Shown piece by piece: positions 1-64,000 of a stretch of DNA of 64,000 nucleotides; positions within the stretch are counted from its first letter, which is position 1, and the number at the start of each line of letters is the position of its first letter. The DNA is taken from assembly GCA_049516595.1 (NCBI GenBank), contig JBEKSY010000015.1, forward strand, positions 2,938 through 66,937, read 5' to 3'. This stretch comes from Anaerolineales bacterium (GTDB lineage Bacteria > Chloroflexota > Anaerolineae > Anaerolineales > RBG-16-64-43). The notes below the pieces were generated by a model, which saw only the letters and a program-made list of their open reading frames with translations, was not told the DNA's origin and made no database searches. A program made the translations under genes and the position numbers.

Positions 1-150
1 GCCAAGACGAGCCAAGCGAGCCCTCGCTTCTTCGCCGGTCAGTCCTCGGTGCAGCCGTGTGTCAAGCTGGTCGGCAATTTCCTCCACCGAGGCGGCATGG
101 GGGGCTGCGTGGTCCAAGGGAGCAGGTTGGGTTGCGTTCTCGTTGAGCAT
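1..150 (-). CDS. Cation-transporting P-type ATPase, N-terminal fragment (runs off the window edge)
   Basis: Manual translation from the ATG at 150 gives MLNENATQPAPLDHAAPHAASVEEIADQLDTRLHRGLTGEEARARLARLG. This matches the GLTxEEAxxRLxxxG(PN) cation ATPase N-terminal motif. Not in the ORF track. Confidence 0.75.
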   Translation of the reverse strand, partial: MLNENATQPAPLDHAAPHAASVEEIADQLDTRLHRGLTGEEARARLARLG

Positions 151-215
151 CAGAAGAAGGTGAAGGTTGGGGAGCCCACGGTGGTTATTCCTGCGCTTCG
201 CACTGCGGCCCCGGG

Positions 216-1427
216 TTATGCCATCGCATGGGTGAGAATCCCTGCTTCCATGAGAGCCTGACCAACGTTCCCAAAAACCGGGTAACCCAAGCCCTGCAGG
301 ACTTTGCTGCGCTGCGGAGTGCTCCCGATCCCCCAGGGGTGGAGGGCGACTTCCGCCCCGTGTCCCCTCAGCAGGTCTACGGCCTGCTCTACTCCGCGCA
401 GGCTGGACGGAGAGTCCTCAAAGACGTGCAGATCAATCTCTCCTTCTTGGAAGGAAGTCAAGGCGCCGGTCAGTCGATCTTCCTCGAAGAGTCGGCAGGC
501 AGACAGCAGGGCGTCCTCGTCCATCGCCCCGAGCGTTCTGGCCATCGCCGCCAGGGCATGGACCGGAGAGGGCTTCAGGTAGGCGTCGGAATAGACGTGG
601 CGTTCGCCGGCCAGCCAGCGAAGCTGGCCGAAGCCAACAACAGGCCAATGGGCCAGCCCGACCCGCTCCAGGGTGACCTCCGCCTCGGGCGCATACTCGC
701 CCCCTACGGCGGATGGCATGACGGGCTTGGTCAGTCGCAGGGTGAAAACGGCGGCACGTGTCTCCCCGTTGCTCGTGCAGCTCACGAGATCCTGGGTCTC
801 CTCGGCCGAGAGAGTGGGACCGTCGCTTTCCCAGAGAAAGGAGGTCGTTTCAAAAGAGGGTTCTTCGGCGTAGGTCAAGCGGAAACCCTCGGATCCCAGG
901 GTGAAGTGTTGGAAGACGCGCATCGTCACGGAGCTACGGAAGTCGCGCGTCTGCCCAAGGAGAATCTCCAGTGCCCTCGCCAGCTCCTGCCTGCGTCCCT
1001 CGGCATCTCCGCGTTGCGTCGCGGCGAGAAGGAGAGCGAGCGCCACACGGGGCGGAGGGGTCCCGGGGAGCCTCGCGGCCGAAATCCTCTCGCCCCAGTC
1101 GGCATAGTCAGGTTGAGGAAGGACGCCAGCGGCTCGATCGCGAATGGCCGACAGAATGCCCTCCCAAGTTCCGGGCAGGCGCAGCTGAGGATCACGGCGC
1201 CACAGATCGGTCACGAGGACCGCCAAGCAAATGGCCGATGAGTCCCACTCGGACGTCAAACCGTTGATCTCCAGAGATTCAATCGCGTCCTCATCCGGGG
1301 CCAGATCTCCAAGCCCCATCAGGCGACTAAAGTGATTCACGGTCGCCTGCAGGGCCCGTTGGTAGCCCCCGAGAGTAATCAAAACCCCGTCGAGATCGAA
1401 AAGGAGAATTCTACGCGCCAGTGGCAT
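216..1427 (-). CDS. HAD-superfamily hydrolase-like protein (long cap insertion)
   Basis: Motif I ILLFDLDGVL follows the probable start MPLARR at 1427. Later motifs YLKPSPVH and VFEDSPS are also present. The ORF-track extension to 1619 looks spurious. Confidence 0.72.
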   Translation of the reverse strand: MPLARRILLFDLDGVLITLGGYQRALQATVNHFSRLMGLGDLAPDEDAIESLEINGLTSEWDSSAICLAVLVTDLWRRDPQLRLPGTWEGILSAIRDRAAGVLPQPDYADWGERISAARLPGTPPPRVALALLLAATQRGDAEGRRQELARALEILLGQTRDFRSSVTMRVFQHFTLGSEGFRLTYAEEPSFETTSFLWESDGPTLSAEETQDLVSCTSNGETRAAVFTLRLTKPVMPSAVGGEYAPEAEVTLERVGLAHWPVVGFGQLRWLAGERHVYSDAYLKPSPVHALAAMARTLGAMDEDALLSACRLFEEDRLTGALTSFQEGEIDLHVFEDSPSSLRGVEQAVDLLRGHGAEVALHPWGIGSTPQRSKVLQGLGYPVFGNVGQALMEAGILTHAMA

Positions 1428-1888
1428 CAGGTAGGGTGGGTCGCTCGAATGGCTCAGCCTCTCTCGGGCCGACGAACGCAATCGATTATAAACAGTGTTG
1501 TCGATTCTGTTCCCGAAAGCCGCCCAGGAGGGTGTCCCTATTCCCTTCCGGATCCACCTTCGAGGTGGCCTCTTCCACACGCACCAGTTGCGGACGCACA
1601 AGGTTAGCGGGTGGAGCACCTCTACAAGTTGTTTCCCCGGAATGAAGAGGTCGCAAGGTGAACCGATCGGGGTCCGGCCCTAGCCTGCAGTCAATCACCT
1701 GCACCGGGTGAGCGGGTTAGACCCCAGGCATCATGGGCGAAGCCCTGGCCAAGCCAGGGCTTCGCGGTGACTCTTTTCTCAGAAGTTGTAACTCAATTCG
1801 CGAATGCGCCCTCTTCTGGCGGCCTCCTACCGATGTCTCGCTGGAATTCCGGGTCTCTGCGGCTCGGTCCCCCAGCCGAAGAGCCGGT

Positions 1889-3124
1889 TCAGCGAGCGCC
1901 TCCGCTGGCTTGCACCAGGCTCCGTGGCTCCTGTAATCGCAAGCTCAAGAAGATGCTAGCGGCCATGAGCACGATCAGGGCGATCAGAGAGGGGGTCATC
2001 GCGCCGGTGGTTGGAGTCCGGAAGCTGTCCATTGCGAAAATAAAAGCGATGCCCGAGATCTGCCCCATCAAGATCAGCATGCCGTAGGAGGTCCCCTCCG
2101 GGGCGGGCAGCGTGACCTCGGCCCCGTACTGGAATCCAATCGGGGCCGCGCTGAGCAAGAAAAATCCCAAGAACAGGGCCGACGCGATCAGGAGAGCGTA
2201 GCTCCCAAAGAAGGTGAGACCGGCCAGGCCCAGGGTCCCGCCGATCAGGGCGACCACGATGAAGGGAACCCTCCTGTGGTAGTGATCCGAAAGAGAGGGC
2301 AGGATCACTGCGCCGACGATGCCTCCCACGACCATCAAGGCCCCGATGATCCCGGCTTGGGTCGCGTCAAGGCCCCGAGGTTTGACAATATCCTCAATCC
2401 AGGTAGAAACCGCATTGAACAAACCCAAAGCCACGAAGAAGATGACCATCATCACCTGGAAGTCCGGGTTGGTCACCATTTGGCGAAGCCCGTCAAACAT
2501 GAGAGAACGAGCCTCCTGCTCGGGAGGACAAGGCGGCGTCGCCGGCCGTTCTCGCACCAGGGCAAAGAACAGGACACCGGAAATCACGGAGATGATGCCG
2601 TAGGTGAGCAGCATTCCCGCGATTCCTGAGCGAAGCGCCAACAAGGGCGTGACGACCATCCCAACGACAATACCGAGGAACAACGCCAGGGAGGTGAACC
2701 CCACGATCGTCGCCCGATCGCTCACGGGAAACCAGCGTGCGACCACTTTGGTCTGGGCATTAAGGACAAAGGGCTGGCCGATAGCAATCCCGATCTGGGC
2801 GACCAACACCCAGGTGTAGGAAGGCGCAACCAGACCCCGGAGCAGGCCAAAGATGGCTGTGAAGGCGGCGCCGATCCCCACGCCGACACGAATCCCGTAG
2901 GTGTCAATGGCCCAGGAGGCAGGGATCGACATGATGATGAAGACAATCATGAAGCTCATGGAGAGAAGGCCGATGCTCAGGTCGGAGACGCCGTAGAATT
3001 TCCCCGCGTCAACGGTTATGGATGCAAAGGTAATCCACAGCATCTGAGTGACGGCGACCACCGCCGCAAAGGCCACAAGCACAACCCAACGGTAGCCGTA
3101 GACCGTGAAAGTGTTCTTTTCCAT
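1889..3124 (-). CDS. MFS transporter
   Basis: 411 aa with about 12 hydrophobic segments, YGYRWVVL N-terminus and motif-A-like WAIDTYGIR. An SD-like GAGGTAGG lies upstream. Confidence 0.92.
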   Translation of the reverse strand: MEKNTFTVYGYRWVVLVAFAAVVAVTQMLWITFASITVDAGKFYGVSDLSIGLLSMSFMIVFIIMSIPASWAIDTYGIRVGVGIGAAFTAIFGLLRGLVAPSYTWVLVAQIGIAIGQPFVLNAQTKVVARWFPVSDRATIVGFTSLALFLGIVVGMVVTPLLALRSGIAGMLLTYGIISVISGVLFFALVRERPATPPCPPEQEARSLMFDGLRQMVTNPDFQVMMVIFFVALGLFNAVSTWIEDIVKPRGLDATQAGIIGALMVVGGIVGAVILPSLSDHYHRRVPFIVVALIGGTLGLAGLTFFGSYALLIASALFLGFFLLSAAPIGFQYGAEVTLPAPEGTSYGMLILMGQISGIAFIFAMDSFRTPTTGAMTPSLIALIVLMAASIFLSLRLQEPRSLVQASGGAR

Positions 3125-3448
3125 GGCACCCTACCTCCTCGAAGAGGGTTGCCTTCCTGGAATGGTGTCGCGCTAGCCGAGTTTCCACTCCGAACGCATG
3201 TGCAACGAACGCCACCTTGTCTCCTGTTACAACACCAATCGCGCGACTTAGGGTTCTCCGCTCGACACCCTCCTCTCCGCCAGGCGGACGCACAAGCATC
3301 CCCTGGGCAAGCTTCGCGCTCGCAGTCCCTGCGGCCCGGGTGCCTTTCATCTGGAAGTCAGCTATCTTTCCATCCGGGCATTTCGGTCTATTCCCTCGTC
3401 ATCCCCGGGCTCTCGTCTGAGGAGACTCACTCATCCCCTCCAAGAAGC

Positions 3449-3805
3449 TCAGCGGGGTAACCCATCACCCGGGATTCCAAACCAGGGGTGGATCTCGTAG
3501 ATCAAGCGGCCGGCCTTGACCGCCGGGTCTTCCTCCAGCAGTTGCCGAACCTCATCCTCGTCCGTGGCCGCGAAGATCCCTATGCCCCGCAAGCTCCCTT
3601 CGTCCGTCACGGGCCCGTTGAGGAGCAGCTTTCCCTCCGCCCGCAACCAGAACAGGTGGCGCAGGTGCTCCATTTGCAGCCGATCGGCCTCGGCGGGCGG
3701 CAGATCTCTGTGTGGCCCGGTTTTGTAGAGGAAGGCGGTGTATTGCCTTCCCGATGCGACCTTCTTCCGAATGGTCTCATCCGTGATCTCTGCTCGTGAC
3801 CTCAT
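3449..3805 (-). CDS. YciI family protein
   Basis: EHLRHL...GKLLLNGP...EDPAVKAG...EIHPW pattern (His/Asp dyad). The probable start is MRSRAE at 3805. Confidence 0.8.
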   Translation of the reverse strand: MRSRAEITDETIRKKVASGRQYTAFLYKTGPHRDLPPAEADRLQMEHLRHLFWLRAEGKLLLNGPVTDEGSLRGIGIFAATDEDEVRQLLEEDPAVKAGRLIYEIHPWFGIPGDGLPR

Positions 3806-4240
3806 TCGAGCGGCTCCTTGCTGAGAAGTGGACCGACTTTCAATATCACGGCAATCCTGTCCCCGAGTCACCCAACAGATACAAATAACCCGTCCTGGCA
3901 TGCGAGAGCGGCTCTACAAAACGGCAGGTTGAGCCACGGCGGATTGGCAGATCCGGAGGGCATTGATCGGTGGTGGCACGTTCGTCTTTCCATTATTATT
4001 AGACCATAGTGGGCCGGGGGCCTGGGCACGAGCGGGTTGTGCCTGAGATTGCCTGGAGGGCAGGTCCCACTGGGCCATGGGGCGGCGAAAGGGAGCGGAA
4101 ATCTCACCCGAACCCAGCAGACGCCTCTGCGGCGCGGATGGGTCAGAGCACTCGGGGCAGGGCCCATCCGACGGACATCCAGGCGCTGCCACCAGCCCAT
4201 CGGGGACACACTTCTTTGCAAGATAGACGGAGACCAATCG

Positions 4241-4984
4241 ATGACCATTCCAGATATCCCCACCGTAGCCGAGGTAAGTGGAAAGTCCAGGAGTGGGATT
4301 AACTACCACATCTTGGGGACTGTGCAGCAGACATTGGCCGTGGATTTGCAGCCCGGCCAGCAGGTCTACACCGATGCAGGTGCCATGTCTTGGATGACCG
4401 CCTCGGCCAGCATGAACACCAGTTCAGGGGGAGGACTGGGCGGGATGCTCAAGCGGGCCGCGTCCGGGGCGACTGCCTTCATCATCAATTTCGCGGCCTC
4501 GGGCGAACCCGGCCAAGCCGCATTCAGCACCGATTTCCCCGGCAAGATCCTGCCGGTGGAACTGGACGCCGGGCAGTCCATTGTGATGCACAAGCACGCG
4601 TTTCTGTGCGCGGAGAAGAGTGTCACTCTGGACGTTTTCTTCACCCGGAAGCTGGGGGCGGGTTTCTTTGGTGGAGAGGGTTTCATCCTTCAGAAGCTGA
4701 CCGGACCCGGGATCGCATTCGGCGAGCTGGATGGGGACGCCGTTGAGTACCATCTGAAATCGGGCGAGGTCATGAAAGTCGAACCCGGCCACGTGGCCAT
4801 GTTTGAAGCGACGGTGGCTTTCGATATCGAGATGATCAAGGGAATGACCAACATTCTGCTCGGAGGAGAGGGGGTATTCCTGGCCACGCTGAAGGGCCCT
4901 GGGCGGATCTGGCTCCACTCGATGACGGTGAGCAAGATGGCTCACCGCCTGGTGGAGTATCTGCCGGCCAAGTCGAGTGGATGA
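4241..4984 (+). CDS. TIGR00266 / AIM24 family protein
   Basis: VYTDAGAMSWM, GGEGFILQKLTGPG and GGEGVFLATLKGPGRIWLHSM repeats. Start at the ATG at 4241. Confidence 0.9.
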   Translation: MTIPDIPTVAEVSGKSRSGINYHILGTVQQTLAVDLQPGQQVYTDAGAMSWMTASASMNTSSGGGLGGMLKRAASGATAFIINFAASGEPGQAAFSTDFPGKILPVELDAGQSIVMHKHAFLCAEKSVTLDVFFTRKLGAGFFGGEGFILQKLTGPGIAFGELDGDAVEYHLKSGEVMKVEPGHVAMFEATVAFDIEMIKGMTNILLGGEGVFLATLKGPGRIWLHSMTVSKMAHRLVEYLPAKSSG

Positions 4985-5096
4985 AGGCATCCCTCAACTC
5001 GGACCCTCCTCCAAGGTAGCGGAGCCTCCACATAGAGAAATGCGTGGGTATGACTCGCGCGCGGCGAAAACAGGCTGCCCCGCCTCAGCAGATCGA

Positions 5097-5130
5097 CGAG
5101 GACGCGCTCCGAGACTGGAGCGCGTCCTCG
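5097..5130. repeat. Perfect 14-bp inverted repeat (possible terminator or REP-like element)
   Basis: CGAGGACGCGCTCC-GAGACT-GGAGCGCGTCCTCG, about 110 nt downstream of the TIGR00266 stop. There is no clear U-tract. Confidence 0.6.
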
Positions 5131-5869
5131 TATCCCGTTTGTGACCGTCTCATCCTCAGGCTTTCGTTGGAATTGGTGTCGTTGCTGACTCACCGGGAAA
5201 GGAACCACCGCCAACGTACCTGCATGGCCTGTGAATAGTATTGGTCACTTCCGAACGCCACAATAGCTCTTGTATTGGACACACTCTTTCCAGGCCGGAC
5301 CATAACACATACCGGAACCGAGAGCCCTGCACGCAGCCTGACCGGCTTTGCCTCCGGGCGCAAGAACACAGCCGATTTGTGCTGCCGCAAGGCAGGAAGT
5401 GGATTCGCGACCGGGGTGGTAGACGGTCTTGGCCCCAACCCACCAACAATTGCCGCTGGGTCGCATGCGTGGGCGCCAGGATTCACACTTTCTATGGCTC
5501 TATGCTGGCTCTGGTCGTGTGAGGCGCAGTTTGCCTGGCTAGAACTCCGCGCTATCATCGATTGAGCGTGGCAGGCTCGATGGTTATTCGGGCGTTTCTC
5601 ATGCGCTTGTAAGGGTCGAGGAATGAAGGGAATTCGGGTAACGAAACCTAATGACTGATGAGTTGAGTGAACCCATGAGCCTGGAAAAGGCGTGCAATCA
5701 AAGCACTTCAACGGATCCCAAATCGACGCTGATTCAAACCGAATGCGCCAGGACCGGCTTGCTCCATGCTCCATATACCCCAAGCTCCATCGGCAGCCTA
5801 GTTGAGAGCACAGCACAAGCGCCGAACGCCTTGGAGCCAAACGTACACCACGTCGCAGTGCTCATTTCG

Positions 5870-6250
5870 CTACAATTGGGCGGTTCCTTTCCTGAAAATT
5901 CCCTCGGGTTTCTCGGCGTTCACTTGCCCGTCCACCTTGCCCCATCTTCCAGGCTTGCAGAAGGTCATATCTTCCCTGGCGACTTCCTCCGAAGAAGAAT
6001 CCGACTCGGCTGAGTAGCGCTGCAACTCTTGCCGAAAGGGGTATCGGGGATTGAACTCGTAGAGTAGAGTTCTGCCGACCTGTTTGGTTGTCAATACCCC
6101 GCCCGCTTCGAGTTTCACGAGCTGCTTCGGGATGGAATCGGGATCTGACTTGAAGAACCTTGCGATCTCGCGCGTGTAACCCTGCCCCCTCGTAAGAATG
6201 TAGACAAGGACCCTTTCAGCGCTTGTTGATCCAAGTATCGGTTCGAGCAC
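5870..6250 (-). pseudogene. Winged-helix (ArsR-like) regulator, C-terminus apparently frameshifted
   Basis: VLEPILGSTSAERVLVYIL...YTREIARFF...QLVKLEAGGVL...VGRTLLYEFNPRYPFRQELQ is a recognisable wHTH. After ELQ the frame becomes implausible, while an alternative frame reads ALLSRVGFF, resembling the family continuation as I recall it. Confidence 0.6.
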
Positions 6251-6312
6251 TATGAGTAGCCTTTCATCTGCCAGACTGACTCCGGCACGTGTGAGAAGAT
6301 GGCTCACATATG

Positions 6313-6357
6313 TCAGAGAATATCTGAGATTATGAACACGTCTAATGGGGTTGGCAA
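6313..6357 (-). promoter_or_regulatory. Sigma70-type promoter with overlapping operator for the wHTH gene
   Basis: Minus strand TTGCCA (6352-6357)-N17-CATAAT (6329-6334). The inverted repeat TCAGA-N5-TCTGA (6313-6327) spans the predicted start site. Confidence 0.55.
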
Positions 6358-6631
6358 GGGTGCGAAGCGGATGTCAACCGGCCTCGAGCTAGGCCGCGCG
6401 CCTCGCCGGGCTGATTCATGTATAGCCAATTTCAGACCGGGTAGGCCCCTGACCTTGGCAGACCTTACCCGCCCCCTCAGACTCCATGCCCCGAGGGGGC
6501 TATTCTTGGATCTACAACCACAACATCCATATAACGAATACTGACAACTTCTATGGAACTACGCCACAATTCTGTAACGATCACCGTCACCTAGCAACCC
6601 GTCTCCATGGAGGCAATACGCCGACTGAGTA

Positions 6632-8452
6632 TCAGGTCCCTTGGGTGAGCCATGAGGGAGCATTGATGGAGGCCAACGACTGGTGGCGGAAATAGGTGTT
6701 ATACAGTTCGGCATACAGCCCGCCCTGGGCCATGAGCATTTCGTGGGTCCCCATCGCCACGATTCGCCCCCGATCCATCACCACAATGCGGTCCGCGTGT
6801 CTAACCGTCGAGAGACGGTGGGCGATCACAATCGAGGTCCGGTGGCGCATCACCCTGCTCAACCCTTCTTGAATCTGCGACTCGGTGAATGGATCGACGC
6901 TCGCGGTGGCTTCGTCCAGGATTAGAATCGCCGGATTCTTGAGAAGCACGCGCGCCAGCGCCACCAGCTGCCTCTGCCCCATCGAAAGGTTCGAACCCCG
7001 CTCGCCCACATCGGTGTCCAGACCCTGCGGCAGGTCTTCAATCCAGTCCCCTGTGCTGATGTGCATCGCTGCCTGGATCACCTCGTCCCGAGTCACCTGG
7101 GGCTTTCCATAGCGGATGTTTTCCTGCACTGTGCCTGAGAAAAGGAACGGGTCCTGCGGAACCAAGCCTACGTGGGAGCGGTATTGGTCAAGATCCAGCC
7201 GGCGGATATCGCGGCCATCGATCAGGAGCTGCCCCGACTGAAATTCATAGAAGCGCAGGATCAGGTTGGCCACGCTGCTCTTTCCTGCCCCCGTATGGCC
7301 TACGAGGGCGATAGTCTCTTGCGGCCGAATCTCGAGGGAGTAGTCCGGGAGGACAATCTCCCTTCCGGTGTAGGTGAAGCCAAGATGACGGAACTCGATC
7401 CTCCCTTCGACCCGGTCTACGGGTTCCGAGGCGACCTGGCTCACCTTGGGTTCCGTGTCGATCAACGCGAAGACACGCTCCGAGGCCGACAGCCCGTCCT
7501 GAAACTGGCTCCAGAAGGAAGCAATGCTCATCATCGGGAAAAGATAGAAACCCACCGCTTGCATGAAGAGATACCAATCCCCCGGCGTGACTGCGCCGGT
7601 ACGGACGGAAAGACCGCCCGCATAGACCAGCAGAGCAATCCCCAAGCCGGAGGTCAATCCCATGATCGGGAAGATCGTGTCGAGCGTGATGCCTCTCCGC
7701 ACGCCCACCTGATACGCCTGGCGGTTGTTGGTCTCGAAGGTGTTGTAGATAGCGCGCTCCTGGCGGTAAGCCTTGGCGACCATGATCCCGCTCACGGATT
7801 CCTGAATCTGGGCATTGATCTTGGCCGTCACGCGCCGCGCGTGCTGGGTTACCTGCCGCGCGATCCGTCGGAATCCCAAGGCAATCGCCGCCGCGATTGG
7901 TGCCATGGCGACCAGCAGGAGAGCGAGCTTCCAGCTAACATGGAGGAGCCAAACGGTCAGCAATGCAACCAGGAGCACCTGGCTGATGAGACTCACCACC
8001 AGCGAGACCACATCAGAGAAGTCCTGGGTGTCCGAGGTGACGCGGCTGACAATCTTCCCGGAGGCATGCTCTTCGAAGAAGGACAGATCATGCCGGATTG
8101 TAGCGTTGAAGACGTCTTCCCGCAGCCTGAGGACGACGTTTCCGACGACGCGCGCCGAGACCCATTGCTGGATGAAATTCATGACCCAGCCCAAAAGGCC
8201 CAGCCCCAGGACGGCCCCGGCCAAGAGAAGCATCTCGCGGGTGCTGGGATTCCGTGCCACCACGTCAAGGGTCTGGGAAATGACAATCGGGCCGCCGGAG
8301 CCCGCGATGGAGTTGAGCGCGATCACGAGCGCAATGATGGCCACCTGGAGGGTATAGGGCTGGAAGTAGGCGATGATCCGAGCCAGCAGATCCCGATCTC
8401 GGTAATTGCGGTCGTAGGGCTCAGATTCCAGTCCGTCGAGAATAAAACCCAT
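6632..8452 (-). CDS. ABC exporter, fused permease/ATPase (heterodimer subunit)
   Basis: TMD plus NBD: Walker A GHTGAGKS, degenerate signature LSMGQRQ, Walker B LILDEATA. Confidence 0.95.
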   Translation of the reverse strand: MGFILDGLESEPYDRNYRDRDLLARIIAYFQPYTLQVAIIALVIALNSIAGSGGPIVISQTLDVVARNPSTREMLLLAGAVLGLGLLGWVMNFIQQWVSARVVGNVVLRLREDVFNATIRHDLSFFEEHASGKIVSRVTSDTQDFSDVVSLVVSLISQVLLVALLTVWLLHVSWKLALLLVAMAPIAAAIALGFRRIARQVTQHARRVTAKINAQIQESVSGIMVAKAYRQERAIYNTFETNNRQAYQVGVRRGITLDTIFPIMGLTSGLGIALLVYAGGLSVRTGAVTPGDWYLFMQAVGFYLFPMMSIASFWSQFQDGLSASERVFALIDTEPKVSQVASEPVDRVEGRIEFRHLGFTYTGREIVLPDYSLEIRPQETIALVGHTGAGKSSVANLILRFYEFQSGQLLIDGRDIRRLDLDQYRSHVGLVPQDPFLFSGTVQENIRYGKPQVTRDEVIQAAMHISTGDWIEDLPQGLDTDVGERGSNLSMGQRQLVALARVLLKNPAILILDEATASVDPFTESQIQEGLSRVMRHRTSIVIAHRLSTVRHADRIVVMDRGRIVAMGTHEMLMAQGGLYAELYNTYFRHQSLASINAPSWLTQGT

Positions 8453-8484
8453 CGTTTCGTTCCCCTCAAGCGATCTGTCAGAAC

Positions 8485-10239
8485 CTACTCATACCGGGAG
8501 AAGATCTTGCGATAATCGACGCTGCGCGCCATTAGGTCCTCATGCGTCCCCAGGTCGGCCAACTGGCCCCGGCGCAGGACCAGGATCCGGTCCGCCCACC
8601 GTATCTGACTTAGCCGGTGAGTAATCAGGAAGGTCGTTCGCTCCTGGCTGATCCGGCGCATGGCCCGCTGGATCAGGTCCTCCGTGGCGCTGTCGATCGC
8701 GCTGGTGCTGTCGTCGAGAATCAGGATCCGAGGATCCGTGAGAAAGGCTCGCGCGATCGCCAGGCGCTGACGCTGTCCCCCCGAGAGGGTCACGCCGCGC
8801 TCGCCAATGACCGTGTCGTAACCGTCTGCGAAGCTCATGATGAACTCATGCGCCTGAGCCTCTCTGGCCGCACGCTCGATTTCCTCCCGCGTCGCCTGCG
8901 CTCTACCGAAAGCGATGTTCTCAGCGATGGTGCGTGAGAAAAGGAAGATGTCCTGCTCGATCGTGGAAATCTGCGAGCGCAGAGATTCCAGGGTCCACTC
9001 GCGCACGTCCACGCCGTCGACACAAACGCTACCTCCAGCGACGTCGAAGATGCGGTTGATCAGCCGCGTGAGGGTCGTCTTGCCCGATCCTGTCTGGCCG
9101 ACAATGGCGATGGTCTCTCCCGCGTGCGCGGAGAAGCTCACCCCTCTCAGGACCGGCTGGCCGTCGTAGCCGAAAGACACCCGACGAAACTCGACCTCGC
9201 CGCGCATGGGCGCCGAGTGGCCTTGCTCGTTCCGATCCAGGTCAGATTTGGCATTGATCATCTCGAGGATCCGCTTCGCGCTGGCGATCCCCAGCTGAAC
9301 CAGGTCGAAGGAGAAGAGGGAAATCGAAGTCGGGAAGCGCAACCCGCCCATCAAACCCACGAAGGACACGACCTCCCCCAGAGTGATCAGGCCTGACCGC
9401 CAGACCAGCAAGGCATGGAAGAAGCCGGCCGCCCAGCAGATGCTGAAGGCGAGCATGGGGAAGTAAGTTGCCTCCACTTCCCCTTGCTTGACATAGTAGT
9501 CACGGAAGATGCGAGCGTTGTGGGTGAACTTGTTCCCCTCGAAGTGCTCCTGGACATTGGCCTTGACGACCTCGATGCCAGCGATGGCCTCCGCCAAGCC
9601 CGCGTTCACCACCCCAAACTGTTCGCGCATCCCAACCGTGACAGGGCTCAGGCGTCGGTTGTAGTCAACCAGGGTTACTACCAGAAGCACTACGAAGATC
9701 AAGGGCAGCAGGAGCAGACGCGGATTAATCGTGCCGATCAGGAGGACGGGGATGATGACGTTCATGATCGTGTCGGTGATCAGCATCATCCCCGGGCTAA
9801 ACATTAGATTGAGGGTGTGCACATCATTGGTGGCGCGAGCCATGATGTCGCCGATCCGCTGGCGCCCGTGGAAGGTCTGGCTTTTGCCCAGGAGGCTAAC
9901 GTACAGCTCGTGCCGCGCGTCACGTTCGATGCGCTGCGCCAGAAACTCACCGGAGTAGTTGCGCACCAGGCCGGTCAGCCCCTGCGAGGCAGCGGCGCCC
10001 AGAACGGCCAGCGCTGCCAGGATCAACTGCAGGTGAGTCCAATTCGTGCGGGTGATCAGGTCGAAGGCCCGGCCAATGAGGATCTGCACGTAGCTGAAGG
10101 CGGTGTTGTTTCCAATGGCAGCCAGGATCATCAGCAGGGGAAAAATCGGATAGCGGATCGCATGAGATGCAATCCAACGCACCGGTCCCGTCCGGTCATA
10201 ACGAAACTCCCCCTCAAGGGAAAACTCGGACTTTTCCAT
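8485..10239 (-). CDS. ABC exporter, fused permease/ATPase (heterodimer partner)
   Basis: GQTGSGKT, LSGGQRQ and Walker B LILDDSTS (Asp in place of the catalytic Glu). Together with the neighbour this gives the classic asymmetric heterodimeric exporter pattern. Probable start MEKSEF at 10239. Confidence 0.95.
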   Translation of the reverse strand: MEKSEFSLEGEFRYDRTGPVRWIASHAIRYPIFPLLMILAAIGNNTAFSYVQILIGRAFDLITRTNWTHLQLILAALAVLGAAASQGLTGLVRNYSGEFLAQRIERDARHELYVSLLGKSQTFHGRQRIGDIMARATNDVHTLNLMFSPGMMLITDTIMNVIIPVLLIGTINPRLLLLPLIFVVLLVVTLVDYNRRLSPVTVGMREQFGVVNAGLAEAIAGIEVVKANVQEHFEGNKFTHNARIFRDYYVKQGEVEATYFPMLAFSICWAAGFFHALLVWRSGLITLGEVVSFVGLMGGLRFPTSISLFSFDLVQLGIASAKRILEMINAKSDLDRNEQGHSAPMRGEVEFRRVSFGYDGQPVLRGVSFSAHAGETIAIVGQTGSGKTTLTRLINRIFDVAGGSVCVDGVDVREWTLESLRSQISTIEQDIFLFSRTIAENIAFGRAQATREEIERAAREAQAHEFIMSFADGYDTVIGERGVTLSGGQRQRLAIARAFLTDPRILILDDSTSAIDSATEDLIQRAMRRISQERTTFLITHRLSQIRWADRILVLRRGQLADLGTHEDLMARSVDYRKIFSRYE

Positions 10240-10416
10240 GGAAGAGACGACCTGTGGGCAATGTCGCATTATACATGGCGCCTCCCTCCCCGCACAGGGT
10301 GAACCCACGAGGGGCTGAGTGGACCTCCCGTACGGACCGGGCGGAGCCTACCTGGAATGGACCGGGCCGCAACTCTGTGATGAAGGAGAGGCCAAGCCGC
10401 TCATCCCTTCAGAGTT

Positions 10417-10444
10417 TTGACAAGCCAGCGAAAACAGGTAGAAT
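10417..10444 (+). promoter_or_regulatory. Sigma70 promoter of tRNA-Leu
   Basis: TTGACA-N16-TAGAAT ending 13 nt upstream of the tRNA. Confidence 0.7.
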
Positions 10445-10457
10445 GTGTGAACTCGTT

Positions 10458-10541
10458 GCCGAAGTGGCGGAAATGGCAGACGCGCTGCGTTCAGGGCGCA
10501 GTGGCCGCAAGGCCGTCGGGGTTCAACTCCCCGCTTCGGCA
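10458..10541 (+). tRNA. tRNA-Leu (CAG)
   Basis: GCCGAAG acceptor pairs with CTTCGGC. D-loop GGAAATGGCAGAC, anticodon arm CTGCG-TTCAGGG-CGCAG, long variable arm GGCC-GCAA-GGCC, T-loop GGTTCAACTCC. CCA is not encoded. Confidence 0.97.
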
Positions 10542-10753
10542 CTGACCGGACAAGTAGGTCCCTTTTCGTTTGTCCGTAGGCTCTCCCAAAGAATCAACGG
10601 CCAGCCCCCGGGGGCTGGACAATGTCTTCTGGCATGAAATCTTTCCAAAGCAGGCATCTGCCCGCTGAGTCAGCGCAGGGAGAGCCGCAAACCCCCGGAG
10701 CTACCCTTCGTTTCGAGGGCTGGCGCGCCCCTCCCTGCCCGCGGCCCGCCGCA

Positions 10754-11800
10754 TCAGCGCTGAACTCGCCCCGAGGCCTCGCCTCGCATCAGCCTTTTCA
10801 CCTCCTCCACCGAGATCCGATTGAAATCGCCCAGGATGGAGTGCTTCAAACAGGAGGACGCGCTGGCGAAATCAAGCGCCGCCTGATCACTCATCCCGGT
10901 TTGGTATCCATAGATTAGGCCTGCTGCGAAGGCGTCGCCGGACCCCACCCGGTCGACGATATCCGAGATTGCGTAGCGGGTGCTCAAGAGGAATTGGCTC
11001 CGGTTGTGGAGGCAACCTGACCAACCATTGCTGCTCGCGCTGTGGCTTTCGCGCAAGGTGATGGCTTGGCGCGTGAGGTTGGGAAAGCTCTCCAGGACTC
11101 TCTCGCATAAGCTTTGGTAGGCCGCGCGGTCAATTTCCCCTTGCTCGATGGCGCTGTCCGAAGCTCCCCCCTTCAGGGCGAGGCCGAGGGCTTTCTGGCA
11201 ATCTTCCTCATTCGCCAAGCCCAGATCAACATAGCGGACGATCTCCCTCATGACCTCGGGAGCCTGTTTCCCGTACTTCCACAGGTTCTTGCGATAGTTG
11301 TAGTCGCAGGACACGGTCAGCCCCCGTTGCTTCGCAGAGCGGACGGCTGCCAGCGACATCTCGGCGGTGTTTGCGCTCAGAGCCGGTGTGATCCCCGTTA
11401 GGTGGAACCACGAGGCGCCATCAAAAATGCGGTCCCACTCGAGGATCTCCGGGGAACTATCCATCAGCGAGGAGTGCGCCCGGTCGTAGATCACCTGGGA
11501 GGGGCGCTGATCCGCTCCTGCCTCAAGATAATAGATCCCCATTCGATCGCCGCGGCGAACGACGAGGGAAGTGTCGACCCCCATGCCTCTCAGAAACGTG
11601 AGGCAGGCATCTGCAATTGGGTTGGCGGGCAGTACGGTAACATACGCCACTTCCAAACCAAAGCACGCAAGCGAGACGGCCACATTGGCCTCGCCACCCC
11701 CAAAAGTGGCCTCAAAGCTCGGCGTTTGGAGTAGCCGCTCAAAGCCGGGGGACTTAAGCCGCAGCATGATCTCGCCGAAGGCAACCACCCGTCCGGTCAT
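10754..11800 (-). CDS. kdgK: 2-dehydro-3-deoxygluconokinase (PfkB family sugar kinase)
   Basis: [38 protein letters not shown] and [12 protein letters not shown] motifs. Start MTGR at 11800. Confidence 0.88.
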
Positions 11801-12402
11801 GCAATTCCTCCTCGGTTCTCTCGGTGCGATAGAAGAACTCTCACTCAGGTTGGGAAGTTCTTTGCTGCCCAGCAGGCCCGGGGCAACCTGCTCCTTGAGC
11901 CAACCCGAACCAAAAACGAGGGAAACGAGCATCGCGAATCATGTCTTCCAGTTCAGGATTCCCCGGAGGCCATGAACCTCGCTGTTCTCACGACCCATCA
12001 AGGAGGCTCACGCGCAGCAGATTCTTCATTGCCTCGCTTGGCCTTGGTTGGGATCCAATCTCGCCCGCAGGCCCATGCCTTCAGGCCGGGCTGGCACAAC
12101 CTTCGGCGTAAGGAAGGTCACCAGGATACCGTGTCTTGTCCTTCCCCAGATTGGTATTCTATCCCAAGTGTCCAACCACCCGGCGATACATCATCGTCTC
12201 CGTTCTCCACCGTCCCTTCCTAGCGGGGTTGGCCTCCGAGAGGCTGAGCTGCCCCGCAGGGTCTGGGGCGATGTTAGAATGCGCAGGATGTCCAGCAGTC
12301 GCCGGGGAGAATCCCACCCCACGAAAGCGGAAATTGCATACCGATCCGAAGGGCAATCGGGGACCTCCCGAGCCTCATAGAGGGCTAGCGAAATCTCCGC
12401 GA

Positions 12403-13089
12403 ATGAAAAGACGATACCGCAGTTCCGTGGTTGGAGTGTTTTCGGCCCTGCTCGGCGCGGGCGTGGTAGCCCTCCTGGCCCCCTGGTTCTATCTGCGGGT
12501 CAGAACCCAAGCGCGAATCTACCGCCTCGGGGAGACCATACCCTCGGCGCCCGTCGCGATCGTATTTGGGGCCGGGCTGCGACGGGATGGGACTCCCACT
12601 CAACTCCTTGCCGACCGGGTCGCCACAGCGGTCGATCTGTACCAGGAGGGCTTGGTCAGGAAAATCCTCCTCAGCGGCGACAATCGCACTCCGAGCCATA
12701 ACGAGCCCGAGTCAATGCGGCAGTACGCCCTCCACCTCGGTGTCCCCAGCGACGATCTGGTCCTCGACTTCGCGGGCAGCCGCTCTTACGACACGTGCTA
12801 CCGGGCCCGTTACGTCTTCGGAGTACAGCAGGCGATCCTCGTCACGCAGGACTTTCACCTGCCCCGCGTGATCTATACTTGCGAAGGGATGGGGATTCGG
12901 GCCTTGGGGGTTTCGGCCGATCGACGCCAATACCGGGCCCTTTCTTATCTGTTCTGGTCGGCGCGTGAGGTCCCCGCCTCGGCCGTGGCAGTTCTGGATG
13001 TGAATGTGTTCCGGCCTCAACCGGTCCTCGGCCCCTTCCAGCCCATTTTCCCGAGCCCGACCCAACTCTCATTGGGAGGACAAGCGTGA
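12403..13089 (+). CDS. SanA/YdcF (ElyC-like, DUF218) family protein
   Basis: N-terminal TM, then AIVFGAG, LADRVATAVDLY, LLSGDN...HNEPESM, GSRSYDTCYRA, VTQDFHLPR and AREVPA. Confidence 0.88.
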   Translation: MKRRYRSSVVGVFSALLGAGVVALLAPWFYLRVRTQARIYRLGETIPSAPVAIVFGAGLRRDGTPTQLLADRVATAVDLYQEGLVRKILLSGDNRTPSHNEPESMRQYALHLGVPSDDLVLDFAGSRSYDTCYRARYVFGVQQAILVTQDFHLPRVIYTCEGMGIRALGVSADRRQYRALSYLFWSAREVPASAVAVLDVNVFRPQPVLGPFQPIFPSPTQLSLGGQA

Positions 13090-13649
13090 CGCGAGAGGAA
13101 GCCCTAACCCTGGTTCGCGAGTTCGTCCAGAACGAGAACCTGGTCCGGCACATGCTGGCCGTGGAGGCGGCGATGCGCTTCTACGCCCGCCGGTGCGGGG
13201 AAGATGAGGAGCTATGGGGAGTGGTGGGACTCTTACATGACTTCGATTGGGAGATCCACCCAAACCTTGACCGCCACCCCCAGGACGGGGTTCCCATTCT
13301 GCGCGAAAGGGGGGTTCCCGAGACCATCATTCACTCAATCCAAAGCCATGCAGAGCACACCGGCGTGCCGCGCACAACACGTTTGGAACACACCCTGTTC
13401 GCGTGCGACGAGGTGACCGGGCTGGTCACCGCGGTAGCCCTCGTGCGGCCCTCTCGTTCCCTCTCCGACCTCACCGTTTCCTCGGTAAGAAAGAAATGGA
13501 AGGACCGCGCCTTCGCGGCAGGAGTCAATCGCTCCGACATTGAACGCGGCGCCCAAGAAATCGAGGTTGAACTGTGGGAGCATGTCGGGAACGTGATTGA
13601 GGCTATGCGTACCATTGCCTCGGAACTCGGGCTGGCGGGCTCAGTTTGA
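13086..13649 (+). CDS. HDIG/HD-domain metal-dependent phosphohydrolase
   Basis: RHMLAVEAAM, GLLHDFD, HP..G, LFACDEVTG. The GTG start overlaps the previous stop. Confidence 0.88.
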   Translation: MTREEALTLVREFVQNENLVRHMLAVEAAMRFYARRCGEDEELWGVVGLLHDFDWEIHPNLDRHPQDGVPILRERGVPETIIHSIQSHAEHTGVPRTTRLEHTLFACDEVTGLVTAVALVRPSRSLSDLTVSSVRKKWKDRAFAAGVNRSDIERGAQEIEVELWEHVGNVIEAMRTIASELGLAGSV

Positions 13650-14013
13650 GCCTGCGTCCACCAGTCACGTCCTCCCGAGCGACGCGGCTCGCGTTCCCTC
13701 GTTTCTGCGGGCGAGCTTGAGCAATTGGGTACCTCGCTGGCAAGCGATCGAAGGGACCGATGCGGGAGTTCGGGAGGCAACCTCTCCAAGCCGTGTCCCC
13801 GAAACCCTCGCGCGCCCAGCTACTCAGAAGACGGTCACGGAAATGGGCGCGCCGTGGTCCGCCCTTCTGGGTCCATTCCATCTCCGTTGGCATTGGACCG
13901 CCCTCGGCACTCTCTCAGGGTGCACACTGTTCCCCAGCTTCCTATACAATCACGGGGGTCCGGAAAAGGTAGGCTGACAAGACGTCCCGCGCCTCCTGCG
14001 GAGGGAAAACCAC

Positions 14014-14688
14014 ATGGCCATCTTGCTCCTGATCTCGGCCGTATTTGCTGTTATCGACTGGGTCGCGGTTGCCCGGGGCATGAACCGGCTCGAATACGTC
14101 GCCAAACCGGGCACGATTCTGTTTCTGCTCGCTTGGCTTCTGGCACGCGTCGGGCTCACGCCCTCCTTGGTTTGGTTCGAGTTTGCTCTGGTCTTCTCTC
14201 TCACAGGCGACATCTTGCTGATGCTCCCACACGAACGGTTCATGGGTGGCCTGATTTCCTTCCTGGTCGCGCATCTGTTCTACATTATTGGCTTCAACCA
14301 GGAGCCCTTTCCAGTCAACCTGCTCATTTTTCCCTTGGTCATCGTAGTGTTCCTCGCCGCCGCCTGGCTGTTCGTGCGGGTTCGGGCGGGCCTCATTCGA
14401 TCAGGCAGTCGGGGCCTCGTGACGCCGGTGTTCGCCTACAGCCTGGTGATCGCCGTGATGCTCCTGTCGGCCCTCGTCACGCTCAGCCGGATCGAGTGGC
14501 GGATTCTGCCCGCCTTGGTTGCGAGTGCGGGAGCGGCCTTGTTTTTTGCCTCGGACGGGCAACTTGCCTGGAATCGATTCGTCGGACCACTTCGCAATGC
14601 CAGGCTGCGAGTCATCCTCACCTACCACCTGGCCCAGTTCGGGATCATACTGGCCGCCTGCTGGCATTTCCTCGGCGCCCCACTCTGA
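14014..14688 (+). CDS. YhhN family (lysoplasmalogenase-like) membrane protein
   Basis: VAKP, FSLTGDILLM, FLVAHLFYI, FAYSLVI, LFFASDG and LTYHLAQ motifs. Confidence 0.9.
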   Translation: MAILLLISAVFAVIDWVAVARGMNRLEYVAKPGTILFLLAWLLARVGLTPSLVWFEFALVFSLTGDILLMLPHERFMGGLISFLVAHLFYIIGFNQEPFPVNLLIFPLVIVVFLAAAWLFVRVRAGLIRSGSRGLVTPVFAYSLVIAVMLLSALVTLSRIEWRILPALVASAGAALFFASDGQLAWNRFVGPLRNARLRVILTYHLAQFGIILAACWHFLGAPL

Positions 14689-14726
14689 GCAGTAACTGGA
14701 CCGGCAACCGGGTTAGAATGGCGAGC

Positions 14727-16373
14727 ATGGGTGAGCAGCCCACCAGAGTGGACCCGGAACGGCAGCGCTCTGCTCGGGAGTACGCCCGAATCCAGAGACG
14801 CTTCAGTTTCCTCGAATCTGGTTTGGGGTTGCTCTACCTCGTCCTCTGGGTCGTGAGCGGCCTCAGCCTGCGCACCCGCGAGCGGCTCTCCATGCTGCTC
14901 TCTGCCTCCCGCCTCATTCCAGGCTGGACCCTTACCGAGTGGCCGACGGTGGCCCTGCTCGTCCTGCTAGAGGCGGCCGTGATCGCCGCTCCCTGGTGGC
15001 TGGTCATACTGCCTTTGGACTTCTATGGCGGCTTCCAACTTCCCCACCGGTTTCAGATCTCCACCCAGACCTTTCCGGGCTGGATCACGGACCAACTGAA
15101 GGGGCTCGGGCTCTCCCTCCTGTTCGGGGTTCCGCTTCTCCTGGTCCTAAATCTCTTCCTGCGGACCTTCCCTGACGTGTGGTGGCTTTGGGCCGGTCTC
15201 GGCTACATCTTGCTCACTCTGGGTCTGACCCTCCTCGCCCCCATCCTGCTCCTGCCGATCTTCTATCGCGTCCGACCGCTGGGGGAGGAATGGAAGGATC
15301 TGAGCGATCGCCTGTTGCATCTGGCTAACTCTGCCGGGAAGCGGGTTCGCGCAGTTTACGTCTTCGACTTGAGTCGCCGCACCAAGGCCGCCAATGCCGC
15401 TCTCACCGGCTTGGCTGGCACGCGCCGGATTCTGCTCAGCGATACCCTTCTCGCAACCTTCACGCCGGACGAGATCGAAACCGTCCTGGCCCACGAGTTG
15501 GGCCATCAAGTTCATAACGACATCCCCCTTCAGATTCTCAGCCAGAGCGTGGTCATTCTCGGATCGTTCTATGTGGGCCATCTGGCCCTGAGTTGGAGCG
15601 CCCAAGCCTTTGGTTACCAGGCCGTATGGGACCCTGCGGCGTTGCCAGCGCTGGCGATTAGTCTTGTTGTGATTGGCCTGCTGCTTCTTCCTCTGCTCAA
15701 CAGCCTCTCCCGATGGCGGGAGGGCATGGCGGACAGCTATGCCCTGGAGGCAACGGACAAGCCGGCGGCCTTCGCGAGTGCAATGAGCCGGCTGGCGAAT
15801 CAGAATCTGGCGGAGGTGGATCCTGCCCCCTGGGTAGTCGCTATCTTCCACGGTCATCCGCCCCTGGCCGCGAGATTGGAAAAGGCCAGGCGCTACGCCG
15901 GTCGAGGAGGCTGCCATCAGATCCTGCCGCCGCAGGCCTCGGCGGGGCTACGGCTCTTCAATGAAAGAAGGTTCTTCGAGGCCCACGAGGAGCTCGAACT
16001 GGCTTGGCGGGCGGAACCCACGCCAGCAAGGAATCTCTACCACGGCATCCTGCAACTCGGGCTGGCTTGGTACCAGGTATCGCGCCTCAATTATCGCGGG
16101 GCGGTGAACATGCTTGACCGAGCCGAGTTCTGGCTGACGGCACTGCCGGCCGCCTGCCAGGGGATCGATGTCGATCTGATCCGTGCCCAAGTGCGCAAGC
16201 TGCGATCGGAGGTGGAGAACCTAGGGCCGAGTCGAATTGGCCAGGTGAACCCGAACCTCTTCTCCCCAATCCCAATCCCGAAGGAGGCCAATCCGGAGGG
16301 AGAAGCCGGAGCTGCCACGCCCATCGGACCCGACGACCCCATCCTAGCCAGTGAAGGAGGAAAAGGTGATTGA
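14727..16373 (+). CDS. M48 (Ste24-like) membrane metallopeptidase fused to a C-terminal DUF309 domain
   Basis: LSRRTKAANAALTG, HELGH zinc motif, SRWREGMADSYA, HPPLAARL. It continues in frame into GLRLFNERRFFEAHEELELAW...GILQLGLAWYQ (DUF309). Probable start at 14727 (or 14718); the ORF-track start at 13725 is an artefact. Confidence 0.85.
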   Translation: MGEQPTRVDPERQRSAREYARIQRRFSFLESGLGLLYLVLWVVSGLSLRTRERLSMLLSASRLIPGWTLTEWPTVALLVLLEAAVIAAPWWLVILPLDFYGGFQLPHRFQISTQTFPGWITDQLKGLGLSLLFGVPLLLVLNLFLRTFPDVWWLWAGLGYILLTLGLTLLAPILLLPIFYRVRPLGEEWKDLSDRLLHLANSAGKRVRAVYVFDLSRRTKAANAALTGLAGTRRILLSDTLLATFTPDEIETVLAHELGHQVHNDIPLQILSQSVVILGSFYVGHLALSWSAQAFGYQAVWDPAALPALAISLVVIGLLLLPLLNSLSRWREGMADSYALEATDKPAAFASAMSRLANQNLAEVDPAPWVVAIFHGHPPLAARLEKARRYAGRGGCHQILPPQASAGLRLFNERRFFEAHEELELAWRAEPTPARNLYHGILQLGLAWYQVSRLNYRGAVNMLDRAEFWLTALPAACQGIDVDLIRAQVRKLRSEVENLGPSRIGQVNPNLFSPIPIPKEANPEGEAGAATPIGPDDPILASEGGKGD

Positions 16374-17145
16374 AGGCAAAGTGGCCGTGGTCACGGGAGG
16401 CGGTCGTGGGATCGGCCGCGCGATCGCGCTTCGGCTGGCCGGAGAGGGGGTGCACATTGCCGTCAACTTCTTCCGCAACCGAGCCGCGGCGGAGGAGACA
16501 GCGGCGGAGATCCAGGCCCTGGGCCGTCGGGCCGAAGTGATCCGAGCCGATGTGGGGCAGATGGACGGGATTGAAAAGCTCTTCCTAGAGGTTATCGACT
16601 CGTTCGGCGGCCTCGACATTCTTGTTTGCAATGCGGCCTCGGGCTACAACCGCCCTGTGCTCCAGCAGAGGGTCAAGGGCTGGGACTGGACGATGAATAT
16701 AAATGCACGCTCGGTGCTCTTTTGTGCACAACGGGCCGCTCCTTTGATGAAAGCACGCGGGGGCGGAAGCATTGTGAGCATCTCCTCCCCGGGCTCTGGC
16801 CGGGTGATGCCCGAATACGTGCTGGTGGGCTCTTCCAAGGCTGCGGTTGAGGCGATCACCCGCTACCTGGCCGTTGAACTCGCGCCCTTGGGTATCGTTG
16901 TCAACGCCGTGTCGCCGGGGATCGTCGACACCGATGCGCTGAGCCACTTCGAGGTGCTCCACGGGTTGGACTGGCGGGTCGAAGCCAGGAAGCAGGTTCC
17001 CGCAGGGCGTCTGGTGACTGCCGAGGACGTTGCGGGCGTCGTGGCGTTCCTCTGTTCGCCCGCTGCGCAGATGATCCGGGGGCAGACCATCCTTGTGGAC
17101 GGGGGCCATACTCTTCCCCTAGGAGGGTTGACGCCTGTCTCGTAG
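16351..17145 (+). CDS. fabL: Enoyl-ACP reductase FabL-type SDR
   Basis: TGGGRGIG, NAASGYNRP, WDWTMNINARS, and the Y-x6-K catalytic spacing YVLVGSSK typical of FabL. Confidence 0.82.
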   Translation: MKEEKVIEGKVAVVTGGGRGIGRAIALRLAGEGVHIAVNFFRNRAAAEETAAEIQALGRRAEVIRADVGQMDGIEKLFLEVIDSFGGLDILVCNAASGYNRPVLQQRVKGWDWTMNINARSVLFCAQRAAPLMKARGGGSIVSISSPGSGRVMPEYVLVGSSKAAVEAITRYLAVELAPLGIVVNAVSPGIVDTDALSHFEVLHGLDWRVEARKQVPAGRLVTAEDVAGVVAFLCSPAAQMIRGQTILVDGGHTLPLGGLTPVS

Positions 17146-17222
17146 GGGAGGCCTCTTGGCGGGGTTTTGTCCCGCGAGGGGATCCGAGGCCAATGGCCCC
17201 GTCAGGTATTTGCGAGGTCCGA

Positions 17223-18590
17223 GTGAACCAAGCTCAAGAACAGCGCGCCGACGACTACATTCTCAGCCATTGCGAAGAGGCCGTGGCCGAACTGTCTCGA
17301 CTCTGCGCACAGCCGAGCATCTCGGCTCAGGGGGTGGGGATTCGCGAATGCGCAGAGCTGGTGGCGGGGATGCTCCGCAAACGAGAGTTCTCCGTCGAAG
17401 TCGACCAGACCGCCGGGAATCCCATCATCTACGCCGAAGCCAAAGGACGTTCAGCGCAAACCCTGCTCATGTATAACCACTACGACGTGCAGCCCCCTGA
17501 GCCGCTGGAGCAATGGATCAGTCCGCCGTTCGCGCCGTCTCTGCGGGAGGGGAAGTTGTATGCGCGCGGAGCCAGTGACGACAAGGGCCACATCATCTGC
17601 CGCCTTGCGGCGATTGATGCGGTGCGCTTCGCCCTGGGTGAGCTGCCCTGCACCCTCAAGTTCGTGATTGAAGGAGAAGAGGAGGTCAGCAGCCCCCACC
17701 TCCCGGATTTCGTTCGCGGGAATCCCGATCGGCTCCGAGCCGATGCCTGTCTGTGGGAATTCGGAGGGGTTGATTTCGACGGGGTGCCACTTCAAGAGCT
17801 GGGCATGCGCGGGATCTGCTACGTGGAACTCATCGTAGAAACCGGGACTTCTGATGCTCACTCAGGTCTCGGAGGCTCGATTTTCCCCAATGCCGCTTGG
17901 CGGCTGGCTTGGGCGCTGGCTGCACTCAAGGGGCCTGATGAACATATCCGTATCCCCGGTTTCTACGATGAAGTCCTTCCTCCCTCCCCGCGGGATCTGG
18001 AACTGCTGTCCAAGATCCCGGACCCGTCACAAACCTTCCGCCAGACTTACGGCCTGAGAGGTTTCCTCAAGGACTTGACCGGGGGTCTCCAACTGCAGCG
18101 CGAGGCCGTCTTTGCCCCAACCTGCACGATCTGTGGGCTGACCTCCGGCTACCAGGGGCCTGGCTCAAAAACGGTGCTCCCCGCCCGGGCGAGTGCCAAA
18201 GTCGATTTCCGACTGGTACCCAACCAGCGGCCGGAGGACATCCTTCAGAAGCTGCGCCGACACCTTGCTACCGAGGGTTTTGCCGACGTCGAAGTCAACT
18301 ACCTGGGTAGCGAGCCTCCTGGGCGCACGGATCCCGATCACCCCTTCGTCCGTTTGGTGGCCGAGGCCGCTCGGGATGTCTACGGGGTCCCTCAACGCGT
18401 GCTGCCCATGATCGGGGGGTCGGGGCCGAATCATGTGTTCCTCGACGTACTCAAGGTTCCGATCGCCACGGTGGGCGTGGGTTACCCGGGTGGTCGAGGG
18501 CACGCGCCCAATGAGCATGTGGTTATCAAAAACTTGGTCAATGGAATTCGTCACACGGCCAGAGTCATCATGCGACTGACCGAACTTTAG
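17223..18590 (+). CDS. M20 family metallopeptidase (ArgE/DapE-like dipeptidase)
   Basis: YNHYDVQP, ARGASDDKG, IEGEEE, DAHSG and HAPNE. The start may be GTG 17223 or ATG 17193. Confidence 0.92.
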   Translation: MNQAQEQRADDYILSHCEEAVAELSRLCAQPSISAQGVGIRECAELVAGMLRKREFSVEVDQTAGNPIIYAEAKGRSAQTLLMYNHYDVQPPEPLEQWISPPFAPSLREGKLYARGASDDKGHIICRLAAIDAVRFALGELPCTLKFVIEGEEEVSSPHLPDFVRGNPDRLRADACLWEFGGVDFDGVPLQELGMRGICYVELIVETGTSDAHSGLGGSIFPNAAWRLAWALAALKGPDEHIRIPGFYDEVLPPSPRDLELLSKIPDPSQTFRQTYGLRGFLKDLTGGLQLQREAVFAPTCTICGLTSGYQGPGSKTVLPARASAKVDFRLVPNQRPEDILQKLRRHLATEGFADVEVNYLGSEPPGRTDPDHPFVRLVAEAARDVYGVPQRVLPMIGGSGPNHVFLDVLKVPIATVGVGYPGGRGHAPNEHVVIKNLVNGIRHTARVIMRLTEL

Positions 18591-18684
18591 GTCCTCGCCT
18601 TTTCACTAACGCGGCCGTCAACCAAGACCGAGGCCCTTCTTCGTCTGGCGAGAGCCTCGACCTCCGAAAGCGAGCCCTTCCGAC

Positions 18685-19464
18685 ATGGTCGACTACTTGC
18701 ACTCCCCGCTTACCGTGGTGCTGCCGACATACAACGAGGCGGACAACCTGCCGGAGGTCGTCAGAATCTTACGAAACCTCCGCCTCTCCGACCTTCACCT
18801 CATCATCGTTGACGACGGCTCGCCGGACGGCACGGGCCAAGTCGCGGACTCCCTCGTCAGGGAGATGCCCGGACGGTTCAAGGTCGTCCATCGCACCGGC
18901 AAGCTCGGACTGGGCACCGCGTACCTAGCGGGATTCCATCTGGCGCTGCAGGAGCGCACTCCCGCCGTTGTCCAGATGGATGCGGATCTCTCGCATTCGC
19001 CCGGTGATCTCCCGCGTCTTCTCGAACGCCTCGCAGAATGCGATGTTGCCGTCGGCTCGAGGTATGTTCCCGGGGGGAGGCTCGATCTCCGCTGGGGACG
19101 GGGTCGGCGCCTGCTCTCCTGGTGGGGGAATTTCTACTCGCGTTCCGTCCTTGGCCTAGGGCTTCACGATGTCACGGCAGGCTTTAAGGCCTGGAGGCGA
19201 GAAACCCTCTTGGGAATTGGCTTGGGGCGCATCCACTCGAACGGCTACATTTTTCAGGTGGAGATGGCCTATGTCGCCCAAAAGCTGGGGTATCGGGCTT
19301 GCGAGGTGCCGATCTACTTCGAAGACCGCACGGTCGGCCGCTCCAAGATGGACACGCAAGTGAAGCTCGAGGCAGCCTGGCGCGTCTGGCAGGTCCGGTG
19401 GCTTCATCGCCGCCTGACGCCAGAGGACCGCTCGCGAGAATCTGAAACGCGGATGCCCGTCTGA
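18685..19464 (+). CDS. Polyprenol monophosphomannose synthase (GT2)
   Basis: VVLPTYNEADNL, VDDGSPDGT, GLGTAY, QMDADLSH, VGSRYVPGG and FQVEM. Confidence 0.9.
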   Translation: MVDYLHSPLTVVLPTYNEADNLPEVVRILRNLRLSDLHLIIVDDGSPDGTGQVADSLVREMPGRFKVVHRTGKLGLGTAYLAGFHLALQERTPAVVQMDADLSHSPGDLPRLLERLAECDVAVGSRYVPGGRLDLRWGRGRRLLSWWGNFYSRSVLGLGLHDVTAGFKAWRRETLLGIGLGRIHSNGYIFQVEMAYVAQKLGYRACEVPIYFEDRTVGRSKMDTQVKLEAAWRVWQVRWLHRRLTPEDRSRESETRMPV

Positions 19465-19505
19465 GGCAGGGAAGGGCACCCTGGGGCGGAGGGAGCCAGG
19501 CTCCT

Positions 19506-20396
19506 CTAGGCAGATCGATTCGCCCAGCTCTCCTCGGTCAAGAGCCGGGGCAGGGCGGCGCCCAGGTTTTTCCATTCCTCCAGGCTCAGGGTTTCCGCCC
19601 GGCGGGCGGGATCGACGCCCATCAATCTTAACCATTCTCGGACCCTTCGGTCCTCGACAGCCAAGCCCGCGCTGAGCGAATTGTGAAGTTGTTTGCGACG
19701 CTGCGAAAAGCCTGCCCTGGCCACACGAAAAAAGGCCCTGTTCCCGGAAGGTTCCAGCCCGGCATCAGGATCCAGGTCGACGCGCACCACTGCCGAGTCA
19801 ACTTTGGGCGCGGGGAAAAAACACTCCGCCGGAATCCGGAAGGCAATCCGGGGCTGCCCGTAGTATTGGACGCTGAGCGAGAGCAAGCTCATTTGGCCCG
19901 GACTGGCGCAGATGCGCTCGGCCACCTCCTCCTGAACAGTCAAGATCATCCGCTCAGGCCGGCGAGGCGCCTCGAGTAGATGGCGGATCGCGGCCGAAGT
20001 GATGTAATACGGCAGATTGGCGATGACCAGGTAGGGCGCCGCCGCAAACGGCGCGGTTAGGGCAGCAGGATCCAGCTCCAGAATGTCCCCCTCGACCAGG
20101 AGGACATTCTTGTCGGGTTCCACCACCCCGCGTAGTACCGCAAGAAGCGCGGCATCAATCTCAACCGCAATGACCTGACCCGCTTGGCGAGCCAAGTGCC
20201 GGGTCAGGCTCCCCAGGCCAGCGCCAATCTCAAGCACCACGTCCCCTAACTGAACGTCCGCAGAATCAACAATTCGCGCCAGCATCTTTTCGTCAATCAG
20301 GAAGTTCTGTCCCAGCGACCTGCGGGCCGGGATCCCTGCCTGCCGAAGCAGATGGACCACGTCAAGCGGCGTAAGGTCAGGAGTTGAAGAGGTCAT
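19506..20396 (-). CDS. rsmA: 16S rRNA m6,6A dimethyltransferase RsmA/KsgA
   Basis: LGQNFL, EIGAGLG, ANLPYYIT, QEEVAERI, PAPKVDS and RAETLS. Confidence 0.97.
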   Translation of the reverse strand: MTSSTPDLTPLDVVHLLRQAGIPARRSLGQNFLIDEKMLARIVDSADVQLGDVVLEIGAGLGSLTRHLARQAGQVIAVEIDAALLAVLRGVVEPDKNVLLVEGDILELDPAALTAPFAAAPYLVIANLPYYITSAAIRHLLEAPRRPERMILTVQEEVAERICASPGQMSLLSLSVQYYGQPRIAFRIPAECFFPAPKVDSAVVRVDLDPDAGLEPSGNRAFFRVARAGFSQRRKQLHNSLSAGLAVEDRRVREWLRLMGVDPARRAETLSLEEWKNLGAALPRLLTEESWANRSA

Positions 20397-21856
20397 CGCA
20401 AGGGGAGGCGAGCCACAAAGCGAATGGCAGCCTCGCTCGGCACGGGGGTCAGGAAATACAGGACCGTTGAACCCGGCGCGTGTCCGCCGTGATTGAGGAA
20501 GGTCTGATAGTCCGGATAGGCCACATCCACCCAGTAGTCGCTGCGAACGTTGATGCCATTGTCCTGGACGCTAGCCTGGCCGTAACCGTTTACATAGACC
20601 GGCCAGCCCTCCATCTCCATATACCATGAATAGGCCACGGCGATCATCCCCAGGCCGACCTGCCTGCCGCTCGCGGTCTTTGAATAGCACTGTCCTGGAA
20701 CTCCCGCCGAACCGCATGGCCAATAGGCCGTGGCATAGACCGGTATGGAGTACCAATACTGAACCGGACCATCCGGGGTGTTGGCGGTCTGGATCACAAC
20801 CTTGATCCCGTAGCCAACGATTTGATCCGTGGGCTGGACGATCACGGACTGGTCCTCCGCCGTGCGCTTCACCTCGACCCCGTCCTCATAGCGGACGCGA
20901 ATGAGGCTCTCCTTCACCCCGTACTTTCCCGCAGAAATGAGCTGCTTTTGCCCCAATTCAAGGTCGGCGAGATACTCGGCGTTGGTTCCATACGGCAGAG
21001 AGGACTGATCGCGCAGCACCGCCTCGCGTACGCGCACGATGCGGATCGTGCCATCGGCAGGCAGGGGTTGGTCCTCGGCCGGTACGGTGTAGTCCTCACC
21101 GGAGAGAGCCAAACCGCTTTGCGCTAGCGCTTCACCGACCGTGTCGGCAGCGGAGCGTATCGTCACTTCTTTTCCGTCCGCCCGGACCTGGAGCGGACGA
21201 GAGGACTTGAGCGTGACGCGGATCGGCCCTTGACCGTTTCCCGGGCTTAGCGGAGTGTCTGCCGACGGGTCCAGGGAATCTCCTTCGTACAAGGGTATCC
21301 CAAGCTGGAAGAGAGCTTCGCCCACCGTCGGACCGGCTGCTTGCAGACTCTCGATCTTCCCGTCATGGATCAAGACGAATGGGGTACCTGCCGTGACCCG
21401 AATCACTGCGGGCACTTGCCGGAGCGGCAAAGAGGCGTCCACCGCCGAACCATCGGCCAGAACCACTTCTCCCGGAAAGACAGGGATCCCCATGGAAAGC
21501 AGGAGATTTGCAGGAATGAGCAGATCGCTCTGGTGCACGAGGACTTTTGTCGACCGAGAATTCGTCTCCAGCCGGATCCATTTCCCACGATCAACGCGAA
21601 CCGACATGCCGGCCGTCACGGGGGAAGACAGATCGGGTTGAACTCGGTCATCAGGACCGAGGACGACCCCGGCATCGCGCAGCACCAGCGCGACCGAGTG
21701 TGCGTGCGTCAGCACGCTCAGGGAGTGACCGTCCGCGACGACGGCCACATTGCGCCGGGTGGCGAGAAAAATCCCTGCGCCGACCAGTGCTATTGCGACT
21801 CCAGACACAACTGGAACCGTATTTGCCCGCCTGAGACTGGGAATCTTCAAGGTCAT
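20393..21856 (-). CDS. YabE/RpfB-like protein: TM + ubiquitin-like DUF348 repeats + G5 + 3D-like domain
   Basis: Repeated TVGEAL/DRV.P units, G5 segment (GKYGVK...YEDGVEV...Q.VGYG) and C-terminal ATAY...TASG...IAV...GYG...QDNG...VDV. It overlaps rsmA, as in yabE/rpfB-ksgA synteny. Start MTLKIP at 21856. Confidence 0.85.
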   Translation of the reverse strand: MTLKIPSLRRANTVPVVSGVAIALVGAGIFLATRRNVAVVADGHSLSVLTHAHSVALVLRDAGVVLGPDDRVQPDLSSPVTAGMSVRVDRGKWIRLETNSRSTKVLVHQSDLLIPANLLLSMGIPVFPGEVVLADGSAVDASLPLRQVPAVIRVTAGTPFVLIHDGKIESLQAAGPTVGEALFQLGIPLYEGDSLDPSADTPLSPGNGQGPIRVTLKSSRPLQVRADGKEVTIRSAADTVGEALAQSGLALSGEDYTVPAEDQPLPADGTIRIVRVREAVLRDQSSLPYGTNAEYLADLELGQKQLISAGKYGVKESLIRVRYEDGVEVKRTAEDQSVIVQPTDQIVGYGIKVVIQTANTPDGPVQYWYSIPVYATAYWPCGSAGVPGQCYSKTASGRQVGLGMIAVAYSWYMEMEGWPVYVNGYGQASVQDNGINVRSDYWVDVAYPDYQTFLNHGGHAPGSTVLYFLTPVPSEAAIRFVARLPLR

Positions 21857-21865
21857 TGGAGTGAA

Positions 21866-21974
21866 CAGCCCGGTCAGGTTTCCCGGCGGCACCCGGATGG
21901 TCCCTCTTACCGTTGCTCCCTTTCGGTCCTGGCGGGGTTCAAGGGCTTCCGCCGCGCCGGACCCGGCCGGGCTA
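21866..21974 (-). ncRNA. ffs: Signal recognition particle RNA (small bacterial SRP / 4.5S)
   Basis: The minus strand reads AACCCCGCCAGGACCGAAAGGGAGCAACGGTAAG, the helix-8 consensus with a GNRA loop and CAGG/AGCA internal loop. It sits in a long hairpin closed by AGCCCGG/CCGGGCT and is preceded by a strong promoter. Confidence 0.9.
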
Positions 21975-21981
21975 GCTTGCC

Positions 21982-22010
21982 ATGGTAATTCAAGGGGGGA
22001 GGGCTGTCAA
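21982..22010 (-). promoter_or_regulatory. Sigma70 promoter of ffs(-yabE-rsmA)
   Basis: TTGACA (22005-22010)-N17-TACCAT (21982-21987), ending about 7 nt before the SRP RNA 5' end. Confidence 0.8.
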
Positions 22011-22038
22011 CGCACGGCTTTGCACGCACGGCTTTGCA
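22011..22038. repeat. Perfect 14-bp tandem direct repeat abutting the ffs -35 box
   Basis: CGCACGGCTTTGCA x2 (22011-22024 and 22025-22038). Confidence 0.9.
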
Positions 22039-22253
22039 GTCACGCCGAGAAAGCCCATTGCTGCTTGGCTGGTTTCCCCCTCTCGAGTCGGACCCGAAGG
22101 AGATTGGTGTGGATCACCATGGGCGAGCCTCGAAGTCTGAAGAGGTGCACGGTGAGGCGCCGTGAAAGGGGGAGCAATCCCCAACATCCTGAGGACGCCC
22201 CCGTTCAGGGATCCTGGCACTCGCAGAGGAAGGGCTTTCCCCGTCGGGAGAAA

Positions 22254-22330
22254 TGCAAAGGGCCGTCAATTCGGACGGCCCTTTGCAGCGCTGCGGCATC
22301 CTTATCCTTGGGGGAGTGATGCCGCAGCGC
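22254..22330. repeat. Two back-to-back inverted repeats (14-bp and 13-bp stems)
   Basis: TGCAAAGGGCCGTC-aattcg-GACGGCCCTTTGCA is immediately followed by GCGCTGCGGCATC-N17-GATGCCGCAGCGC. On the minus strand the first stem is followed by TTTCT (terminator-like). Confidence 0.8.
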
Positions 22331-23113
22331 TCGGACTACATGAGGTTTTCATCTTCGGCACCACCTCCTCCCTTTCTTAGGATAGCGAGGGAAAGAGGCT
22401 GTTTCTCTTACTTAGGGGGTAGTATGACACAGAGGCTTCATGTTGTCAACCGGCTCATCTCCCCGAGCGAGCCATCCCGGGAACCCTTCTTCCCCGCTTT
22501 GTTCTTGCCTACCCCGGTCCGCCCCGGTTGGACGTCGATGCCGAGGACTTGCAAGGAAAGGGCCCTCCAGGGCCCAAGTCCACGCTGTATAATCCCTTGG
22601 ATCGAGGATCCGGCACCTGGCGACATCCCGACGGCCACGCGAACCAGGAATCACACGCTCCCAGCGCTTTGGCCTTGATAGCTCTCGTTGCCTTCCGCCT
22701 GTTCCGAGACGGGCTTCCGGCGCCGGATGTTTCAGCGCATACGTTTCTTGCCAGTTCAACGGTCGTCTGATCGCCTGTTTTACCAGCGGCTACGACCGGG
22801 AGAACAGCGCCGGATTGCCAGGGCAGGATCTGAAGCCAGGTCGCGTTTCGTCCCGGTTTCCTGCTCTCCCAGTGAGCGGCGGGGAGGAGAAGTGCAAGCT
22901 GCAGGTTTTCGGGGTGAATCCCAACAGCTCTGGGTTGATCCCGGGGCTTCCAGTGCGAACACGAGCCCTCGCCGCCACCCATCCGCCAAGGTCAAAGGCC
23001 TGGGATGGGGTGACGAGCCGGGTGGGCAAGCCGGAACCGGGGGGGGGTGTTTCCTTGATCAGCCAGGGTTGAGCGCGTGCTGCGAGGCCCTGCGGTTGCC
23101 CTCTTAATGCGGA

Positions 23114-24592
23114 ATGCCCAGAGACGAGAAGGCTGACCCGTTCGCCCTGCGAATTGCGCTCCTGTATGCCTTCGTGAGCGCGGTCTGGATTCTTGTTTCG
23201 GACCAGGTTCTTCTGGCTCTGATACATGATCCTCAGCAGATCGCGCTGGCGGAGACCTACAAGGGCTGGGGATTCGTCCTGGTCACGGCCGTTCTTTTGT
23301 ACGTTCTGCAACGACACCAGTTCGGACGAGCCGCCAAAGTCCAAGCGGAACGCGGCCGCGAGGCGGCCCGGCTTGCTGATATCCTCCAAATTGTCGCCCA
23401 GGCAATTATCGCGGTCGATCGAAACGAGCGGATCTTGGTATTCAACAAGGCGGCGGAGGAGACCTTTGGCTATCGCAGTGAGGAAATCCTCGGCCGCCAG
23501 CTTGACCTGCTGTTGCCTGCCCCATACCCTCGCGTCTTACGCACCCTCATTGCCTCGCTGGCCGACGGATCGAGGCCTCCTCCCCCCTCATTGAAGGGTC
23601 AGGAGATCTTCGCACGTCGCCGGGACGGCCAGTCGTTTGAGGCAGAGGCTTCCATCTCCAAGCTCGAACAGGGGGGGTTGACCCTTTTCGCCATCGCGCT
23701 ATCCGACGTTTCCGAGCGCAAACGAGCCGAGCAGGCTCTGCGCTTGTCCGAGGGGCAATATCGCGGCTTCCTCGAGCATGTTCCCCTCGGTGTCTACCGA
23801 AGCAATCCGCAGGGTCAACTTCTTGTAGCCAATTCTGCATTGGCCCAGATGCTTGGTTTCGAAACGGAGGATGACCTCCTGGCCCTCAACATTGGGCGAG
23901 ATCTTTATGCCGACCCTCAGGAGCGAGAGCGTTTGTTGGAGCTGCTCGATGCGGAAGGCGAGCTGCGCGGGGCCGAGCTCCGCCTGCGAAGAAGGGATGG
24001 AGAAGAAATCGTCGTGGTAGAGCACTCTCGAGCGGTCCACGACGAAGAGGGCCGCATTCTGTACCACGAGGGGACTCTTACCGACATCACCGACCGAATC
24101 CGCGCTGAAGAGCGGTTGCGCTTCCTGAGCACGCATGATCCCTTGACTGGCCTTTACAACCGTTCCTACTATGAGGAAGAACTCGTTCGACTGGGACGGG
24201 GGCGTGCCTATCCCGTGGGTGTCATCGTTGCTGATTTGGACGGGCTAAAAGACGTCAACGACACACGTGGGCACGAGGCCGGAGACGGTCTGCTCCGCGA
24301 TGCCGCCGAGATCTTGCGGGCTGCCTTCCGCGCCGAAGACGTCGTGGCCCGCATTGGCGGGGATGAGTTCGCCATCCTTCTGCCCAGCTCGGCGATTGCC
24401 GATGTACACCAAGCCATCCAGAGGGTCCGCGCTAAGGTCGCCGAGAGGAATCAGAATCAAGCGAGAGTGGTGCTCGGCATTTCGCTGGGATGCGGGGTGG
24501 CGCGCTCGGAGGAAGAACTGGGCAGCGCCCTGCGCGAGGCGGACGCCAGCATGTATCAGGAAAAAGTTTCTCAAAGAGAGCTGAAAAGATAG
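23114..24592 (+). CDS. Membrane-anchored diguanylate cyclase (2 TM - PAS - PAS - GGDEF)
   Basis: Two N-terminal TMs (WILVSD...YKGWGFV) and two PAS domains. The GGDEF domain has DPLTGLYNR, DLDGLKDVND, GHEAGD, I-site RAED and active site GGDEF. Confidence 0.95.
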   Translation: MPRDEKADPFALRIALLYAFVSAVWILVSDQVLLALIHDPQQIALAETYKGWGFVLVTAVLLYVLQRHQFGRAAKVQAERGREAARLADILQIVAQAIIAVDRNERILVFNKAAEETFGYRSEEILGRQLDLLLPAPYPRVLRTLIASLADGSRPPPPSLKGQEIFARRRDGQSFEAEASISKLEQGGLTLFAIALSDVSERKRAEQALRLSEGQYRGFLEHVPLGVYRSNPQGQLLVANSALAQMLGFETEDDLLALNIGRDLYADPQERERLLELLDAEGELRGAELRLRRRDGEEIVVVEHSRAVHDEEGRILYHEGTLTDITDRIRAEERLRFLSTHDPLTGLYNRSYYEEELVRLGRGRAYPVGVIVADLDGLKDVNDTRGHEAGDGLLRDAAEILRAAFRAEDVVARIGGDEFAILLPSSAIADVHQAIQRVRAKVAERNQNQARVVLGISLGCGVARSEEELGSALREADASMYQEKVSQRELKR

Positions 24593-24686
24593 GGGGACTT
24601 CACGAACGGGTTGGGGCGGTGGCAGCACCCTTGGGGCCCTCTGCTTTGGTAATGGTCGCAGAAGGGGCCCGCGCTGTGGAGGATGA

Positions 24687-27410
24687 TTGACGGACGCGCC
24701 GCTGGGTCTACCCCGGGACACGACCTCATTATGCCGGCAAATCCTGGATAGGGCCGGTAAGATCATCCAGGTCGATGAGGCTTGGCGTTGGGCGCTTGGA
24801 TTCAGCCAGGACGAGGTTCAGGGTCGCTCGTTCGCGACCTTACTAACCGAGCGGTCGGCGAAAGAATTCTCGACCGCATTGGGCGAATGGATGCGGACGG
24901 GAAAGCCACGAGAGCTGAAGGTTCAAGTGGTCCGCAAGGACGGACAGGTGCAGAGCTTCAACCTTCAAGCGGAAATCAGCCCCTCGCAGGAGGGGAGAAT
25001 CTCCTGCATCCTCGGCGGGGTGGCCGAAGCGCTTCCCGCCCACGAGCTGACTGTGCCCCCCGCCTCTCTCACGGACCAACTCATTGAAACAGCAACTGTC
25101 GCATTGGTTGGGCTGGACCGGGACGGCCAGGTGCGCCTTTTCAATCGGGCTGCTCAGGCGATTAGCGGATACTCTCTGGAGGAAATCCGGCAGAAAGGAT
25201 GGTTCGAACTGGTTGCGACGGAAGCCAAGCGCGCAGAAGCCCGCGCCATTTTCGAACGGTGGAAGCAGCACCGCGAGCTGGCGCCATCCTGCGAGTATCC
25301 CATCCTCACCCGAACTGGTCAGGTCAGGTACATGTCCTGGCGGAATAGCGAGCTCCATGACCCTACGGGTCAGCCCATACTGGTCTACGCTGGGATGGAC
25401 ATTAGCGAGCATACCGCTACAGAACAACAATTGGTCGAAAACACCCAGGCCCTTGCGGCCCTCATCCAGGCTTCCCCTCTTCCCATCATCGCTATCGACA
25501 GAGAGGGTCACGTCCGGATCTGGAACCCCGCCGCCGAGCAGACCTTTGGCTGGGGCCGCGACGAGGTCCTGGGGCAGGCATTGCCGACGGTTCCCCCAGA
25601 AGAGGAAGCTGAGTATCGGCAGCTGCGAGAGCGCGTCTTTCAGGGAGGGCAAATCGGAGGTACGGAGATCCGTCGCGTCCGCAAAGATGGTGGGCCGATC
25701 GATCTGAATATTTTCACCTCCCCTCTGTATGATGCCGAGGGCAAGGTGAGCGGAGCGATGGCCGTCTACATGGAGGCCACCGACCAGAGGCAGATTCAGC
25801 AAGAGCTTCAACTGCGGCTCGCTGAGCTTGAGGCGGTCAACCGGATATCAACTACGCTGCGCTCCGCCTCAACCATAGGGGAAATGGTTCCGATTCTGCT
25901 GGACGAAATACTAGCCGTTCTCAGTATTCAGACTGGGGCCATATACCTGAGGGATTATCTGGACGGAGGGATCCGGGAGGTGACGGTACGTGGGTGGCTT
26001 GCCAAAGCGGCCTCGAAGTACCGCGAGGGCGAGCGAAGCCTTGCCGGACACGTGCTCTCCAGCGGGACCGCGTATCTGATTGAGGACTTCTCCGCGGACC
26101 CCTGGACCCCCGAAGAGATGAAGGCGACCCTTCCCCACGGTTGGGCTGGGGCGGCGGTTCCGATTCGTTCGGCTCAGGAGGTGGTCGGGATTATCTTGAT
26201 CGCGGTGGAACGACCGCGCTCGGTTGAGAAGGCCGAGCTCAATTTGCTCGGGACGATTGCAGAAATCGCTGGCAACGCCATACATCGCATGCGCCTGCAC
26301 GCGGACATGGAGGCCAACCTCGACCGCCTGACCGCCCTTCACTCCATCGAACTGGCCATCAGCGCCAGCACGGATCTGCGCGTGACCCTGGAGATTCTCC
26401 TGGACAAGGTGACCGGCTTGCTCCAGGTCAGCGCCGCTGATGTCCTCCTGCTCAAATCGCACAGTCAAACCTTGGAATATGCCGCCGGTCGAGGCTTTCG
26501 AGGCGGCGCCACAACCAAGGCTCGCTGGCGACTTGGAGAAGGACTGGCGGGTCGGGCGGCTCTGGAACGCCGCGTGCTGACCGTCCTGGATCTGCCCTCC
26601 GATTCGAAGGTTTCTTTCAGCGAGGTTCGCCCACCCCGCTCCCGCTTCCTCGAAGGCGAAGGGTTTATCTCCCAGGTCGTCGCCCCCTTGATCGCCAAAG
26701 GGGAGGTCAAGGGGGTGCTGGAGATTTTTCACCGTGCCCCTCTCAACCCCAGCCCGGAATGGCTGGAGTTCCTGCAGACCCTGGCGGGCCAAGCCGCCAT
26801 CGCGATCGAAAACGCTTCCCTGCTGGACGACCTGCAGCGCTCCAATTTGGAACTCATGCTCGCATATGACGCGACCCTGGAAGGATGGTCGCGGGCCCTG
26901 GACCTGCGAGACCGCGAGACGGAAGGTCATACCCAGCGGGTAGCCGAGCTGGCCCTCCGCCTAGCTCGCACGATGGGTTTTCCCGCCGAGAGGCTGGAGC
27001 ATGTCCGGCGAGGCGCGCTCCTGCACGACATCGGAAAAATGGGGATCCCTGATGGAATTCTCCTGAAACCCGGGCCGCTTACGGAAGAGGAATGGCAGGT
27101 GATGCGGATGCATCCGGTGTACGCACGAGACCTTCTCTATCCCATCACTTACCTGCGTCAGGCCATCGATATTCCCTTCTGCCACCATGAGAAGTGGGAC
27201 GGGACCGGCTATCCGCGCGGTCTGAAAGGAGAGGAAATCCCGCTCCCGGCCAGGATCTTCGCCGTGGTCGACGTCTGGGATGCCCTTCTCTCGGACCGGC
27301 CCTACCGGGCAGCCTGGTCCAAAGAGAAGGCTCTGGCCCACCTGCAGGAGCAGTCCGGAAAGCATTTCGATCCCAAGGTGGTGGACGTGTTCTTGAGCTT
27401 CGAACTCTAG
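24687..27410 (+). CDS. Cytoplasmic c-di-GMP phosphodiesterase (PAS x3 - GAF x2 - HD-GYP)
   Basis: ETEGHTQRV, canonical LLHDIGK (27024-27038), and HHEKWDGTGYP. TTG start with a GGAGGA SD. Confidence 0.95.
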   Translation: MTDAPLGLPRDTTSLCRQILDRAGKIIQVDEAWRWALGFSQDEVQGRSFATLLTERSAKEFSTALGEWMRTGKPRELKVQVVRKDGQVQSFNLQAEISPSQEGRISCILGGVAEALPAHELTVPPASLTDQLIETATVALVGLDRDGQVRLFNRAAQAISGYSLEEIRQKGWFELVATEAKRAEARAIFERWKQHRELAPSCEYPILTRTGQVRYMSWRNSELHDPTGQPILVYAGMDISEHTATEQQLVENTQALAALIQASPLPIIAIDREGHVRIWNPAAEQTFGWGRDEVLGQALPTVPPEEEAEYRQLRERVFQGGQIGGTEIRRVRKDGGPIDLNIFTSPLYDAEGKVSGAMAVYMEATDQRQIQQELQLRLAELEAVNRISTTLRSASTIGEMVPILLDEILAVLSIQTGAIYLRDYLDGGIREVTVRGWLAKAASKYREGERSLAGHVLSSGTAYLIEDFSADPWTPEEMKATLPHGWAGAAVPIRSAQEVVGIILIAVERPRSVEKAELNLLGTIAEIAGNAIHRMRLHADMEANLDRLTALHSIELAISASTDLRVTLEILLDKVTGLLQVSAADVLLLKSHSQTLEYAAGRGFRGGATTKARWRLGEGLAGRAALERRVLTVLDLPSDSKVSFSEVRPPRSRFLEGEGFISQVVAPLIAKGEVKGVLEIFHRAPLNPSPEWLEFLQTLAGQAAIAIENASLLDDLQRSNLELMLAYDATLEGWSRALDLRDRETEGHTQRVAELALRLARTMGFPAERLEHVRRGALLHDIGKMGIPDGILLKPGPLTEEEWQVMRMHPVYARDLLYPITYLRQAIDIPFCHHEKWDGTGYPRGLKGEEIPLPARIFAVVDVWDALLSDRPYRAAWSKEKALAHLQEQSGKHFDPKVVDVFLSFEL

Positions 27411-27433
27411 GCGGACGGCGAGAGGCAGGCCAC

Positions 27434-27462
27434 TTGTGTCGAGCCAGGACCACCCCTATAAT
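27434..27462 (+). promoter_or_regulatory. Sigma70-type promoter upstream of the peptide gene
   Basis: TTGTGT (27434-27439)-N17-TATAAT (27457-27462). Confidence 0.7.
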
Positions 27463-27567
27463 CATCCGAAGCATCTCAAATTGCCTGACAGTTCCATTCC
27501 CCAGGGGCCCGGAGGCAGGCTCCAACCGGAACAGCTTGAACTTAGCCCGGAGAGGAGGTGAGCGAGG

Positions 27568-27723
27568 ATGACCATGAGCGCGGAGGAGTTCTATGCTCGA
27601 CTCCAGTCAGAGGAAGAGACTGGATTGATCGCCGACCTGCGGCCACTTACGGAGATTCGGGAGCCCGAGCAGGTAGTGAAGGCAACGAGGAGTCCACAAG
27701 GGTACTGGTTCGGGTGGAACTAG
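27568..27723 (+). CDS. ComX-like pheromone precursor peptide (51 aa, C-terminal Trp)
   Basis: MTMSAEEFYARLQSEEETGLIADLRPLTEIREPEQVVKATRSPQGYWFGWN*. Strong SD AGGAGGTG ending 7 nt before the ATG. Below the ORF-track length cutoff. It lies directly before a ComQ-like gene. Confidence 0.85.
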   Translation: MTMSAEEFYARLQSEEETGLIADLRPLTEIREPEQVVKATRSPQGYWFGWN

Positions 27724-27789
27724 GGAGGCATGTCGGTTTGAAACATATCGCATCAAGAGCCTAGCCGGCAAGCCTCGTTAGTGGTAGAA

Positions 27790-27825
27790 ACGATCGTAGC
27801 GTGTTCTTGCACACGCTACGATCGT
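27790..27825. repeat. Perfect 15-bp hairpin between peptide and prenyltransferase genes
   Basis: ACGATCGTAGCGTGT-TCTTGC-ACACGCTACGATCGT. Confidence 0.85.
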
Positions 27826-27939
27826 CGCGGACTGGGATAGATCTCCCCCGATCAGAAGCGAGGACTTGGCATCATTCCCGCTCAGGTGTCACGAGTTCAC
27901 CAGGCAAGATCTGATTTCTCTCGAATGCGAACGAACCCA

Positions 27940-28908
27940 ATGGAATCACTGTTTGAGCGCGAGAAGGCAAGGTTGCTCTCCCATCCAAGCGTCACTAGGT
28001 GGGCAGACCTAGAGGGTTGCCTTCGCACAGTGCTCGCCTCTCCTCGTCATGACTGGGAATTACCATCTCTCGCCTGCAAGGCGGTGGGGGGCGACCCGCA
28101 GGCGGTGGGGCCGGCAGCCGCCGCGTTGATCTGCGAGCAACTATCAATCACGCTGGTTGACGACGTCCTTGACGAGGATCCCAGAGGCCTTCACAATACG
28201 ATCGGATCAGGGCGGGTAGCAAACATCTCCTTGGCGCTGGTCGGCCTTGCGTTCGAACTTGTCAAAGATCTGCAAGTCGAGCCCTGGCGCAAACTGGCCA
28301 TCATCATGTCCCTGGCGAGCATGGAGCTTGAAACGGCGTACGGCCAGCACTTAGATGTTACCGAGCCTAGGACGGAAGAGAGCTATTGGAAGATCCTGCA
28401 AAGAAAGAGCACCCCTTATTATGCTGTAGCCTTGTCCGTCGGCGCCCTGGCTGGCGGGGCAAGCCTGGAGATCTCACAGAAGGTGAGCGAAATAGGAGGC
28501 CTGATCGGGGAGATCACGCAGATCTATGACGACCTCACCGATGCTCTTCAAACCCCGGCCAATCCGGACTGGAACCGCCCAGGAGCAAACCTGGCGATCC
28601 TCTACGCGATCAGCGCTCCTCATCCCGACCAGGAAGCGTTCAAAGGAGACCTTGCGACCATCGCCGACGACAAAACTCTTCGCCACGCTCAGGGTCTGCT
28701 AATTCGCTCGGGCGCCGTCAGCTACTGCGCGTATCATGTCGCTCAAAGGGTCCGGGCCGCTAGGGCGCTCGTCCACCGGACCGGGTTCGCTGACCCTGAT
28801 CCTCTTCTGACCTTGCTCTCCAGCCAGGCTGCTCCCCTATCGCGACTCTTGAGTGAGCTAGGGGTCTCCAGACCCCTGGACCTCCTGACAGAGGAACATG
28901 AAGTCTAG
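27940..28908 (+). CDS. ComQ-like isoprenyl-synthase-fold protein (candidate peptide Trp prenyltransferase)
   Basis: DDVLDED (28159-28179), GQHLD, RKSTPY, QIYDDLTD and C-terminal SGAVSY. It lacks the GKRxRP and post-FARM RRG IPP-binding motifs of chain-elongating synthases. The start may be 27886, 27925 or 27940. Confidence 0.82.
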   Translation: MESLFEREKARLLSHPSVTRWADLEGCLRTVLASPRHDWELPSLACKAVGGDPQAVGPAAAALICEQLSITLVDDVLDEDPRGLHNTIGSGRVANISLALVGLAFELVKDLQVEPWRKLAIIMSLASMELETAYGQHLDVTEPRTEESYWKILQRKSTPYYAVALSVGALAGGASLEISQKVSEIGGLIGEITQIYDDLTDALQTPANPDWNRPGANLAILYAISAPHPDQEAFKGDLATIADDKTLRHAQGLLIRSGAVSYCAYHVAQRVRAARALVHRTGFADPDPLLTLLSSQAAPLSRLLSELGVSRPLDLLTEEHEV

Positions 28909-31900
28909 AATTGTGCGGAATGGGCCGGTGGGGCTGGCCGGAGCTCTCTTGCTTTCCTTCGCTGCCCTCGCCTTTTCCGCGTTCTATGCGTTGCAGGCGG
29001 CCTTTCTCCTTCCCTACCCCGGGTTGAGTTTCGGGCCGGACTGGATCATCGTAGGAATTACGCCCTGCGAGGTCCAGGAAAGTTGGTGCCACCACAACCA
29101 AGGTCTGCTGCAGGTCGGAGACCGCCTGACGAGAGTGGGGGACCTGACCTACGAGCAGTTCCGGACGGCTCGCACCCAAGTCCCCTTCGCGGGGAACCTG
29201 CCTGGGGATCTTGTTCCTGTTCAATACCTGCGCCAGGGAGTCCAAGGTGAAGCCCTTTGGCAAATGCAAGGGGCTACGCTGGCCTTGACCCTGAGTCGGC
29301 TAGCGGGCATCCTTCTCTTCCTCCCGTTCTGGGCAGTCGGGACTATTGTCTTACTGCTTGCACGGCCAAGGGACAACAGGGCGATCCTGCTCACCTTGCA
29401 GAACTTTGTCACCGCCGCATGGGTGTCTGCTGGAGCCGTCTCATTCCTGCAAGGAGCCTTTTCTTCCCAAGTCCTGCACTCGCTCTCTTGGGTGCTAGCT
29501 CCCCTTTACTTGCATCTGCATTTGGCGGTGCCAAACTCGCTCTTCCCGCGTCTCCGGAAGGGCCTGCTCCCAGCCCTCTATGGAGCATCGGCCGTCCTGG
29601 CGTCCCTGGAGCTACCGCGCTTCCTCCCCGATCAGGTCTACCTTGTCCCGATTCTCGTTCTCATCGCCGGGTCCCTGTCGATTCTCTTCTACCGCTTGCT
29701 GCGAGGAGACCTCGCGGACCGGCCGGCGGTGCGGCTGATGCTCGCCGCCATTGCACTCGCCTTTGGGCCGGGGCTTATTCTGGTCCTCATTCCCAATCTC
29801 CTCGGGGAGCCGACCTACCAGAGCGTTGGCCCGAACATTTCCGTCTTTGCTTTGCCGCTCTTGCCGGGGCTCTACGCCTTTGCGATCTACCGCAAGCGCC
29901 TCGGCAACCTGGAGCTTCGTGCCAACCGTGTTCTTACCTTCTACAGCTTCGCCCTCTTGTATGCCACGGCCTTCGTGCTCACCTACATGCTCGGCTCCCG
30001 GCTGATTCATCTTCCCAGCCCGGCCTTGGCCTTCAGCCTGGTCATCTCCCTCGTCTTTGTTGTGGCTGCGCAGCCTGTCTACATCGCCTTTCGAAAGTTG
30101 GCGGAAAGGTTGCTCTACGGAGCCCATTTCCAACCCGCGGAAATCGTTCGCGTGTTCGCCAACCGGCTGCCCACAGCAACCTCCAAGGAAGCCGTCGCTC
30201 ACCTGCTCGAAAGTGATGTGACGAGCAGTCTCCTCATCCGACAGTCGGCGCTGGTTCTGCTCCGCAACGAACGGGCGGAAATCATCTACCAAACGGGGAT
30301 CGAGATTGAGGCCTCCAGCCTGGGAGAGGATCAGATCCGCGGACTGACCGCCTCGGCCGGAAAGTACCATGTGCCCGAAGAGACTGAAGGCCCCTTTGGG
30401 TGGGTTCGCCTAGCCATCCCGGTTGAGACCGGAGGCGAGATCATCGGCCTGTGGCTCTTGGGCCGCCGCGACCCGGACGACTTTTACCCGCAGAGGGACA
30501 TCCGCCTGCTATTCACACTCGCGAGCGAACTGACTATTTCGCTTGAATCTCTCCGCCTGGTCGACGAAAGCAAACGCCGGGCGAATGAGTTCGAGGCGCT
30601 CTACCAAACAGCACGAGACCTGACGACCAAGGAGGACCTCAACTCCCTCCTGCGCACGGTAGTGGAAAGGGCCATCGCGCTGGTGGACGCCCAAACAGGC
30701 GGGATCTTCCTCCCCCAGGGGGAAGGGAGAAAACTCAAATTGGCGATCGCGGTCGGATCCGCGGCTGAAGAGCAACTCGCGGCCATGGAAGGCGATGGAT
30801 TCGACCCGGAAGCCCTGGAATTGAGGGCGCCGGTCTTGGTGAATGACTTCGATCGCGGCCCCAATCGAAACTTCATCGCGAGAACACATGGCGTTCGAGC
30901 CTACGTTCGCTGCCCGATTCTTCAAGAAGAGGAACTTGCAGGATTGCTGGTGGTTGCCATGACCGCTGGAGCCGCGGACCAATTCACCCACGCGGATGTG
31001 CGGCTGCTCAGCCTCTTCGCCTCTCTGGCCAGCAACATGATCCGCACGGCGCTACTCTATGATGAGACCCGGCAGCGAGCGGAACAACTCAAGCTTCTTT
31101 ACGACGCCGGGCTGGGGCTCAACAGCCTGCTGGACCCCAAGGAACAGCTCAAGTTGCTCTTCCAGAGCGCCCTGCAGGCTCTGCAGGCAGACGAGGCCGA
31201 GTTCTTCCGCCACGACGCGGCCTCCGGCGAGCTGAAAGGGGAGATGGTGCTCGGGATCGATCCGGCCCATTCCTCGGAGTGGAAAGAACTCAGTTTCCCT
31301 GAGGGTGCCAGTGCTGGGCCGGCAGGTTGGGTGGCCGCCCGGCGCGAGGCCATCAACCTCCCCGACGCGCCCACTTTCCCCGGATGGGTGACGGTCGACC
31401 CCCGGGTTCATTCTGGGATCTGGGCGCCGATCGAGAGAGAAGGGAGGCTGCTCGGGGTATTCGGCGTGACCAGCACCCGGGGTTCGGCGTTTTCCAACCA
31501 GGACGTCGACCTGCTTCTCCTCTTCGCCAATCAGGCGGCCGTGGCCATGGAAAACGCCCGCCTGTTCACCGAAACCGAGCTTCGCTTGCGGCGCATGTCT
31601 TCCTCAAGAAGCATCGACACCGCCATCACGGGCAGCCTGGATCTGCGAGTGACCCTCAACGTCCTCCTGGATCAAGTCACAACCCAACTGGGAATGGACG
31701 CGGCAGACGTCTTGCTCTTCAATCCGCATACCCAGCTCCTGGAGTTCGCCGCCGGACGAGGCTTCCGGTCTCGAGCCCTTCAGAACACCCGTCTCCAAGT
31801 AGGAAAGGGTCTGGCTGGGCGAGCGGCGCTCGAGCGCGAAATTGTTCACATCTCCGACCTGATCGGGCAACCCGGAGAGCTGTCGAAATCGCCTCTTCTG

Positions 31901-32659
31901 GGAAGAGAGGACTTCGTCGAGTACTACGGCGTCCCCTTGATTGCCAAGGCTCAAATCAAGGGCGTCCTGGAGGTATTCAATCGCAGGCACTTGGAACCCG
32001 ATCCGGAGTGGATGGAGTTCCTCGAGACCATTGCGGGTCAGGCGGCCATTGCGGTCGATAATGCCAGCCTGTTCGACAGCCTGCAACGCACCAATCTGGA
32101 TCTGACCCTCGCCTATGACTCGACCCTGGAGGCACTGGCCCGAGCCCTGGACCTGCGTAACCACGAACCCGAGGGGCATACCCTACGGGTGACCGAACTG
32201 ACCCTCCAAATCTCACGGGTCCTGGGCATCGGGGAAGCCGACCTGGTTCATCTGCGACGGGGCGCCCTGCTGCACGATGTGGGAGATCTGGGCGTCCCCG
32301 AGGCGGTGCTCCTAAAGGCCGGACCCCTCAACGACCGCGAGTGGAACCTGATTCGACGACACCCTGTTCTGGCCTTCGAGCTCCTTTCCCCCATTGAGTT
32401 CCTGCGCCCCGCCCTCGACATCCCCTATTGCCACCATGAGAAATGGGATGGGACGGGGTACCCGCGGGGCCTGGCTGGCGAGCAAATCCCCACCGGGGCC
32501 CGCATCTTCGCCGTCGTGGACGTCTGGGACGCGCTGACCTCGGATCGTCCCTTCCGTGAAGCGTGGTCCCTAGACCGCACCCGGAAATATGTCTGGGACA
32601 AGGCCGGGACTCACTTCGACCGATCGATTGTCGAGATCTTCCTCGAGTCAGTTTCTTAG
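28898..32659 (+). CDS. Membrane receptor: ComP-like sensor (TM - PDZ-like loop - about 9 TMs) - GAF x4 - HD-GYP
   Basis: LPYPGL...LQVGDRLTRVG extracellular loop, about 10 hydrophobic helices in total, and four GAF repeats each ending in an LL..(F/I)A...(A/S) helix. The HD-GYP domain has EPEGHTLRV, LLHDVGD and HHEKWDGTGYP. Its start overlaps the upstream stop by 11 nt. Confidence 0.9.
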   Translation: MKSRIVRNGPVGLAGALLLSFAALAFSAFYALQAAFLLPYPGLSFGPDWIIVGITPCEVQESWCHHNQGLLQVGDRLTRVGDLTYEQFRTARTQVPFAGNLPGDLVPVQYLRQGVQGEALWQMQGATLALTLSRLAGILLFLPFWAVGTIVLLLARPRDNRAILLTLQNFVTAAWVSAGAVSFLQGAFSSQVLHSLSWVLAPLYLHLHLAVPNSLFPRLRKGLLPALYGASAVLASLELPRFLPDQVYLVPILVLIAGSLSILFYRLLRGDLADRPAVRLMLAAIALAFGPGLILVLIPNLLGEPTYQSVGPNISVFALPLLPGLYAFAIYRKRLGNLELRANRVLTFYSFALLYATAFVLTYMLGSRLIHLPSPALAFSLVISLVFVVAAQPVYIAFRKLAERLLYGAHFQPAEIVRVFANRLPTATSKEAVAHLLESDVTSSLLIRQSALVLLRNERAEIIYQTGIEIEASSLGEDQIRGLTASAGKYHVPEETEGPFGWVRLAIPVETGGEIIGLWLLGRRDPDDFYPQRDIRLLFTLASELTISLESLRLVDESKRRANEFEALYQTARDLTTKEDLNSLLRTVVERAIALVDAQTGGIFLPQGEGRKLKLAIAVGSAAEEQLAAMEGDGFDPEALELRAPVLVNDFDRGPNRNFIARTHGVRAYVRCPILQEEELAGLLVVAMTAGAADQFTHADVRLLSLFASLASNMIRTALLYDETRQRAEQLKLLYDAGLGLNSLLDPKEQLKLLFQSALQALQADEAEFFRHDAASGELKGEMVLGIDPAHSSEWKELSFPEGASAGPAGWVAARREAINLPDAPTFPGWVTVDPRVHSGIWAPIEREGRLLGVFGVTSTRGSAFSNQDVDLLLLFANQAAVAMENARLFTETELRLRRMSSSRSIDTAITGSLDLRVTLNVLLDQVTTQLGMDAADVLLFNPHTQLLEFAAGRGFRSRALQNTRLQVGKGLAGRAALEREIVHISDLIGQPGELSKSPLLGREDFVEYYGVPLIAKAQIKGVLEVFNRRHLEPDPEWMEFLETIAGQAAIAVDNASLFDSLQRTNLDLTLAYDSTLEALARALDLRNHEPEGHTLRVTELTLQISRVLGIGEADLVHLRRGALLHDVGDLGVPEAVLLKAGPLNDREWNLIRRHPVLAFELLSPIEFLRPALDIPYCHHEKWDGTGYPRGLAGEQIPTGARIFAVVDVWDALTSDRPFREAWSLDRTRKYVWDKAGTHFDRSIVEIFLESVS

Positions 32660-32725
32660 ACCTGGGGTTCAATTCCGCGGCGGCATCGACGGCCGACCAT
32701 TAGATCGCCTACCGGGGTTGGCAAT

Positions 32726-33271
32726 TTGCTGCGACAAATCTATTTTGGCCTTCGCTACTTAGGAAGCCCGCCCTGGGATACCGGAGTCCCGCCCCCTGAG
32801 GTGGTTCAGTTCGCCGACGACCATCCCCCCGCCCACGCGCTCGACATTGGCTGCGGTACCGGGGCAACTTCGGTATTCCTGGCCCAGCGGGGCTGGACCG
32901 TGACCGGGGTCGACTTCGTCGCCCTGGCCATCTGGAAGGCCAGGCGGCGGGCGCGCCATCTTGCCTTGGGGCCGACCTTTCGCGTTGGGAGAGTTCCCGA
33001 GCTGAACGGGGTCTCCGGTCCATTTGACCTGGCTGTCGATGTCGGATGTTTTCACACCCTGCCGGAGGGCGACCGCAAGAGGTATGTCGACCGTGTCCAG
33101 ACCCTCCTCAAGTCCGGCAGCCATATGCTCCTTTTCGCCTTCGACCATGACTCGCTGCCCGGGGTGCCAATCGATGAAGTCCGCCGGCTTTTCTCGAGCG
33201 GATTCGAGGAGCGACAAATCAAAGTCGACGCGGACGGCAGCGCGGCCTGGTACACTTATAGACGCCGGTAG
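32726..33271 (+). CDS. Class I SAM-dependent methyltransferase (TPMT-like)
   Basis: PPWDTG, ALDIGCGTG, GVDF and DVGCFHTL. Confidence 0.85.
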   Translation: MLRQIYFGLRYLGSPPWDTGVPPPEVVQFADDHPPAHALDIGCGTGATSVFLAQRGWTVTGVDFVALAIWKARRRARHLALGPTFRVGRVPELNGVSGPFDLAVDVGCFHTLPEGDRKRYVDRVQTLLKSGSHMLLFAFDHDSLPGVPIDEVRRLFSSGFEERQIKVDADGSAAWYTYRRR

Positions 33272-33288
33272 GCAAAGATCATAAAGCG

Positions 33289-34206
33289 ATGGGCAGTGTG
33301 CTGTTGCTTTTCCTGGATGGTGTGGGGCTGGGTGCCCCGGATCCGACTCGTAATCCACTGGTCGCGGCCGAGCTACCGACTCTCAAGCGCTTGATGGGGG
33401 GCCAGGACCTCACCCGGGAGGCGAGGGCGGTCGAAGGGGAGGAGGCAACTTTCTTCCCCTGCGATGCCAACCTCGGAGTGGAAGGAAAACCGCAGTCGGC
33501 GAGCGGTCAGGCCTCTCTGCTGACAGGAGTTAACGTCCCCTCGCACCTGGGGTTCCACTACGGACCAAAACCAAACCGATCCATCCGGGCCCTGCTGAAG
33601 GACCGGAACCTCCTGACCACACTGAGTCGGCGCGGCCAGCGCCACTCCCTGCTCAATGCCTATCCCCCGGCCTATTTCGAGGGGGTCCGGTCGGGCCACC
33701 GGTTGCATTCTGCGATCCCTCTCGCCGTGGAACTGGCGGGGGGTGAACTGGCCAACGAGGAGGTGCTCCGCCGGGGAAGCGCGTTGTCCGCCGATTTCAC
33801 CGGGGACGGGTGGAGGCGCAGGCTGGGCTATTCCGACACCCCGCTCCTGACGCCGCGAGAAGCCGGCCAGCGGATGGCGGAACTGGCGCGTCGGGTCGAT
33901 TTCGCGATTTTTGACCATTGGCCAACGGACTATGCAGGTCACAAAGGGAGAATGGAGCCGGCCGTGGAGCTCCTTCGCATCCTGGACAAAGTCCTAGAGG
34001 CCCTGGCCCAGGCGGCTCGCAATGACAGCCTGCTCGTGGTCGTGACTTCAGACCACGGAAACCTGGAGGACCTCTCAGAACGCGGGCACACTCGCAATCC
34101 GGTTCCCGCTCTCCTGATTGGGCCGCGGCCGCTGCGAAAGCCTTTTGTGCAGAGAATGCAGGACCTGACCGGATTTGCTCCGGCCCTTCTCGAAGCCCTG
34201 GACTGA
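33289..34206 (+). CDS. Metalloenzyme superfamily protein (iPGM/phosphopentomutase-like)
   Basis: LFLDGVGLG, PQSASGQ, DYAGHKG, VTSDHGN and HTRNPVP. Confidence 0.85.
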   Translation: MGSVLLLFLDGVGLGAPDPTRNPLVAAELPTLKRLMGGQDLTREARAVEGEEATFFPCDANLGVEGKPQSASGQASLLTGVNVPSHLGFHYGPKPNRSIRALLKDRNLLTTLSRRGQRHSLLNAYPPAYFEGVRSGHRLHSAIPLAVELAGGELANEEVLRRGSALSADFTGDGWRRRLGYSDTPLLTPREAGQRMAELARRVDFAIFDHWPTDYAGHKGRMEPAVELLRILDKVLEALAQAARNDSLLVVVTSDHGNLEDLSERGHTRNPVPALLIGPRPLRKPFVQRMQDLTGFAPALLEALD

Positions 34207-34222
34207 AGAATAGAATCGGGAA

Positions 34223-34936
34223 TCAGGAGGCCTTGCGAATGTGGCTCAGGGCCTCCAGGGCGGCGGCCTGGGCGGCCGCCTGTTTGCTGGGTCCAATTCC
34301 CGCCCCCGAGAGTTCATCGCCGAGATACACCTCGACGGTAAACTCGCGTTCGTGATCGGGTCCCCGTTCCTCAGCGGTCACGTATCGTGGCGTCAGGGAT
34401 CGTTCCGCCTGCGCCCACTCCTGGAGCAGGCTCTTGGCGTCGACCTCGCCTTGTTCTTCAAGAATCCGCTCGGCGGCCTCCTCAAAGAGGGGTTCAACAA
34501 ACCGGCGAGCGGCTTCCGCACCCTGGTCCAGGTATAACGCGCCAATCAGGGCCTCGAACGCCCCGCAGAGATTGGCCGGACGATCTCTGCCCCCCGTTTC
34601 CTCTTCCCCTCGGCCGAGCCTCAGGAGCGAGCCGATATCCAGCTTCCGTGCAAAACCGGCCAGGGTCTCCGTGCGCACCAGCGCAGAGCGCAGGCGTGTC
34701 AGACGTCCCTCGGGCGAGTCGGGAAACCGATGATAGACCCAGGCCCCGCTCACAAAATCCAGGACCGCGTCTCCCAGGAATTCCAGCCTTTCGTTGTCCT
34801 CCCATTTCCCAGGATGCTCATTGGCAAAAGAGCGGTGGGTGAGGGCGCGGATCGCCAGGCTGGGATCTTGAAACTCGAGGCCCATTCGCTCGCGCAAAAA
34901 TTCCGACCCGGGTTGAGAAGTCGCTTCGCGGCTCAA
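34223..34936 (-). CDS. rnc: Ribonuclease III
   Basis: ALTHRS, NERLEFLGDAVL, FEALIGALYLD and dsRBD (DAKSLLQEWAQ...GPDH...F). Probable TTG start at 34936 with a GGAGG SD; ATG 34885 is an alternative. Confidence 0.96.
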   Translation of the reverse strand: MSREATSQPGSEFLRERMGLEFQDPSLAIRALTHRSFANEHPGKWEDNERLEFLGDAVLDFVSGAWVYHRFPDSPEGRLTRLRSALVRTETLAGFARKLDIGSLLRLGRGEEETGGRDRPANLCGAFEALIGALYLDQGAEAARRFVEPLFEEAAERILEEQGEVDAKSLLQEWAQAERSLTPRYVTAEERGPDHEREFTVEVYLGDELSGAGIGPSKQAAAQAAALEALSHIRKAS

Positions 34937-34973
34937 GGTTCCCGCCCTCCGAGAAATCCCCCGGCCCCGACGG

Positions 34974-36209
34974 CTAAGCTTGGAACTCGCGTATGGCCAG
35001 GACGGCGTTGTGCCCGCCGAAACCAAAGGAATTCGACAGCGCCAGGCGCACCCTCTTCTCACGGGCCTGGTTCGGTACGTAGTCGAGATCGCACTCGGGA
35101 TCCGGAGTTACGTAGTGAACGGTCGCTGGGATCATTCCGTCGCGGATCGCCAGGACGCAGAAGATCGCCTCCAGAGCTCCCGTAGCCCCCATCATGTGAC
35201 CGGTCATGGCCTTGGTGGAAGAGACGGGAACCCGATAAGCCGCCGGGCCCATGGCGGCCTTGATGGCGCGGGTTTCCGAGAGATCATTGAGGGGCGTGGC
35301 CGTTCCATGAGCGTTGATGTAGTCCACTTCGTCCGGTCTGGCATGCGCCGCTTCCAAGGCGCGCCGGATGGCCAAGGCTCCCCCGGCACCATCTTCGGCC
35401 GGTGCCGTCACATGAAAGGCGTCGGCACTGGCCGCGTAGCCCGCCAGTTCGGCAAGGATTTCCGCTCCCCGCCGTTTGGCGTGGGATAGGCCTTCCAAGA
35501 CCAGCACGGCAGCCCCTTCCCCCATGACCAGCCCATCGCGATCCTTGTCGAACGGCTGGGGCGTCAGCGAGTAATTGTCATTTCTCCTCGACATGGCGCC
35601 CAGCCGGTCAAAGGCGGCTACCCCCAGCTGGCAAATGGTGGCCTCGCTGGCTCCCGCCAGGACGGCATCCAGATCCCCATTGCGCACGAGCTGCCACGCC
35701 GCCCCAATTCCATCCGCTCCCGAGGCGCAGGCGGAGGACACGGAGAAGCAGGGGCCCTTGGCCCCAAACTCGATGGCCACGATGCCCGAGGCACCGTTCG
35801 GCATGTACATGGGGATGAGAAACGGGCTCAGGTGCCGCGGCCCTTGATCCCGCAGGGCGTCCATCCCCGACTGGAGAGTCGCCAGTCCTCCGGTGGCCGA
35901 GGAGATGATCACTCCCACGCGATCCGGGGCCCGGTCAATCTCCAGACCAGATTGGCCCAAGGCCTGCTGGGCGGCCGCCAAGCCCATCTGCTCAAATCGA
36001 TCACGCCGGCGAGCTTCACGAGGCTCCATGTATCGGGTGGGGTCGAACCCCCGAACCTCGCAGGCGATGCGCACCAGGAGACCCGAGGCATCGAACTGGG
36101 TGATTGGTCCTACCGCCGAGACCCCCTTGAGCGCATTCCGCCAGCTCTCCTCGGCATCGAGCCCCAGTGCGTTGATCGTTCCCAATCCGGTGATCACAAC
36201 CCGTTCCAT
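34974..36209 (-). CDS. fabF: 3-oxoacyl-ACP synthase II
   Basis: RVVITGLG, SACASG (catalytic Cys), HGTAT, GHMMGATG and NSFGFGG. Confidence 0.96.
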   Translation of the reverse strand: MERVVITGLGTINALGLDAEESWRNALKGVSAVGPITQFDASGLLVRIACEVRGFDPTRYMEPREARRRDRFEQMGLAAAQQALGQSGLEIDRAPDRVGVIISSATGGLATLQSGMDALRDQGPRHLSPFLIPMYMPNGASGIVAIEFGAKGPCFSVSSACASGADGIGAAWQLVRNGDLDAVLAGASEATICQLGVAAFDRLGAMSRRNDNYSLTPQPFDKDRDGLVMGEGAAVLVLEGLSHAKRRGAEILAELAGYAASADAFHVTAPAEDGAGGALAIRRALEAAHARPDEVDYINAHGTATPLNDLSETRAIKAAMGPAAYRVPVSSTKAMTGHMMGATGALEAIFCVLAIRDGMIPATVHYVTPDPECDLDYVPNQAREKRVRLALSNSFGFGGHNAVLAIREFQA

Positions 36210-36233
36210 GCACGACCCTGTCCCTTGAGGCGA

Positions 36234-37367
36234 CTAAAGGGCGAAGCGCCCCGATTCCTTCAAACCACTGCCGGTCAAGATGGCCACCATCGCACCGCGA
36301 ATACCCTCAGGGCGGACTTGGCTCTGTCCGCCTAGTATCCTCCGAATCGCTGGGTAGACAACCGCGGAGGTCGTTTCCACATACACTCCCTGACGGAGCA
36401 ACTCGTGCTGTCCTTCCAGGGCCTCGCGCTCCTCCACCGTTATGACGTCCCCCTTACTCTCCGCCAAGGCCCGAATCACGCCTCTCACTCGGAGGGGGCT
36501 GGCCACACGGATTCCTTCGGCGATGCCCGGCTGGGGAGGACTGGGAGATCGGGGGGGCGCGCAGGGCTGCCACGCCTCCCAAATCGGAGCGCACGAGCTG
36601 ACCTGCACCGCCACCAGCCTCGGCAGCTGGCTGATGATTCCGCCCTTCAGCAACGAGTGGAATCCCAGGTAGAGACCAGTGATCAGGGATCCCTGCCCAG
36701 TGGGCGCGACAACGAGGCCGACACCTTGATCCAACTCGGAGACCAGCTCGAAAGCTATGGTTGCAATCCCGCCGAGTCCGTGAGGCAGGTAGGCATGGCT
36801 TCCATAGGCGATCCCGGACCGCGCCTCCCGGAGCGCCGCCTCGCTGGCGGCGGCACGACCCCCGGCGATTTCCCGAACCTCGGCGCCATACGCCGCAATC
36901 TGGGCCCGCTTGGGCCCCGAAGCCCCTTGAGGAACATAGACGCGGGCGCGAATCCCGGCCCGTGCGCAATAGGCGGCAAACGACGCCCCGGCGTTGCCCG
37001 AGGAATCCTCAACAGCCTCCGAGACACCTCGGTGCTTAAGTGCGCTGACCAAAACCGTTGTAGCACGATCTTTGAAGGAGCCCGTGGGGTTGAGCAGCTC
37101 GGCCTTCCCCCAGATCGGCCTCCCCTGCACTTCGAACGACACCAGGGGGGTCGCTCCCTCTCCCAGGCTGATCTCCTCGGCCCGCTCTTCCAGCGGAAGC
37201 CAAGCCCGATATCTCCAGAGGTCTTGCCGACCCGGCTCGACACGAGTGGAATCAAAGGGCGGCAATCCCGGCAGGTCAAACACTCCGCCGCATGTTCCGC
37301 AACGCCAAGCAAAGCCGTCCTCGGGATACTTGCGATGGCAGGCCGAGCACTCGATGGCAGGAGTCAT
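36234..37367 (-). CDS. thrC: Threonine synthase-like PLP enzyme with N-terminal Zn ribbon
   Basis: CxxC..CxxC, SLGEGATP, NPTGSFKDR (PLP lysine), SSGNAG and LTGSGLK. The exact substrate is not proven. Confidence 0.78.
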   Translation of the reverse strand: MTPAIECSACHRKYPEDGFAWRCGTCGGVFDLPGLPPFDSTRVEPGRQDLWRYRAWLPLEERAEEISLGEGATPLVSFEVQGRPIWGKAELLNPTGSFKDRATTVLVSALKHRGVSEAVEDSSGNAGASFAAYCARAGIRARVYVPQGASGPKRAQIAAYGAEVREIAGGRAAASEAALREARSGIAYGSHAYLPHGLGGIATIAFELVSELDQGVGLVVAPTGQGSLITGLYLGFHSLLKGGIISQLPRLVAVQVSSCAPIWEAWQPCAPPRSPSPPQPGIAEGIRVASPLRVRGVIRALAESKGDVITVEEREALEGQHELLRQGVYVETTSAVVYPAIRRILGGQSQVRPEGIRGAMVAILTGSGLKESGRFAL

Positions 37368-38173
37368 TACCCCATGAGTTCCAGGCCCATGTCAGTCTCG
37401 GCCGGACCCTGCCGGTCACGGGCGGTGGGACGGTAGTGGCCCTCCACCCAGGCCTCCCCCGTCGGGCCGACCTCTCTCTTCCAGACCGGCACAATCTCCT
37501 TGAGCCGATCGATGCCGTAGCGTGCCGCTTCAAAAACCCCCGAACCTCGATGAGCCGCGCTGCAGGCGACCACAACCGTCGGAGTGCCGGCCTTCAGGCG
37601 GCCAATCCGCTGGATCAGGGCAATTCCCTCCACAGCAGGCCAGCGCGAGCGGATCTCCAAGGCAAGCTGTCGGAGTTTGGCCTCCGCCATGGGCAGGTAC
37701 GCCTGGTACTCCAGGTACTCGGTCGTCGCGGGATTCCCGCCCTCATTGTGCGATCGGACCAGTCCAGTGAAGAAGCAAGTGGCCCCAGTGGTGGGAAGCG
37801 CGATCTGACGGATCAGGTCATCCAGATCGAGAGCCTCGTCCGTCACGCGGATCAGGGTGGGCTGGCGCTCACTGCCCCCGCTCACGGGCGGGAAGACGGC
37901 CACCTCATCACCCTCTTGCAGGTCATCCTCAGCGAAGGCAAACTCCCGATTCCTGGCAAAGACCGCCGTGTCTAGCAGGTTGCGCAGAGCTGGATGACGG
38001 CTCGCCAGGAGTGCTTTAAGATCAGCGATCGTTGCCGCCTTGCCAAGCTCGACCTCAAGAGCACTCGCCCCGATTCGATCTCGTAGGGTTGCGAAGAAAA
38101 GGACGCGGATGCGAAGCCCCGCCCGCCCCGTCCCCTCGTCCATCGCCTCAAATTCCGCCTCGTGGCTACTCAT
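37367..38173 (-). CDS. moaDE: Fused molybdopterin converting factor MoaD-MoaE
   Basis: VLFFATLRD...VFARNREF...[10 protein letters not shown] (MoaD) is followed in frame by [11 protein letters not shown]...[27 protein letters not shown] (MoaE). Confidence 0.92.
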
Positions 38174-38648
38174 TGATCACGTCACCGGAAAGACCGCCAT
38201 GCTTCTCCACAAGCCGGATATTCTCAATCTGCATGGTTTTTTCGGCCGCTTTGACCATGTCATACACGGTCAGCGCGGCGACCGAAACCGCGGTGAGCGC
38301 CTCCATCTCCACCCCCGTCCTCGCGGTGCTCTTCACAGTCGCGGTGATCAAGATGCCCGGGAGCTGATCCGAGAGTTCCAAGCGGACGTCGATGACGTCC
38401 AGAGGCAAAGGATGACATAGAGGAATTAGGTCCGCCGTTCGTTTGGCCGCCTGAATGCCCGCCACCTGAGCCACGGTGAGCACATCTCCCTTGCGGAGTT
38501 CGTTCTTCCGGATCAGGGCCAGTGTCTCGACCCGCATGCGGACTTGCCCACGCGCGATGGCCATCCGCTCGGTCGCCGGCTTTCCGCCGACATCGACCAT
38601 GTGCGCTTTGCCCGCAGAGTCGAGGTGCGTGAGCGAAGGATTGCTCAT
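38166..38648 (-). CDS. moaC: Cyclic pyranopterin monophosphate synthase
   Basis: THLD...[21 protein letters not shown] and YDMVKA. Confidence 0.96.
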
Positions 38649-38717
38649 ATTGCGATTATACCAGTCGACATTGAATCATCTTTGGCCAATCGACCCGTTC
38701 GTACGAAGGCGCCCCTA

Positions 38718-39920
38718 TTAGCCTTCGGCCGGCCCGCCCTCCGGAATTAAAGAAGCTCCGGAGGCTGCCTCCGAGATCATGGTATGGGCCTCGAGACCCG
38801 TCGCACGATGGTAAGCCTCAGAAAGCTGGTGAGGGAATTGTTCTAGTCTTTTCCGATCGACCAGGTTGACAGTGCAGCCCCCGAATCCGGCCCCGGTCAG
38901 CCGCGCTCCATAGCAGCCTTCTATGCTGCGGGCACAGGAAACCATCGCGTCCAGTTCTGGCCCGCTCACCCCGTACAACTCTCGCAAGCTTTCATGGCTC
39001 GCATTAATGAGTCCACCCACAACGTCCAGATCCCCGTCTTGCAAAGCCTGAGCCGCTCTCCGGGTCCGCTGGCATTCGTAGATCACGTGGCGCGCTCTGG
39101 CTTGGACCTCCGGCGGCAACAAGTGCGAGTGCTTTTCAAAATCATCAACGCTGACATCTCGAAGCGCACGGATCCCCGGCAGGCTCTCCGAAAGCAGTAC
39201 CACTGCCCTCTCGCACTGGTCTCGCCTTTCGTTGTACGCCGAGGCGCCCAGGTTTCTGCGTACCCCCGTATCGGCGATCACTATCCCCAACGAGGGGGGA
39301 ATGGCGACTGGCTCCCAGCCGAGGGTGCGGCAATCCAGCAGAACGGCGAATCCAGTCCTCCCGTGCAACGAGGCGAACTGATCCATGAGGCCGCAGTGCA
39401 CCCCGACGTATTCGTTTTCGGCTTGCTGGCAAAGCTGGGCCAGCTTCATTCGCTCCAGGCTCCACCCCCCAAGCGACTCCCAGGCAATGGCAAAGCTGAC
39501 CTCCAGCGCCGCCGAGGAGCTCAAGCCCGCCCCCACAGGAACGGAGGAGGACACAACCCCTTGCAGCCCGCGCACACTCAGGCCGGCCTGCCGGAGCGCC
39601 CAGGCGACGCCCGCGGGATAGCGCGCCCAGGCAGGCAAGGTTCGGGAGGCCTCAGGCACCGGGAGCTCCCCTGCGCGCAGGGCGAGGCGCTCTCCCAGAT
39701 CCAGGGCAAGGACCTGCAACCCATCGGTCGGGAGAGGCGAAAAGGCCAGAAAGGCTTCCCGGTCGATGGCGGCCGGAAGAACCCAACCGTCGTTGTAGTC
39801 GACATGCTCGCCAATCAGGTTCACGCGCCCCGGAGCGCGTGCGATCGCCAGAGGGGACCGGCCGTACTCCTTGCGGAACGCTTCAGTCACCCGGGCAACC
39901 AGGGGATCGGCTGCGTTCAC
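38718..39920 (-). CDS. galK: Galactokinase
   Basis: APGRVNLIGEHVDYN, GAGLSSSAA, CGLMDQF and GARLTGAGFGG. The GTG start overlaps the upstream TGA. Confidence 0.95.
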   Translation of the reverse strand: MNAADPLVARVTEAFRKEYGRSPLAIARAPGRVNLIGEHVDYNDGWVLPAAIDREAFLAFSPLPTDGLQVLALDLGERLALRAGELPVPEASRTLPAWARYPAGVAWALRQAGLSVRGLQGVVSSSVPVGAGLSSSAALEVSFAIAWESLGGWSLERMKLAQLCQQAENEYVGVHCGLMDQFASLHGRTGFAVLLDCRTLGWEPVAIPPSLGIVIADTGVRRNLGASAYNERRDQCERAVVLLSESLPGIRALRDVSVDDFEKHSHLLPPEVQARARHVIYECQRTRRAAQALQDGDLDVVGGLINASHESLRELYGVSGPELDAMVSCARSIEGCYGARLTGAGFGGCTVNLVDRKRLEQFPHQLSEAYHRATGLEAHTMISEAASGASLIPEGGPAEG

Positions 39921-41602
39921 TCCTCCTCCAGATCGACCAGAATCCCCTGCTCCATCAAGGCCGCCCGCAGCTGCGGGACGTGGTCCCGCCGCAACACCCA
40001 GGTTCGAGGGCCAATCGCCTCTCCCAAGGATTCCTTCACCGAAGGGAGGTTCCAAACGTCCGAACTTGCGTCCAGCCCGCTCAGATCAAGCACGGACAGT
40101 GAGCGGATCGAGGCCTCCGGTCCGCTCTGACCCCAGCGCCTGATCGCCTCTACAAGTTGCGGGGGAACCTGGCCCTCTCCCAGCCGATGGAGCAGGGCGA
40201 TCACCTGCGCCGGTTCAACTCCTTGCCCGCGGGCGCGCTGCAGGGCATTCGGCGTGATGCGGTAGACATAGTCCTGTCCCCGGCGGGTGACCCAGGAGGC
40301 GCAGCGGGACAATTGGTATCTCCTCAGGGCCGATCCAGCCCCCGGGAAAATGATCGTTCCTTCCGAGCGAATTCTCAGCCGGGGCTCTCTCCTGTTCCTC
40401 TTCGCTCTTGGACCGTCGATCACCGGTCCCGCCTCATGCTGCCAGAGCGCTTGCGCGGCCGGTGCCAGACGAAACGCCCGCGGGCTTTCCTCGGGCAGGA
40501 GGTCTACGGCTCCCAGCCAGTGGAGCGGCCCTTGCAGATAGAAGCGAATCAGGGCGCCCTCCACCTGCGGCCAGTTATCCGCTCCGGCCAGCGGCCGGCC
40601 GGTGGTCTCATCCAGCAGGTACCAGCTCGAGAAGGCGGCCAGCGGCCGCTGGAAGTCAGGCAGCTGCCTCTGGATCCCTTCGACCAGCGAGTCGATCAGA
40701 AGCCACTCTCCCTGCGGGAGATCCTGGAGCACGGCGACGAAGTTGAGGCGTGTCTGCAGGGGGTTGTTGGGCCAGGCCTTCGCGCCCAGGACGATTCCCG
40801 CCACGTGGGCCAGGTCGTTCCAGGAGCGCGAATCTCTCCAGCCCACGACCATCCTTTCCAGCGCGAATTGCGATTCCAACTCAAGGAATTCCCGCGCGCC
40901 GGCCGAGGCGGGCTGCAAGGGATCGCCCTCGACCCATCCCTGTTCGACCAGGATGGCTAGGACGAGATTCACCGCTTCGGGAATCTGAAGATGCCGGTCG
41001 AGGACATGCCGTTTGGGCCACCCGGAGGGCTCTTCAGGCGCTTTGGGTGGGTAGTTCCTGAGAAAGGCGAGCAGAGTACACGCGTCCAGTGCCGAGCCGA
41101 GACCGGTCCAGCGCACCGGTTCTCCGCGGCGCGGGATGTAGGTCTGGATCGGAAGGCCGGATTGGGTTTGCGCCGCCGGAAAGGGGATGATCCGCAGGAG
41201 ATCGTCTGGAATGAAGACAAACTCCTCCGGGCCGTTCGAGGAATCCCAGAAGGTCCGCCCCAGCCAGCCCTGATACCAGAGTCGTTCAGCACTCGAAATG
41301 GGACTGAGCCAGGGCTGGTCGCGTTCACGGCGGGCCACCCCCATCTCCCGGATCTCTCCGAATTCGACAGAAAAGCGCGCCAGCGGCATCCGGCCGCCCA
41401 GCGCTCGAATTCGATCGATCCCTGCCCGGTCCTCCTTGGAGAGCCCCTGATACATGGCCTCCACCCGATCGGGCTCCAGCATGGCCTGCACCAGGTCCGC
41501 CAGGTCATCGCGGGAGGCGACCAGCTGGGGGAGCCCCCAGGCACGGCCGAGGATGCGCCAATATCCGCTGTCCTGGCCCTCCAAGGTGTGGATCAGGTCC
41601 AT
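39917..41602 (-). CDS. Helicase-associated domain protein (XPB/Ssl2 N-terminal-like, no helicase motifs)
   Basis: C-terminal YRITPNALQRAR..G......IALL......VPPQLVEAIRRW pattern. No Walker A or DExH is seen. Confidence 0.68.
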   Translation of the reverse strand: MDLIHTLEGQDSGYWRILGRAWGLPQLVASRDDLADLVQAMLEPDRVEAMYQGLSKEDRAGIDRIRALGGRMPLARFSVEFGEIREMGVARRERDQPWLSPISSAERLWYQGWLGRTFWDSSNGPEEFVFIPDDLLRIIPFPAAQTQSGLPIQTYIPRRGEPVRWTGLGSALDACTLLAFLRNYPPKAPEEPSGWPKRHVLDRHLQIPEAVNLVLAILVEQGWVEGDPLQPASAGAREFLELESQFALERMVVGWRDSRSWNDLAHVAGIVLGAKAWPNNPLQTRLNFVAVLQDLPQGEWLLIDSLVEGIQRQLPDFQRPLAAFSSWYLLDETTGRPLAGADNWPQVEGALIRFYLQGPLHWLGAVDLLPEESPRAFRLAPAAQALWQHEAGPVIDGPRAKRNRREPRLRIRSEGTIIFPGAGSALRRYQLSRCASWVTRRGQDYVYRITPNALQRARGQGVEPAQVIALLHRLGEGQVPPQLVEAIRRWGQSGPEASIRSLSVLDLSGLDASSDVWNLPSVKESLGEAIGPRTWVLRRDHVPQLRAALMEQGILVDLEEE

Positions 41603-41640
41603 GGGACGAACCGATAACAGGCTGGGCGGAAGGGCGGTTC

Positions 41641-42555
41641 CTAAAGAACCAATCGCAATCCCGCGGGCACAAGGCCGACCTCGAGACCGCGCACGTCGGC
41701 TTCGTACGTCGCGTACGTTTCCCCATCCACGTGAATCGGCAGGGCCCGATCGGCTTTGAGCCTCAGGTGCCGCAATCGGCCGATCGTCACCGCCTTGAAC
41801 CGGCCGTGAGTGCCGCGCATGACCTCCGGGATCAAGCGGAACATCATCAACCGGGACACCTTTGCCACGGTCGCAAAGTCGAGCACGCCGTCGTCGAATC
41901 TCGCGGCAGGAGTCGTGATGAAGCCCCCGCCCTCGCGCGTTCCGTTGCCGACGGTGAACATGAGCAATTCCTTCTGAAAGGTCTGGTCATCCAGCTGAAT
42001 CTCCATCCGCGGGGCGTCATAGTTCTGGATGATCACCCGGATCACCGCCAGCAGGTACATCAGGAACCCACGGACCCAGGCCACATTGCGACTCTGCAGG
42101 TTGACCGCCGCGTCAAAACCGATTCCAACGACGTTGACCCAGTACTCCAGTCGGCCCTGGTCATCGCGGATGAAACCCACGTCAAAGGGCATCGCCCGAT
42201 TCGACGAGAAAATGCTCTGCAGGGCTTGCAAGGGGTTCGAGAGGACGCCGATGCCCCCCGCAAAGTCGTTGCCGGAGCCAATCGGCACGATCCCCAACCT
42301 AGGACGCCTTTCTGCGTCCAGGCGCATCAGGCCGTTCACTACCTCGTGAACCGTCCCGTCCCCTCCGACGGCCACCACGGGGTCAAAGCCCTCCCGCCCG
42401 GCTTGCTCAGCAATCTGAATCGCATGCCCGCGGTAGTCGGTGGCGATCCAGTCCGCGCCACCCAGCTCGTCCGTCAGATGCCCGAGGTCACTCTCAATCC
42501 GGGCGGCGCCGCCTCGATCGGCCTGCGGGTTGAAGATCATCTTTACCTTCGGCAT
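41641..42555 (-). CDS. Diacylglycerol/lipid kinase family protein (YegS/DagK-like)
   Basis: FNPQA, GGDGTVHEV, GSGNDFA, GIGFDA, DDGVLD and HVDGE. Confidence 0.9.
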   Translation of the reverse strand: MPKVKMIFNPQADRGGAARIESDLGHLTDELGGADWIATDYRGHAIQIAEQAGREGFDPVVAVGGDGTVHEVVNGLMRLDAERRPRLGIVPIGSGNDFAGGIGVLSNPLQALQSIFSSNRAMPFDVGFIRDDQGRLEYWVNVVGIGFDAAVNLQSRNVAWVRGFLMYLLAVIRVIIQNYDAPRMEIQLDDQTFQKELLMFTVGNGTREGGGFITTPAARFDDGVLDFATVAKVSRLMMFRLIPEVMRGTHGRFKAVTIGRLRHLRLKADRALPIHVDGETYATYEADVRGLEVGLVPAGLRLVL

Positions 42556-43060
42556 GGTTTCCCTTCCCTTGAGGAGCGAGGCTGGGAATCGGGTGTCCGC
42601 AGATTACCGCGGACACGCGATATCACCGGCCTTCGCGCGCTCCTCAACGGGCACGCGAGTGGTTGGCTGCGGAGGCTGGGGCTTGGGCCAGCACCCCCGC
42701 CTTCCGGCAGGTCGCCCCAGGTTGTCTCTTCAAGTGACGAGGCTTTGCCCCTGGTGAGGGTCGCTTGGTTGGCCGGGATTATAGCCTTGATTCCAACCCG
42801 GAGGCGGGTCGATCCGTTCGAAGACGCTGGCGAGGAAATCCAGGTCCTCGCCCGGCTGTCCGGCGGGGTTGGAAGCCGCTGGGATGAGGGAACCACTCTT
42901 CTCGCGGAATTCTCACCCGCCCAGGAAGGCGTGGGGCCGGTACCCCAAATGATTAGCGCAAGCGAGCGCTTTGCGCGCGCCAACTTCGGGTGCTCCAGGT
43001 TGGCCCTGATCGGGCGCCGGGATCACCATCGGTTTTGGGCTTCGTGGGAAAGGCCGCCAG

Positions 43061-44347
43061 CTACCCGGATCCGGGCGACTCACGCGGCTCCCTGATCCCT
43101 TTGAAAAAGGCAAACGTGGCGGCCGCGGCCAGCGCGTAGACGATGGCCGTGGTGATGAACAGGGGCGTGAAACCCCAACGGTCCTGTACGAACCCGGAGA
43201 CAAACGGGCCGAAGGAAAAGCCGATCTGCCAGGTCAGGAAAAGGACGCTGCTTACCAGCCCTTTGGCGCTCTCGGGCGCCTGCTCCATGGCGAATGCCGA
43301 ATAGAGCGGGGTGGCCATATTCATGAGCATCCCGCGAACCACGAAGGCGCAACCTGCCAGGAGAAGGCCGGGCCAAAACCCCAACAGCAACAGGAAGACG
43401 ACGGAGACCGCCTGCACGGCCACAACGGCCCGCACCTTCCCTCCCAGGTTCTCCGAAAGGCGCGGGCCGGCGATCGTTCCGGCTGCGGTCATAAGGGCCG
43501 AGAGGCTGAAGAGCACCCCGAGCCACGAATTCGAGATGGCGAACTTGGTCCGGAAAAAAACGTTCATATACGGGATCAGAATGGCCGCCCCGATACCAAT
43601 CAGAAAGTTGGGGAGAGCCAGCCGGCGCACCATGGGCGTCCGCAGGGCCTGCAGAGCGTTGCCAAACACGTTCGAACCAGGGTCCTCCGTGGCGGGGGGG
43701 CGATTCTCACGGATGAACAACAAGGGCAGGATCGAGAATGATCCTGCCGCGAGGCTGGCCAGCAGGACGGCCCGATAAGCGAGGGCACCTTCCGCACTGA
43801 CCCGCAGGGCAGAGGCGAACCAGCCCGGCAATTGGCCGGCCAGGAGACTTCCCCCGGCACCGGCCAACGTCGAGAGCCCGAAATTAAGGGAGAAGAGATA
43901 GGTCCTTTCCTCGTTCCCGGAAATGGCCCGCATGAGAGGCGTCGTGCTCAGGTAGTACAGCGTGTATCCAATGCCGTAGACCGATATCGCCAAGAGCAGG
44001 ACCGGGGCCGAGGGGGTGACGACAACCACGGTGAAGGTGATGAAATAGACGAACATGCCGAGCAGCATGGCGCGCTTGAACCCGATGCGATCCGCCAGGA
44101 CCCCTAAGGGAAGCCCCAGCAGGAGACCCAGGAGGTATTGCATGCCGTTCACGAGGCCGAGGAATTGGCGGTTGTAGCCCTGGGCGAGGATGTAGAGGTT
44201 GAAAAAGAGCTGCGTTCCTGCGAACGCAAGCCCGTCGATGAGAGTCGACAGAAGGAACATCCTCGCGTTCCGCGAGAACTTGACCCCCCGGGGCAAGTAT
44301 CCTCGAATCAGCTGCATGGTCCCTGTCGTGATCTGCATGAATCTCAA
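43061..44347 (-). CDS. MFS transporter
   Basis: 428 aa with about 12 TMs and motif A GVLADRIGFK. Confidence 0.9.
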   Translation of the reverse strand: MRFMQITTGTMQLIRGYLPRGVKFSRNARMFLLSTLIDGLAFAGTQLFFNLYILAQGYNRQFLGLVNGMQYLLGLLLGLPLGVLADRIGFKRAMLLGMFVYFITFTVVVVTPSAPVLLLAISVYGIGYTLYYLSTTPLMRAISGNEERTYLFSLNFGLSTLAGAGGSLLAGQLPGWFASALRVSAEGALAYRAVLLASLAAGSFSILPLLFIRENRPPATEDPGSNVFGNALQALRTPMVRRLALPNFLIGIGAAILIPYMNVFFRTKFAISNSWLGVLFSLSALMTAAGTIAGPRLSENLGGKVRAVVAVQAVSVVFLLLLGFWPGLLLAGCAFVVRGMLMNMATPLYSAFAMEQAPESAKGLVSSVLFLTWQIGFSFGPFVSGFVQDRWGFTPLFITTAIVYALAAAATFAFFKGIREPRESPGSG

Positions 44348-44407
44348 CCTGCTCGGGGGGCCAACGACAAGTCGCCGGGCCGCACCAGCGCGCCTGGAGA
44401 TCGGCGC

Positions 44408-45010
44408 CTACCGGCCTAGCATGCGGCTCAATTGATCCAACACCTCTTCCGTGGTCGTGAACAAAACCGTCCGAATCCCCTGTGCGCAGGCGGATTGGAG
44501 GTTGGCTGGCGTGTCATCCACCAGGACGGTCTCCTCGGGTCGGGCGTCGAGTCGATCCAACGCGAACCGGAAAAACCTCGGGTCGGGCTTCATGAGACCC
44601 TCTTCCGCAGAGATGAAGATAGCCTCAAAGGCGCCCGAGGCCACCAGAGGCCCAAAAGTCTCTCGCGCATCTGACCAAGCATTACTTAGCACGGCGGTCC
44701 GCCATTGCGGACGGAGACCCTTGACGAATCCAATCAGAGCCTGGTCCCAGCGATCGCCAGCCCAGAATTCGCGCTGGACCTCCTCAAGCGACCCAGGTCC
44801 AAGAGCCAACCGCTGCCCGACAAACTCCCAGATCTCTTGCGGAGTGGCCTTGCCCACGGATGCCGCCAGCGAGACGGAGCTGTTGAAAACCAAATCCGCG
44901 AGAGCACCCGCCGGGAGGCCCAAGCGCTGTTCCAACGCCCGGCGAGGCACGGGGTCCTCGGTCCGCAGCAGAACTCCGCCAACGTCAAAAACGACCGCAC
45001 GAATGGGCAT
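44408..45010 (-). CDS. HAD family phosphatase
   Basis: AVVFDVGGVL, LSNA, MKPDPRFF and LVDDTPAN. Start MPIR at 45010. Confidence 0.9.
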   Translation of the reverse strand: MPIRAVVFDVGGVLLRTEDPVPRRALEQRLGLPAGALADLVFNSSVSLAASVGKATPQEIWEFVGQRLALGPGSLEEVQREFWAGDRWDQALIGFVKGLRPQWRTAVLSNAWSDARETFGPLVASGAFEAIFISAEEGLMKPDPRFFRFALDRLDARPEETVLVDDTPANLQSACAQGIRTVLFTTTEEVLDQLSRMLGR

Positions 45011-45301
45011 GTATCCATCCGTTCGCAATCGACCTGAGACCTGGAGGAACAAAACGGCCGTGAGCCCCCCAACCCACGACCGCCCAACCCGTCGCCATCG
45101 CCTTTCAGCCTCCGCCGGGCTTACGTGATGATTCATCCCCGCAACCCGCGAATCATCGAACTCCCCGCGCGGACGGCGTCTCCAACCCGAGATCAGGCTC
45201 GGCCAACCAGCATACCATAGGATGAAATGACGTTCCCCTCCCCCGGCCCCCTCCCCGGGGCCGGGTCCGCTCGGCGCAAGGGGAATACTGGGCCGCCCAC
45301 C

Positions 45302-45829
45302 TCAGTCCGGGCCGTTGCGGACCTTCTCCATCAATAGCCCTGCGACCCCGCGCGAGTAGTACCCTTCCAGGGTCTCCCGCCTATGGTACCCGGCGCTCTC
45401 ATAGAGAGCAATGGCCGGCAGATTGTCCAACCGCACCGTCAGCCGAACAAGTGGAGCATCCAGCCGCGCCTCGCATTCGGCCAGCAGGCGGCGACCCACG
45501 CCGCGCCGTCGGTAAGAGGGATGCACGGCCAAGGTGGCAATCATGCCCTTTCGCCGCCTCCAGCGTGTGTCCCCGGCAACGAACCCGATCAACTGCGGGC
45601 CGTCGAGCGCGCCTAAACGGACCACGCTGGGCCACAGGAGGACGCTGGCGACATCGACCCACGGCCAAGCATCTTCCTGAAAGCAGATCTGTTCCAGCCG
45701 AAGAACCCCTCGGATCATGCGGATCGTGGCAGGTTGGACTTGGAGATCCGGCCAGCGAGCTGACCCGCTCACGGGCCCGCTGGGTCCTGGGCCACCCTCC
45801 TGGTGGACTTCCGTCACGTGTACATTCAC
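45302..45829 (-). CDS. GNAT N-acetyltransferase (RimI-like)
   Basis: IATLAVHPSYRRRGVGRRL, LTVRLDNLPAIALYESAGY and GYYS. Confidence 0.85.
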   Translation of the reverse strand: MNVHVTEVHQEGGPGPSGPVSGSARWPDLQVQPATIRMIRGVLRLEQICFQEDAWPWVDVASVLLWPSVVRLGALDGPQLIGFVAGDTRWRRRKGMIATLAVHPSYRRRGVGRRLLAECEARLDAPLVRLTVRLDNLPAIALYESAGYHRRETLEGYYSRGVAGLLMEKVRNGPD

Positions 45830-45906
45830 TCCCCGTGCCCAAGCGGGGGCGTATTCTTATGGCACACTCTCAGTCCGCCCACGTCAGCTGGCCAGCCGGT
45901 ATCGGA

Positions 45907-46806
45907 CTACTTGGCGTTTCCGCGGATGAAATCCTGAACCAGGCTGGTGAATTCGAGCGGGAAGACAATCTTGGTCGCCGCGCCGCTCCCCAAGGCCTTG
46001 AGCGTCTCGAAGTATTGCAGGGTCATCGTCTTTTGATCGATGCCCTTGGCAATCGAGTAGATCTTGTCCAGGGCCGAGGAAAAACCCTCGGCTCGCAGAA
46101 GGAGTGCCTGGCGTTCACCCTCCGCGCGGAGGATGTTCGCCTGTCTGTCTCCATCGGCCTGGAGGATGGCGGACTGCTTCTGGCCTTCGGCGATGTTAAT
46201 CGCGGCATCGCGGGCACCCGTCGACTCAGTGACGGTCGCCCGGCGAATGCGCTCGGCAGACATCTGCCGGTTCATGGCATCCTGGACCTCGCGCGGCGCG
46301 ACGATTTCTCGGATCTCGACGTTCGTGACCTTCACCCCCCAACGCTCCGTCACCTCGTCCAGCTTCTCCCGCAGAGCGATATTGATCTGCTCGCGCTGAG
46401 AGAGCACATCGTCCAGAGGGATACTGCCAATCACCGCGCGCAGGGTGGTGGTGGCCATGCCCTGCGCCGCTACCTCAAAGGTGCCGACCTGCAACACGCT
46501 CTGAGTCGCCTCCAGAACCTTGTAGTACCAGAGGAAATCAATCGCGATGGGAGCGTTGTCCTTTGTAATGCAGCTCTGGTGGGGGATTTCGCGGACCTGC
46601 TCCCGCAAGTCGACCCGCCGGGCCTGGTCTACGAAGGGGATCAGCAGAACCAGCCCAGGCCCTTTCTGGCCCAGACAGCGTCCCAGGCGGAACATCACCA
46701 GCCGCTCATACTCAGCAACGATGCGGACGGCATTGGTCACGATCACAATCAAGCCGACAACCACAATGACACCAAGGCAGAGCGTCAACACGGTAAACTG
46801 CGACAT
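45907..46806 (-). CDS. SPFH/band 7 (stomatin-like) protein
   Basis: N-terminal TM, FRLGR..GPGL, ITKDN, TTLRAVIG, WGVKVTNVEI, and AE repeats. Confidence 0.93.
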   Translation of the reverse strand: MSQFTVLTLCLGVIVVVGLIVIVTNAVRIVAEYERLVMFRLGRCLGQKGPGLVLLIPFVDQARRVDLREQVREIPHQSCITKDNAPIAIDFLWYYKVLEATQSVLQVGTFEVAAQGMATTTLRAVIGSIPLDDVLSQREQINIALREKLDEVTERWGVKVTNVEIREIVAPREVQDAMNRQMSAERIRRATVTESTGARDAAINIAEGQKQSAILQADGDRQANILRAEGERQALLLRAEGFSSALDKIYSIAKGIDQKTMTLQYFETLKALGSGAATKIVFPLEFTSLVQDFIRGNAK

Positions 46807-46994
46807 GAATTCCTCCTTTGCAAACCCGAAACAGCGGCTGCCTTCGATTCTACTGATCCAATCCGCCTACTCAAGCCTCCTGTCTGCCCCGCCTCCCTCC
46901 TTGGAACAACGCCATCAGAAACCGCCTCCGATAGCCAGATGTGCCCTCCCGCTGCGCGGGAACCAACGCCCCCTGGGACCCCCCGGCCCCGAAA

Positions 46995-47660
46995 TCAGTG
47001 CTGCGCACCGCCCCTTTCCTCCGCCTCGACGGCTCGGACCAGCAGGGTGAACCCCTCTCGGGCCACGACCTCAACCTTTGTGCCTGCTGTCAGATGTGCC
47101 TCCGAACGGGCGCTCCACTGCTCACTGGCCACCTGCACCGAGCCATGCCCATCCACGTCCGTGACCGTCAGGCCTTGCTGGCCAATCAGACGAGCCAAAT
47201 CCAGGTCGGGCGGCTTGCGATGGACCAGCATGGTCCTCTGAACAACAAACCAGAAGAAGCCAAGCGAAACGGCCGAGCCCCCGGCGGCCAGCGGCCAGGA
47301 GACCCCTGTAATCGCATTTTGCGGGCCGCGGAACAGAAGCACCGATCCAAGCGAAAACAAGATTACCGCTCCGAGCAGTAAGAGGCCGCGCAGGGGATGC
47401 CACAGCTCGGCTACAAAGGCCACCGCCCCCAGCCCCAGCAACATGAGCGCCCACAGGTTGAGCGGCAACGTGAGGGAGGCCACGGCGGCTACCAGCAAAC
47501 AGAACACCGAGATCAACTCCAGCAGCCCCGTACCGGGAATCGTCATGGCAAACGCGCCCGTCCAGATCCCCACCATCAGAATGACGAAGACCACATCGCG
47601 GTTCTGCAGCAATTCGAAGAGCGGCAAAGGCATGAGCCCTCCCAGTTCATCCGGTTCCAT
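46995..47660 (-). CDS. NfeD family membrane protein (short form, TM + OB fold)
   Basis: IPGTGLLE, then TMs and C-terminal GSVQVASEQWSARS...VEVVAREGFTLLV. It is adjacent to the SPFH gene, a known pairing. The start may be 47660 or 47633. Confidence 0.85.
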   Translation of the reverse strand: MEPDELGGLMPLPLFELLQNRDVVFVILMVGIWTGAFAMTIPGTGLLELISVFCLLVAAVASLTLPLNLWALMLLGLGAVAFVAELWHPLRGLLLLGAVILFSLGSVLLFRGPQNAITGVSWPLAAGGSAVSLGFFWFVVQRTMLVHRKPPDLDLARLIGQQGLTVTDVDGHGSVQVASEQWSARSEAHLTAGTKVEVVAREGFTLLVRAVEAEERGGAQH

Positions 47661-47730
47661 GCCGGCCTCAGGCACCCGCCCAGAGGCCGTTCCCCTGGAA
47701 CCCCACAGCAGGCCGCGGACCAAGCTCAGC

Positions 47731-49503
47731 TCAGCCCGACACCTCCGCCGCTTCCCCGGCCAGGGCGCGACGCAGAGAGGTCTGCAGTTCAAGCACGCGA
47801 GACACCAGACGATTCGGCGGGACCAGCTCGGTCAGCCCCGTCGTTCGAAGTCGAAGTTCCACCCCGCCCTGGGCCAGCGCACGCTTCGCCACGGTCAACC
47901 GGATTGGCACCCCAATCAGGTCGGCATCCGTGAATTTGACCCCGGGGCTGTCCGCACGATCATCATACAAGACTTCGACCGAGCTCGCTCGCAGGTCCTC
48001 ATACAATGCCTCGGCCACCTCACTGGGTTTTCCCGAGGCATCCTGCAGCAGCACGAGATGAACTGTAAAGGGGGCCACAGTGATGGGCCAGCAAAGACCC
48101 AGCGAGTCGTGATGCTCCTCCGCAATGCACGCCAGTAGACGACCCACGCCAATACCATAGGATCCCATGAGAAGCGGTCGAAGGCTCCCCTGGGAGTCCA
48201 GGAAGGTGCATCCCAGCCGCGCACTGGTGCGGGAGCCGAGCTTGGACATGTTGCCAACCTTGACACCTCGCTGGGCGGATAGAGGAGCTCCGCACTTGGG
48301 ACAAGGGCTGCCGTGCTCCGCGGCGGCGATGTCGGCAACCACGTCCGCCCGGTAGTCCCGACCCAGATTGACATTGAGGAAGTGAAACCCCTCCTCGTTG
48401 GCTCCCGCCACCAAGTTTGGGGATTCGGCCGCGATCTCATCGACCACAATCAGTGCCTGGGTCACCCCAATAGCAGAGGCATACCCCGGTACCGCGCCAA
48501 CAGCGCGGATTTCCTCGACCGTGGCGGGCCGCACCTCTCGAGCTCGGATGGCATTGGCAAGCTTGGTTTCGCTAAGGTTCATATCTCCGCGGACGATCAC
48601 AAAGACGAAGCGCTCCTCGGGTTCCCCCTGGGCCCCCGTAGCGATCAGGAAAATCGCCTTGGCGGTCCGGGAGGGAGGAATCTCAAGCAGGGCGGCCAAC
48701 TCTTCAATGGTGCTCGCCTCCGGGGTAGCCACCTTGGCCAGGGGCTTGGGAAGCTCGGAGAGGGCCGGGAGCCTGCCAACGCGCGCAACCTGTCGATTGG
48801 CCGAATAACCGCATTCTCCGCAGCGCAAGATCGTATCATCTCCGATCGATGCCAGGTAGATGAACTCATGGGCCAGATTCTCTCCCATCAGGCCCACATC
48901 GGCTTGAACGGCAACGGCAGGCAACCCGCAACGCCGGAAGATATGGGAGTAGGCCTGCATGTGCGCCCGGTATTGACGGTTTAGGCCGTCGTCATCAGCG
49001 TCCAGACTGTAGCTGTCAAGCGTGGTGAATTCACGAGCACGAATGAGGCCGGCCCGAGGGCGAGGGTCATCGCGCCACTGGGTTTGAATGTGATAGAGCA
49101 GCTGCGGGAGCTGGCGGTACGAGCGGAGCTCCCGTCGCGCCAGGTCCGCCACGACCTCCTCATGGGACATGGCCAGCACCAGGTCATGACCACTTTTGTC
49201 TTTGAGACGGCCCATTTCCGGGCCAATATCGTACCAGTGGCCGGTTTCCTTCCACAGATCGGCCGGATGGACGACGGGCATCAGGATCTCTTGACCCCCG
49301 ATGGCATCCATCTCCTCACGCATCAGTCGCTCGATCTTGTCGAGCGAGCGCTTGGCTAGGTGCAGGTAGGTGAAGATGCCCGCTCCGAGCGGACGGAGGA
49401 AGCCGGCCCGGACAAGGAGACGCTGGCTGTCGACTTCGCTGTCTGCGGGGGGATCCCGCAGGGTCTGAGTCAATAGGCGGCTGACTTTCACAGATCCGGC
49501 CAC
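47731..49503 (-). CDS. proS: Proline--tRNA ligase, bacterial type with INS editing domain; divergent active site
   Basis: Overall ProRS layout: LVRAGFLR, HEE, RPRAGLIR.REF, INS domain with GANEEGFH, MGSYGIGVGRL and anticodon domain KFTDADLIG. Several consensus catalytic residues are changed (see findings). The true start may be GTG 49491. Confidence 0.85.
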   Translation of the reverse strand: MAGSVKVSRLLTQTLRDPPADSEVDSQRLLVRAGFLRPLGAGIFTYLHLAKRSLDKIERLMREEMDAIGGQEILMPVVHPADLWKETGHWYDIGPEMGRLKDKSGHDLVLAMSHEEVVADLARRELRSYRQLPQLLYHIQTQWRDDPRPRAGLIRAREFTTLDSYSLDADDDGLNRQYRAHMQAYSHIFRRCGLPAVAVQADVGLMGENLAHEFIYLASIGDDTILRCGECGYSANRQVARVGRLPALSELPKPLAKVATPEASTIEELAALLEIPPSRTAKAIFLIATGAQGEPEERFVFVIVRGDMNLSETKLANAIRAREVRPATVEEIRAVGAVPGYASAIGVTQALIVVDEIAAESPNLVAGANEEGFHFLNVNLGRDYRADVVADIAAAEHGSPCPKCGAPLSAQRGVKVGNMSKLGSRTSARLGCTFLDSQGSLRPLLMGSYGIGVGRLLACIAEEHHDSLGLCWPITVAPFTVHLVLLQDASGKPSEVAEALYEDLRASSVEVLYDDRADSPGVKFTDADLIGVPIRLTVAKRALAQGGVELRLRTTGLTELVPPNRLVSRVLELQTSLRRALAGEAAEVSG

Positions 49504-49741
49504 CGCGACCGCTCAAGAAAGTCCGGGGCTCCAAGGCGCATTCCGTTCCCGACCCCCTTCCCCGGCTACCCCCCCTGGCGGCACACCCGGGCTCCTGGCA
49601 CATCGCGTTTCGGTTGAAGAAGCCTTTTAGATTCCCAGTAAGCGATTATAACTGGCCTTCGCCTGGCGGAGGTTCTTGGCAATTGAGATCTGCCATGCAA
49701 GAGGAATTGCTCAGGGCAACTCCCGGTGGTATTATGGGCGC

Positions 49742-50614
49742 GTGAGACTCCCCATCGCCCTCGCTCAGATATCCACTTCCCTCGGTAACGTTGCCGGGAA
49801 TCTCAAGAAGCACATCGAGCTCGCCAGGAAAGCGCGTCGACAGGGAGCTGAGCTCATTCTCTTTCCTGAGCTCTCTTTGACCGGCTACGTCCTGCAAGAT
49901 CTCGCCTCAACGGTCGCCTGCCGTCCGCAGGCAGACGACCCCGTCTTCTCCGATCTCCTGCGCGAGAGCATGAAAATCGACATGGTGGTCGGGTTCGTCG
50001 AGGAGGACTGCAGAAATCGATTCTTCATCTCGGGCGCCTACCTTTCGAGGGGACAGGTCCTTCACGTGCACCGAAAGGTCTATCTGCCCACCTACGGCCT
50101 GTTCGATGAGGGACGCTTTTTCGCCTGGGGAGACCAGATCCGGGCCTTTGACACGCGCTTTGGGCGGATGGGCATATTGATCTGCGAGGACTTCTGGCAC
50201 GCCTCGCCTCCTTACCTTCTCTGGCTGGACGGCGCCGACGTCCTGCTGTTCATGTCGTCCTCCCCGGGTCGCGGCCTGCACCAGAAGGGGGTCCTGGAAA
50301 GTGCCTGGTGGGTGGAGCAGGTCAACCAATCCTACGCCAGTCTTTTCACCTCCTTTGTGGCCCACATCAACAAGGTGGGCTTCGAAGATGGCCTAAACTT
50401 CTGGGGTGGCTCCACGGTGTTTGACCCGAATGGGCACCGGCTGGTTCGCGCTCCATTCCACGAGGAGTCCCTGACCCTGGCGGATTTGGACCTCAATCAA
50501 CTTCATCGCACGCGAGCGAGGCTGCCCCTTCTTCGTGATGAGCGCACGGGGCTCGTAATGCGCGAATTGCAGCGTGTTCTGGCGCAAAGCGGACGGACAA
50601 ACAACATTCGGTAA
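49742..50614 (+). CDS. Carbon-nitrogen hydrolase (nitrilase family), probable glutaminase partner of NadE
   Basis: Catalytic triad FPELSLTG / HRKVYLP / ICEDFW. It lies directly upstream of nadE. GTG start at 49742. Confidence 0.88.
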   Translation: MRLPIALAQISTSLGNVAGNLKKHIELARKARRQGAELILFPELSLTGYVLQDLASTVACRPQADDPVFSDLLRESMKIDMVVGFVEEDCRNRFFISGAYLSRGQVLHVHRKVYLPTYGLFDEGRFFAWGDQIRAFDTRFGRMGILICEDFWHASPPYLLWLDGADVLLFMSSSPGRGLHQKGVLESAWWVEQVNQSYASLFTSFVAHINKVGFEDGLNFWGGSTVFDPNGHRLVRAPFHEESLTLADLDLNQLHRTRARLPLLRDERTGLVMRELQRVLAQSGRTNNIR

Positions 50615-50670
50615 ACCCCCCGACTCCTCGTGCCAGCAGGACCCATCGCTTTCTGGCTCGCCCGTGGGAG

Positions 50671-51510
50671 ATGACCATGCGCGACTACCTTCCTCTCCTC
50701 CAAATCGATACAGATCTTGTGCGCAAGATCCTGGTCTCCTTTCTGCGGCAGGAGATCGAGCGCACCGGCCTGGATGGGGCGGTCGTGGGAGCGTCTGGCG
50801 GGGTCGACTCCTCCCTTTCCTGCTTTCTTTGCGCTCAGGCCCTTGGGCCCGAGAAGGTCCTGGCCGTCCTGATGCCCTACCGCACGTCCTCTCCGGATTC
50901 CCTGGCAGATGCTCAAGAGGTCGTGCGGCTCACGGGCGTGAACAGCCTGACGGTTGAGATCACCTCCATGGTGGACCCTTTCTTGGAACAGTTCCCGGAG
51001 GCGGATCAGCGCAGGCGGGGGAACGTCATGGCGCGCGCGCGCATGATCGTCCTCTACGATCAGTCGGCTGCCCACGGCCGGATTGTGGTTGGGACCGGCA
51101 ACAAGACGGAAATCCTGCTGGGCTACACCACGCTTTATGGGGACGCGGCCTGTGGGCTGAACCCGATCGGCGATCTGTACAAGAATCAGGTGCGGCAATT
51201 GGCGCGTGCGCTGGGTGTTCCAGATCGCATCCTCACGAAGGCTCCGACCGCTGATCTGTGGCGCGGTCAGACCGACGAGGGTGAGCTGGGCTTTGCCTAT
51301 GATGATGTCGACCAACTGCTCTACTTACTGGTGGACGAACGCTACAGCCCCTCGGAGTGTGTGGAGGCCGGGTTCGATCGCGGGTTTGTAGACACGGTTG
51401 TCGAGCGCATTCGGCAAAGCCAGTTCAAGCGGGTACCGGCTCCCATCGCCAAGCTCAGCGACCGAACGATCGGATACGACTTCCTCTATTTGCGTGACTG
51501 GGGCACATGA
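50671..51510 (+). CDS. nadE: NAD+ synthetase (single synthetase domain)
   Basis: SGGVDS, GNVMARARM, GTGNKTE, YTTLYGD and PTADLW.GQTDE. Confidence 0.95.
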   Translation: MTMRDYLPLLQIDTDLVRKILVSFLRQEIERTGLDGAVVGASGGVDSSLSCFLCAQALGPEKVLAVLMPYRTSSPDSLADAQEVVRLTGVNSLTVEITSMVDPFLEQFPEADQRRRGNVMARARMIVLYDQSAAHGRIVVGTGNKTEILLGYTTLYGDAACGLNPIGDLYKNQVRQLARALGVPDRILTKAPTADLWRGQTDEGELGFAYDDVDQLLYLLVDERYSPSECVEAGFDRGFVDTVVERIRQSQFKRVPAPIAKLSDRTIGYDFLYLRDWGT

Positions 51511-52784
51511 GAGAGAAATCCTTCGTCGCTCTCCGGTATCGCGACTTCCGCCTGCTTTGGTTTGGACAACTGATCTCCGTCGCCGGATCGCAGATGCAAT
51601 CCGCCGCTATCCTGTGGCAGATCTACGCAATTACCCACAGCCCTCTCGATTTGGGGCTGATTGGTCTCACTCGCCTGCTGCCGATGATCGGGTTCGGCCT
51701 GATTAGCGGTCTGATGGCGGATGCCATGGACCGGCGCCGGCTGATGCTCGTCACCCAGTGTGGAATGGCCGTGGCGGCGTCGATCCTGGCCGGGCTGACC
51801 TTTCACGGCCTGCAAAGCGTTTGGCCGATCTATCTCCTGGCCACCCTCAGTGCCGCCTTCGGCACATTTGACACACCGGCCCGACAATCCCTCATCCCGA
51901 ATCTGGTCTCTCGAGAGCACCTCACCAACGCCTACAGCCTGAATGCCACCATGTTCCAGTTGGGCGCCGTCGTCGGCCCTTCACTCGCCGGCGTCGCCAT
52001 CGCTTCGGCGGGTGTGGGCTGGGTATACCTAATCAACGCGCTCTCTTTTCTGGCCGTGATTGGCGCGCTCGTGGCAATGCATCCGGTGGCCCAAGGCCGG
52101 ATCTCCCGGCAAGTCATCAGCTTTGCAGGCGCCCTGGAGGGGCTCCGATTTGTGATGGGCGCGCCCCTCATCCGCTCGACGATGCTCCTGGACTTTTTTG
52201 TCACCTTCTTTGCCTCGGCCACTACCCTGCTTCCGGTGTTCGCTCAAACGATTCTGCACGTGGGACCGCAGGGGTACGGCCTGCTATATGCGGCTCCCTC
52301 CCTGGGGGCCGTGATCGCGGCCCTGGCAGTTTCTCTGCATGGGACCATTCGCCGCCAAGGACCAGTTCTGCTGACGTCGGTTGCCGTCTACGGGGCGGCC
52401 ACGGTGCTGTTCGGGCTCTCCCCCTGGTTCGGGCTGACTTTCTGCGCGCTGGCCATCGGCGGGATGGCCGACACCGTCAGTATGGTCATCCGCGGGACCC
52501 TGCGGCAGCTGCAGACGCCCGATGAGCTGCGCGGGCGGATGACAAGTTGGAATATGATCTTCTTCAATGGCGGGCCGCAACTGGGAGAACTGGAGGCCGG
52601 CCTGGTGGCGCACTGGCTCGGCGCAGTGATCTCGGTGGTCATGGGCGGGGTGGGCTCCCTCGCCGCGACCAGCTGGGTCGCGGCGAGTACTCCTGAAATA
52701 CGCCGCTATCGCGGGGAAGAACCTCCCGCAGGTCAAGAGGACCTTTCCCACCCACAGGTCCGGATCCAATCCCCGGCGCCCTAG
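51507..52784 (+). CDS. MFS transporter (EntS/DHA3-like)
   Basis: RDFRLLWFGQLIS, ADAMDRRRLM, FDTPARQSLIP and PDELRGRM. Confidence 0.92.
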   Translation: MREKSFVALRYRDFRLLWFGQLISVAGSQMQSAAILWQIYAITHSPLDLGLIGLTRLLPMIGFGLISGLMADAMDRRRLMLVTQCGMAVAASILAGLTFHGLQSVWPIYLLATLSAAFGTFDTPARQSLIPNLVSREHLTNAYSLNATMFQLGAVVGPSLAGVAIASAGVGWVYLINALSFLAVIGALVAMHPVAQGRISRQVISFAGALEGLRFVMGAPLIRSTMLLDFFVTFFASATTLLPVFAQTILHVGPQGYGLLYAAPSLGAVIAALAVSLHGTIRRQGPVLLTSVAVYGAATVLFGLSPWFGLTFCALAIGGMADTVSMVIRGTLRQLQTPDELRGRMTSWNMIFFNGGPQLGELEAGLVAHWLGAVISVVMGGVGSLAATSWVAASTPEIRRYRGEEPPAGQEDLSHPQVRIQSPAP

Positions 52785-52860
52785 GATGAGGGTTGGGGAG
52801 CCTGGCGGCGGGAAAGGCTACGGTCCCAGAAGAGAAGGCCTAGGAGAAAGGAAGGGGAGC

Positions 52861-53763
52861 ATGAGGCGGGCGGTCAGCATCAGTATCGGATCCTCGAAAC
52901 GGGACAAGGCTGTCGAAATCAACCTTCTCGGGGAGCAGGTTCGCATTGAGCGGATTGGCACGGACGGGGACATGCAGAAGGCCGCGGAGATGTTCCGAGA
53001 CCTGGACGGCAAAGTGGACGCCTTTGGAGTCGGAGGCGCAGATCTTGGCCTGATGGTCGACCGGAAATGGTATCCACTGTATTCGGTGCAACCGATGATT
53101 CGGTATATCCGGAAAACTCCGGTGGTGGATGGCGCCGGGTTGAAGAACACACTTGAGGGGCGTGTCGCCCAGTTCATGGAAGGGCGAATTGGAGCGCAGA
53201 TCCAACCCAAGCGCTGCCTCATGACTGGAGGGGGAGACCGCTGGGGGATGACCACCTCCTTCGTTCAGGCCGGGTATGAGTGTGTCTTCGGGGACCTCAT
53301 GTTCGCCCTGGGGATCCCCATCCCTCTCCGCACGACCTCCCAGCTGAAGCGACTGGCGAGCCTCCTGATGCCCGTGGCGGGCCGCCTGCCGTTCAAGTGG
53401 GTCTACCCGACCGGAGAGGAACAGGAGAAGCGGGTCCCGAAGTTCACCCAGTGGTATGACTGGGCTGGCGTGATCGCAGGCGACTGCCACTACATCAAGC
53501 GGCACATGCCGGACCAGCTGGTGGGTAAGGTGATTTGCACCAACACCACCACGCCGCAGGACGTGGAGCTGTTCCGCAAGGCCCGGGTGCGCTACCTGGT
53601 GACCACCACGCCCGTGTTCGACGGCCGTTCCTTTGGGACGAACATGATGGAAGCGGCCCTGGTCGCCGCATCCGGCAAGGGGCGTGTGCTCACCGAACAA
53701 GAGTTGGAAACCATGCTCACGGAGTTGAAGCTGGAACCGCAAATCCAGGAGTTGGGGAACTGA
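52861..53763 (+). CDS. Conserved uncharacterised protein (family often auto-labelled quinate 5-dehydrogenase; function unverified)
   Basis: MRRAVSISIGSSKRD, RIGTDGD, DAFGVGG, PVVDGAGLK, FGDLMFALG, GDCHYIKRHMP and GRSFGTNMMEA. Recognised from memory of the family. Start ATG 52861 with a GGGGAG SD. Confidence 0.68.
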   Translation: MRRAVSISIGSSKRDKAVEINLLGEQVRIERIGTDGDMQKAAEMFRDLDGKVDAFGVGGADLGLMVDRKWYPLYSVQPMIRYIRKTPVVDGAGLKNTLEGRVAQFMEGRIGAQIQPKRCLMTGGGDRWGMTTSFVQAGYECVFGDLMFALGIPIPLRTTSQLKRLASLLMPVAGRLPFKWVYPTGEEQEKRVPKFTQWYDWAGVIAGDCHYIKRHMPDQLVGKVICTNTTTPQDVELFRKARVRYLVTTTPVFDGRSFGTNMMEAALVAASGKGRVLTEQELETMLTELKLEPQIQELGN

Positions 53764-53794
53764 GAGGTTCCCTTGGGGCCATTTCGGAGGAGAT

Positions 53795-54580
53795 ATGTCT
53801 GAGGTACTGGATGCCGTGGTCACGGCGGGGGGGATCCCCCTGCCGGGCGAACCGCTCTATCCCCTGACCCAGGGCCAGCCCAAGGCCCTCCTGCGTATCG
53901 CGGGAAAGCCCATGGTCCAGTGGGTCTTGGAAGCCTTGGAAGGGTCGTCGCGAGTCGGGGAGATCGTCGTTGTCGGCCTCGAGAAGGGCAGCCTCCCTCC
54001 GATTTCCAAGATCGCCTCGTTCCTGCCCAATCAGCAAGGGCTGCTGGAGAACGTGCTGAGCTCCATCCGCGAGGTGCTGCGCCTCCACCCACGCTCCCGC
54101 CACACCCTGCTCGTGAGCTCCGACATTCCGACCATTGCGTCCCCGATGGTGGACTGGATCGTCGACACCGCCATGCGGACCGACGACGACCTTTACTATT
54201 CGGTCGTCGAGGACCGAGTCATGGAACGCCGGTTCCCCGGCTCCCGGCGGAGCTACACCCGACTGCAAGAGGTGCGGGTTTGCGGTGGTGATGTGAGCGT
54301 GGTGCGCACCTCGACCGCCACCGAGAATGAGGAACTCTGGAAGCGGCTGATCGCGGCCCGCAAGAGCTCCCTGCATCAGGCCGCGTTGCTCGGCTATGAC
54401 CTGCTACTCCTGCTGATCCTGCGCCGGCTGACGGTGGCCCGGGCCGAGGCCATGGTGAGCCAGCGCCTAGGAGTGAAGGGTCGAGTGCTCCTGTGTCCTT
54501 ACGCGGAGATCGGAATGGATGTCGACAAACCCGTCCAGTATGAGCTGGTGCGGCGGGATCTGGAGGCCAAGGCCGGCTGA
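53795..54580 (+). CDS. MobA-like nucleotidyltransferase family protein
   Basis: DAVVTAGG, PKALLRIAGKPMV, VSSDIP and IGMDVDKP. Confidence 0.75.
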   Translation: MSEVLDAVVTAGGIPLPGEPLYPLTQGQPKALLRIAGKPMVQWVLEALEGSSRVGEIVVVGLEKGSLPPISKIASFLPNQQGLLENVLSSIREVLRLHPRSRHTLLVSSDIPTIASPMVDWIVDTAMRTDDDLYYSVVEDRVMERRFPGSRRSYTRLQEVRVCGGDVSVVRTSTATENEELWKRLIAARKSSLHQAALLGYDLLLLLILRRLTVARAEAMVSQRLGVKGRVLLCPYAEIGMDVDKPVQYELVRRDLEAKAG

Positions 54581-54596
54581 CTTGGCCGGATCTGCG

Positions 54597-55103
54597 ATGC
54601 AATCCCTCCTGTTGCTGGACGACCGCCTTACTTCCCGTCTGCGGGTCGCGGAGACCCCGGGCTTCCTTCGGACTGTCTCCATCTTGCTTGCCCATTCGGG
54701 CGATAGCTGGTTCTGGGCGGCTGGCCTAGTGACGACCGCCTGGCTGGAAGCCGGGCTGTGGCGCTGGCGCTCGCTCGTCATGCTTCTGGGCATTGCGGGC
54801 ACCGCCCTGGTCGTGATGGCCATCAAGATCCTGGTCCGCCGGAGGAGGCCAGCGGGAGAATGGGGCTGGCTCTATCGAAGCAGCGATCCGAATTCGTTTC
54901 CCTCCGGTCACGCGGCCCGCATGATGATGCTGTTTGTAGTCTGCTGTCTCGTGGGTCCGGCCTGGTTGGCCGGGTTGCTCCTGGTCTGGGCTCCGCTGGT
55001 CTCGCTTTCTCGAGTGGCAATGGGCGTTCACTATCTCTCTGATGTGTTGGGTGGGATGGTCTTGGGCCTGCTAATGGGAGCCATTGTGGCCGCCGTGCTC
55101 TAG
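54597..55103 (+). CDS. PAP2 family phosphatase
   Basis: KILVRRRRP, SFPSGH and SRVAMGVHYLSDV (three PAP2 motifs). Confidence 0.87.
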   Translation: MQSLLLLDDRLTSRLRVAETPGFLRTVSILLAHSGDSWFWAAGLVTTAWLEAGLWRWRSLVMLLGIAGTALVVMAIKILVRRRRPAGEWGWLYRSSDPNSFPSGHAARMMMLFVVCCLVGPAWLAGLLLVWAPLVSLSRVAMGVHYLSDVLGGMVLGLLMGAIVAAVL

Positions 55104-55141
55104 CGCCCGGCCTCGCTGCCCTCTTAGTGCGTTTCCCTTCG

Positions 55142-57559
55142 ATGATCGAGATGGATGAGAAGTCCCTGAAGGCCCTTGACCTCTCCAGCATTCTAGAGCG
55201 CCTGGCCGGACGGACCTCCTTTTCGGGCGGAAGGGACCTCGCTCTTCAGCTCACCCCCTCCAGCGATCCCCAGGAAGTCTCCCGTCGACTGCAGGAAACC
55301 AGTGAGGCAAGACGGCTGCTCTCGACCCAGGAGGGGATCTCCCTCGGCGGGGCTCGGGAGATCCGCCCGTTGGTCGAGGCCGCCAGCAAGGGGGCCCGGC
55401 TCTCACCCAGCGATCTCCTGCAGATCCGCGCAACTCTTTCAGCCGCACGGTCCTTGAACCGCATCTTGACCCGGGCCCGGCAAGAGGCCCCCCACTTAGC
55501 AGAGATCGGCTGCAGGCTGCACGACAGCCCGCTGGTTGCCTCAGGGATCGATCGGGCCCTGGACGAAGAAGGGGAGGTCCTCGACCAAGCTTCGCAGCGC
55601 CTGGCCGGCCTGCGCAGCGAACTTCGCCGGACGCATGAACGTTTGATGGGCAGGTTGCAACGCCTGCTGGGGGAGCACGCGGCTCATCTCCAGGAAAGCC
55701 TGATCACCCAACGAGAAGGACGCTATGTGGTCCCTCTTCGTTCCGAGTTCAAGGGCAAGCTGCGAGGCATCGTGCACGACCAGTCTGCCTCGGGGGCCAC
55801 GCTCTTCATCGAACCCCTGGCAACGGTGGAAATGAACAACCAGTTGCGCGAGCTCCAGCTACTCGAGCAGGAGGAGCTGGAACGAATCCTCTCCGAACTT
55901 TCGCAACTGGTGGCCCGCCATGGGCAGGAGATCCGCGAGAGCGGAGAGGCTCTAGCCCAGGTTGACCTGATCCTGGCCAAGGCCGACCTGGCGGAGGCGA
56001 TGAGGGCCTGCGAGCCCGTCCTGGTGGGTTGGAATCCCGGAACCGGGGAGGGCGCACGGGCTGAGGCCCCTGCCCCCGGTCGATCCCCTCTGGTCCTGCT
56101 CGGGGCGCGGCACCCCCTGCTAGATCCCCGCACCGTGGTTCCAATTGATCTTGTCCTTCGACCGGGAGTGTCAGCACTGGTAATCACAGGTCCGAACACC
56201 GGCGGCAAGACCGTGGCCCTGAAGACCGCCGGCCTGCTCGCGGCCATGGCGCAATGCGGACTTCACATCCCGGCGGAGCCCGGGTCCCAGCTGGCGATCT
56301 TCGACTCCCTCCTGGCTGACATCGGTGACGAGCAGTCCATCCAGCAGTCGCTTTCGACCTTTTCGGCGCACATCCAGCAGATTGTCCGCATTCTCCAGCT
56401 GGCCACCTCGCTTTCCCTCGTTATTCTGGATGAGCTCGGTGCCGGCACCGATCCACAAGAGGGCTCGGCTCTGGCCCGCGCCATCCTCAGCGAGTTGATC
56501 CAGAGGAGGATCCCCACCCTGGTGGCGACCCACTACCCAGAGCTCAAAGCTTTCGCCTACAGCGTGGAGGGCGTCGAGAACGCAAGCGTCGAGTTCGATC
56601 CGAATACCTTCCTTCCCACCTACCACCTCGCCCTCGGCCTGCCGGGCAAGTCCAATGCGCTCTCGATTGCCGGGCGGCTCGGGCTCAGCGCGCAGATCCT
56701 TCAGGAGGCCAGGGAAATGGTGTCCTCCTCCGATCTGCAGGTCGAGCAGCTGCTGGAGGAAATCCAGCGCGAGCGGGATGCCCTGCGGGCCGAAAGGAAA
56801 CAGGCCTCTGCGGCGCGCAGAGAGGTCAGCCAGAAGGAGCAGGACCTGGCCAAGCGACTGGGCCGGATCGAGGGCGAACGCGAGAGGCTGCTCGAGGAAG
56901 CTCGCAGGCAAGCGGCCCGGGAGCTCGACGAGGTCCGCTCCGAATTGCGCGAGGTCCGCCGCAAGCTGCAGAGTCTTTCTTCCCCAGAAAAGGTCGCCCT
57001 CCTGACCCCCTCCCAGGACAAGCTCGAGCAACTTGAAAAGGGCTTGGAAGAAGCGGCCCCGCCCAGCCGACTGCCTGGGGTCGGAGGGAGGCCCCGCTCA
57101 CTCCAGGTCGGGGATCGCGTGCGACTCCGCCGGCTGGGAATGGTGGGCCAGCTCGTAGCTCAGTCCGGGGATCAGGTAGAGATACAGGCTGGCGCGCTCC
57201 TCATTCGGGCTGAACTTCGCGATCTGGAGCTTCACGAGAACACCGGGCGGGAGACCGAGCCATCCGCCGGATCCCCGCCGGAGCCTTCCCTAGAGCTCCC
57301 GAGCTTTCCTTCCCCGGGGATCGAACTGGACCTGCGCGGAAAAACGGTCGACGAGGCCTTGCTGGAAGTCGAGCGCTATCTGGACGCGGCTTTTGTAGCC
57401 AAACTTCCGTGGGTGCGAATCATCCACGGCAAGGGGTCGGGCCGCCTGCGCGCAGCCGTTCGCGACCTGCTCGGGCACCACCCGCTCGTGGCCTCCACGG
57501 ACTCCGCCGCCGAAAGCGAAGGCGGGGAAGGCGTCACCCTGGTGAAGCTACAAGCCTAG
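55142..57559 (+). CDS. mutS2: MutS2 (with C-terminal Smr domain)
   Basis: HDQSASGATLFIEP, TGPNTGGKT, DIGDEQSI.QSLSTFS, DELGAGTDP, KOW-like segment, LDLRG and IIHGKGSG. Confidence 0.96.
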   Translation: MIEMDEKSLKALDLSSILERLAGRTSFSGGRDLALQLTPSSDPQEVSRRLQETSEARRLLSTQEGISLGGAREIRPLVEAASKGARLSPSDLLQIRATLSAARSLNRILTRARQEAPHLAEIGCRLHDSPLVASGIDRALDEEGEVLDQASQRLAGLRSELRRTHERLMGRLQRLLGEHAAHLQESLITQREGRYVVPLRSEFKGKLRGIVHDQSASGATLFIEPLATVEMNNQLRELQLLEQEELERILSELSQLVARHGQEIRESGEALAQVDLILAKADLAEAMRACEPVLVGWNPGTGEGARAEAPAPGRSPLVLLGARHPLLDPRTVVPIDLVLRPGVSALVITGPNTGGKTVALKTAGLLAAMAQCGLHIPAEPGSQLAIFDSLLADIGDEQSIQQSLSTFSAHIQQIVRILQLATSLSLVILDELGAGTDPQEGSALARAILSELIQRRIPTLVATHYPELKAFAYSVEGVENASVEFDPNTFLPTYHLALGLPGKSNALSIAGRLGLSAQILQEAREMVSSSDLQVEQLLEEIQRERDALRAERKQASAARREVSQKEQDLAKRLGRIEGERERLLEEARRQAARELDEVRSELREVRRKLQSLSSPEKVALLTPSQDKLEQLEKGLEEAAPPSRLPGVGGRPRSLQVGDRVRLRRLGMVGQLVAQSGDQVEIQAGALLIRAELRDLELHENTGRETEPSAGSPPEPSLELPSFPSPGIELDLRGKTVDEALLEVERYLDAAFVAKLPWVRIIHGKGSGRLRAAVRDLLGHHPLVASTDSAAESEGGEGVTLVKLQA

Positions 57560-57592
57560 AGGCCGTCTACGGGAGAGCCGTTCTGGACCCCG

Positions 57593-57601
57593 TGATATAC
57601 T
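57593..57601 (+). promoter_or_regulatory. Extended -10 promoter upstream of the selenoprotein gene
   Basis: TG-A-TATACT, 33 nt upstream of the ATG, with an AGGAG SD in between. Confidence 0.55.
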
Positions 57602-57634
57602 CGCGCGCAAATCCGGTTGACACAGGAGAACGAC

Positions 57635-57895
57635 ATGCACGAAATCGAGATTGTCTATTGTGCGGTTTGACACTACACGGAACGCGCTGTCAGTCTGACA
57701 GCCGAACTGCTTGGCAAGCACGAGTCCCAGGTTTCCGGTATCCGCCTGGTCCCCTCGGACGGAGGTCGCTTTGAAGTGAGCTTGGACTCCCGGCTCCTTT
57801 ACTCCAAACTGGCGACCCATCGCCACCCGGAACCTGGCGAGATTGCAAGGCTGGTAGCCAAGGAACTGGGCGAATCCCAGCCCCCTGGGAATTGA
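57635..57895 (+). CDS. SelW/SelT/Rdx family selenoprotein (CxxU), 86 aa
   Basis: MHEIEIVYCAV-TGA(57668-70)-HYTERAVSLTAELL...LVPSDGGRFEVSLD..LLYSKLATHRHPEPGE*. The Rdx fold motifs continue in frame past the TGA. Absent from the ORF track. Confidence 0.9.
57686..57702 (+). promoter_or_regulatory. Putative bacterial SECIS hairpin
   Basis: GCTGTCA-GTC-TGACAGC starts 15 nt after the UGA, with GU in the apical loop about 22 nt from the UGA. Confidence 0.65.
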
Positions 57896-57917
57896 CCCTA
57901 TCCAAGAAGGGCAACTG

Positions 57918-58904
57918 ATGGTCGGGAAGGGACGCGTTTTCTCGGGCGCCCGCCCAACCGGGCGCCAGCATCTGGGCAACTACCTGGGAGCCATCCAGAA
58001 CTATGTGGCTCTTCAGGCGGACTATGACTGCGTCTATTGCATCGTTGACCTGCATGCCCTGACCACCCTCGAGGAGTTTGGGGAGCTGCGCGACAACACG
58101 GCCCAGATGGCGCTGGATTGGCTGGCGGCCGGAATTGATCCTGAAAAATCAATCGTCTTTGTGCAAAGCCGTGTCCCCCAGGTCACCGAACTGCATACCA
58201 TCCTTTCTATGTTCGTCCCTCTGGGCAAGCTGACGGACCTTCCGACCTTCAAGGAAAAGGCTCGCTTGCAGCCCCATAACATCAACTACGGTCTGGTTGG
58301 GTACCCGGTGCTGATGGCGGCGGATATTGCTCTCTACAAGGCGGACACGGTCCCAGTCGGAATCGATCAGGAAAGTCACATCGAATTCACCCGCGAGGTG
58401 GTCCGGGCCTTCAACTTCCGGGTGGGCCGCCCGGTCTTGATCGAGCCCCAAATGAAGACGACAGTGTTCCCGAAGGTCCTGGGCACTGACGGACAGCAGA
58501 AAATGAGCAAGAGTCTGAACAACCACATCGAGCTGGCGCTCACCCCAGAGGAGACCATGCAACGGGTGATGACCATGGTGACCGACCCCCAGCGGACCCA
58601 TCGTCACATCCCGGGCCGTCCGGAAGTCTGCAACGTCTTCACCCTGCATCACACCTTCACGCCAGCAGCCGAGGTCGACCAAATCGAGCGCGACTGCCGC
58701 TCCGCGGTCCTGGGATGCGTGGATTGCAAACGCAGGCTGGCGGAGGGGATCAACTCCGAACTGGCCCCCTTCCGCGATCGACGTGAGGCTCTCGCGCGAG
58801 ATCCCTCGCGCGTTTGGGACGTCCTGGCCGATGGGGCCAGACGCGCCTCGCAGATTGCCACCCGCACGATTGCGGAAGTCCGCGACGCCATCGGACTGCC
58901 CTAG
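57918..58904 (+). CDS. trpS: Tryptophan--tRNA ligase
   Basis: SGARPTG..HLGNY, YPVLMAADI, VPVGIDQ and KMSKS. Confidence 0.97.
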   Translation: MVGKGRVFSGARPTGRQHLGNYLGAIQNYVALQADYDCVYCIVDLHALTTLEEFGELRDNTAQMALDWLAAGIDPEKSIVFVQSRVPQVTELHTILSMFVPLGKLTDLPTFKEKARLQPHNINYGLVGYPVLMAADIALYKADTVPVGIDQESHIEFTREVVRAFNFRVGRPVLIEPQMKTTVFPKVLGTDGQQKMSKSLNNHIELALTPEETMQRVMTMVTDPQRTHRHIPGRPEVCNVFTLHHTFTPAAEVDQIERDCRSAVLGCVDCKRRLAEGINSELAPFRDRREALARDPSRVWDVLADGARRASQIATRTIAEVRDAIGLP

Positions 58905-58954
58905 GTGCGACCGTTCTGCATCCCCCGCCCAGGGTTTCCAGAAACGGAACTGAG

Positions 58955-59404
58955 ATGCGAGCGATCCTCCAAAGGGTCTCTCGAGCCAAAGTCACGGTAG
59001 CCGGCCAGGTCGTGGCCGAGATCGGCTCGGGCTATGTCATTCTCTTGGGAATTGGGCAAACCGACGCCATGGAGGAGGCCGACAAACTGGCCGAAAAGTG
59101 CGCGGAACTGCGCCTGTTCTCGGATGATCAAGGCAAGACCAACTTGTCGATTCGCGACGTCCGCGGCGAGGCCTTGGTCATCTCGCAGTTCACGTTGTTG
59201 GCCGATACCCGCCGAGGGCGGCGACCCTCCTTCGTGGAGGCCGCCTCCCCGGCAGCGGCTAGACCGTTGTTCGAGCACTTCGCCAAACGGATGAACGAGC
59301 TGGGGGTGCCCGCCCGCAGCGGGGTGTTCGGCGCTCACATGCTGGTCGATATTCAAAACGACGGGCCGTTCACGCTGATCCTCGATCAGCTGCCCGCAGA
59401 GTAA
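58955..59404 (+). CDS. dtd: D-aminoacyl-tRNA deacylase
   Basis: MRAILQRV, SQFTL, GRRPSF, FGAHM and NDGPFT. Confidence 0.95.
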   Translation: MRAILQRVSRAKVTVAGQVVAEIGSGYVILLGIGQTDAMEEADKLAEKCAELRLFSDDQGKTNLSIRDVRGEALVISQFTLLADTRRGRRPSFVEAASPAAARPLFEHFAKRMNELGVPARSGVFGAHMLVDIQNDGPFTLILDQLPAE

Positions 59405-59432
59405 GCCGGCGGGTCCGGCCCGGCTGAGTCTC

Positions 59433-60353
59433 CTAACTCTGCCGAGGCGCTCGGAATCCAAGGCGCCGCAGCAGGCCCTCTCTTTCCCGCCAGTTCGGGT
59501 AGACCTTAACTCTCATGGAAAGGAACAGGTTGCGGCCCAACGCCGACTCGATTTCGCGGCGAGCTTGAATGCCAATCTGCTTCAGCCTCTGCCCTCCCTT
59601 GCCGATCAGGATCGGCTTGTGGCTCTCCTTCTCCACGATCAAGGTCGCGGCCACGAAAGTCTTGCCCTGCGGGCGCTCACGGAACTGATCGACACGCACC
59701 GCCAAGCCGTGCGGGACCTCCTCCCGCAGGTAACAGAGAGCCGCCTCCCGAATCAACTCACTGACGATCTCTCGTTCACTTGTTTCCGTGACCTGATCCT
59801 CCGGGTAGAGGGCCTGCCCGAGGGGCAGCCGACCGAGAGTAGCCGCGAGCAACTCGGGTACACCCTTGCCCGAGGTGGCGCAGATCTCCAGCACCGGCGC
59901 CTCCGCTAGGACGCGGCGGGCCTCCCCCGCCAATCTTTCACGATTCGCCGGAGGAGCGAGGTCCGTTTTGTTGAGAACCACCAGGACCTTCTCGCGAACC
60001 CCTGGCGCTCCAAGCCGCTCCGCCACAAGCCGGTCGTCTGCCTGCGCAGGGCGGCTGGCATCCAGGATCCACAAGATCACATCCGCGTCTTCCAGGGCCT
60101 GCTGGGCAGTGCGCGCCATGAACTCGCCGAGCCGGTCGCGAGGGAAATGAAACCCGGGGGTGTCGACCAAGACGGCCTGGGCACTGGGCAGGGTAAGGAT
60201 TCCGATCTGACGGACACGAGTCGTCTGAGGCCGGGGAGAGACCGCGGCCAGCTTCTGCCCCACCAGAGAGTTGAGCAGGGTCGACTTGCCCACATTCGGA
60301 CGGCCGAGAAGGGCCACCACCCCGGATCGGTAAGTGCTTGTCTGCTCTGCCAT
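59433..60353 (-). CDS. era: GTPase Era
   Basis: GRPNVGKS, PQTTR, DTPG, NKTD, and KH domain (EEVPH...IGKGG..LK). Confidence 0.96.
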   Translation of the reverse strand: MAEQTSTYRSGVVALLGRPNVGKSTLLNSLVGQKLAAVSPRPQTTRVRQIGILTLPSAQAVLVDTPGFHFPRDRLGEFMARTAQQALEDADVILWILDASRPAQADDRLVAERLGAPGVREKVLVVLNKTDLAPPANRERLAGEARRVLAEAPVLEICATSGKGVPELLAATLGRLPLGQALYPEDQVTETSEREIVSELIREAALCYLREEVPHGLAVRVDQFRERPQGKTFVAATLIVEKESHKPILIGKGGQRLKQIGIQARREIESALGRNLFLSMRVKVYPNWREREGLLRRLGFRAPRQS

Positions 60354-60473
60354 TCGTCTGCCATTGTAATCGCCGGAGCTGGACTATCCCGATCCTCGGC
60401 CCTTCCTCCCAAACAGTGCGCACCCGGCAGGGCGACCTGCGGGGTGCGCACGAGGAGCCCAGACCAGCGTGCC

Positions 60474-60803
60474 CTACGGCTTCTTGAAGTACCCCATCAA
60501 TTTCATGGAGAGACCCAGATCGCCGGCCAGCTTGAGCTTCCCCTGTGCAAAGGCGGCCATCCCGTCGAGAGTCCCCGTCACAATCGAGTTGAAGTCCTCC
60601 ATCGTGGAGGTCAACGTGAGCTTTGGGGTAGGCACGGTCCCCGGAGCGACCGTGCACTTGCCATTGCCCAAAGTCATCACCCAGTCACCGCCTCCCTCAC
60701 CGGTCAGGTGAAACTGGATCACGGCGCTCACGCCCGCCGCCTTCTCGGGAAGGAAGTTGGCAGCCATTCCCTCCAAGATCTGTTTGGACGATAGACCGGC
60801 CAT
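60474..60803 (-). CDS. SCP2 sterol-binding domain protein
   Basis: IQFHLTGEGGGDW...LDGMAAFAQGKLKLAGDLGLSMKL. Start MAGL at 60803. Confidence 0.92.
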   Translation of the reverse strand: MAGLSSKQILEGMAANFLPEKAAGVSAVIQFHLTGEGGGDWVMTLGNGKCTVAPGTVPTPKLTLTSTMEDFNSIVTGTLDGMAAFAQGKLKLAGDLGLSMKLMGYFKKP

Positions 60804-60834
60804 GCATGCCTCCTTAGGCTGGGCCCGAATTCCG

Positions 60835-62136
60835 CTATGAACTGAGGTTCTCGAAAACTCCCGCTGCTCCCATGCCGCCACCGATGCACATCGTGACCAG
60901 GCCATACCGGGCGCGCCGCCGTTTCATCTCATATAGGATTTGGGTGGCCAGCTTCGCACCCGTGCAACCCAGAGGATGCCCCAGGGCGATGGCACCCCCG
61001 TTGACGTTCACCTTTTCCGGGTCGAGCTCCAAAGTACGGATGACGGCAAGGCTCTGGGCCGCAAAAGCCTCATTCAGCTCGATCAGGTCGATATCCTCGG
61101 CCCTGAGCCCGGCGCGCTCCAGGGCCCTCGGAACCGCAGCGATCGGACCCACGCCCATGATCTCGGGAGGCACCCCCCGGACCGCAAAGGCCACGTAGCG
61201 GCCCAGCGGCTTGAGGCCGAGCGTATCGGCGCGCTTTGCCTCCATGAGCACGAGAGCCGCCGCCCCATCCGATGTCTGCGAAGAATTCCCTGCGGTCACC
61301 GTCCCGCCTTGCAGGAACGCCGCCTTGAGGCGCGAGAGGGCCTCGAGGTTGGTATCCCGGCGGGGCCCTTCGTCCATCTCAAACCGGAACTTGCGCACCG
61401 CGAGCCGATCTTCCTCGTCCAGTGCGGCAACCTCGACCTCCAGAGGGAAGATTCCCTCCGCGAATCTTCCCGCTGCCTGAGCCGCCACGGCTTTCTCGTG
61501 ACTTCTCAAGGAGAATTGGTCTTGATCCTCGCGGCTTACTTTGTACTCCTTAGCCACGCGTTCAGCCGTCAGGCCCATATTGAGATAGACCCCCGGCCAA
61601 TCCAGGGCAAATTGAGGATTGGGACTGAACTTGTTTCCCGTCATGGGGACCATGCTCATGGACTCCGTGCCCCCCACGACGACGACCTCCGACTGGCCCG
61701 AAAGAATCTCCTGGGCCCCCATCGCGAGCGTTTGCAGCCCCGAGGAGCAAAATCGGTTAACCGTAGCCCCGGGAACCTCGACCGGCAGCCCCGCCCTCAA
61801 GGCGGAGATCCGCCCGACGTTCAACCCTTGCTCACCCTCGGGGAAAGCACAGCCGATCAGCACATCGTCGATCAGCTGGGGGTCAAAGGAGCCAGCCCGT
61901 CGGTAAGCCTCACGTATCGCCGCCGCTGCCATCTCATCCGGGCGGACGGTGCGCAGCGACCCGCGGGGCGCTCTGCCCACCGCGGTTCGGGCCGCCGAGA
62001 CGATGACCACCTCGCGCGCCGAGGGAACCCGCGAGGTGAGTGGGCGAGACGGCCGCCTGGCTCGGCCGGGCCCAGGCCGACCCTGGCTGCTCCTTCCTGT
62101 GCGAGTTTTCGATGCCTGGACTTTCGTCGCTGGCAT
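60835..62136 (-). CDS. fadA: Acetyl-CoA C-acyltransferase (thiolase)
   Basis: [20 protein letters not shown] and CIGGG. Confidence 0.95.
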
Positions 62137-62189
62137 GGATCACCTCCTACCTCTTCCTGGCCCTGTCCGCTGGGGACAGCGCTCGCCTT

Positions 62190-64000
62190 TCAATTGCGTA
62201 GCGGTTTCCCGGTCTGGAGCATGTGCCAGATCCTCTCCTGGGTGCGGACCTCTCCGCACAGCGACAGGAAGGCCTCACACTCCAAGTCCAAGAAGTACTG
62301 TTCGTCCACCCAATCCGGGGCCGTAAGATCCCCGCCGCAAAGAACCCGCGCCAGGTGTGTCCCGACCACAACGTCGTATTCCGTGACCGCCGCGCTTTCC
62401 CGATACATGTACAGGCCCACGCGTATGGCGGACATGGCATCCCGGCCCGCGGCATACACTTTGAATGGGATGGGCGGACGGTACCCGGCTTGAGCCAGGT
62501 GAAGGGCCTCCTCCTTCGCCTCCGCGAGCAGATGGGCTCGATTCATCACCAGGCGGTTCTCGGGGGAAAGGAAGCCGAGCCTGCGCGCCTCCTCTGCGGA
62601 GGTGGAGACTCGGGCCTGACCCACGGTTTCAAAGATCCTCTGCAGGGCCGGCAGGGGGTCCGCACCCCGGTTCTGCACTACGGGGCTTACCAGGCGCCGG
62701 ACCATCTCCTTGCTGCCCCCTCCCGCCGGGATCAGCCCGACCCCGACCTCGACCAATCCCAAGTACCCTTCGGCGGCCACCACCGCATGGGGCGAGGCCA
62801 TGGTGATCTCGCAGCCACCGCCCAGCGCCATGCCTGCCGGGGCCGCAATGACGGGGCGGCTGGCATAGCGAATGCGCATGTTGATTTGCTGAAACTGGCG
62901 GATGCCTTGCTCCAGCAGGTCCCAGGCTTTGTTCTGCGCAGCCACCCCCACATAAGCCAGGTTGGCTCCGACACAGAAGTTGTCCGCCTCATTGCCGATC
63001 ACGAGGCCTTCGAACTCCCCCGCCTCCAGTCGGTCCAGGGAACGAGAAAGCATTTCCCAGATGTCTGTGTCCAGGGCATTCATCTTGGTGTGGAATTCGA
63101 CGCACGCCACGCCCTGCCCCAGATCGACCAGCGAAGCGCCATCATTCTGCGCCAGAACCCCACCCGATTCGGATTTCCTCACGCTCAGTGCGATCTCGGA
63201 GCGATTGCCCGCGATGTCCCGGTATCCTTTGCGGACCGGTTCGTACACGCCGACCCGACGCACGCCTGCGCGGGCGTAGAAGGTCTCATTCCCCGAGGCG
63301 AGCATTTCCTTAACCCAGGGAGCGGGGGGCGTGCCTGCGGCCTCCATTTGCTTGACAGTCTGGCGCACCCCCAGTGCGTCCCAGGTCTCGAAAGGTCCCT
63401 GATCGTGGGTGAACCCCCAGCGCATGGCCTGATCCACGGCCAGTGGCGAGTCGGCAATTTCCGGGAGGCGATGGGAGGCGTAGGCCAAGCCGTAGCAGGT
63501 AGAAGCTCGCAGCAGGTCGGCCGCGCGGTCTTCACCGGCCAGCAAGACCTTCAGTCGCTCGGCGAGCGGCTCAATGTCTTTGGCACGCCCGACGGAGTCA
63601 AACCGCGGTTTGGCCGGCGGCTCGTACTCGAAGGTCTTCAGGTTCAGGGACCAGAATTCTCGGACCCCGTCCTTGCGGACCTCCTTGTAGAAGCCCTGCC
63701 CGCTCTTGCCGCCGAGCCAGTTGTTGTCCACCATCCTCTTCAGCAGAGTCAGGACGGGCTGGGAGATCAGAAGTTCGCGCGATTCGTCGTCGGGCACGAC
63801 CGGGTACAAATTGCGGATGACGTGGTAGAGCACATCGATTCCCACCAAGTCAAAGAGACGGAAGGTGGCGGTCCTGGGATGCCCGATCAAGGGTCCGGTG
63901 AGGGCATCCACCTCGTCCACGCTGTACCCGTTGCGCAGGGCGTAGTCGATAACAAACAGCCCCTCCATGGTCCCTACCCGGTTGGCGATGAAGTTGGGGG
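62190..64000 (-). CDS. fadN: 3-hydroxyacyl-CoA dehydrogenase / enoyl-CoA hydratase (FadN-type), 5' part outside the window
   Basis: The frame continues past the track start to the edge (PNFIANRVGT). Motifs include TATFRLFDLVGID, GPFETWD, FHTKMN, ALGGGCE and GLVEVGVGLIPAGGG. Confidence 0.92.
   Translation of the reverse strand, partial: PNFIANRVGTMEGLFVIDYALRNGYSVDEVDALTGPLIGHPRTATFRLFDLVGIDVLYHVIRNLYPVVPDDESRELLISQPVLTLLKRMVDNNWLGGKSGQGFYKEVRKDGVREFWSLNLKTFEYEPPAKPRFDSVGRAKDIEPLAERLKVLLAGEDRAADLLRASTCYGLAYASHRLPEIADSPLAVDQAMRWGFTHDQGPFETWDALGVRQTVKQMEAAGTPPAPWVKEMLASGNETFYARAGVRRVGVYEPVRKGYRDIAGNRSEIALSVRKSESGGVLAQNDGASLVDLGQGVACVEFHTKMNALDTDIWEMLSRSLDRLEAGEFEGLVIGNEADNFCVGANLAYVGVAAQNKAWDLLEQGIRQFQQINMRIRYASRPVIAAPAGMALGGGCEITMASPHAVVAAEGYLGLVEVGVGLIPAGGGSKEMVRRLVSPVVQNRGADPLPALQRIFETVGQARVSTSAEEARRLGFLSPENRLVMNRAHLLAEAKEEALHLAQAGYRPPIPFKVYAAGRDAMSAIRVGLYMYRESAAVTEYDVVVGTHLARVLCGGDLTAPDWVDEQYFLDLECEAFLSLCGEVRTQERIWHMLQTGKPLRN

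Follow-up and report, generated by a model that had tools for sequence, protein, structure and literature searches.

Identity and motif state of the enzyme

[quoted passage not shown] The open reading frame begins with ATG and ends with TAG, and an identical protein is present in the database. The protein matched PF00348 of Pfam at 51.8 bits, and an AF2 model (mean pLDDT 94.4) displayed an all-alpha IPPS fold; a Foldseek search with this model returned GGPPS/IPPS structures at TM scores of 0.70-0.77 (about 0.74), the top matches being canonical synthases only in a searched PDB set that contained no ComQ or StheQ structure. The features of the enzyme gene are:

27940..28908, + strand: IPPS-fold enzyme gene, predicted Mg2+-dependent peptide tryptophan prenyltransferase, 322 aa
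28039-28065, + strand (residues 34-42): SPRHDWELP, in place of the IPP-binding GGKRxRP, from alignment and conservation
28159-28188, + strand (residues 74-83): first Asp-rich motif with shortened loop, DDVLDEDPRG (D74, D75, D78, D80, R82, G83)
28342..28413, + strand (residues 135-139 and 156-158): GQHLD and K156-S-T, with Q136 invariant and D139 nearly invariant
28519..28572, + strand: second Asp-rich motif Q194-I-Y-DDLTD (QIYDDLTD, residues 194-201), followed by PANPDW, from alignment
residues 257-262, + strand: SGAVSY of the window enzyme

The motifs that the first-pass annotation had listed as retained in an IPPS-fold enzyme (DDVLDED, GQHLD, K-S/T, and DDLTD) were all found in this reading frame; in canonical IPPS, GQxxD and the KS/T lysine are ligands of the allylic diphosphate and Mg. 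The enzyme was then aligned with E. coli IspA and IspB, Pantoea CrtE, and the canonical synthases of the same genome. The alignment bore out the replacement of GKRxRP by SPRHDWELP, with SP-RHDWELP filling the GGK-RxRP position such that Pro stands in the Lys column and Asp in the second Arg column, as well as the reduction of RRG to PRG, the RRG-xPT segment being cut to P-RG, its loop having lost 2 and 3 residues. Furthermore, the stretch of 6-7 residues with the conserved GK that follows the second Asp-rich motif is missing, and a family-specific PANPDW is found instead. The lost residues, together with an indel pattern common to ComQ in the alignment (a shortened first-motif loop and a deletion beyond the second motif in both), support the proposed peptide prenyltransferase. 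The proposal that SGAVSY represents a ComQ-like motif stood only in part: it aligns with the invariant AGVxQY of ComQ, but this column reads CGSLEW in E. coli IspB, and SGAVSY is therefore not diagnostic of ComQ.

These features are conserved among homologues, and the motif state of the window enzyme is thus not a matter of chance. Residues D74, D78, G83, Q136, K156, Q194, D198, D210, and W211 were invariant in 75 homologues, Trp39 of SPRHDWELP was nearly invariant across the family, and DDxxDxDPRG was present in 124 of 155 family sequences; the family as a whole lacked GGKRxRP, an RRG Arg, and the GK loop beyond the second motif. The second motif, which had been described as canonical in contrast to the degenerate one of Bacillus ComQ, is indeed DDxxD in 149 of the 150 family sequences, the sole exception being NDxxG in P0081, the most divergent member. 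In IPPS-fold Trp prenyltransferases, a Gln immediately preceding the second motif lies near the indole N-H, as does the first Asp of the second motif in some of them (PMC13290415, a review), and the Gln preceding the second motif in the window family, Q194, is invariant. This conservation bears on the reading that the protein is catalytically dead and serves a peptide or receptor as scaffold or chaperone, in the way of the small, non-catalytic subunits found in heteromeric prenyl synthases. The lost IPP site and the translational coupling of the gene to a receptor gene would agree with such a role; however, the metal- and diphosphate-binding residues of the donor site are all invariant or nearly so across 75-155 sequences, which is unexpected for a dead enzyme and renders this reading highly improbable.

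Phylogeny and distribution of the enzyme family

The genome of the window organism encodes two canonical synthases that scored 224 and 192 bits against PF00348, compared to 52 bits for the window enzyme, and NCBIfam equivalogs scored the window enzyme at 16-61 bits with cut-offs of 275-600 (the best at 60.6 versus a cut-off of 450). Family members scoring at least 305 bits were present in 17 of 31 related genomes, and canonical synthases in these genomes scored 100 bits or less. The distribution is patchy, both same-genus genomes being without a member; the window gene is an accessory gene and not a housekeeping synthase. Altogether, the enzyme clade comprises about 285 clusters at 50% identity in Chloroflexota and Acidobacteriota, and those public sources that give names call the homologues 'geranylgeranyl pyrophosphate synthase' or 'polyprenyl synthetase'.

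Clustering inside the IspA/CrtE clades, the outcome that had been named as counting against a peptide prenyltransferase, was not observed; the family formed a separate clade outside IspA/CrtE and IspB, with support of 99/97, then 100/99; its stem is long, measuring 1.94 in the first tree. In the first tree, built without StheQ, the family, ComQ, and the canonical groups formed a polytomy. The addition of StheQ broke the ComQ branch and placed the family, ComQ, and StheQ on one side of a branch with 89/93 support, which is unstarred and connects long branches; StheQ itself grouped with ComQ (99/95) and not within the window family. The shared indels support common ancestry with ComQ, and the second tree moderately supports the grouping of the window family with ComQ and StheQ. 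Profile alignment by hhalign of the family to ComQ gave an E-value of 1.5e-9 over 274 columns and to StheQ an E-value of 9e-14, and BLASTP of the window enzyme against StheQ gave 27% identity over 146 aa (E 1e-11). With the family profile, the median score of canonical IPPS was 60 bits, compared to 32 for ComQ and 74 for StheQ; a ComQ profile of 10 sequences gave 30.0 bits for the window enzyme, a median of 22.7 for the family, up to 31.3 for canonical IPPS, 50 for StheQ, and >450 for true ComQ. Neither the family profile nor the ComQ profile revealed a special HMM-score affinity of the family to ComQ, and by its sequence scores the window enzyme falls outside the ComQ family (IPR033965) proper.

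These comparisons also weigh on the possibility that the enzyme is a divergent but ordinary chain-elongating isoprenyl diphosphate synthase producing FPP, GGPP, or a longer product. The window enzyme and the canonical trans-IPPS (IspA, CrtE, IspB; PF00348) have in common the fold, both Asp-rich motifs, GQxxD, and the KT lysine, homologues are publicly named 'geranylgeranyl pyrophosphate synthase', and the family profile scores canonical synthases above ComQ. However, the IPP-binding elements of the canonical enzymes (GGKRxRP, one RRG Arg, and the GK loop) are missing throughout this long-stem clade, whose members reside in a peptide/sensor cassette; the window enzyme falls far under every equivalog cut-off, two canonical paralogues already exist in the genome, and the gene is accessory, separately branching, and tightly linked to peptide and sensor genes. 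A chain-elongating synthase is accordingly a very improbable identity for this protein.

A tryptophan-bearing precursor gene upstream of the enzyme

Two features are located between the upstream neighbors and the enzyme gene:

27568..27723, + strand: precursor peptide gene, 51 aa, MTMSAEEFYARLQSEEETGLIADLRPLTEIREPEQVVKATRSPQGYWFGWN, from the peptide profile and conservation
27790..27825, + strand: perfect 15-bp hairpin ACGATCGTAGCGTGT-tcttgc-ACACGCTACGATCGT, without a U-tract, between the peptide and enzyme genes

The precursor gene lies 216 nt upstream of the enzyme gene, is preceded by GGAGGTG 7 nt 5' of its ATG, and encodes a peptide whose leader is conserved and whose C-terminal core contains WFGW (WxxW). 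A peptide profile built from 17 precursors recognized the window peptide (E 6e-19) and detected an upstream, same-strand homologue of about 50 aa in 76 of 80 related loci; the remaining 4 loci are cut within 493 nt upstream. The leaders follow the consensus M.IE.F..LL.S....L..L..L, and WxxW is found near the C-terminus of 71 of the 81 peptides. Trp accounts for 0.4% of leader residues and 8% of core residues, a 20-fold enrichment, and only Trp is invariant in the core; the Acidobacteriota peptides carry tails of 10-18 residues beyond it. The window precursor had no Pfam or NCBIfam match, hhalign with five ComX sequences detected no similarity of the peptide family to ComX, the Pfam ComX family (PF05952) had no match in the genome of the window, and StheX was not matched by the peptide-family profile. 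Judged from these sequences, the precursor is an analogue of ComX and not a detectable homologue of it. No export or processing genes for the precursor were identified.

It is conceivable that the substrate is a small molecule such as free tryptophan or indole, which the enzyme would prenylate or convert in the manner of Ord1, with the sensor detecting the product and the small reading frame serving another role. Ord1 (PDB 9V4G, 9V4J), an IPPS-fold enzyme with a small indole substrate, is the sixth-best PDB match of the family profile at 61.5 bits, and the canonical second motif is unlike that of the peptide-specific ComQ and StheQ. Nevertheless, this reading is unlikely, given that the small reading frame belongs to a conserved leader-core family with Trp enriched 20-fold in the core and a near-universal WxxW, that the precursor and enzyme genes occur together in 76 of 80 loci from two phyla, and that the homologous StheQ modifies its adjacent peptide (bioRxiv 10.64898/2026.08.29.745113).

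Perfect stems of at least 9 bp were present at the position equivalent to the hairpin in 39 of 70 related loci, compared to a shuffle mean of about 5, and TAGCG(T/C)G(T/G)GG is common to many of these intergenic stems. Scans of 27300-28100 for sigma-70 promoters and intrinsic terminators called nothing, the hairpin included, and TTGTGT-N17-TATAAT fell below the threshold of the promoter scan. The hairpin may be an attenuator, a stabilizer, or a processing site that sets the ratio of peptide to enzyme.

A ComP-homologous sensor coupled to the enzyme gene

The receptor gene and the co-oriented genes upstream of the cassette are:

28898..32659, + strand: receptor gene, 1253 aa, its start overlapping the enzyme gene by 11 nt, from Pfam and hhalign
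23114-24592, + strand: PAS-GGDEF diguanylate cyclase, co-oriented, upstream context, from Pfam
24687-27410, + strand: PAS-GAF-HD-GYP phosphodiesterase, co-oriented, directly upstream context, from Pfam

The receptor begins with a multi-pass membrane sensor of about 560 aa containing a PDZ-like loop, which is followed by GAF domains and HD-GYP. Alignment of this sensor with the N-terminus of Bacillus ComP by hhalign gave a probability of 93% and an E-value of 2.5e-7 over 489 collinear columns, end to end, when the ComP side consisted of four sequences; a single split ComP from B. mojavensis gave only an E-value of 0.024. Of 68 related loci, 67 have an adjacent ComP-like sensor domain. Rearranged loci keep this linkage: the sensor gene of one subfamily is divergently oriented, and Acidobacteriota loci contain a second precursor gene between the enzyme and sensor genes. 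The sensors of most relatives are histidine kinases (HisKA or HisKA_3 with HATPase_c); in the window subclade the output consists of GAF and HD-GYP, and Pfam found no histidine-kinase output in the window receptor. The HD-GYP motif of the window receptor is HDVGD instead of the HDxGK of its relatives, and the activity of this output is therefore only putative.

Taken together, the linkage to a Trp-rich precursor and a ComP-homologous sensor, along with the two canonical paralogues in the genome, supports the earlier proposal of a peptide prenyltransferase rather than a chain-elongating enzyme, and this support comes mainly from context.

Proposed mechanism

The fold, the motif state, the position of the clade, and the linkage of the three genes in two phyla are observed; the acceptor residue, the chemistry, export, and the relation of ligand to receptor are proposed. 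It is likely that the window enzyme is a prenyltransferase of the trans-IPPS fold that has exchanged IPP as acceptor for a Trp in the WxxW core of the upstream 51-aa precursor, and the downstream membrane receptor probably senses the product, in a system like the Bacillus ComX pheromone system that resides in Chloroflexota and feeds c-di-GMP signaling. From the motifs and known IPPS chemistry, we infer that both Asp-rich motifs, Q136/D139, and K156 would coordinate Mg2+, hold an allylic donor (C10-C20) by its diphosphate, and ionize the donor, while the dismantled IPP pocket (GGKRxRP, the RRG loop, and the GK loop, the last replaced by PANPDW) would accommodate the peptide tail. The indole would attack the allylic cation, as in ComQ, StheQ, and Ord1, and the conserved leader probably docks the precursor on the enzyme. 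The lipidated peptide would then be exported, processed, and recognized at the membrane by the ComP-homologous domain of the receptor, whose gene lies downstream and is translationally coupled. This domain would drive a histidine kinase in most relatives and a GAF/HD-GYP module in the window subclade; with the latter output, c-di-GMP turnover or binding would be the target of the signal.

Comparison with known systems

The nearest parallel is StheQ/StheX from Sphaerobacter thermophilus, also a member of Chloroflexota, for which tryptophan farnesylation and crystal structures have been reported (bioRxiv 10.64898/2026.08.29.745113). The StheX/StheQ locus was recovered here as a peptide gene, an enzyme gene, and an overlapping gene for a ComP-like sensor with GAF, HD-GYP, GAF, and GGDEF domains, and it shares with the window the phylum, the IPPS fold, and the peptide-enzyme-sensor (HD-GYP) gene order. 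GGKRxRP is lost in both enzymes (GAPSPRW in StheQ, ASPRHDW in the window enzyme), and StheX likewise has Trp near its C-terminus (...GTLGWWA). The first-motif pattern D-D/E-x-x-D-x-D is common to ComQ (DDLEDEDN-HHA), StheQ (FDEIEDGD), and the window enzyme (DDVLDEDPRG). Dissimilar from the window cassette, StheX has another leader with a weak match to PF14407 (Frankia_peptide), the Sphaerobacter sensor has GGDEF in addition, and stheX is preceded by a B12-radical SAM gene. The main text of the preprint makes no mention of a receptor (the word 'kinase' is absent) and leaves the role of the modified peptide open (bioRxiv 10.64898/2026.08.29.745113).

The second Asp-rich motif sets the enzymes apart. 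StheQ has a pseudo-second motif, NDxxD, in which Asn N215 occupies the column of D197 in the window enzyme, and the N215D substitution abolished 98% of StheQ activity; across ComQ RO-E-2 and StheQ, the change from Asn to Asp at this motif led to a 90-98% loss (bioRxiv 10.64898/2026.08.29.745113). Since the motif is a canonical DDxxD here, the geometry or chemistry at the acceptor must differ from that of ComQ and StheQ. A further possibility is modification of the adjacent peptide by something other than simple C3 prenylation of Trp, for instance at another atom or residue, at both Trp residues, or by reverse prenylation. The core contains two conserved Trp (WxxW) and not one, the intact motif implies a full three-metal site where StheQ has a single metal (bioRxiv 10.64898/2026.08.29.745113), and the 10-18-residue tails in Acidobacteriota extend beyond the core; however, the characterized IPPS-like peptide prenyltransferases all target Trp (2026 review, PMC13290415), and the Trp residues are the sole invariant residues of the core. 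We regard such an outcome as improbable, and Trp prenylation in the WxxW core remains the preferred reading.

The ComQ-ComX-ComP-ComA system of Bacillus subtilis and its relatives is similar in its components: the enzyme has the IPPS fold, the precursor is about 55 aa long and carries Trp close to its C-terminus, and the sensor is a multi-pass membrane protein; the sensor domains are homologous end to end, and some relatives of the window receptor also have HisKA_3. The systems differ in gene order (Q-X-P in Bacillus, X-Q-P here), in the second motif (degenerate GDYYV or NDxxx in ComQ, DDxxD in the window family), in the output (kinase in ComP, GAF/HD-GYP in the window receptor), and in the hosts (Firmicutes versus Chloroflexota and Acidobacteriota). 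We know of no ComP-like sensor reported with Ord1, PalQ, or ChrPC. These proteins, namely Ord1 (PMC12510300), PalQ (PMC10853753), and the P domain of ChrPC, likewise represent an all-alpha prenyl-synthase fold repurposed for indole prenylation, with a conserved Gln before the second motif (Q194 in the window enzyme). Ord1 differs in acting on a free small indole substrate; PalQ and ChrPC, both compared by description, differ in that PalQ is nearer to terpene synthases and requires a terminal Trp, and ChrPC (Hubrich et al. 2024, cited in PMC13290415) is fused to a cyclase.

Implications

More broadly, the three-gene module of a WxxW precursor, an IPPS-like prenyltransferase, and a ComP-homologous sensor could represent lipidated-peptide quorum sensing outside Firmicutes, with the receptor fused to c-di-GMP enzymes in the window subclade and in Sphaerobacter, and the enzyme clade could stand between chain-elongating synthases and ComQ/StheQ as an evolutionary intermediate; we consider this wider reading about as apt to be wrong as right. 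With the receptor fused directly to c-di-GMP enzymes, a peptide signal would lead to a second-messenger change without a two-component relay, and a ComP-type sensor with HD-GYP (plus GGDEF in Sphaerobacter) would tie peptide quorum sensing to c-di-GMP. A Trp prenyltransferase with a canonical DDxxD would put to the test the current model, according to which the indole is positioned by the pseudo-motif Asn; if true, this Asn is dispensable for indole prenylation. The enzyme family would also add a class of biocatalysts for peptide lipidation, and the StheQ/StheX pair gains a candidate receptor. As the approximately 285 clusters carry synthase names wherever they are named, metabolic reconstructions would be misled. 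The Chloroflexota and Acidobacteriota are abundant and largely uncultured, and to our knowledge cell-cell signaling is almost unknown in the Acidobacteriota and in the Anaerolineae and Caldilineae of the Chloroflexota; for these phyla, the cassette provides a concrete candidate signal, enzyme, and receptor.

Genomic context of the prenyltransferase-like gene

The strongest evidence on the enzyme is its genomic context, namely the adjoining peptide and receptor genes.

Features of the cassette region (window coordinates)
23114-27410, co-oriented: PAS-GGDEF cyclase and canonical PAS-GAF-HD-GYP phosphodiesterase, directly upstream of the cassette
27568-27723, + strand: precursor peptide ORF, 51 aa, C-terminal ...SPQGYWFGWN, GGAGGTG before the start
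27790-27825: perfect hairpin without a U-tract, between the precursor and enzyme genes
27940-28908, + strand: enzyme ORF, 322 aa, with an identical protein in the protein collection

The precursor ORF lies on the same strand as the enzyme gene and 216 nt upstream of it; a longer enzyme ORF starting from GTG at 27886 is possible, but the ATG position is the start in most homologues. With the peptide profile, a homologue was detected ahead of the enzyme gene and on its strand in 76 of 80 related loci; in the four loci without a match, the sequence available upstream was no longer than 493 nt. The peptides share a leader (M.IE.F..LL.S....L..L..L) followed by a C-terminal core in which Trp is enriched 20-fold. 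WxxW was present in 71 of 81 peptides, and nine of the remaining ten carried a Trp no more than three residues from the C-terminus. No relation of the window-type peptide to ComX or StheX was detectable.

A second precursor gene was found downstream of the enzyme gene in Acidobacteriota loci. Two homologous precursors were observed in Acidobacteriota loci of Thermoanaerobaculia and Holophagales (L032, L039, L040, L043, L044, L046, L053, L058, L064, L069, L072-L074, L076 and L080), one on each side of the enzyme gene except in L043, where both precede it. These Acidobacteriota peptides have tails of 10-18 residues after the WxxW core, the implication being that the C-terminus is trimmed or that an internal Trp is modified.

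At least nine perfect base pairs were found in the precursor-enzyme gap of 39 of 70 loci, compared to a shuffle mean of about 5, and the hairpin sequence is partly conserved in Anaerolineae and Caldilineae (TAGCG(T/C)G(T/G)GG ... complement). The hairpin could work at the RNA level, as an attenuator or stabiliser, or serve proteins as a palindromic binding site. Its position is shared by L062, L068, L038, L009, L025, L014, L029, L015 and other loci.

The enzyme retains the donor site and lacks IPP-binding elements

Motifs of the window protein
residues 34-42: SPRHDWELP
residues 74-83: DDVLDEDPRG
residues 135-139: GQHLD
residues 156-158: KST
residues 194-201: QIYDDLTD
residues 257-262: SGAVSY

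The motifs listed by the first-pass annotation are all in place, with one correction. The window protein was aligned with E. coli IspA and IspB, Pantoea CrtE, and canonical synthases of its own and related genomes. This alignment bore out the proposed loss of GKRxRP, as SP-RHDWELP occupies the GGK-RxRP columns, and the proposed reduction of RRG, as only P-RG is left of the RRG-xPT segment that follows the first Asp-rich motif; furthermore, the conserved-GK residues after the second Asp-rich motif are deleted, with PANPDW instead. The supposed ComQ-like character of SGAVSY held only in part: the resemblance to ComQ AGVxQY is real, but the motif is not diagnostic, because that column reads CGSLEW in IspB.

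D74, D75, D78, D80, Q136, D139, K156, D197, D198 and D201 are intact, and the donor-site positions show no or almost no variation among 75 homologues. DDxxDxDPRG occurs in 124 of 155 family sequences, and the second Asp-rich motif is DDxxD in 149 of 150. The Pfam polyprenyl_synt match to the window protein reached only 51.8 bits, and the NCBIfam synthase equivalogs gave 16-61 bits against cut-offs of 275-600. A confident AlphaFold2 model (75 homologues; mean pLDDT 94.4) was assigned by Foldseek to the trans-IPPS fold, with a TM of about 0.74 to GGPPS and other IPPS.

Distribution and phylogeny of the family

Two canonical synthases are already encoded in the genome (224 and 192 bits to PF00348), and the window enzyme is thus an extra paralogue. 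The family profile retrieved 285 clusters (50% identity, E <= 1e-30) among 1.84 billion representatives, and 272 relatives in species-representative genomes, most of them from Anaerolineae and Caldilineae (Chloroflexota) and Thermoanaerobaculia and Holophagales (Acidobacteriota). Scores in 31 related genomes were bimodal, with true members at 305 bits or above and canonical synthases at 100 or below. A member was present in 17 of the 31 and in neither of two same-genus genomes; the enzyme is an accessory gene. Two of the related genomes, G269 and G411, each encode two full-length members (305-416 bits), which suggests parallel cassettes, possibly of different 'pherotypes', within one genome. 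In one locus of the family (L033), on a 5.7-kb contig, the peptide, enzyme and sensor resemble the Anaerolineae type although the MAG carries the label 'Promethearchaeota archaeon'; this is probably a binning artefact rather than an archaeal system.

A tree was built from 23 family members, 10 ComQ, 25 canonical synthases, and IspA, IspB and CrtE; the ComQ set comprised records returned from the protein collection by a B. subtilis ComQ query, the query itself excluded. The family was monophyletic (support 99/97); its stem measures 1.94 changes per site. Clustering inside IspA/CrtE, which the first-pass annotation had named as evidence against its ComQ-type proposal, was not observed, because the family lies outside both the IspA/CrtE and IspB clades. 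When StheQ, the Sphaerobacter thermophilus enzyme, was added, it grouped with ComQ (99/95), and the family, ComQ and StheQ were separated from all canonical synthases by one branch of moderate support (89/93), on a tree that carries a long-branch warning.

By HMM scores, the family appears not especially close to ComQ: its profile gave a median of 60 bits to canonical IPPS, 32 to ComQ and 74 to StheQ, and the ComQ profile gave the window protein 30 bits. Profile-profile comparisons with ComQ (E 1.5e-9) and StheQ (E 9e-14) were significant, at superfamily level.

Comparison with ComQ and StheQ

IPPS-fold Trp prenyltransferases are already known (ComQ, StheQ, PalQ, ChrPC and Ord1), and a 2026 preprint extended ComQ-like enzymes to Chloroflexi: it shows that StheQ attaches a farnesyl group to Trp68 of StheX, the 69-aa peptide adjacent to it, and reports crystal structures (bioRxiv 10.64898/2026.08.29.745113, August 2026). 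In the literature searched, no description was found of the window enzyme's clade with its canonical second motif, of the WxxW precursors particular to it, of its occurrence in Acidobacteriota, of its systematic association with a sensor homologous to ComP, or of the variant with HD-GYP output.

The Sthe locus was found by scanning 400 Chloroflexota genomes for a StheX-tail DNA pattern inferred from the residue numbers in the preprint. It lies on the minus strand (L121, G265:C2:1108000-1124000, 4370-10657) in the order B12-binding radical SAM (491 aa), StheX (69 aa, C-terminus ...APIGTLGWWA), StheQ (300 aa) and an overlapping sensor (1113 aa). The 300-aa ORF agrees with all preprint-numbered residues (D82, D85, E86, D89, D91, A167, K174, Q212, N215, D216 and D219). 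The DNA has stheX ahead of stheQ, whereas the preprint text places it downstream. The 1113-aa protein has a ComP-like sensor (85 bits to the window-family sensor profile) followed by GAF, HD-GYP, GAF and GGDEF domains. The window cassette thus shares the architecture of the biochemically proven StheX/StheQ pair, including c-di-GMP output. The 1113-aa receptor is unmentioned in the preprint's main text, where the word 'kinase' is absent, and the preprint's discussion describes the biological role of modified StheX as unknown. StheX matched Pfam PF14407 Frankia_peptide weakly (28 bits; cut-off 48). Members of PF14407 are RiPP precursors, and StheX may therefore be a substrate of the radical SAM enzyme as well.

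StheQ and the window enzyme are 27% identical over 146 aa (E 1e-11), and SPRW in the former and SPRHDW in the latter replace GGKRxRP. Bacillus ComQ is gapped at the same places and shares the D-D-x-x-D-x-D pattern (DDLEDEDN-HHA). However, ComQ and StheQ have Asn at the D197 column, where its change to Asp costs 90-98% of activity (bioRxiv 10.64898/2026.08.29.745113), and nearly every member of the window family has Asp at this position. The family would either position the indole differently or perform a variant reaction.

A ComP-like receptor with c-di-GMP output

The receptor gene overlaps the enzyme gene by 11 nt and encodes 1253 aa. Pfam found no match in its N-terminal multi-pass membrane domain of ~560 aa, behind which come GAF domains and HD-GYP. 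The profile of this N-terminal domain matched in 67 of 68 loci with enough flanking sequence. The sensor gene follows the enzyme gene directly, follows it with the second peptide gene in between, or lies upstream in divergent orientation, and because it occurs in three placements, its linkage to the enzyme survives rearrangement. Aligned with four Bacillus ComP N-termini from comQXP loci, the domain matched end-to-end (probability 93%, E 2.5e-7, 489 columns), across the PDZ-like first loop, membrane bundle and juxtamembrane GAF-like part. The reference comP of B. mojavensis (L084, 6175-8501) is split into ORFs of 309 and 461 aa and looks frameshifted or pseudogenised, as is familiar in some Bacillus isolates.

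HD-GYP output was present in 13 of 56 complete receptors, the window's included; the others are, or appear to be, histidine kinases, 33 of them by direct match and three, sampled from the ten unmatched receptors, by Pfam. Some kinase-type receptors have HisKA_3, as in ComP. In one subfamily (L041, L042, L047-L049, L055, L060, L066, L067, L078 and L079) the gene for the ComP-like kinase, which has HATPase_c with or without HisKA_3, does not follow the enzyme gene but precedes the peptide gene in divergent orientation; the peptide cores of this subfamily are of the W(Q/E/M)xW type.

In the window receptor's HD-GYP (32150-32480), HHEKWDGTGYP is retained, whereas the HDxGK seen in the neighbouring phosphodiesterase and in eleven HD-GYP-type relatives is replaced by HDVGD. 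This change is specific to the window lineage, and the window copy may therefore bind c-di-GMP instead of hydrolysing it. Three c-di-GMP proteins (cyclase, phosphodiesterase and receptor) are encoded within 9.5 kb.

Proposed mechanism

In IPPS chemistry, donor-site residues bind Mg2+ and the allylic diphosphate and ionise the donor, and the intact residues of the window enzyme would do likewise. On the acceptor side the IPP-binding elements are gone; the peptide tail would enter the freed pocket, where one of the WxxW indoles would attack the cation. Q194 and D197 would be near the indole N-H, as their equivalents are in related enzymes (review PMC13290415). After export and trimming, the modified peptide would be sensed by the ComP-like domain, which in this organism would control the GAF/HD-GYP module.

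Follow-up and report, generated by a model that had tools for sequence, protein, structure and literature searches.

The minus strand of the window (the whole 64,000-nucleotide stretch of Anaerolineales DNA that was analysed) carries at positions 47731..49503 an ORF of 590 codons plus a stop that encodes a full-length bacterial-type prolyl-tRNA synthetase (ProRS-B). The GTG at 49491 (codon 5) is the likelier start, as the orthologues P0002 and P0003 begin at the equivalent codon. The Pfam domains tRNA-synt_2b, tRNA_edit, and HGTP_anticodon were detected in the protein, and its features are laid out as follows.

47731..49503, minus strand: whole ProRS-B paralogue ORF (Pfam, NCBIfam); start probably at 49491
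48820..49503, minus strand: catalytic domain, N-terminal part, aa 1-228, with motif 1, TxE loop, motif 2, and proline-binding loop
within 48820..49503, minus strand: TxE loop, S113-H-E115 (roles from PMC13629369)
within 48820..49503, minus strand: motif 2, with Q142, R144, D146, F159, T161, and L162
within 48820..49503, minus strand: proline-binding loop, aa 202-209, including E208
48289..48819, minus strand: INS editing domain, aa 229-405 (Pfam PF04073 spans aa 260-380)
48658-48660, minus strand: K282 of INS
48472-48486, minus strand: GXXXA of INS, G340..A344 (G340-Y-A-S-A344)
48382-48384, minus strand: H374 of INS
48094..48288, minus strand: catalytic domain, C-terminal part, aa 406-470, with motif 3 (R455 kept)
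48259-48261, minus strand: K415, where the metal/ribose Glu is expected
48244-48246, minus strand: S420, where Phe is expected
within 48094..48288, minus strand: T426, where Tyr is expected
47734..48093, minus strand: anticodon-binding domain (ABD), aa 471-590 (Pfam PF03129)

The protein is about 38-40% identical to the ProRS structures 2J3L/2J3M and 5ZNJ and to Mycobacterium tuberculosis ProRS, and its AlphaFold model resembles the Enterococcus faecalis enzyme 2J3L with a TM score of 0.81-0.84. It passes the NCBIfam models NF006625 (620.1 bits, cut-off 558) and TIGR00409 (517.9 bits, cut-off 306.7). Under NF006625, ProRS with intact catalytic motifs score about 690-760 bits, and several ProRS-B copies at 567-635 bits are already degenerate in these motifs. 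The neighbouring genes are NfeD/SPFH and NAD-synthesis genes, with no biosynthetic context among them, and a promoter and terminator scan gave nothing informative.

Substitutions in the aminoacylation site

Conservation was judged against 117 Anaerolineae ProRS, in which 244 positions are conserved at the level of at least 95%. The window ProRS-B deviates at 30 of these 244 positions, compared with 0-3 in five sampled canonical ProRS. The glutamate that coordinates both metal and ribose in the M. tuberculosis enzyme (Glu422; PMC13629369) is K415 here, and the phenylalanine behind it (Phe427 of MtbProRS; PMC13629369) is S420; each of the two is 99% conserved in the 117 relatives. Together with I419M, these changes lie in the segment GVKVGNMSKLG, from which an earlier note on this DNA had reported the loss of Glu and Phe, correctly, N418 itself being normal for the lineage. 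The proline-binding loop (G-M-M-G-G in the lineage; loop 200-207 of MtbProRS, PMC13629369) carries M205L and G208E, the latter at a glycine that is normally 99% conserved and in agreement with the reported change of MGG to MGEN. In the motif 2 region, K142Q, M161T, and K162L (T161 corresponds to Met159 of MtbProRS; PMC13629369) bear out the reported replacements of QTK by QTQ and of REFxMKD by REFTTLD. The claimed change of SGRW to TGHW holds only for R89H, which is genuinely odd, as Thr is normal for the lineage. The same is true of WRDD, as the note had guessed, and of LAM-x-HEE (Pro to Met) and MGSYG.

Arginines are kept in motif 2 (R144) and motif 3 (R455), as are the Glu of TxE (E115), the Phe that stacks on adenine (F159), and E213; the roles of the first four are taken from PMC13629369. 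Residual aminoacylation is therefore possible, given that R144, R455, E115, and F159 are kept and the NF006625 cut-off is passed.

The odd residues are restricted to the genus: P0004 (68% identical) and all other sequences carry the consensus, so the possibility that these residues are standard in ProRS of the clade falls away. As read from the alignment, the catalytic changes are derived and genus-specific. A sequencing or assembly artefact, which the earlier note had also argued against, was rejected, as two independent data sets, the genome G002 and the SRA assembly L047, show the same derived states in conserved synteny. The altered positions differ within the genus: position 415 is Gln in the orthologue P0003, and the orthologues have W or R at 205 and A at 208. 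Altered at such positions, and still changing them between sister species, the enzyme probably activates proline little or not at all.

AlphaFold confidence was considered as a readout of catalytic decay and not used. The model has a mean pLDDT of 78.9; INS and ABD exceed 85, and two catalytic loops, 76-112 and 141-160, stay below 50. The canonical control P0004, predicted from the same 50-sequence alignment, looks similar, with low confidence in its motif 2 loop and a value of only about 60 over residues 70-110. The difference between the two is not diagnostic and was left out of the argument.

Editing, anticodon reading, and constraint by domain

The hydrolytic signature of INS consists of a Lys (Ec K279/Cc K45), a His (Ec H369/Cc H130), and GXXXP/A (bioRxiv 10.1101/2020.09.11.293571), and it is present in the window ProRS-B as K282, H374, and GXXXA. 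The editing domain had been described as intact, which is right for this signature but not for P344 of the GXXXP loop, a proline in 100% of the 117 relatives that is Ala here. GXXXA is an accepted signature of ProXp-ala (bioRxiv 10.1101/2020.09.11.293571); judged from sequence, P344A could nevertheless weaken editing. By itself, INS does not discriminate between tRNAs and relies on the ABD reading G35/G36, and full-length Escherichia coli ProRS deacylates pre-formed Ala-tRNAPro (PMC3973320). Among tRNAs with proline anticodons, Aragorn found three genes (CGG, GGG, and UGG), all of them ordinary, with C1:G72 and A73. Among other Ala-tRNAPro editors, neither ProXp-ala nor YbaK was found, and a ProXp-x-like deacylase is encoded in all three genus genomes.

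The dN/dS comparison proposed in the earlier note gave, for the window against G002, 0.33 for the catalytic domain, 0.18 for INS, and 0.22 for the ABD. Against the orthologues, values ranged over 0.17-0.18 for INS, 0.19-0.25 for the ABD, and 0.26-0.27 for the whole gene, and reached 0.44-0.52 for the C-terminal part of the catalytic domain (aa 406-470) against either of them; between the two orthologues, INS stood at 0.09. The INS and ABD values fall inside the range of the neighbouring genes (about 0.1-0.3). The catalytic domain is still below neutrality (0.33, p = 4e-6), and its difference from INS and ABD combined is marginal (Fisher p = 0.12 in one pair and 0.025 in the other). It should be noted that these domain-wise ratios are no more than suggestive; the argument rests on a test of site patterns.

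Among the three genus orthologues, which are 88-90% identical to each other, 24 of 153 highly conserved catalytic sites are variable, a rate matching that of the least conserved catalytic sites (10/63), whereas only 2 of 90 highly conserved sites in INS and ABD vary (Fisher p = 0.0009); the sequences being close kin, these counts reflect few independent events. Both variable sites lie in INS (2/64), and none lies in the ABD (0/26), in keeping with the earlier description of a normal anticodon domain; the two fixed changes in the ABD are conservative (E518D and K551R). Within the genus, the catalytic domain has diverged in protein sequence 1.8-2.0 times as much as INS, against a median ratio of 0.54 over 245 canonical pairs. 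At the level of sequence, INS and ABD are still constrained site by site in the canonical pattern, and the constraint on the catalytic site is lost. Three lineages carry an unbroken 590-codon ORF at a dS of about 0.2, which is not what is expected of a pseudogene.

A second synthetase and eroded copies in the class

The possibility that the window copy is the only proS of the genome, raised in the earlier note, fell with the search for a second one. A canonical archaeal/Thermus-type ProRS (ProRS-A) is carried on G000:C30 (TIGR00408, 539 bits, cut-off 437). This protein of 477 aa lacks INS and matches Thermus thermophilus ProRS 1H4Q from end to end with 584 bits. Its dN/dS is 0.106 and 0.081, and the whole-gene value of the window ProRS-B is about 2.5 times as high. 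ProRS-A is also found in both congeners; contamination is an unlikely source, as it occurs in all three genus genomes with a dS that matches that of the window's genes. ProRS-A above cut-off was detected in 36 of 41 relatives and in 148 of 201 genomes of the class. With a complete ProRS-A also encoded, the window ProRS-B would be redundant.

In G001, a congener, all that is left of the gene at the syntenic position, which the CN-hydrolase and NfeD genes flank, is a remnant lying within about 0.7 kb: a degenerate N-terminal stretch of about 60 codons and an out-of-frame ABD fragment. This remnant is a pseudogene. As G001 has lost most of the gene, the function of the window ProRS-B is dispensable.

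Eroded ProRS-B copies occur across Anaerolineae as a graded series, nearly always alongside ProRS-A. The series ends in proteins of about 400 aa with tRNA_edit and HGTP_anticodon domains, that is INS and ABD (P0121-P0240). The INS Lys, Gly..Pro, and His of this family show no variation in any of its cluster representatives (120 of 120); the proline equivalent to position 344 is thus among the residues that never vary in this family. On the tree, the eroded copies form separate groups outside the window's clade, and the window's copy is, by its placement there, a separate and recent erosion.

The naming of these genes is uneven. The window ProRS-B and several clearly degenerate relatives pass the ProRS cut-off and are named proline--tRNA ligase, and the more strongly eroded copies are annotated inconsistently; across the eroded copies, names include proline--tRNA ligase, YbaK/EbsC family, and hypothetical.

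A putative trans-editing role and its alternatives

The explanation that we favour, with slightly better than even confidence and from sequence evidence, is that the window ProRS-B, being redundant as a ProRS, is losing its aminoacylation function and is kept as a tRNAPro-specific trans-editing deacylase. A complete ProRS-A without an editing domain would have made the three-domain ProRS-B redundant, and selection on the aminoacylation site would then have been lost in the genus, with the metal/ribose Glu becoming Lys and the proline loop and the ribose/adenine pocket being altered. The catalytic domain would still be maintained as a folded scaffold, with the INS signature (Lys, His, and GXXXA) and the ABD remaining under what appears to be ordinary purifying selection. 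In such a scheme, the ABD would grip G35/G36 of tRNAPro, and the INS pocket would hydrolyse Ala-tRNAPro released by the editing-less ProRS-A, acting in trans as crenarchaeal ThrRS-ed does for ThrRS-cat. The earlier note had put forward three readings, of which a trans-editing or tRNA-binding role is thus favoured, a decaying copy is the main rival and a live one, and altered specificity is disfavoured.

That the gene is functionless and on its way to loss, with INS and ABD better conserved just because the constraint was lifted so recently, is unlikely in our estimate, even though the congener's remnant, the raised whole-gene dN/dS (0.26-0.27, against ProRS-A), the replaced INS proline, and the ProXp-x-like deacylase in all three genomes would fit it. 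Neutral drift would give stops or indels, yet three lineages retain an unbroken ORF at a dS of about 0.2; INS and ABD evolve like neighbouring genes and keep their canonical site pattern, and the catalytic domain itself is far below neutrality. Moreover, many other Anaerolineae lineages retain INS and ABD long after loss of the catalytic core. We give less credence still to a working ProRS with an odd-looking site, such as a second enzyme of lower activity, specific to stress, or insensitive to an inhibitor. Duplicated aminoacyl-tRNA synthetases that confer resistance or serve under stress are well known (PMC9437257), and the two family cut-offs passed, the residues kept (R144, E115, F159, E213, and R455), and the predicted fold would all suit such an enzyme. 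However, its metal/ribose Glu is Lys, or Gln in P0003, the loop Gly is Glu, or Ala in orthologues, and differences at 24 normally invariant catalytic positions among three sequences so similar point to lifted constraint and not to a new optimum; the gene has also been deleted in a congener.

Altered amino-acid specificity was rejected as the leading idea because the genus orthologues differ from one another at the same normally invariant catalytic positions. Neofunctionalisation, whether by a pocket that activates another substrate or by the charging of a special tRNA, in the manner of ProRSx and tRNAProA, seems very improbable. Several pocket residues have changed, and ProRSx shows that ProRS-B duplicates can gain new tRNA partners (PMC9437257), but the three orthologues do not share the new residues, the ABD is canonical, the three genes for tRNAs with proline anticodons are ordinary, and the NfeD/SPFH and NAD-synthesis neighbours offer no biosynthetic context.

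The proposed trans-editing deacylase can be set beside several known systems. It has the three-domain architecture and fold of the ProRS-B of E. faecalis (2J3L/2J3M), Staphylococcus aureus (5ZNJ), and M. tuberculosis, and keeps their motif 2 and 3 Arg, TxE Glu, INS Lys and His, and ABD; unlike them, it has lost the metal/ribose Glu, the Phe, the loop Gly, and two residues around motif 2 (Met and Lys), with variation in the genus, and it is neither the organism's only ProRS nor retained in a congener. Crenarchaeal ThrRS-ed, which works with ThrRS-cat (Korencic et al. 2004, as cited in PMC11295145), is likewise a synthetase paralogue that keeps editing and anticodon-binding domains beside an editing-less catalytic enzyme, and the role proposed here, trans-hydrolysis of a mischarged cognate tRNA, is the same. 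The synthetase family and the editing fold differ, however (INS/YbaK here, not the ThrRS editing domains), and the window copy has a full-length, mildly eroded catalytic domain and a function predicted from its sequence. ProXp-ala has the hydrolytic fold and signature (Lys, His, and GXXXP/A) of the window copy's INS and occurs in organisms with an INS-less ProRS, but it consists of one domain, which recognises the acceptor stem (G72/A73), whereas the window copy would use the ProRS ABD (PMC3973320). Streptomyces ProRSx likewise stems from duplication of a bacterial-type ProRS and serves outside housekeeping; it is active as a synthetase and has changed its tRNA partner (tRNAProA), whereas the window copy has a canonical ABD and a changed catalytic site. 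The other eroded Anaerolineae copies have the ancestry, the ProRS-A company, and the conserved INS and ABD of the window copy, which stands at the mild end; in the others, the TxE loop, motif 2, motif 3, or the greater part of the catalytic domain is gone.

In a 2024 review, members of the INS superfamily other than INS itself are single-domain proteins (PMC11295145), and a 2022 review of duplicated aminoacyl-tRNA synthetases lists ProRSx alone for ProRS (PMC9437257); in literature outside subscription journals, we found no description of an editing-only ProRS paralogue. We consider it an even chance that Anaerolineae with an editing-less ProRS-A have repeatedly and independently turned the redundant ProRS-B into tRNAPro-specific trans-editors, an undescribed two-part class (INS hydrolase plus ProRS ABD) of which the window copy would be an early stage and the proteins of about 400 aa a late one, as a ProRS counterpart of ThrRS-ed. 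If this reading is true, proline-codon fidelity in a large and abundant bacterial class relies on a trans-editing factor that is missing from INS-superfamily catalogues. The genus would then offer a rare early snapshot of a synthetase becoming a pseudo-synthetase, in which the metal-binding Glu, the proline-binding loop, and the ribose pocket are the first to go and the scaffold, the editing site, and the anticodon reader stay constrained, with complete loss as a parallel outcome.

The bacterial-type ProRS paralogue and its genome

The prolyl-tRNA synthetase (ProRS) gene of the window encodes a class II core (Pfam tRNA-synt_2b) interrupted by the editing domain INS (tRNA_edit) and followed by an anticodon-binding domain (ABD, HGTP_anticodon).

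Window 47731..49503, minus: bacterial-type ProRS (ProRS-B) paralogue, 590 codons, frame unbroken

By NCBIfam the ORF is a proline--tRNA ligase of bacterial type (620 bits on NF006625, where the cut-off is 558). Its nearest solved structures are the ProRS of S. aureus, E. faecalis and P. aeruginosa, and its AlphaFold model can be superposed on 2J3L of E. faecalis at a TM score of 0.81-0.84. The GTG at 49491 is the probable true start, as orthologues start at the position matching codon 5. The proS gene comes first in a minus-strand string, followed by genes for NfeD and an SPFH/Band_7 protein; divergent CN-hydrolase and NAD-synthase genes lie on its opposite side, and the gene order is identical in two orthologous loci. 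The CN-hydrolase (glutamine-amidotransferase-type) and NAD-synthase genes (window 49676-51510, plus strand) are separate adjoining ORFs and not one fused NadE, an order kept in the orthologous loci.

The window gene is not the sole proS of the source assembly (G000; 3.3 Mb, 74 contigs, 93% complete): the second, canonical copy for which the earlier note suggested a search was found on contig 30.

G000:C30:19375-20781 (L006 1498..2931), minus: canonical archaeal/Thermus-type ProRS (ProRS-A), 477 aa

This protein matches TIGR00408 with 539 bits (cut-off 437), and its alignment with T. thermophilus ProRS 1H4Q (584 bits) runs over the full length, C-terminal Tyr included. The INS domain is absent from Thermus-type ProRS. 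ProRS-A is most likely the housekeeping enzyme, with which the window paralogue is redundant. The only other tRNA_edit-fold gene above the Pfam cut-off in the genome encodes a free-standing INS-like protein.

G000:C39:11781-12140 (L057 1432..1941), minus: 169-aa INS-like protein, tRNA_edit profile match

T. thermophilus TTHA1699 (PDB 2CX5; E = 1e-39), the ProXp-x representative in a 2024 review (PMC11295145), is its closest match, and the 169-aa protein scores well under the YbaK equivalog cut-off. Neither ProXp-ala nor YbaK was found in the genome by the tRNA_edit profile search at the Pfam cut-off. Matches scoring like the 169-aa protein occur in both congeners and in all three other relatives searched. 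A weak match at G000:C8:112318-112557 (21 bits, below cut-off, two in-frame TGA codons) may be what is left of a further INS-like gene, or noise. The three tRNAPro genes (CGG, GGG, UGG) all have C1:G72 and A73.

In G001, the third genome of the genus (96% complete), the genes flanking the proS slot are syntenic, with 77-81% DNA identity, and enclose a remnant.

L053 about 3620-4330 (G001:C3, about 7220-7930): proS remnant of about 0.7 kb, between the CN-hydrolase and NfeD genes

Within it lie a degenerate stretch matching residues 19-81 (at 38% identity) and an out-of-frame ABD piece, the catalytic core and INS being deleted. ProRS-A and the ProXp-x-like gene are retained in G001. The window-type proS is dispensable.

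Loss of catalytic residues

The window ProRS was aligned with its 119 best database relatives, all Anaerolineae or Chloroflexota ProRS, and positions at least 95% conserved in the 117 other sequences served as the conservation reference. Every substitution listed in the earlier note is present in this alignment: R89H (TGHW), K142Q (QTQ), M161T and K162L (REFTTLD), G208E (MGEN), and E415K, I419M and F420S (GVKVGNMSKLG). Additional changes include T113S in the TxE loop and Y426T. WRDD in motif 2 is normal for the lineage, as had been guessed, and so are LAM-T-HEE (Pro to Met), the Asn in GVEVGN and MGSYG in motif 3, odd as they are against the general bacterial consensus. The substituted residues are not standard in the clade; they are carried only by the window ProRS and two close orthologues, P0002 (90% identical, congener G002) and P0003 (88%, an SRA assembly), while the next relative, P0004 (68% identical), and all remaining ones are canonical. 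On the tree, the three genus sequences group in a single clade (SH-aLRT 100, stem 0.42) nested within the canonical Anaerolineales ProRS-B clade.

The window ProRS deviates at 17/122 of the conserved sites in the N-terminal catalytic part, 6/32 in the C-terminal catalytic part, 5/64 in INS and 2/26 in the ABD; five sampled canonical sequences show 0-3 deviations each over all such positions. The editing domain, described earlier as intact, is not wholly consensus, as Ala replaces the GXXXP-loop Pro that all 117 share (P344A); the resulting GXXXA fits the published signature of active ProXp-ala enzymes, GXXXP/A (bioRxiv 10.1101/2020.09.11.293571).

Residue roles were taken from M. tuberculosis ProRS structures with Pro-AMP and mapped by motif alignment. 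In that enzyme, Glu422 (G-I-E-I-G-H) touches the ribose and acts with His425 to stabilise the metal bound at the alpha-phosphate; His425 carries the stacked Phe427, the ribose pocket is lined by Met159, a proline-binding loop made up of residues 200-207 shuts over the substrate, Thr111 and Glu113 of the TxE loop grip the proline amino group, and Arg142, Glu144, Phe157 (motif 2) and Arg462 (motif 3) grip the phosphate and adenine (PMC13629369). The window protein has K415 for Glu422 and S420 for Phe427, which bears out the proposed loss of the ATP/Mg-binding Glu and the conserved Phe, as well as T161 for Met159 and S113 for Thr111. E208 falls within the proline-binding loop; R144, F159, E115, E213 and R455 are retained. 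Judging from the M. tuberculosis structure, adenylate formation should be crippled because the metal-binding carboxylate is replaced by lysine.

Eroded ProRS-B copies in the Anaerolineae

ProRS-A scores above cut-off in 36 of 41 close relatives, and most of the 41 have a full-length, canonical-looking ProRS-B. Six genomes from four families encode a shorter, divergent derivative in its place, with the TxE loop, motif 2 and motif 3 eroded or deleted and INS and ABD well conserved. INS+ABD derivatives are kept in parallel in other lineages, including a large and well-conserved family of about 400 aa.

L048:1531-2739 (relative G033) and P0121-P0240: INS+ABD family of about 400 aa, Anaerolineales; precomputed Pfam domains tRNA_edit and HGTP_anticodon only

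The best 120 clusters are about 390-440 aa long (nearly all <410) and 63-98% identical to the query; all 120 share the INS Lys, Gly..Pro and His, and there is no conservation at the positions of the metal Glu and the motif 3 Arg. Their names are inconsistent (proline--tRNA ligase, YbaK/EbsC family, hypothetical protein).

Of 201 genomes sampled evenly over the class, 102 gave a ProRS-B match above cut-off and a further 66 gave only sub-cut-off matches, running continuously from 552 to about 240 bits (a few are contig fragments); ProRS-A is found in 148. Comparing both tables by inspection, the listed genomes without ProRS-A have high-scoring ProRS-B (about 640-755 bits), and eroded copies accompany ProRS-A, the exceptions being four fragmentary MAGs (G071, G105, G198, G199). 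Among 17 aligned intermediates, catalytic motifs are lost stepwise and the INS motifs GxxPGYASPVG and NVNYGRD stay. Because several copies above the NF006625 cut-off (567-635 bits; L060-L076, from G066, G179, G137, G145, G048, G094 and others) are already degenerate, with TxE Thr/His, metal Glu or motif 3 residues missing, automatic proline--tRNA ligase annotation is unreliable in Anaerolineae.

The eroded groups lie apart from the window's clade on the tree, and a near-canonical sequence is the sister of one eroded pair, a placement suggesting that erosion arose several times independently; how many times exactly is uncertain on these long branches. Locus L035 (G024:C90) holds a ProRS-B whose catalytic site is almost canonical, seemingly split near the ABD start into two adjoining frames; on the tree it is sister to the strongly eroded copies of family f3.

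Constraint by domain and the proposed role of the paralogue

The dN/dS comparison proposed in the earlier note gave 0.26 overall between the window gene and G002 (dS 0.19), the catalytic domain standing at 0.33, INS at 0.18 and the ABD at 0.22; the values against P0003 were 0.37, 0.17 and 0.19. ProRS-A gave 0.106 (G000-G002) and 0.081 (G000-G001), and recognisable neighbour genes about 0.1-0.3. The window proS is therefore not under neutral drift. Across 245 canonical pairs diverged by 5-20%, the catalytic domain evolves at roughly half the pace of INS (median catalytic/INS ratio 0.54, 5th-95th percentile 0.36-0.79); within the genus the ratio is 1.8-2.0, the reverse of the normal domain ranking. 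Counting site by site (Table) is more informative.

Table. Sites variable among the three genus sequences, by conservation class in canonical ProRS
Catalytic: at least 95% conserved, 24/153; medium, 10/72; least, 10/63
INS: at least 95% conserved, 2/64; medium, 5/55; least, 7/58
ABD: at least 95% conserved, 0/26; medium, 3/30; least, 11/60

Catalytic variability is flat across the classes, and the old constraint profile is therefore gone from this domain; in INS and the ABD it is still in place. At highly conserved sites, catalytic and INS+ABD variability differ with Fisher p = 0.0009, in three sequences that are close kin with few independent events. The ABD, which had been judged normal, looks so by both measures (2/26 conserved sites changed, none varying within the genus).

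Of the roles first considered, trans-editing leads: we somewhat favour the reading that the prolylation role has been lost and the protein retained as an Ala-tRNAPro trans-editor. Pure decay would fit the deletion in G001, and is a lesser possibility; against it, the catalytic domain itself departs from neutrality (p = 4e-6), and constraint persists in INS and the ABD. It is rather unlikely that the protein, with the metal-binding Glu replaced, is still an active synthetase. A new specificity, the altered function also envisaged earlier, is very improbable: the three genus sequences differ at residues 89-90 (H-W / R-R / R-G), 205 (L / W / R), 208 (E / A / A), 415 (K / K / Q) and 425-426 (R-T / G-S / G-S), which argues for lifted constraint over a new, selected specificity.

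As a trans-editor, the window ProRS would no longer contribute meaningfully to prolylation and would be kept because its ABD and INS, on a dimeric class II scaffold, clear Ala-tRNAPro, the source of which would be the editing-less ProRS-A. INS has no tRNA specificity of its own and depends on the ABD reading G35/G36, and full-length E. coli ProRS deacylates pre-formed Ala-tRNAPro (PMC3973320). The closest functional analogue of such a pair is crenarchaeal ThrRS-ed with ThrRS-cat. ProRSx is the only ProRS entry in a 2022 review on duplicated aminoacyl-tRNA synthetases (PMC9437257), members of the INS superfamily other than INS are single-domain in the 2024 review (PMC11295145), and our full-text literature searches found no editing-only ProRS paralogue. 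The window contributes an early stage in one genus, with the protein still at full length, together with a congener in which the gene is deleted and a graded series across the class.
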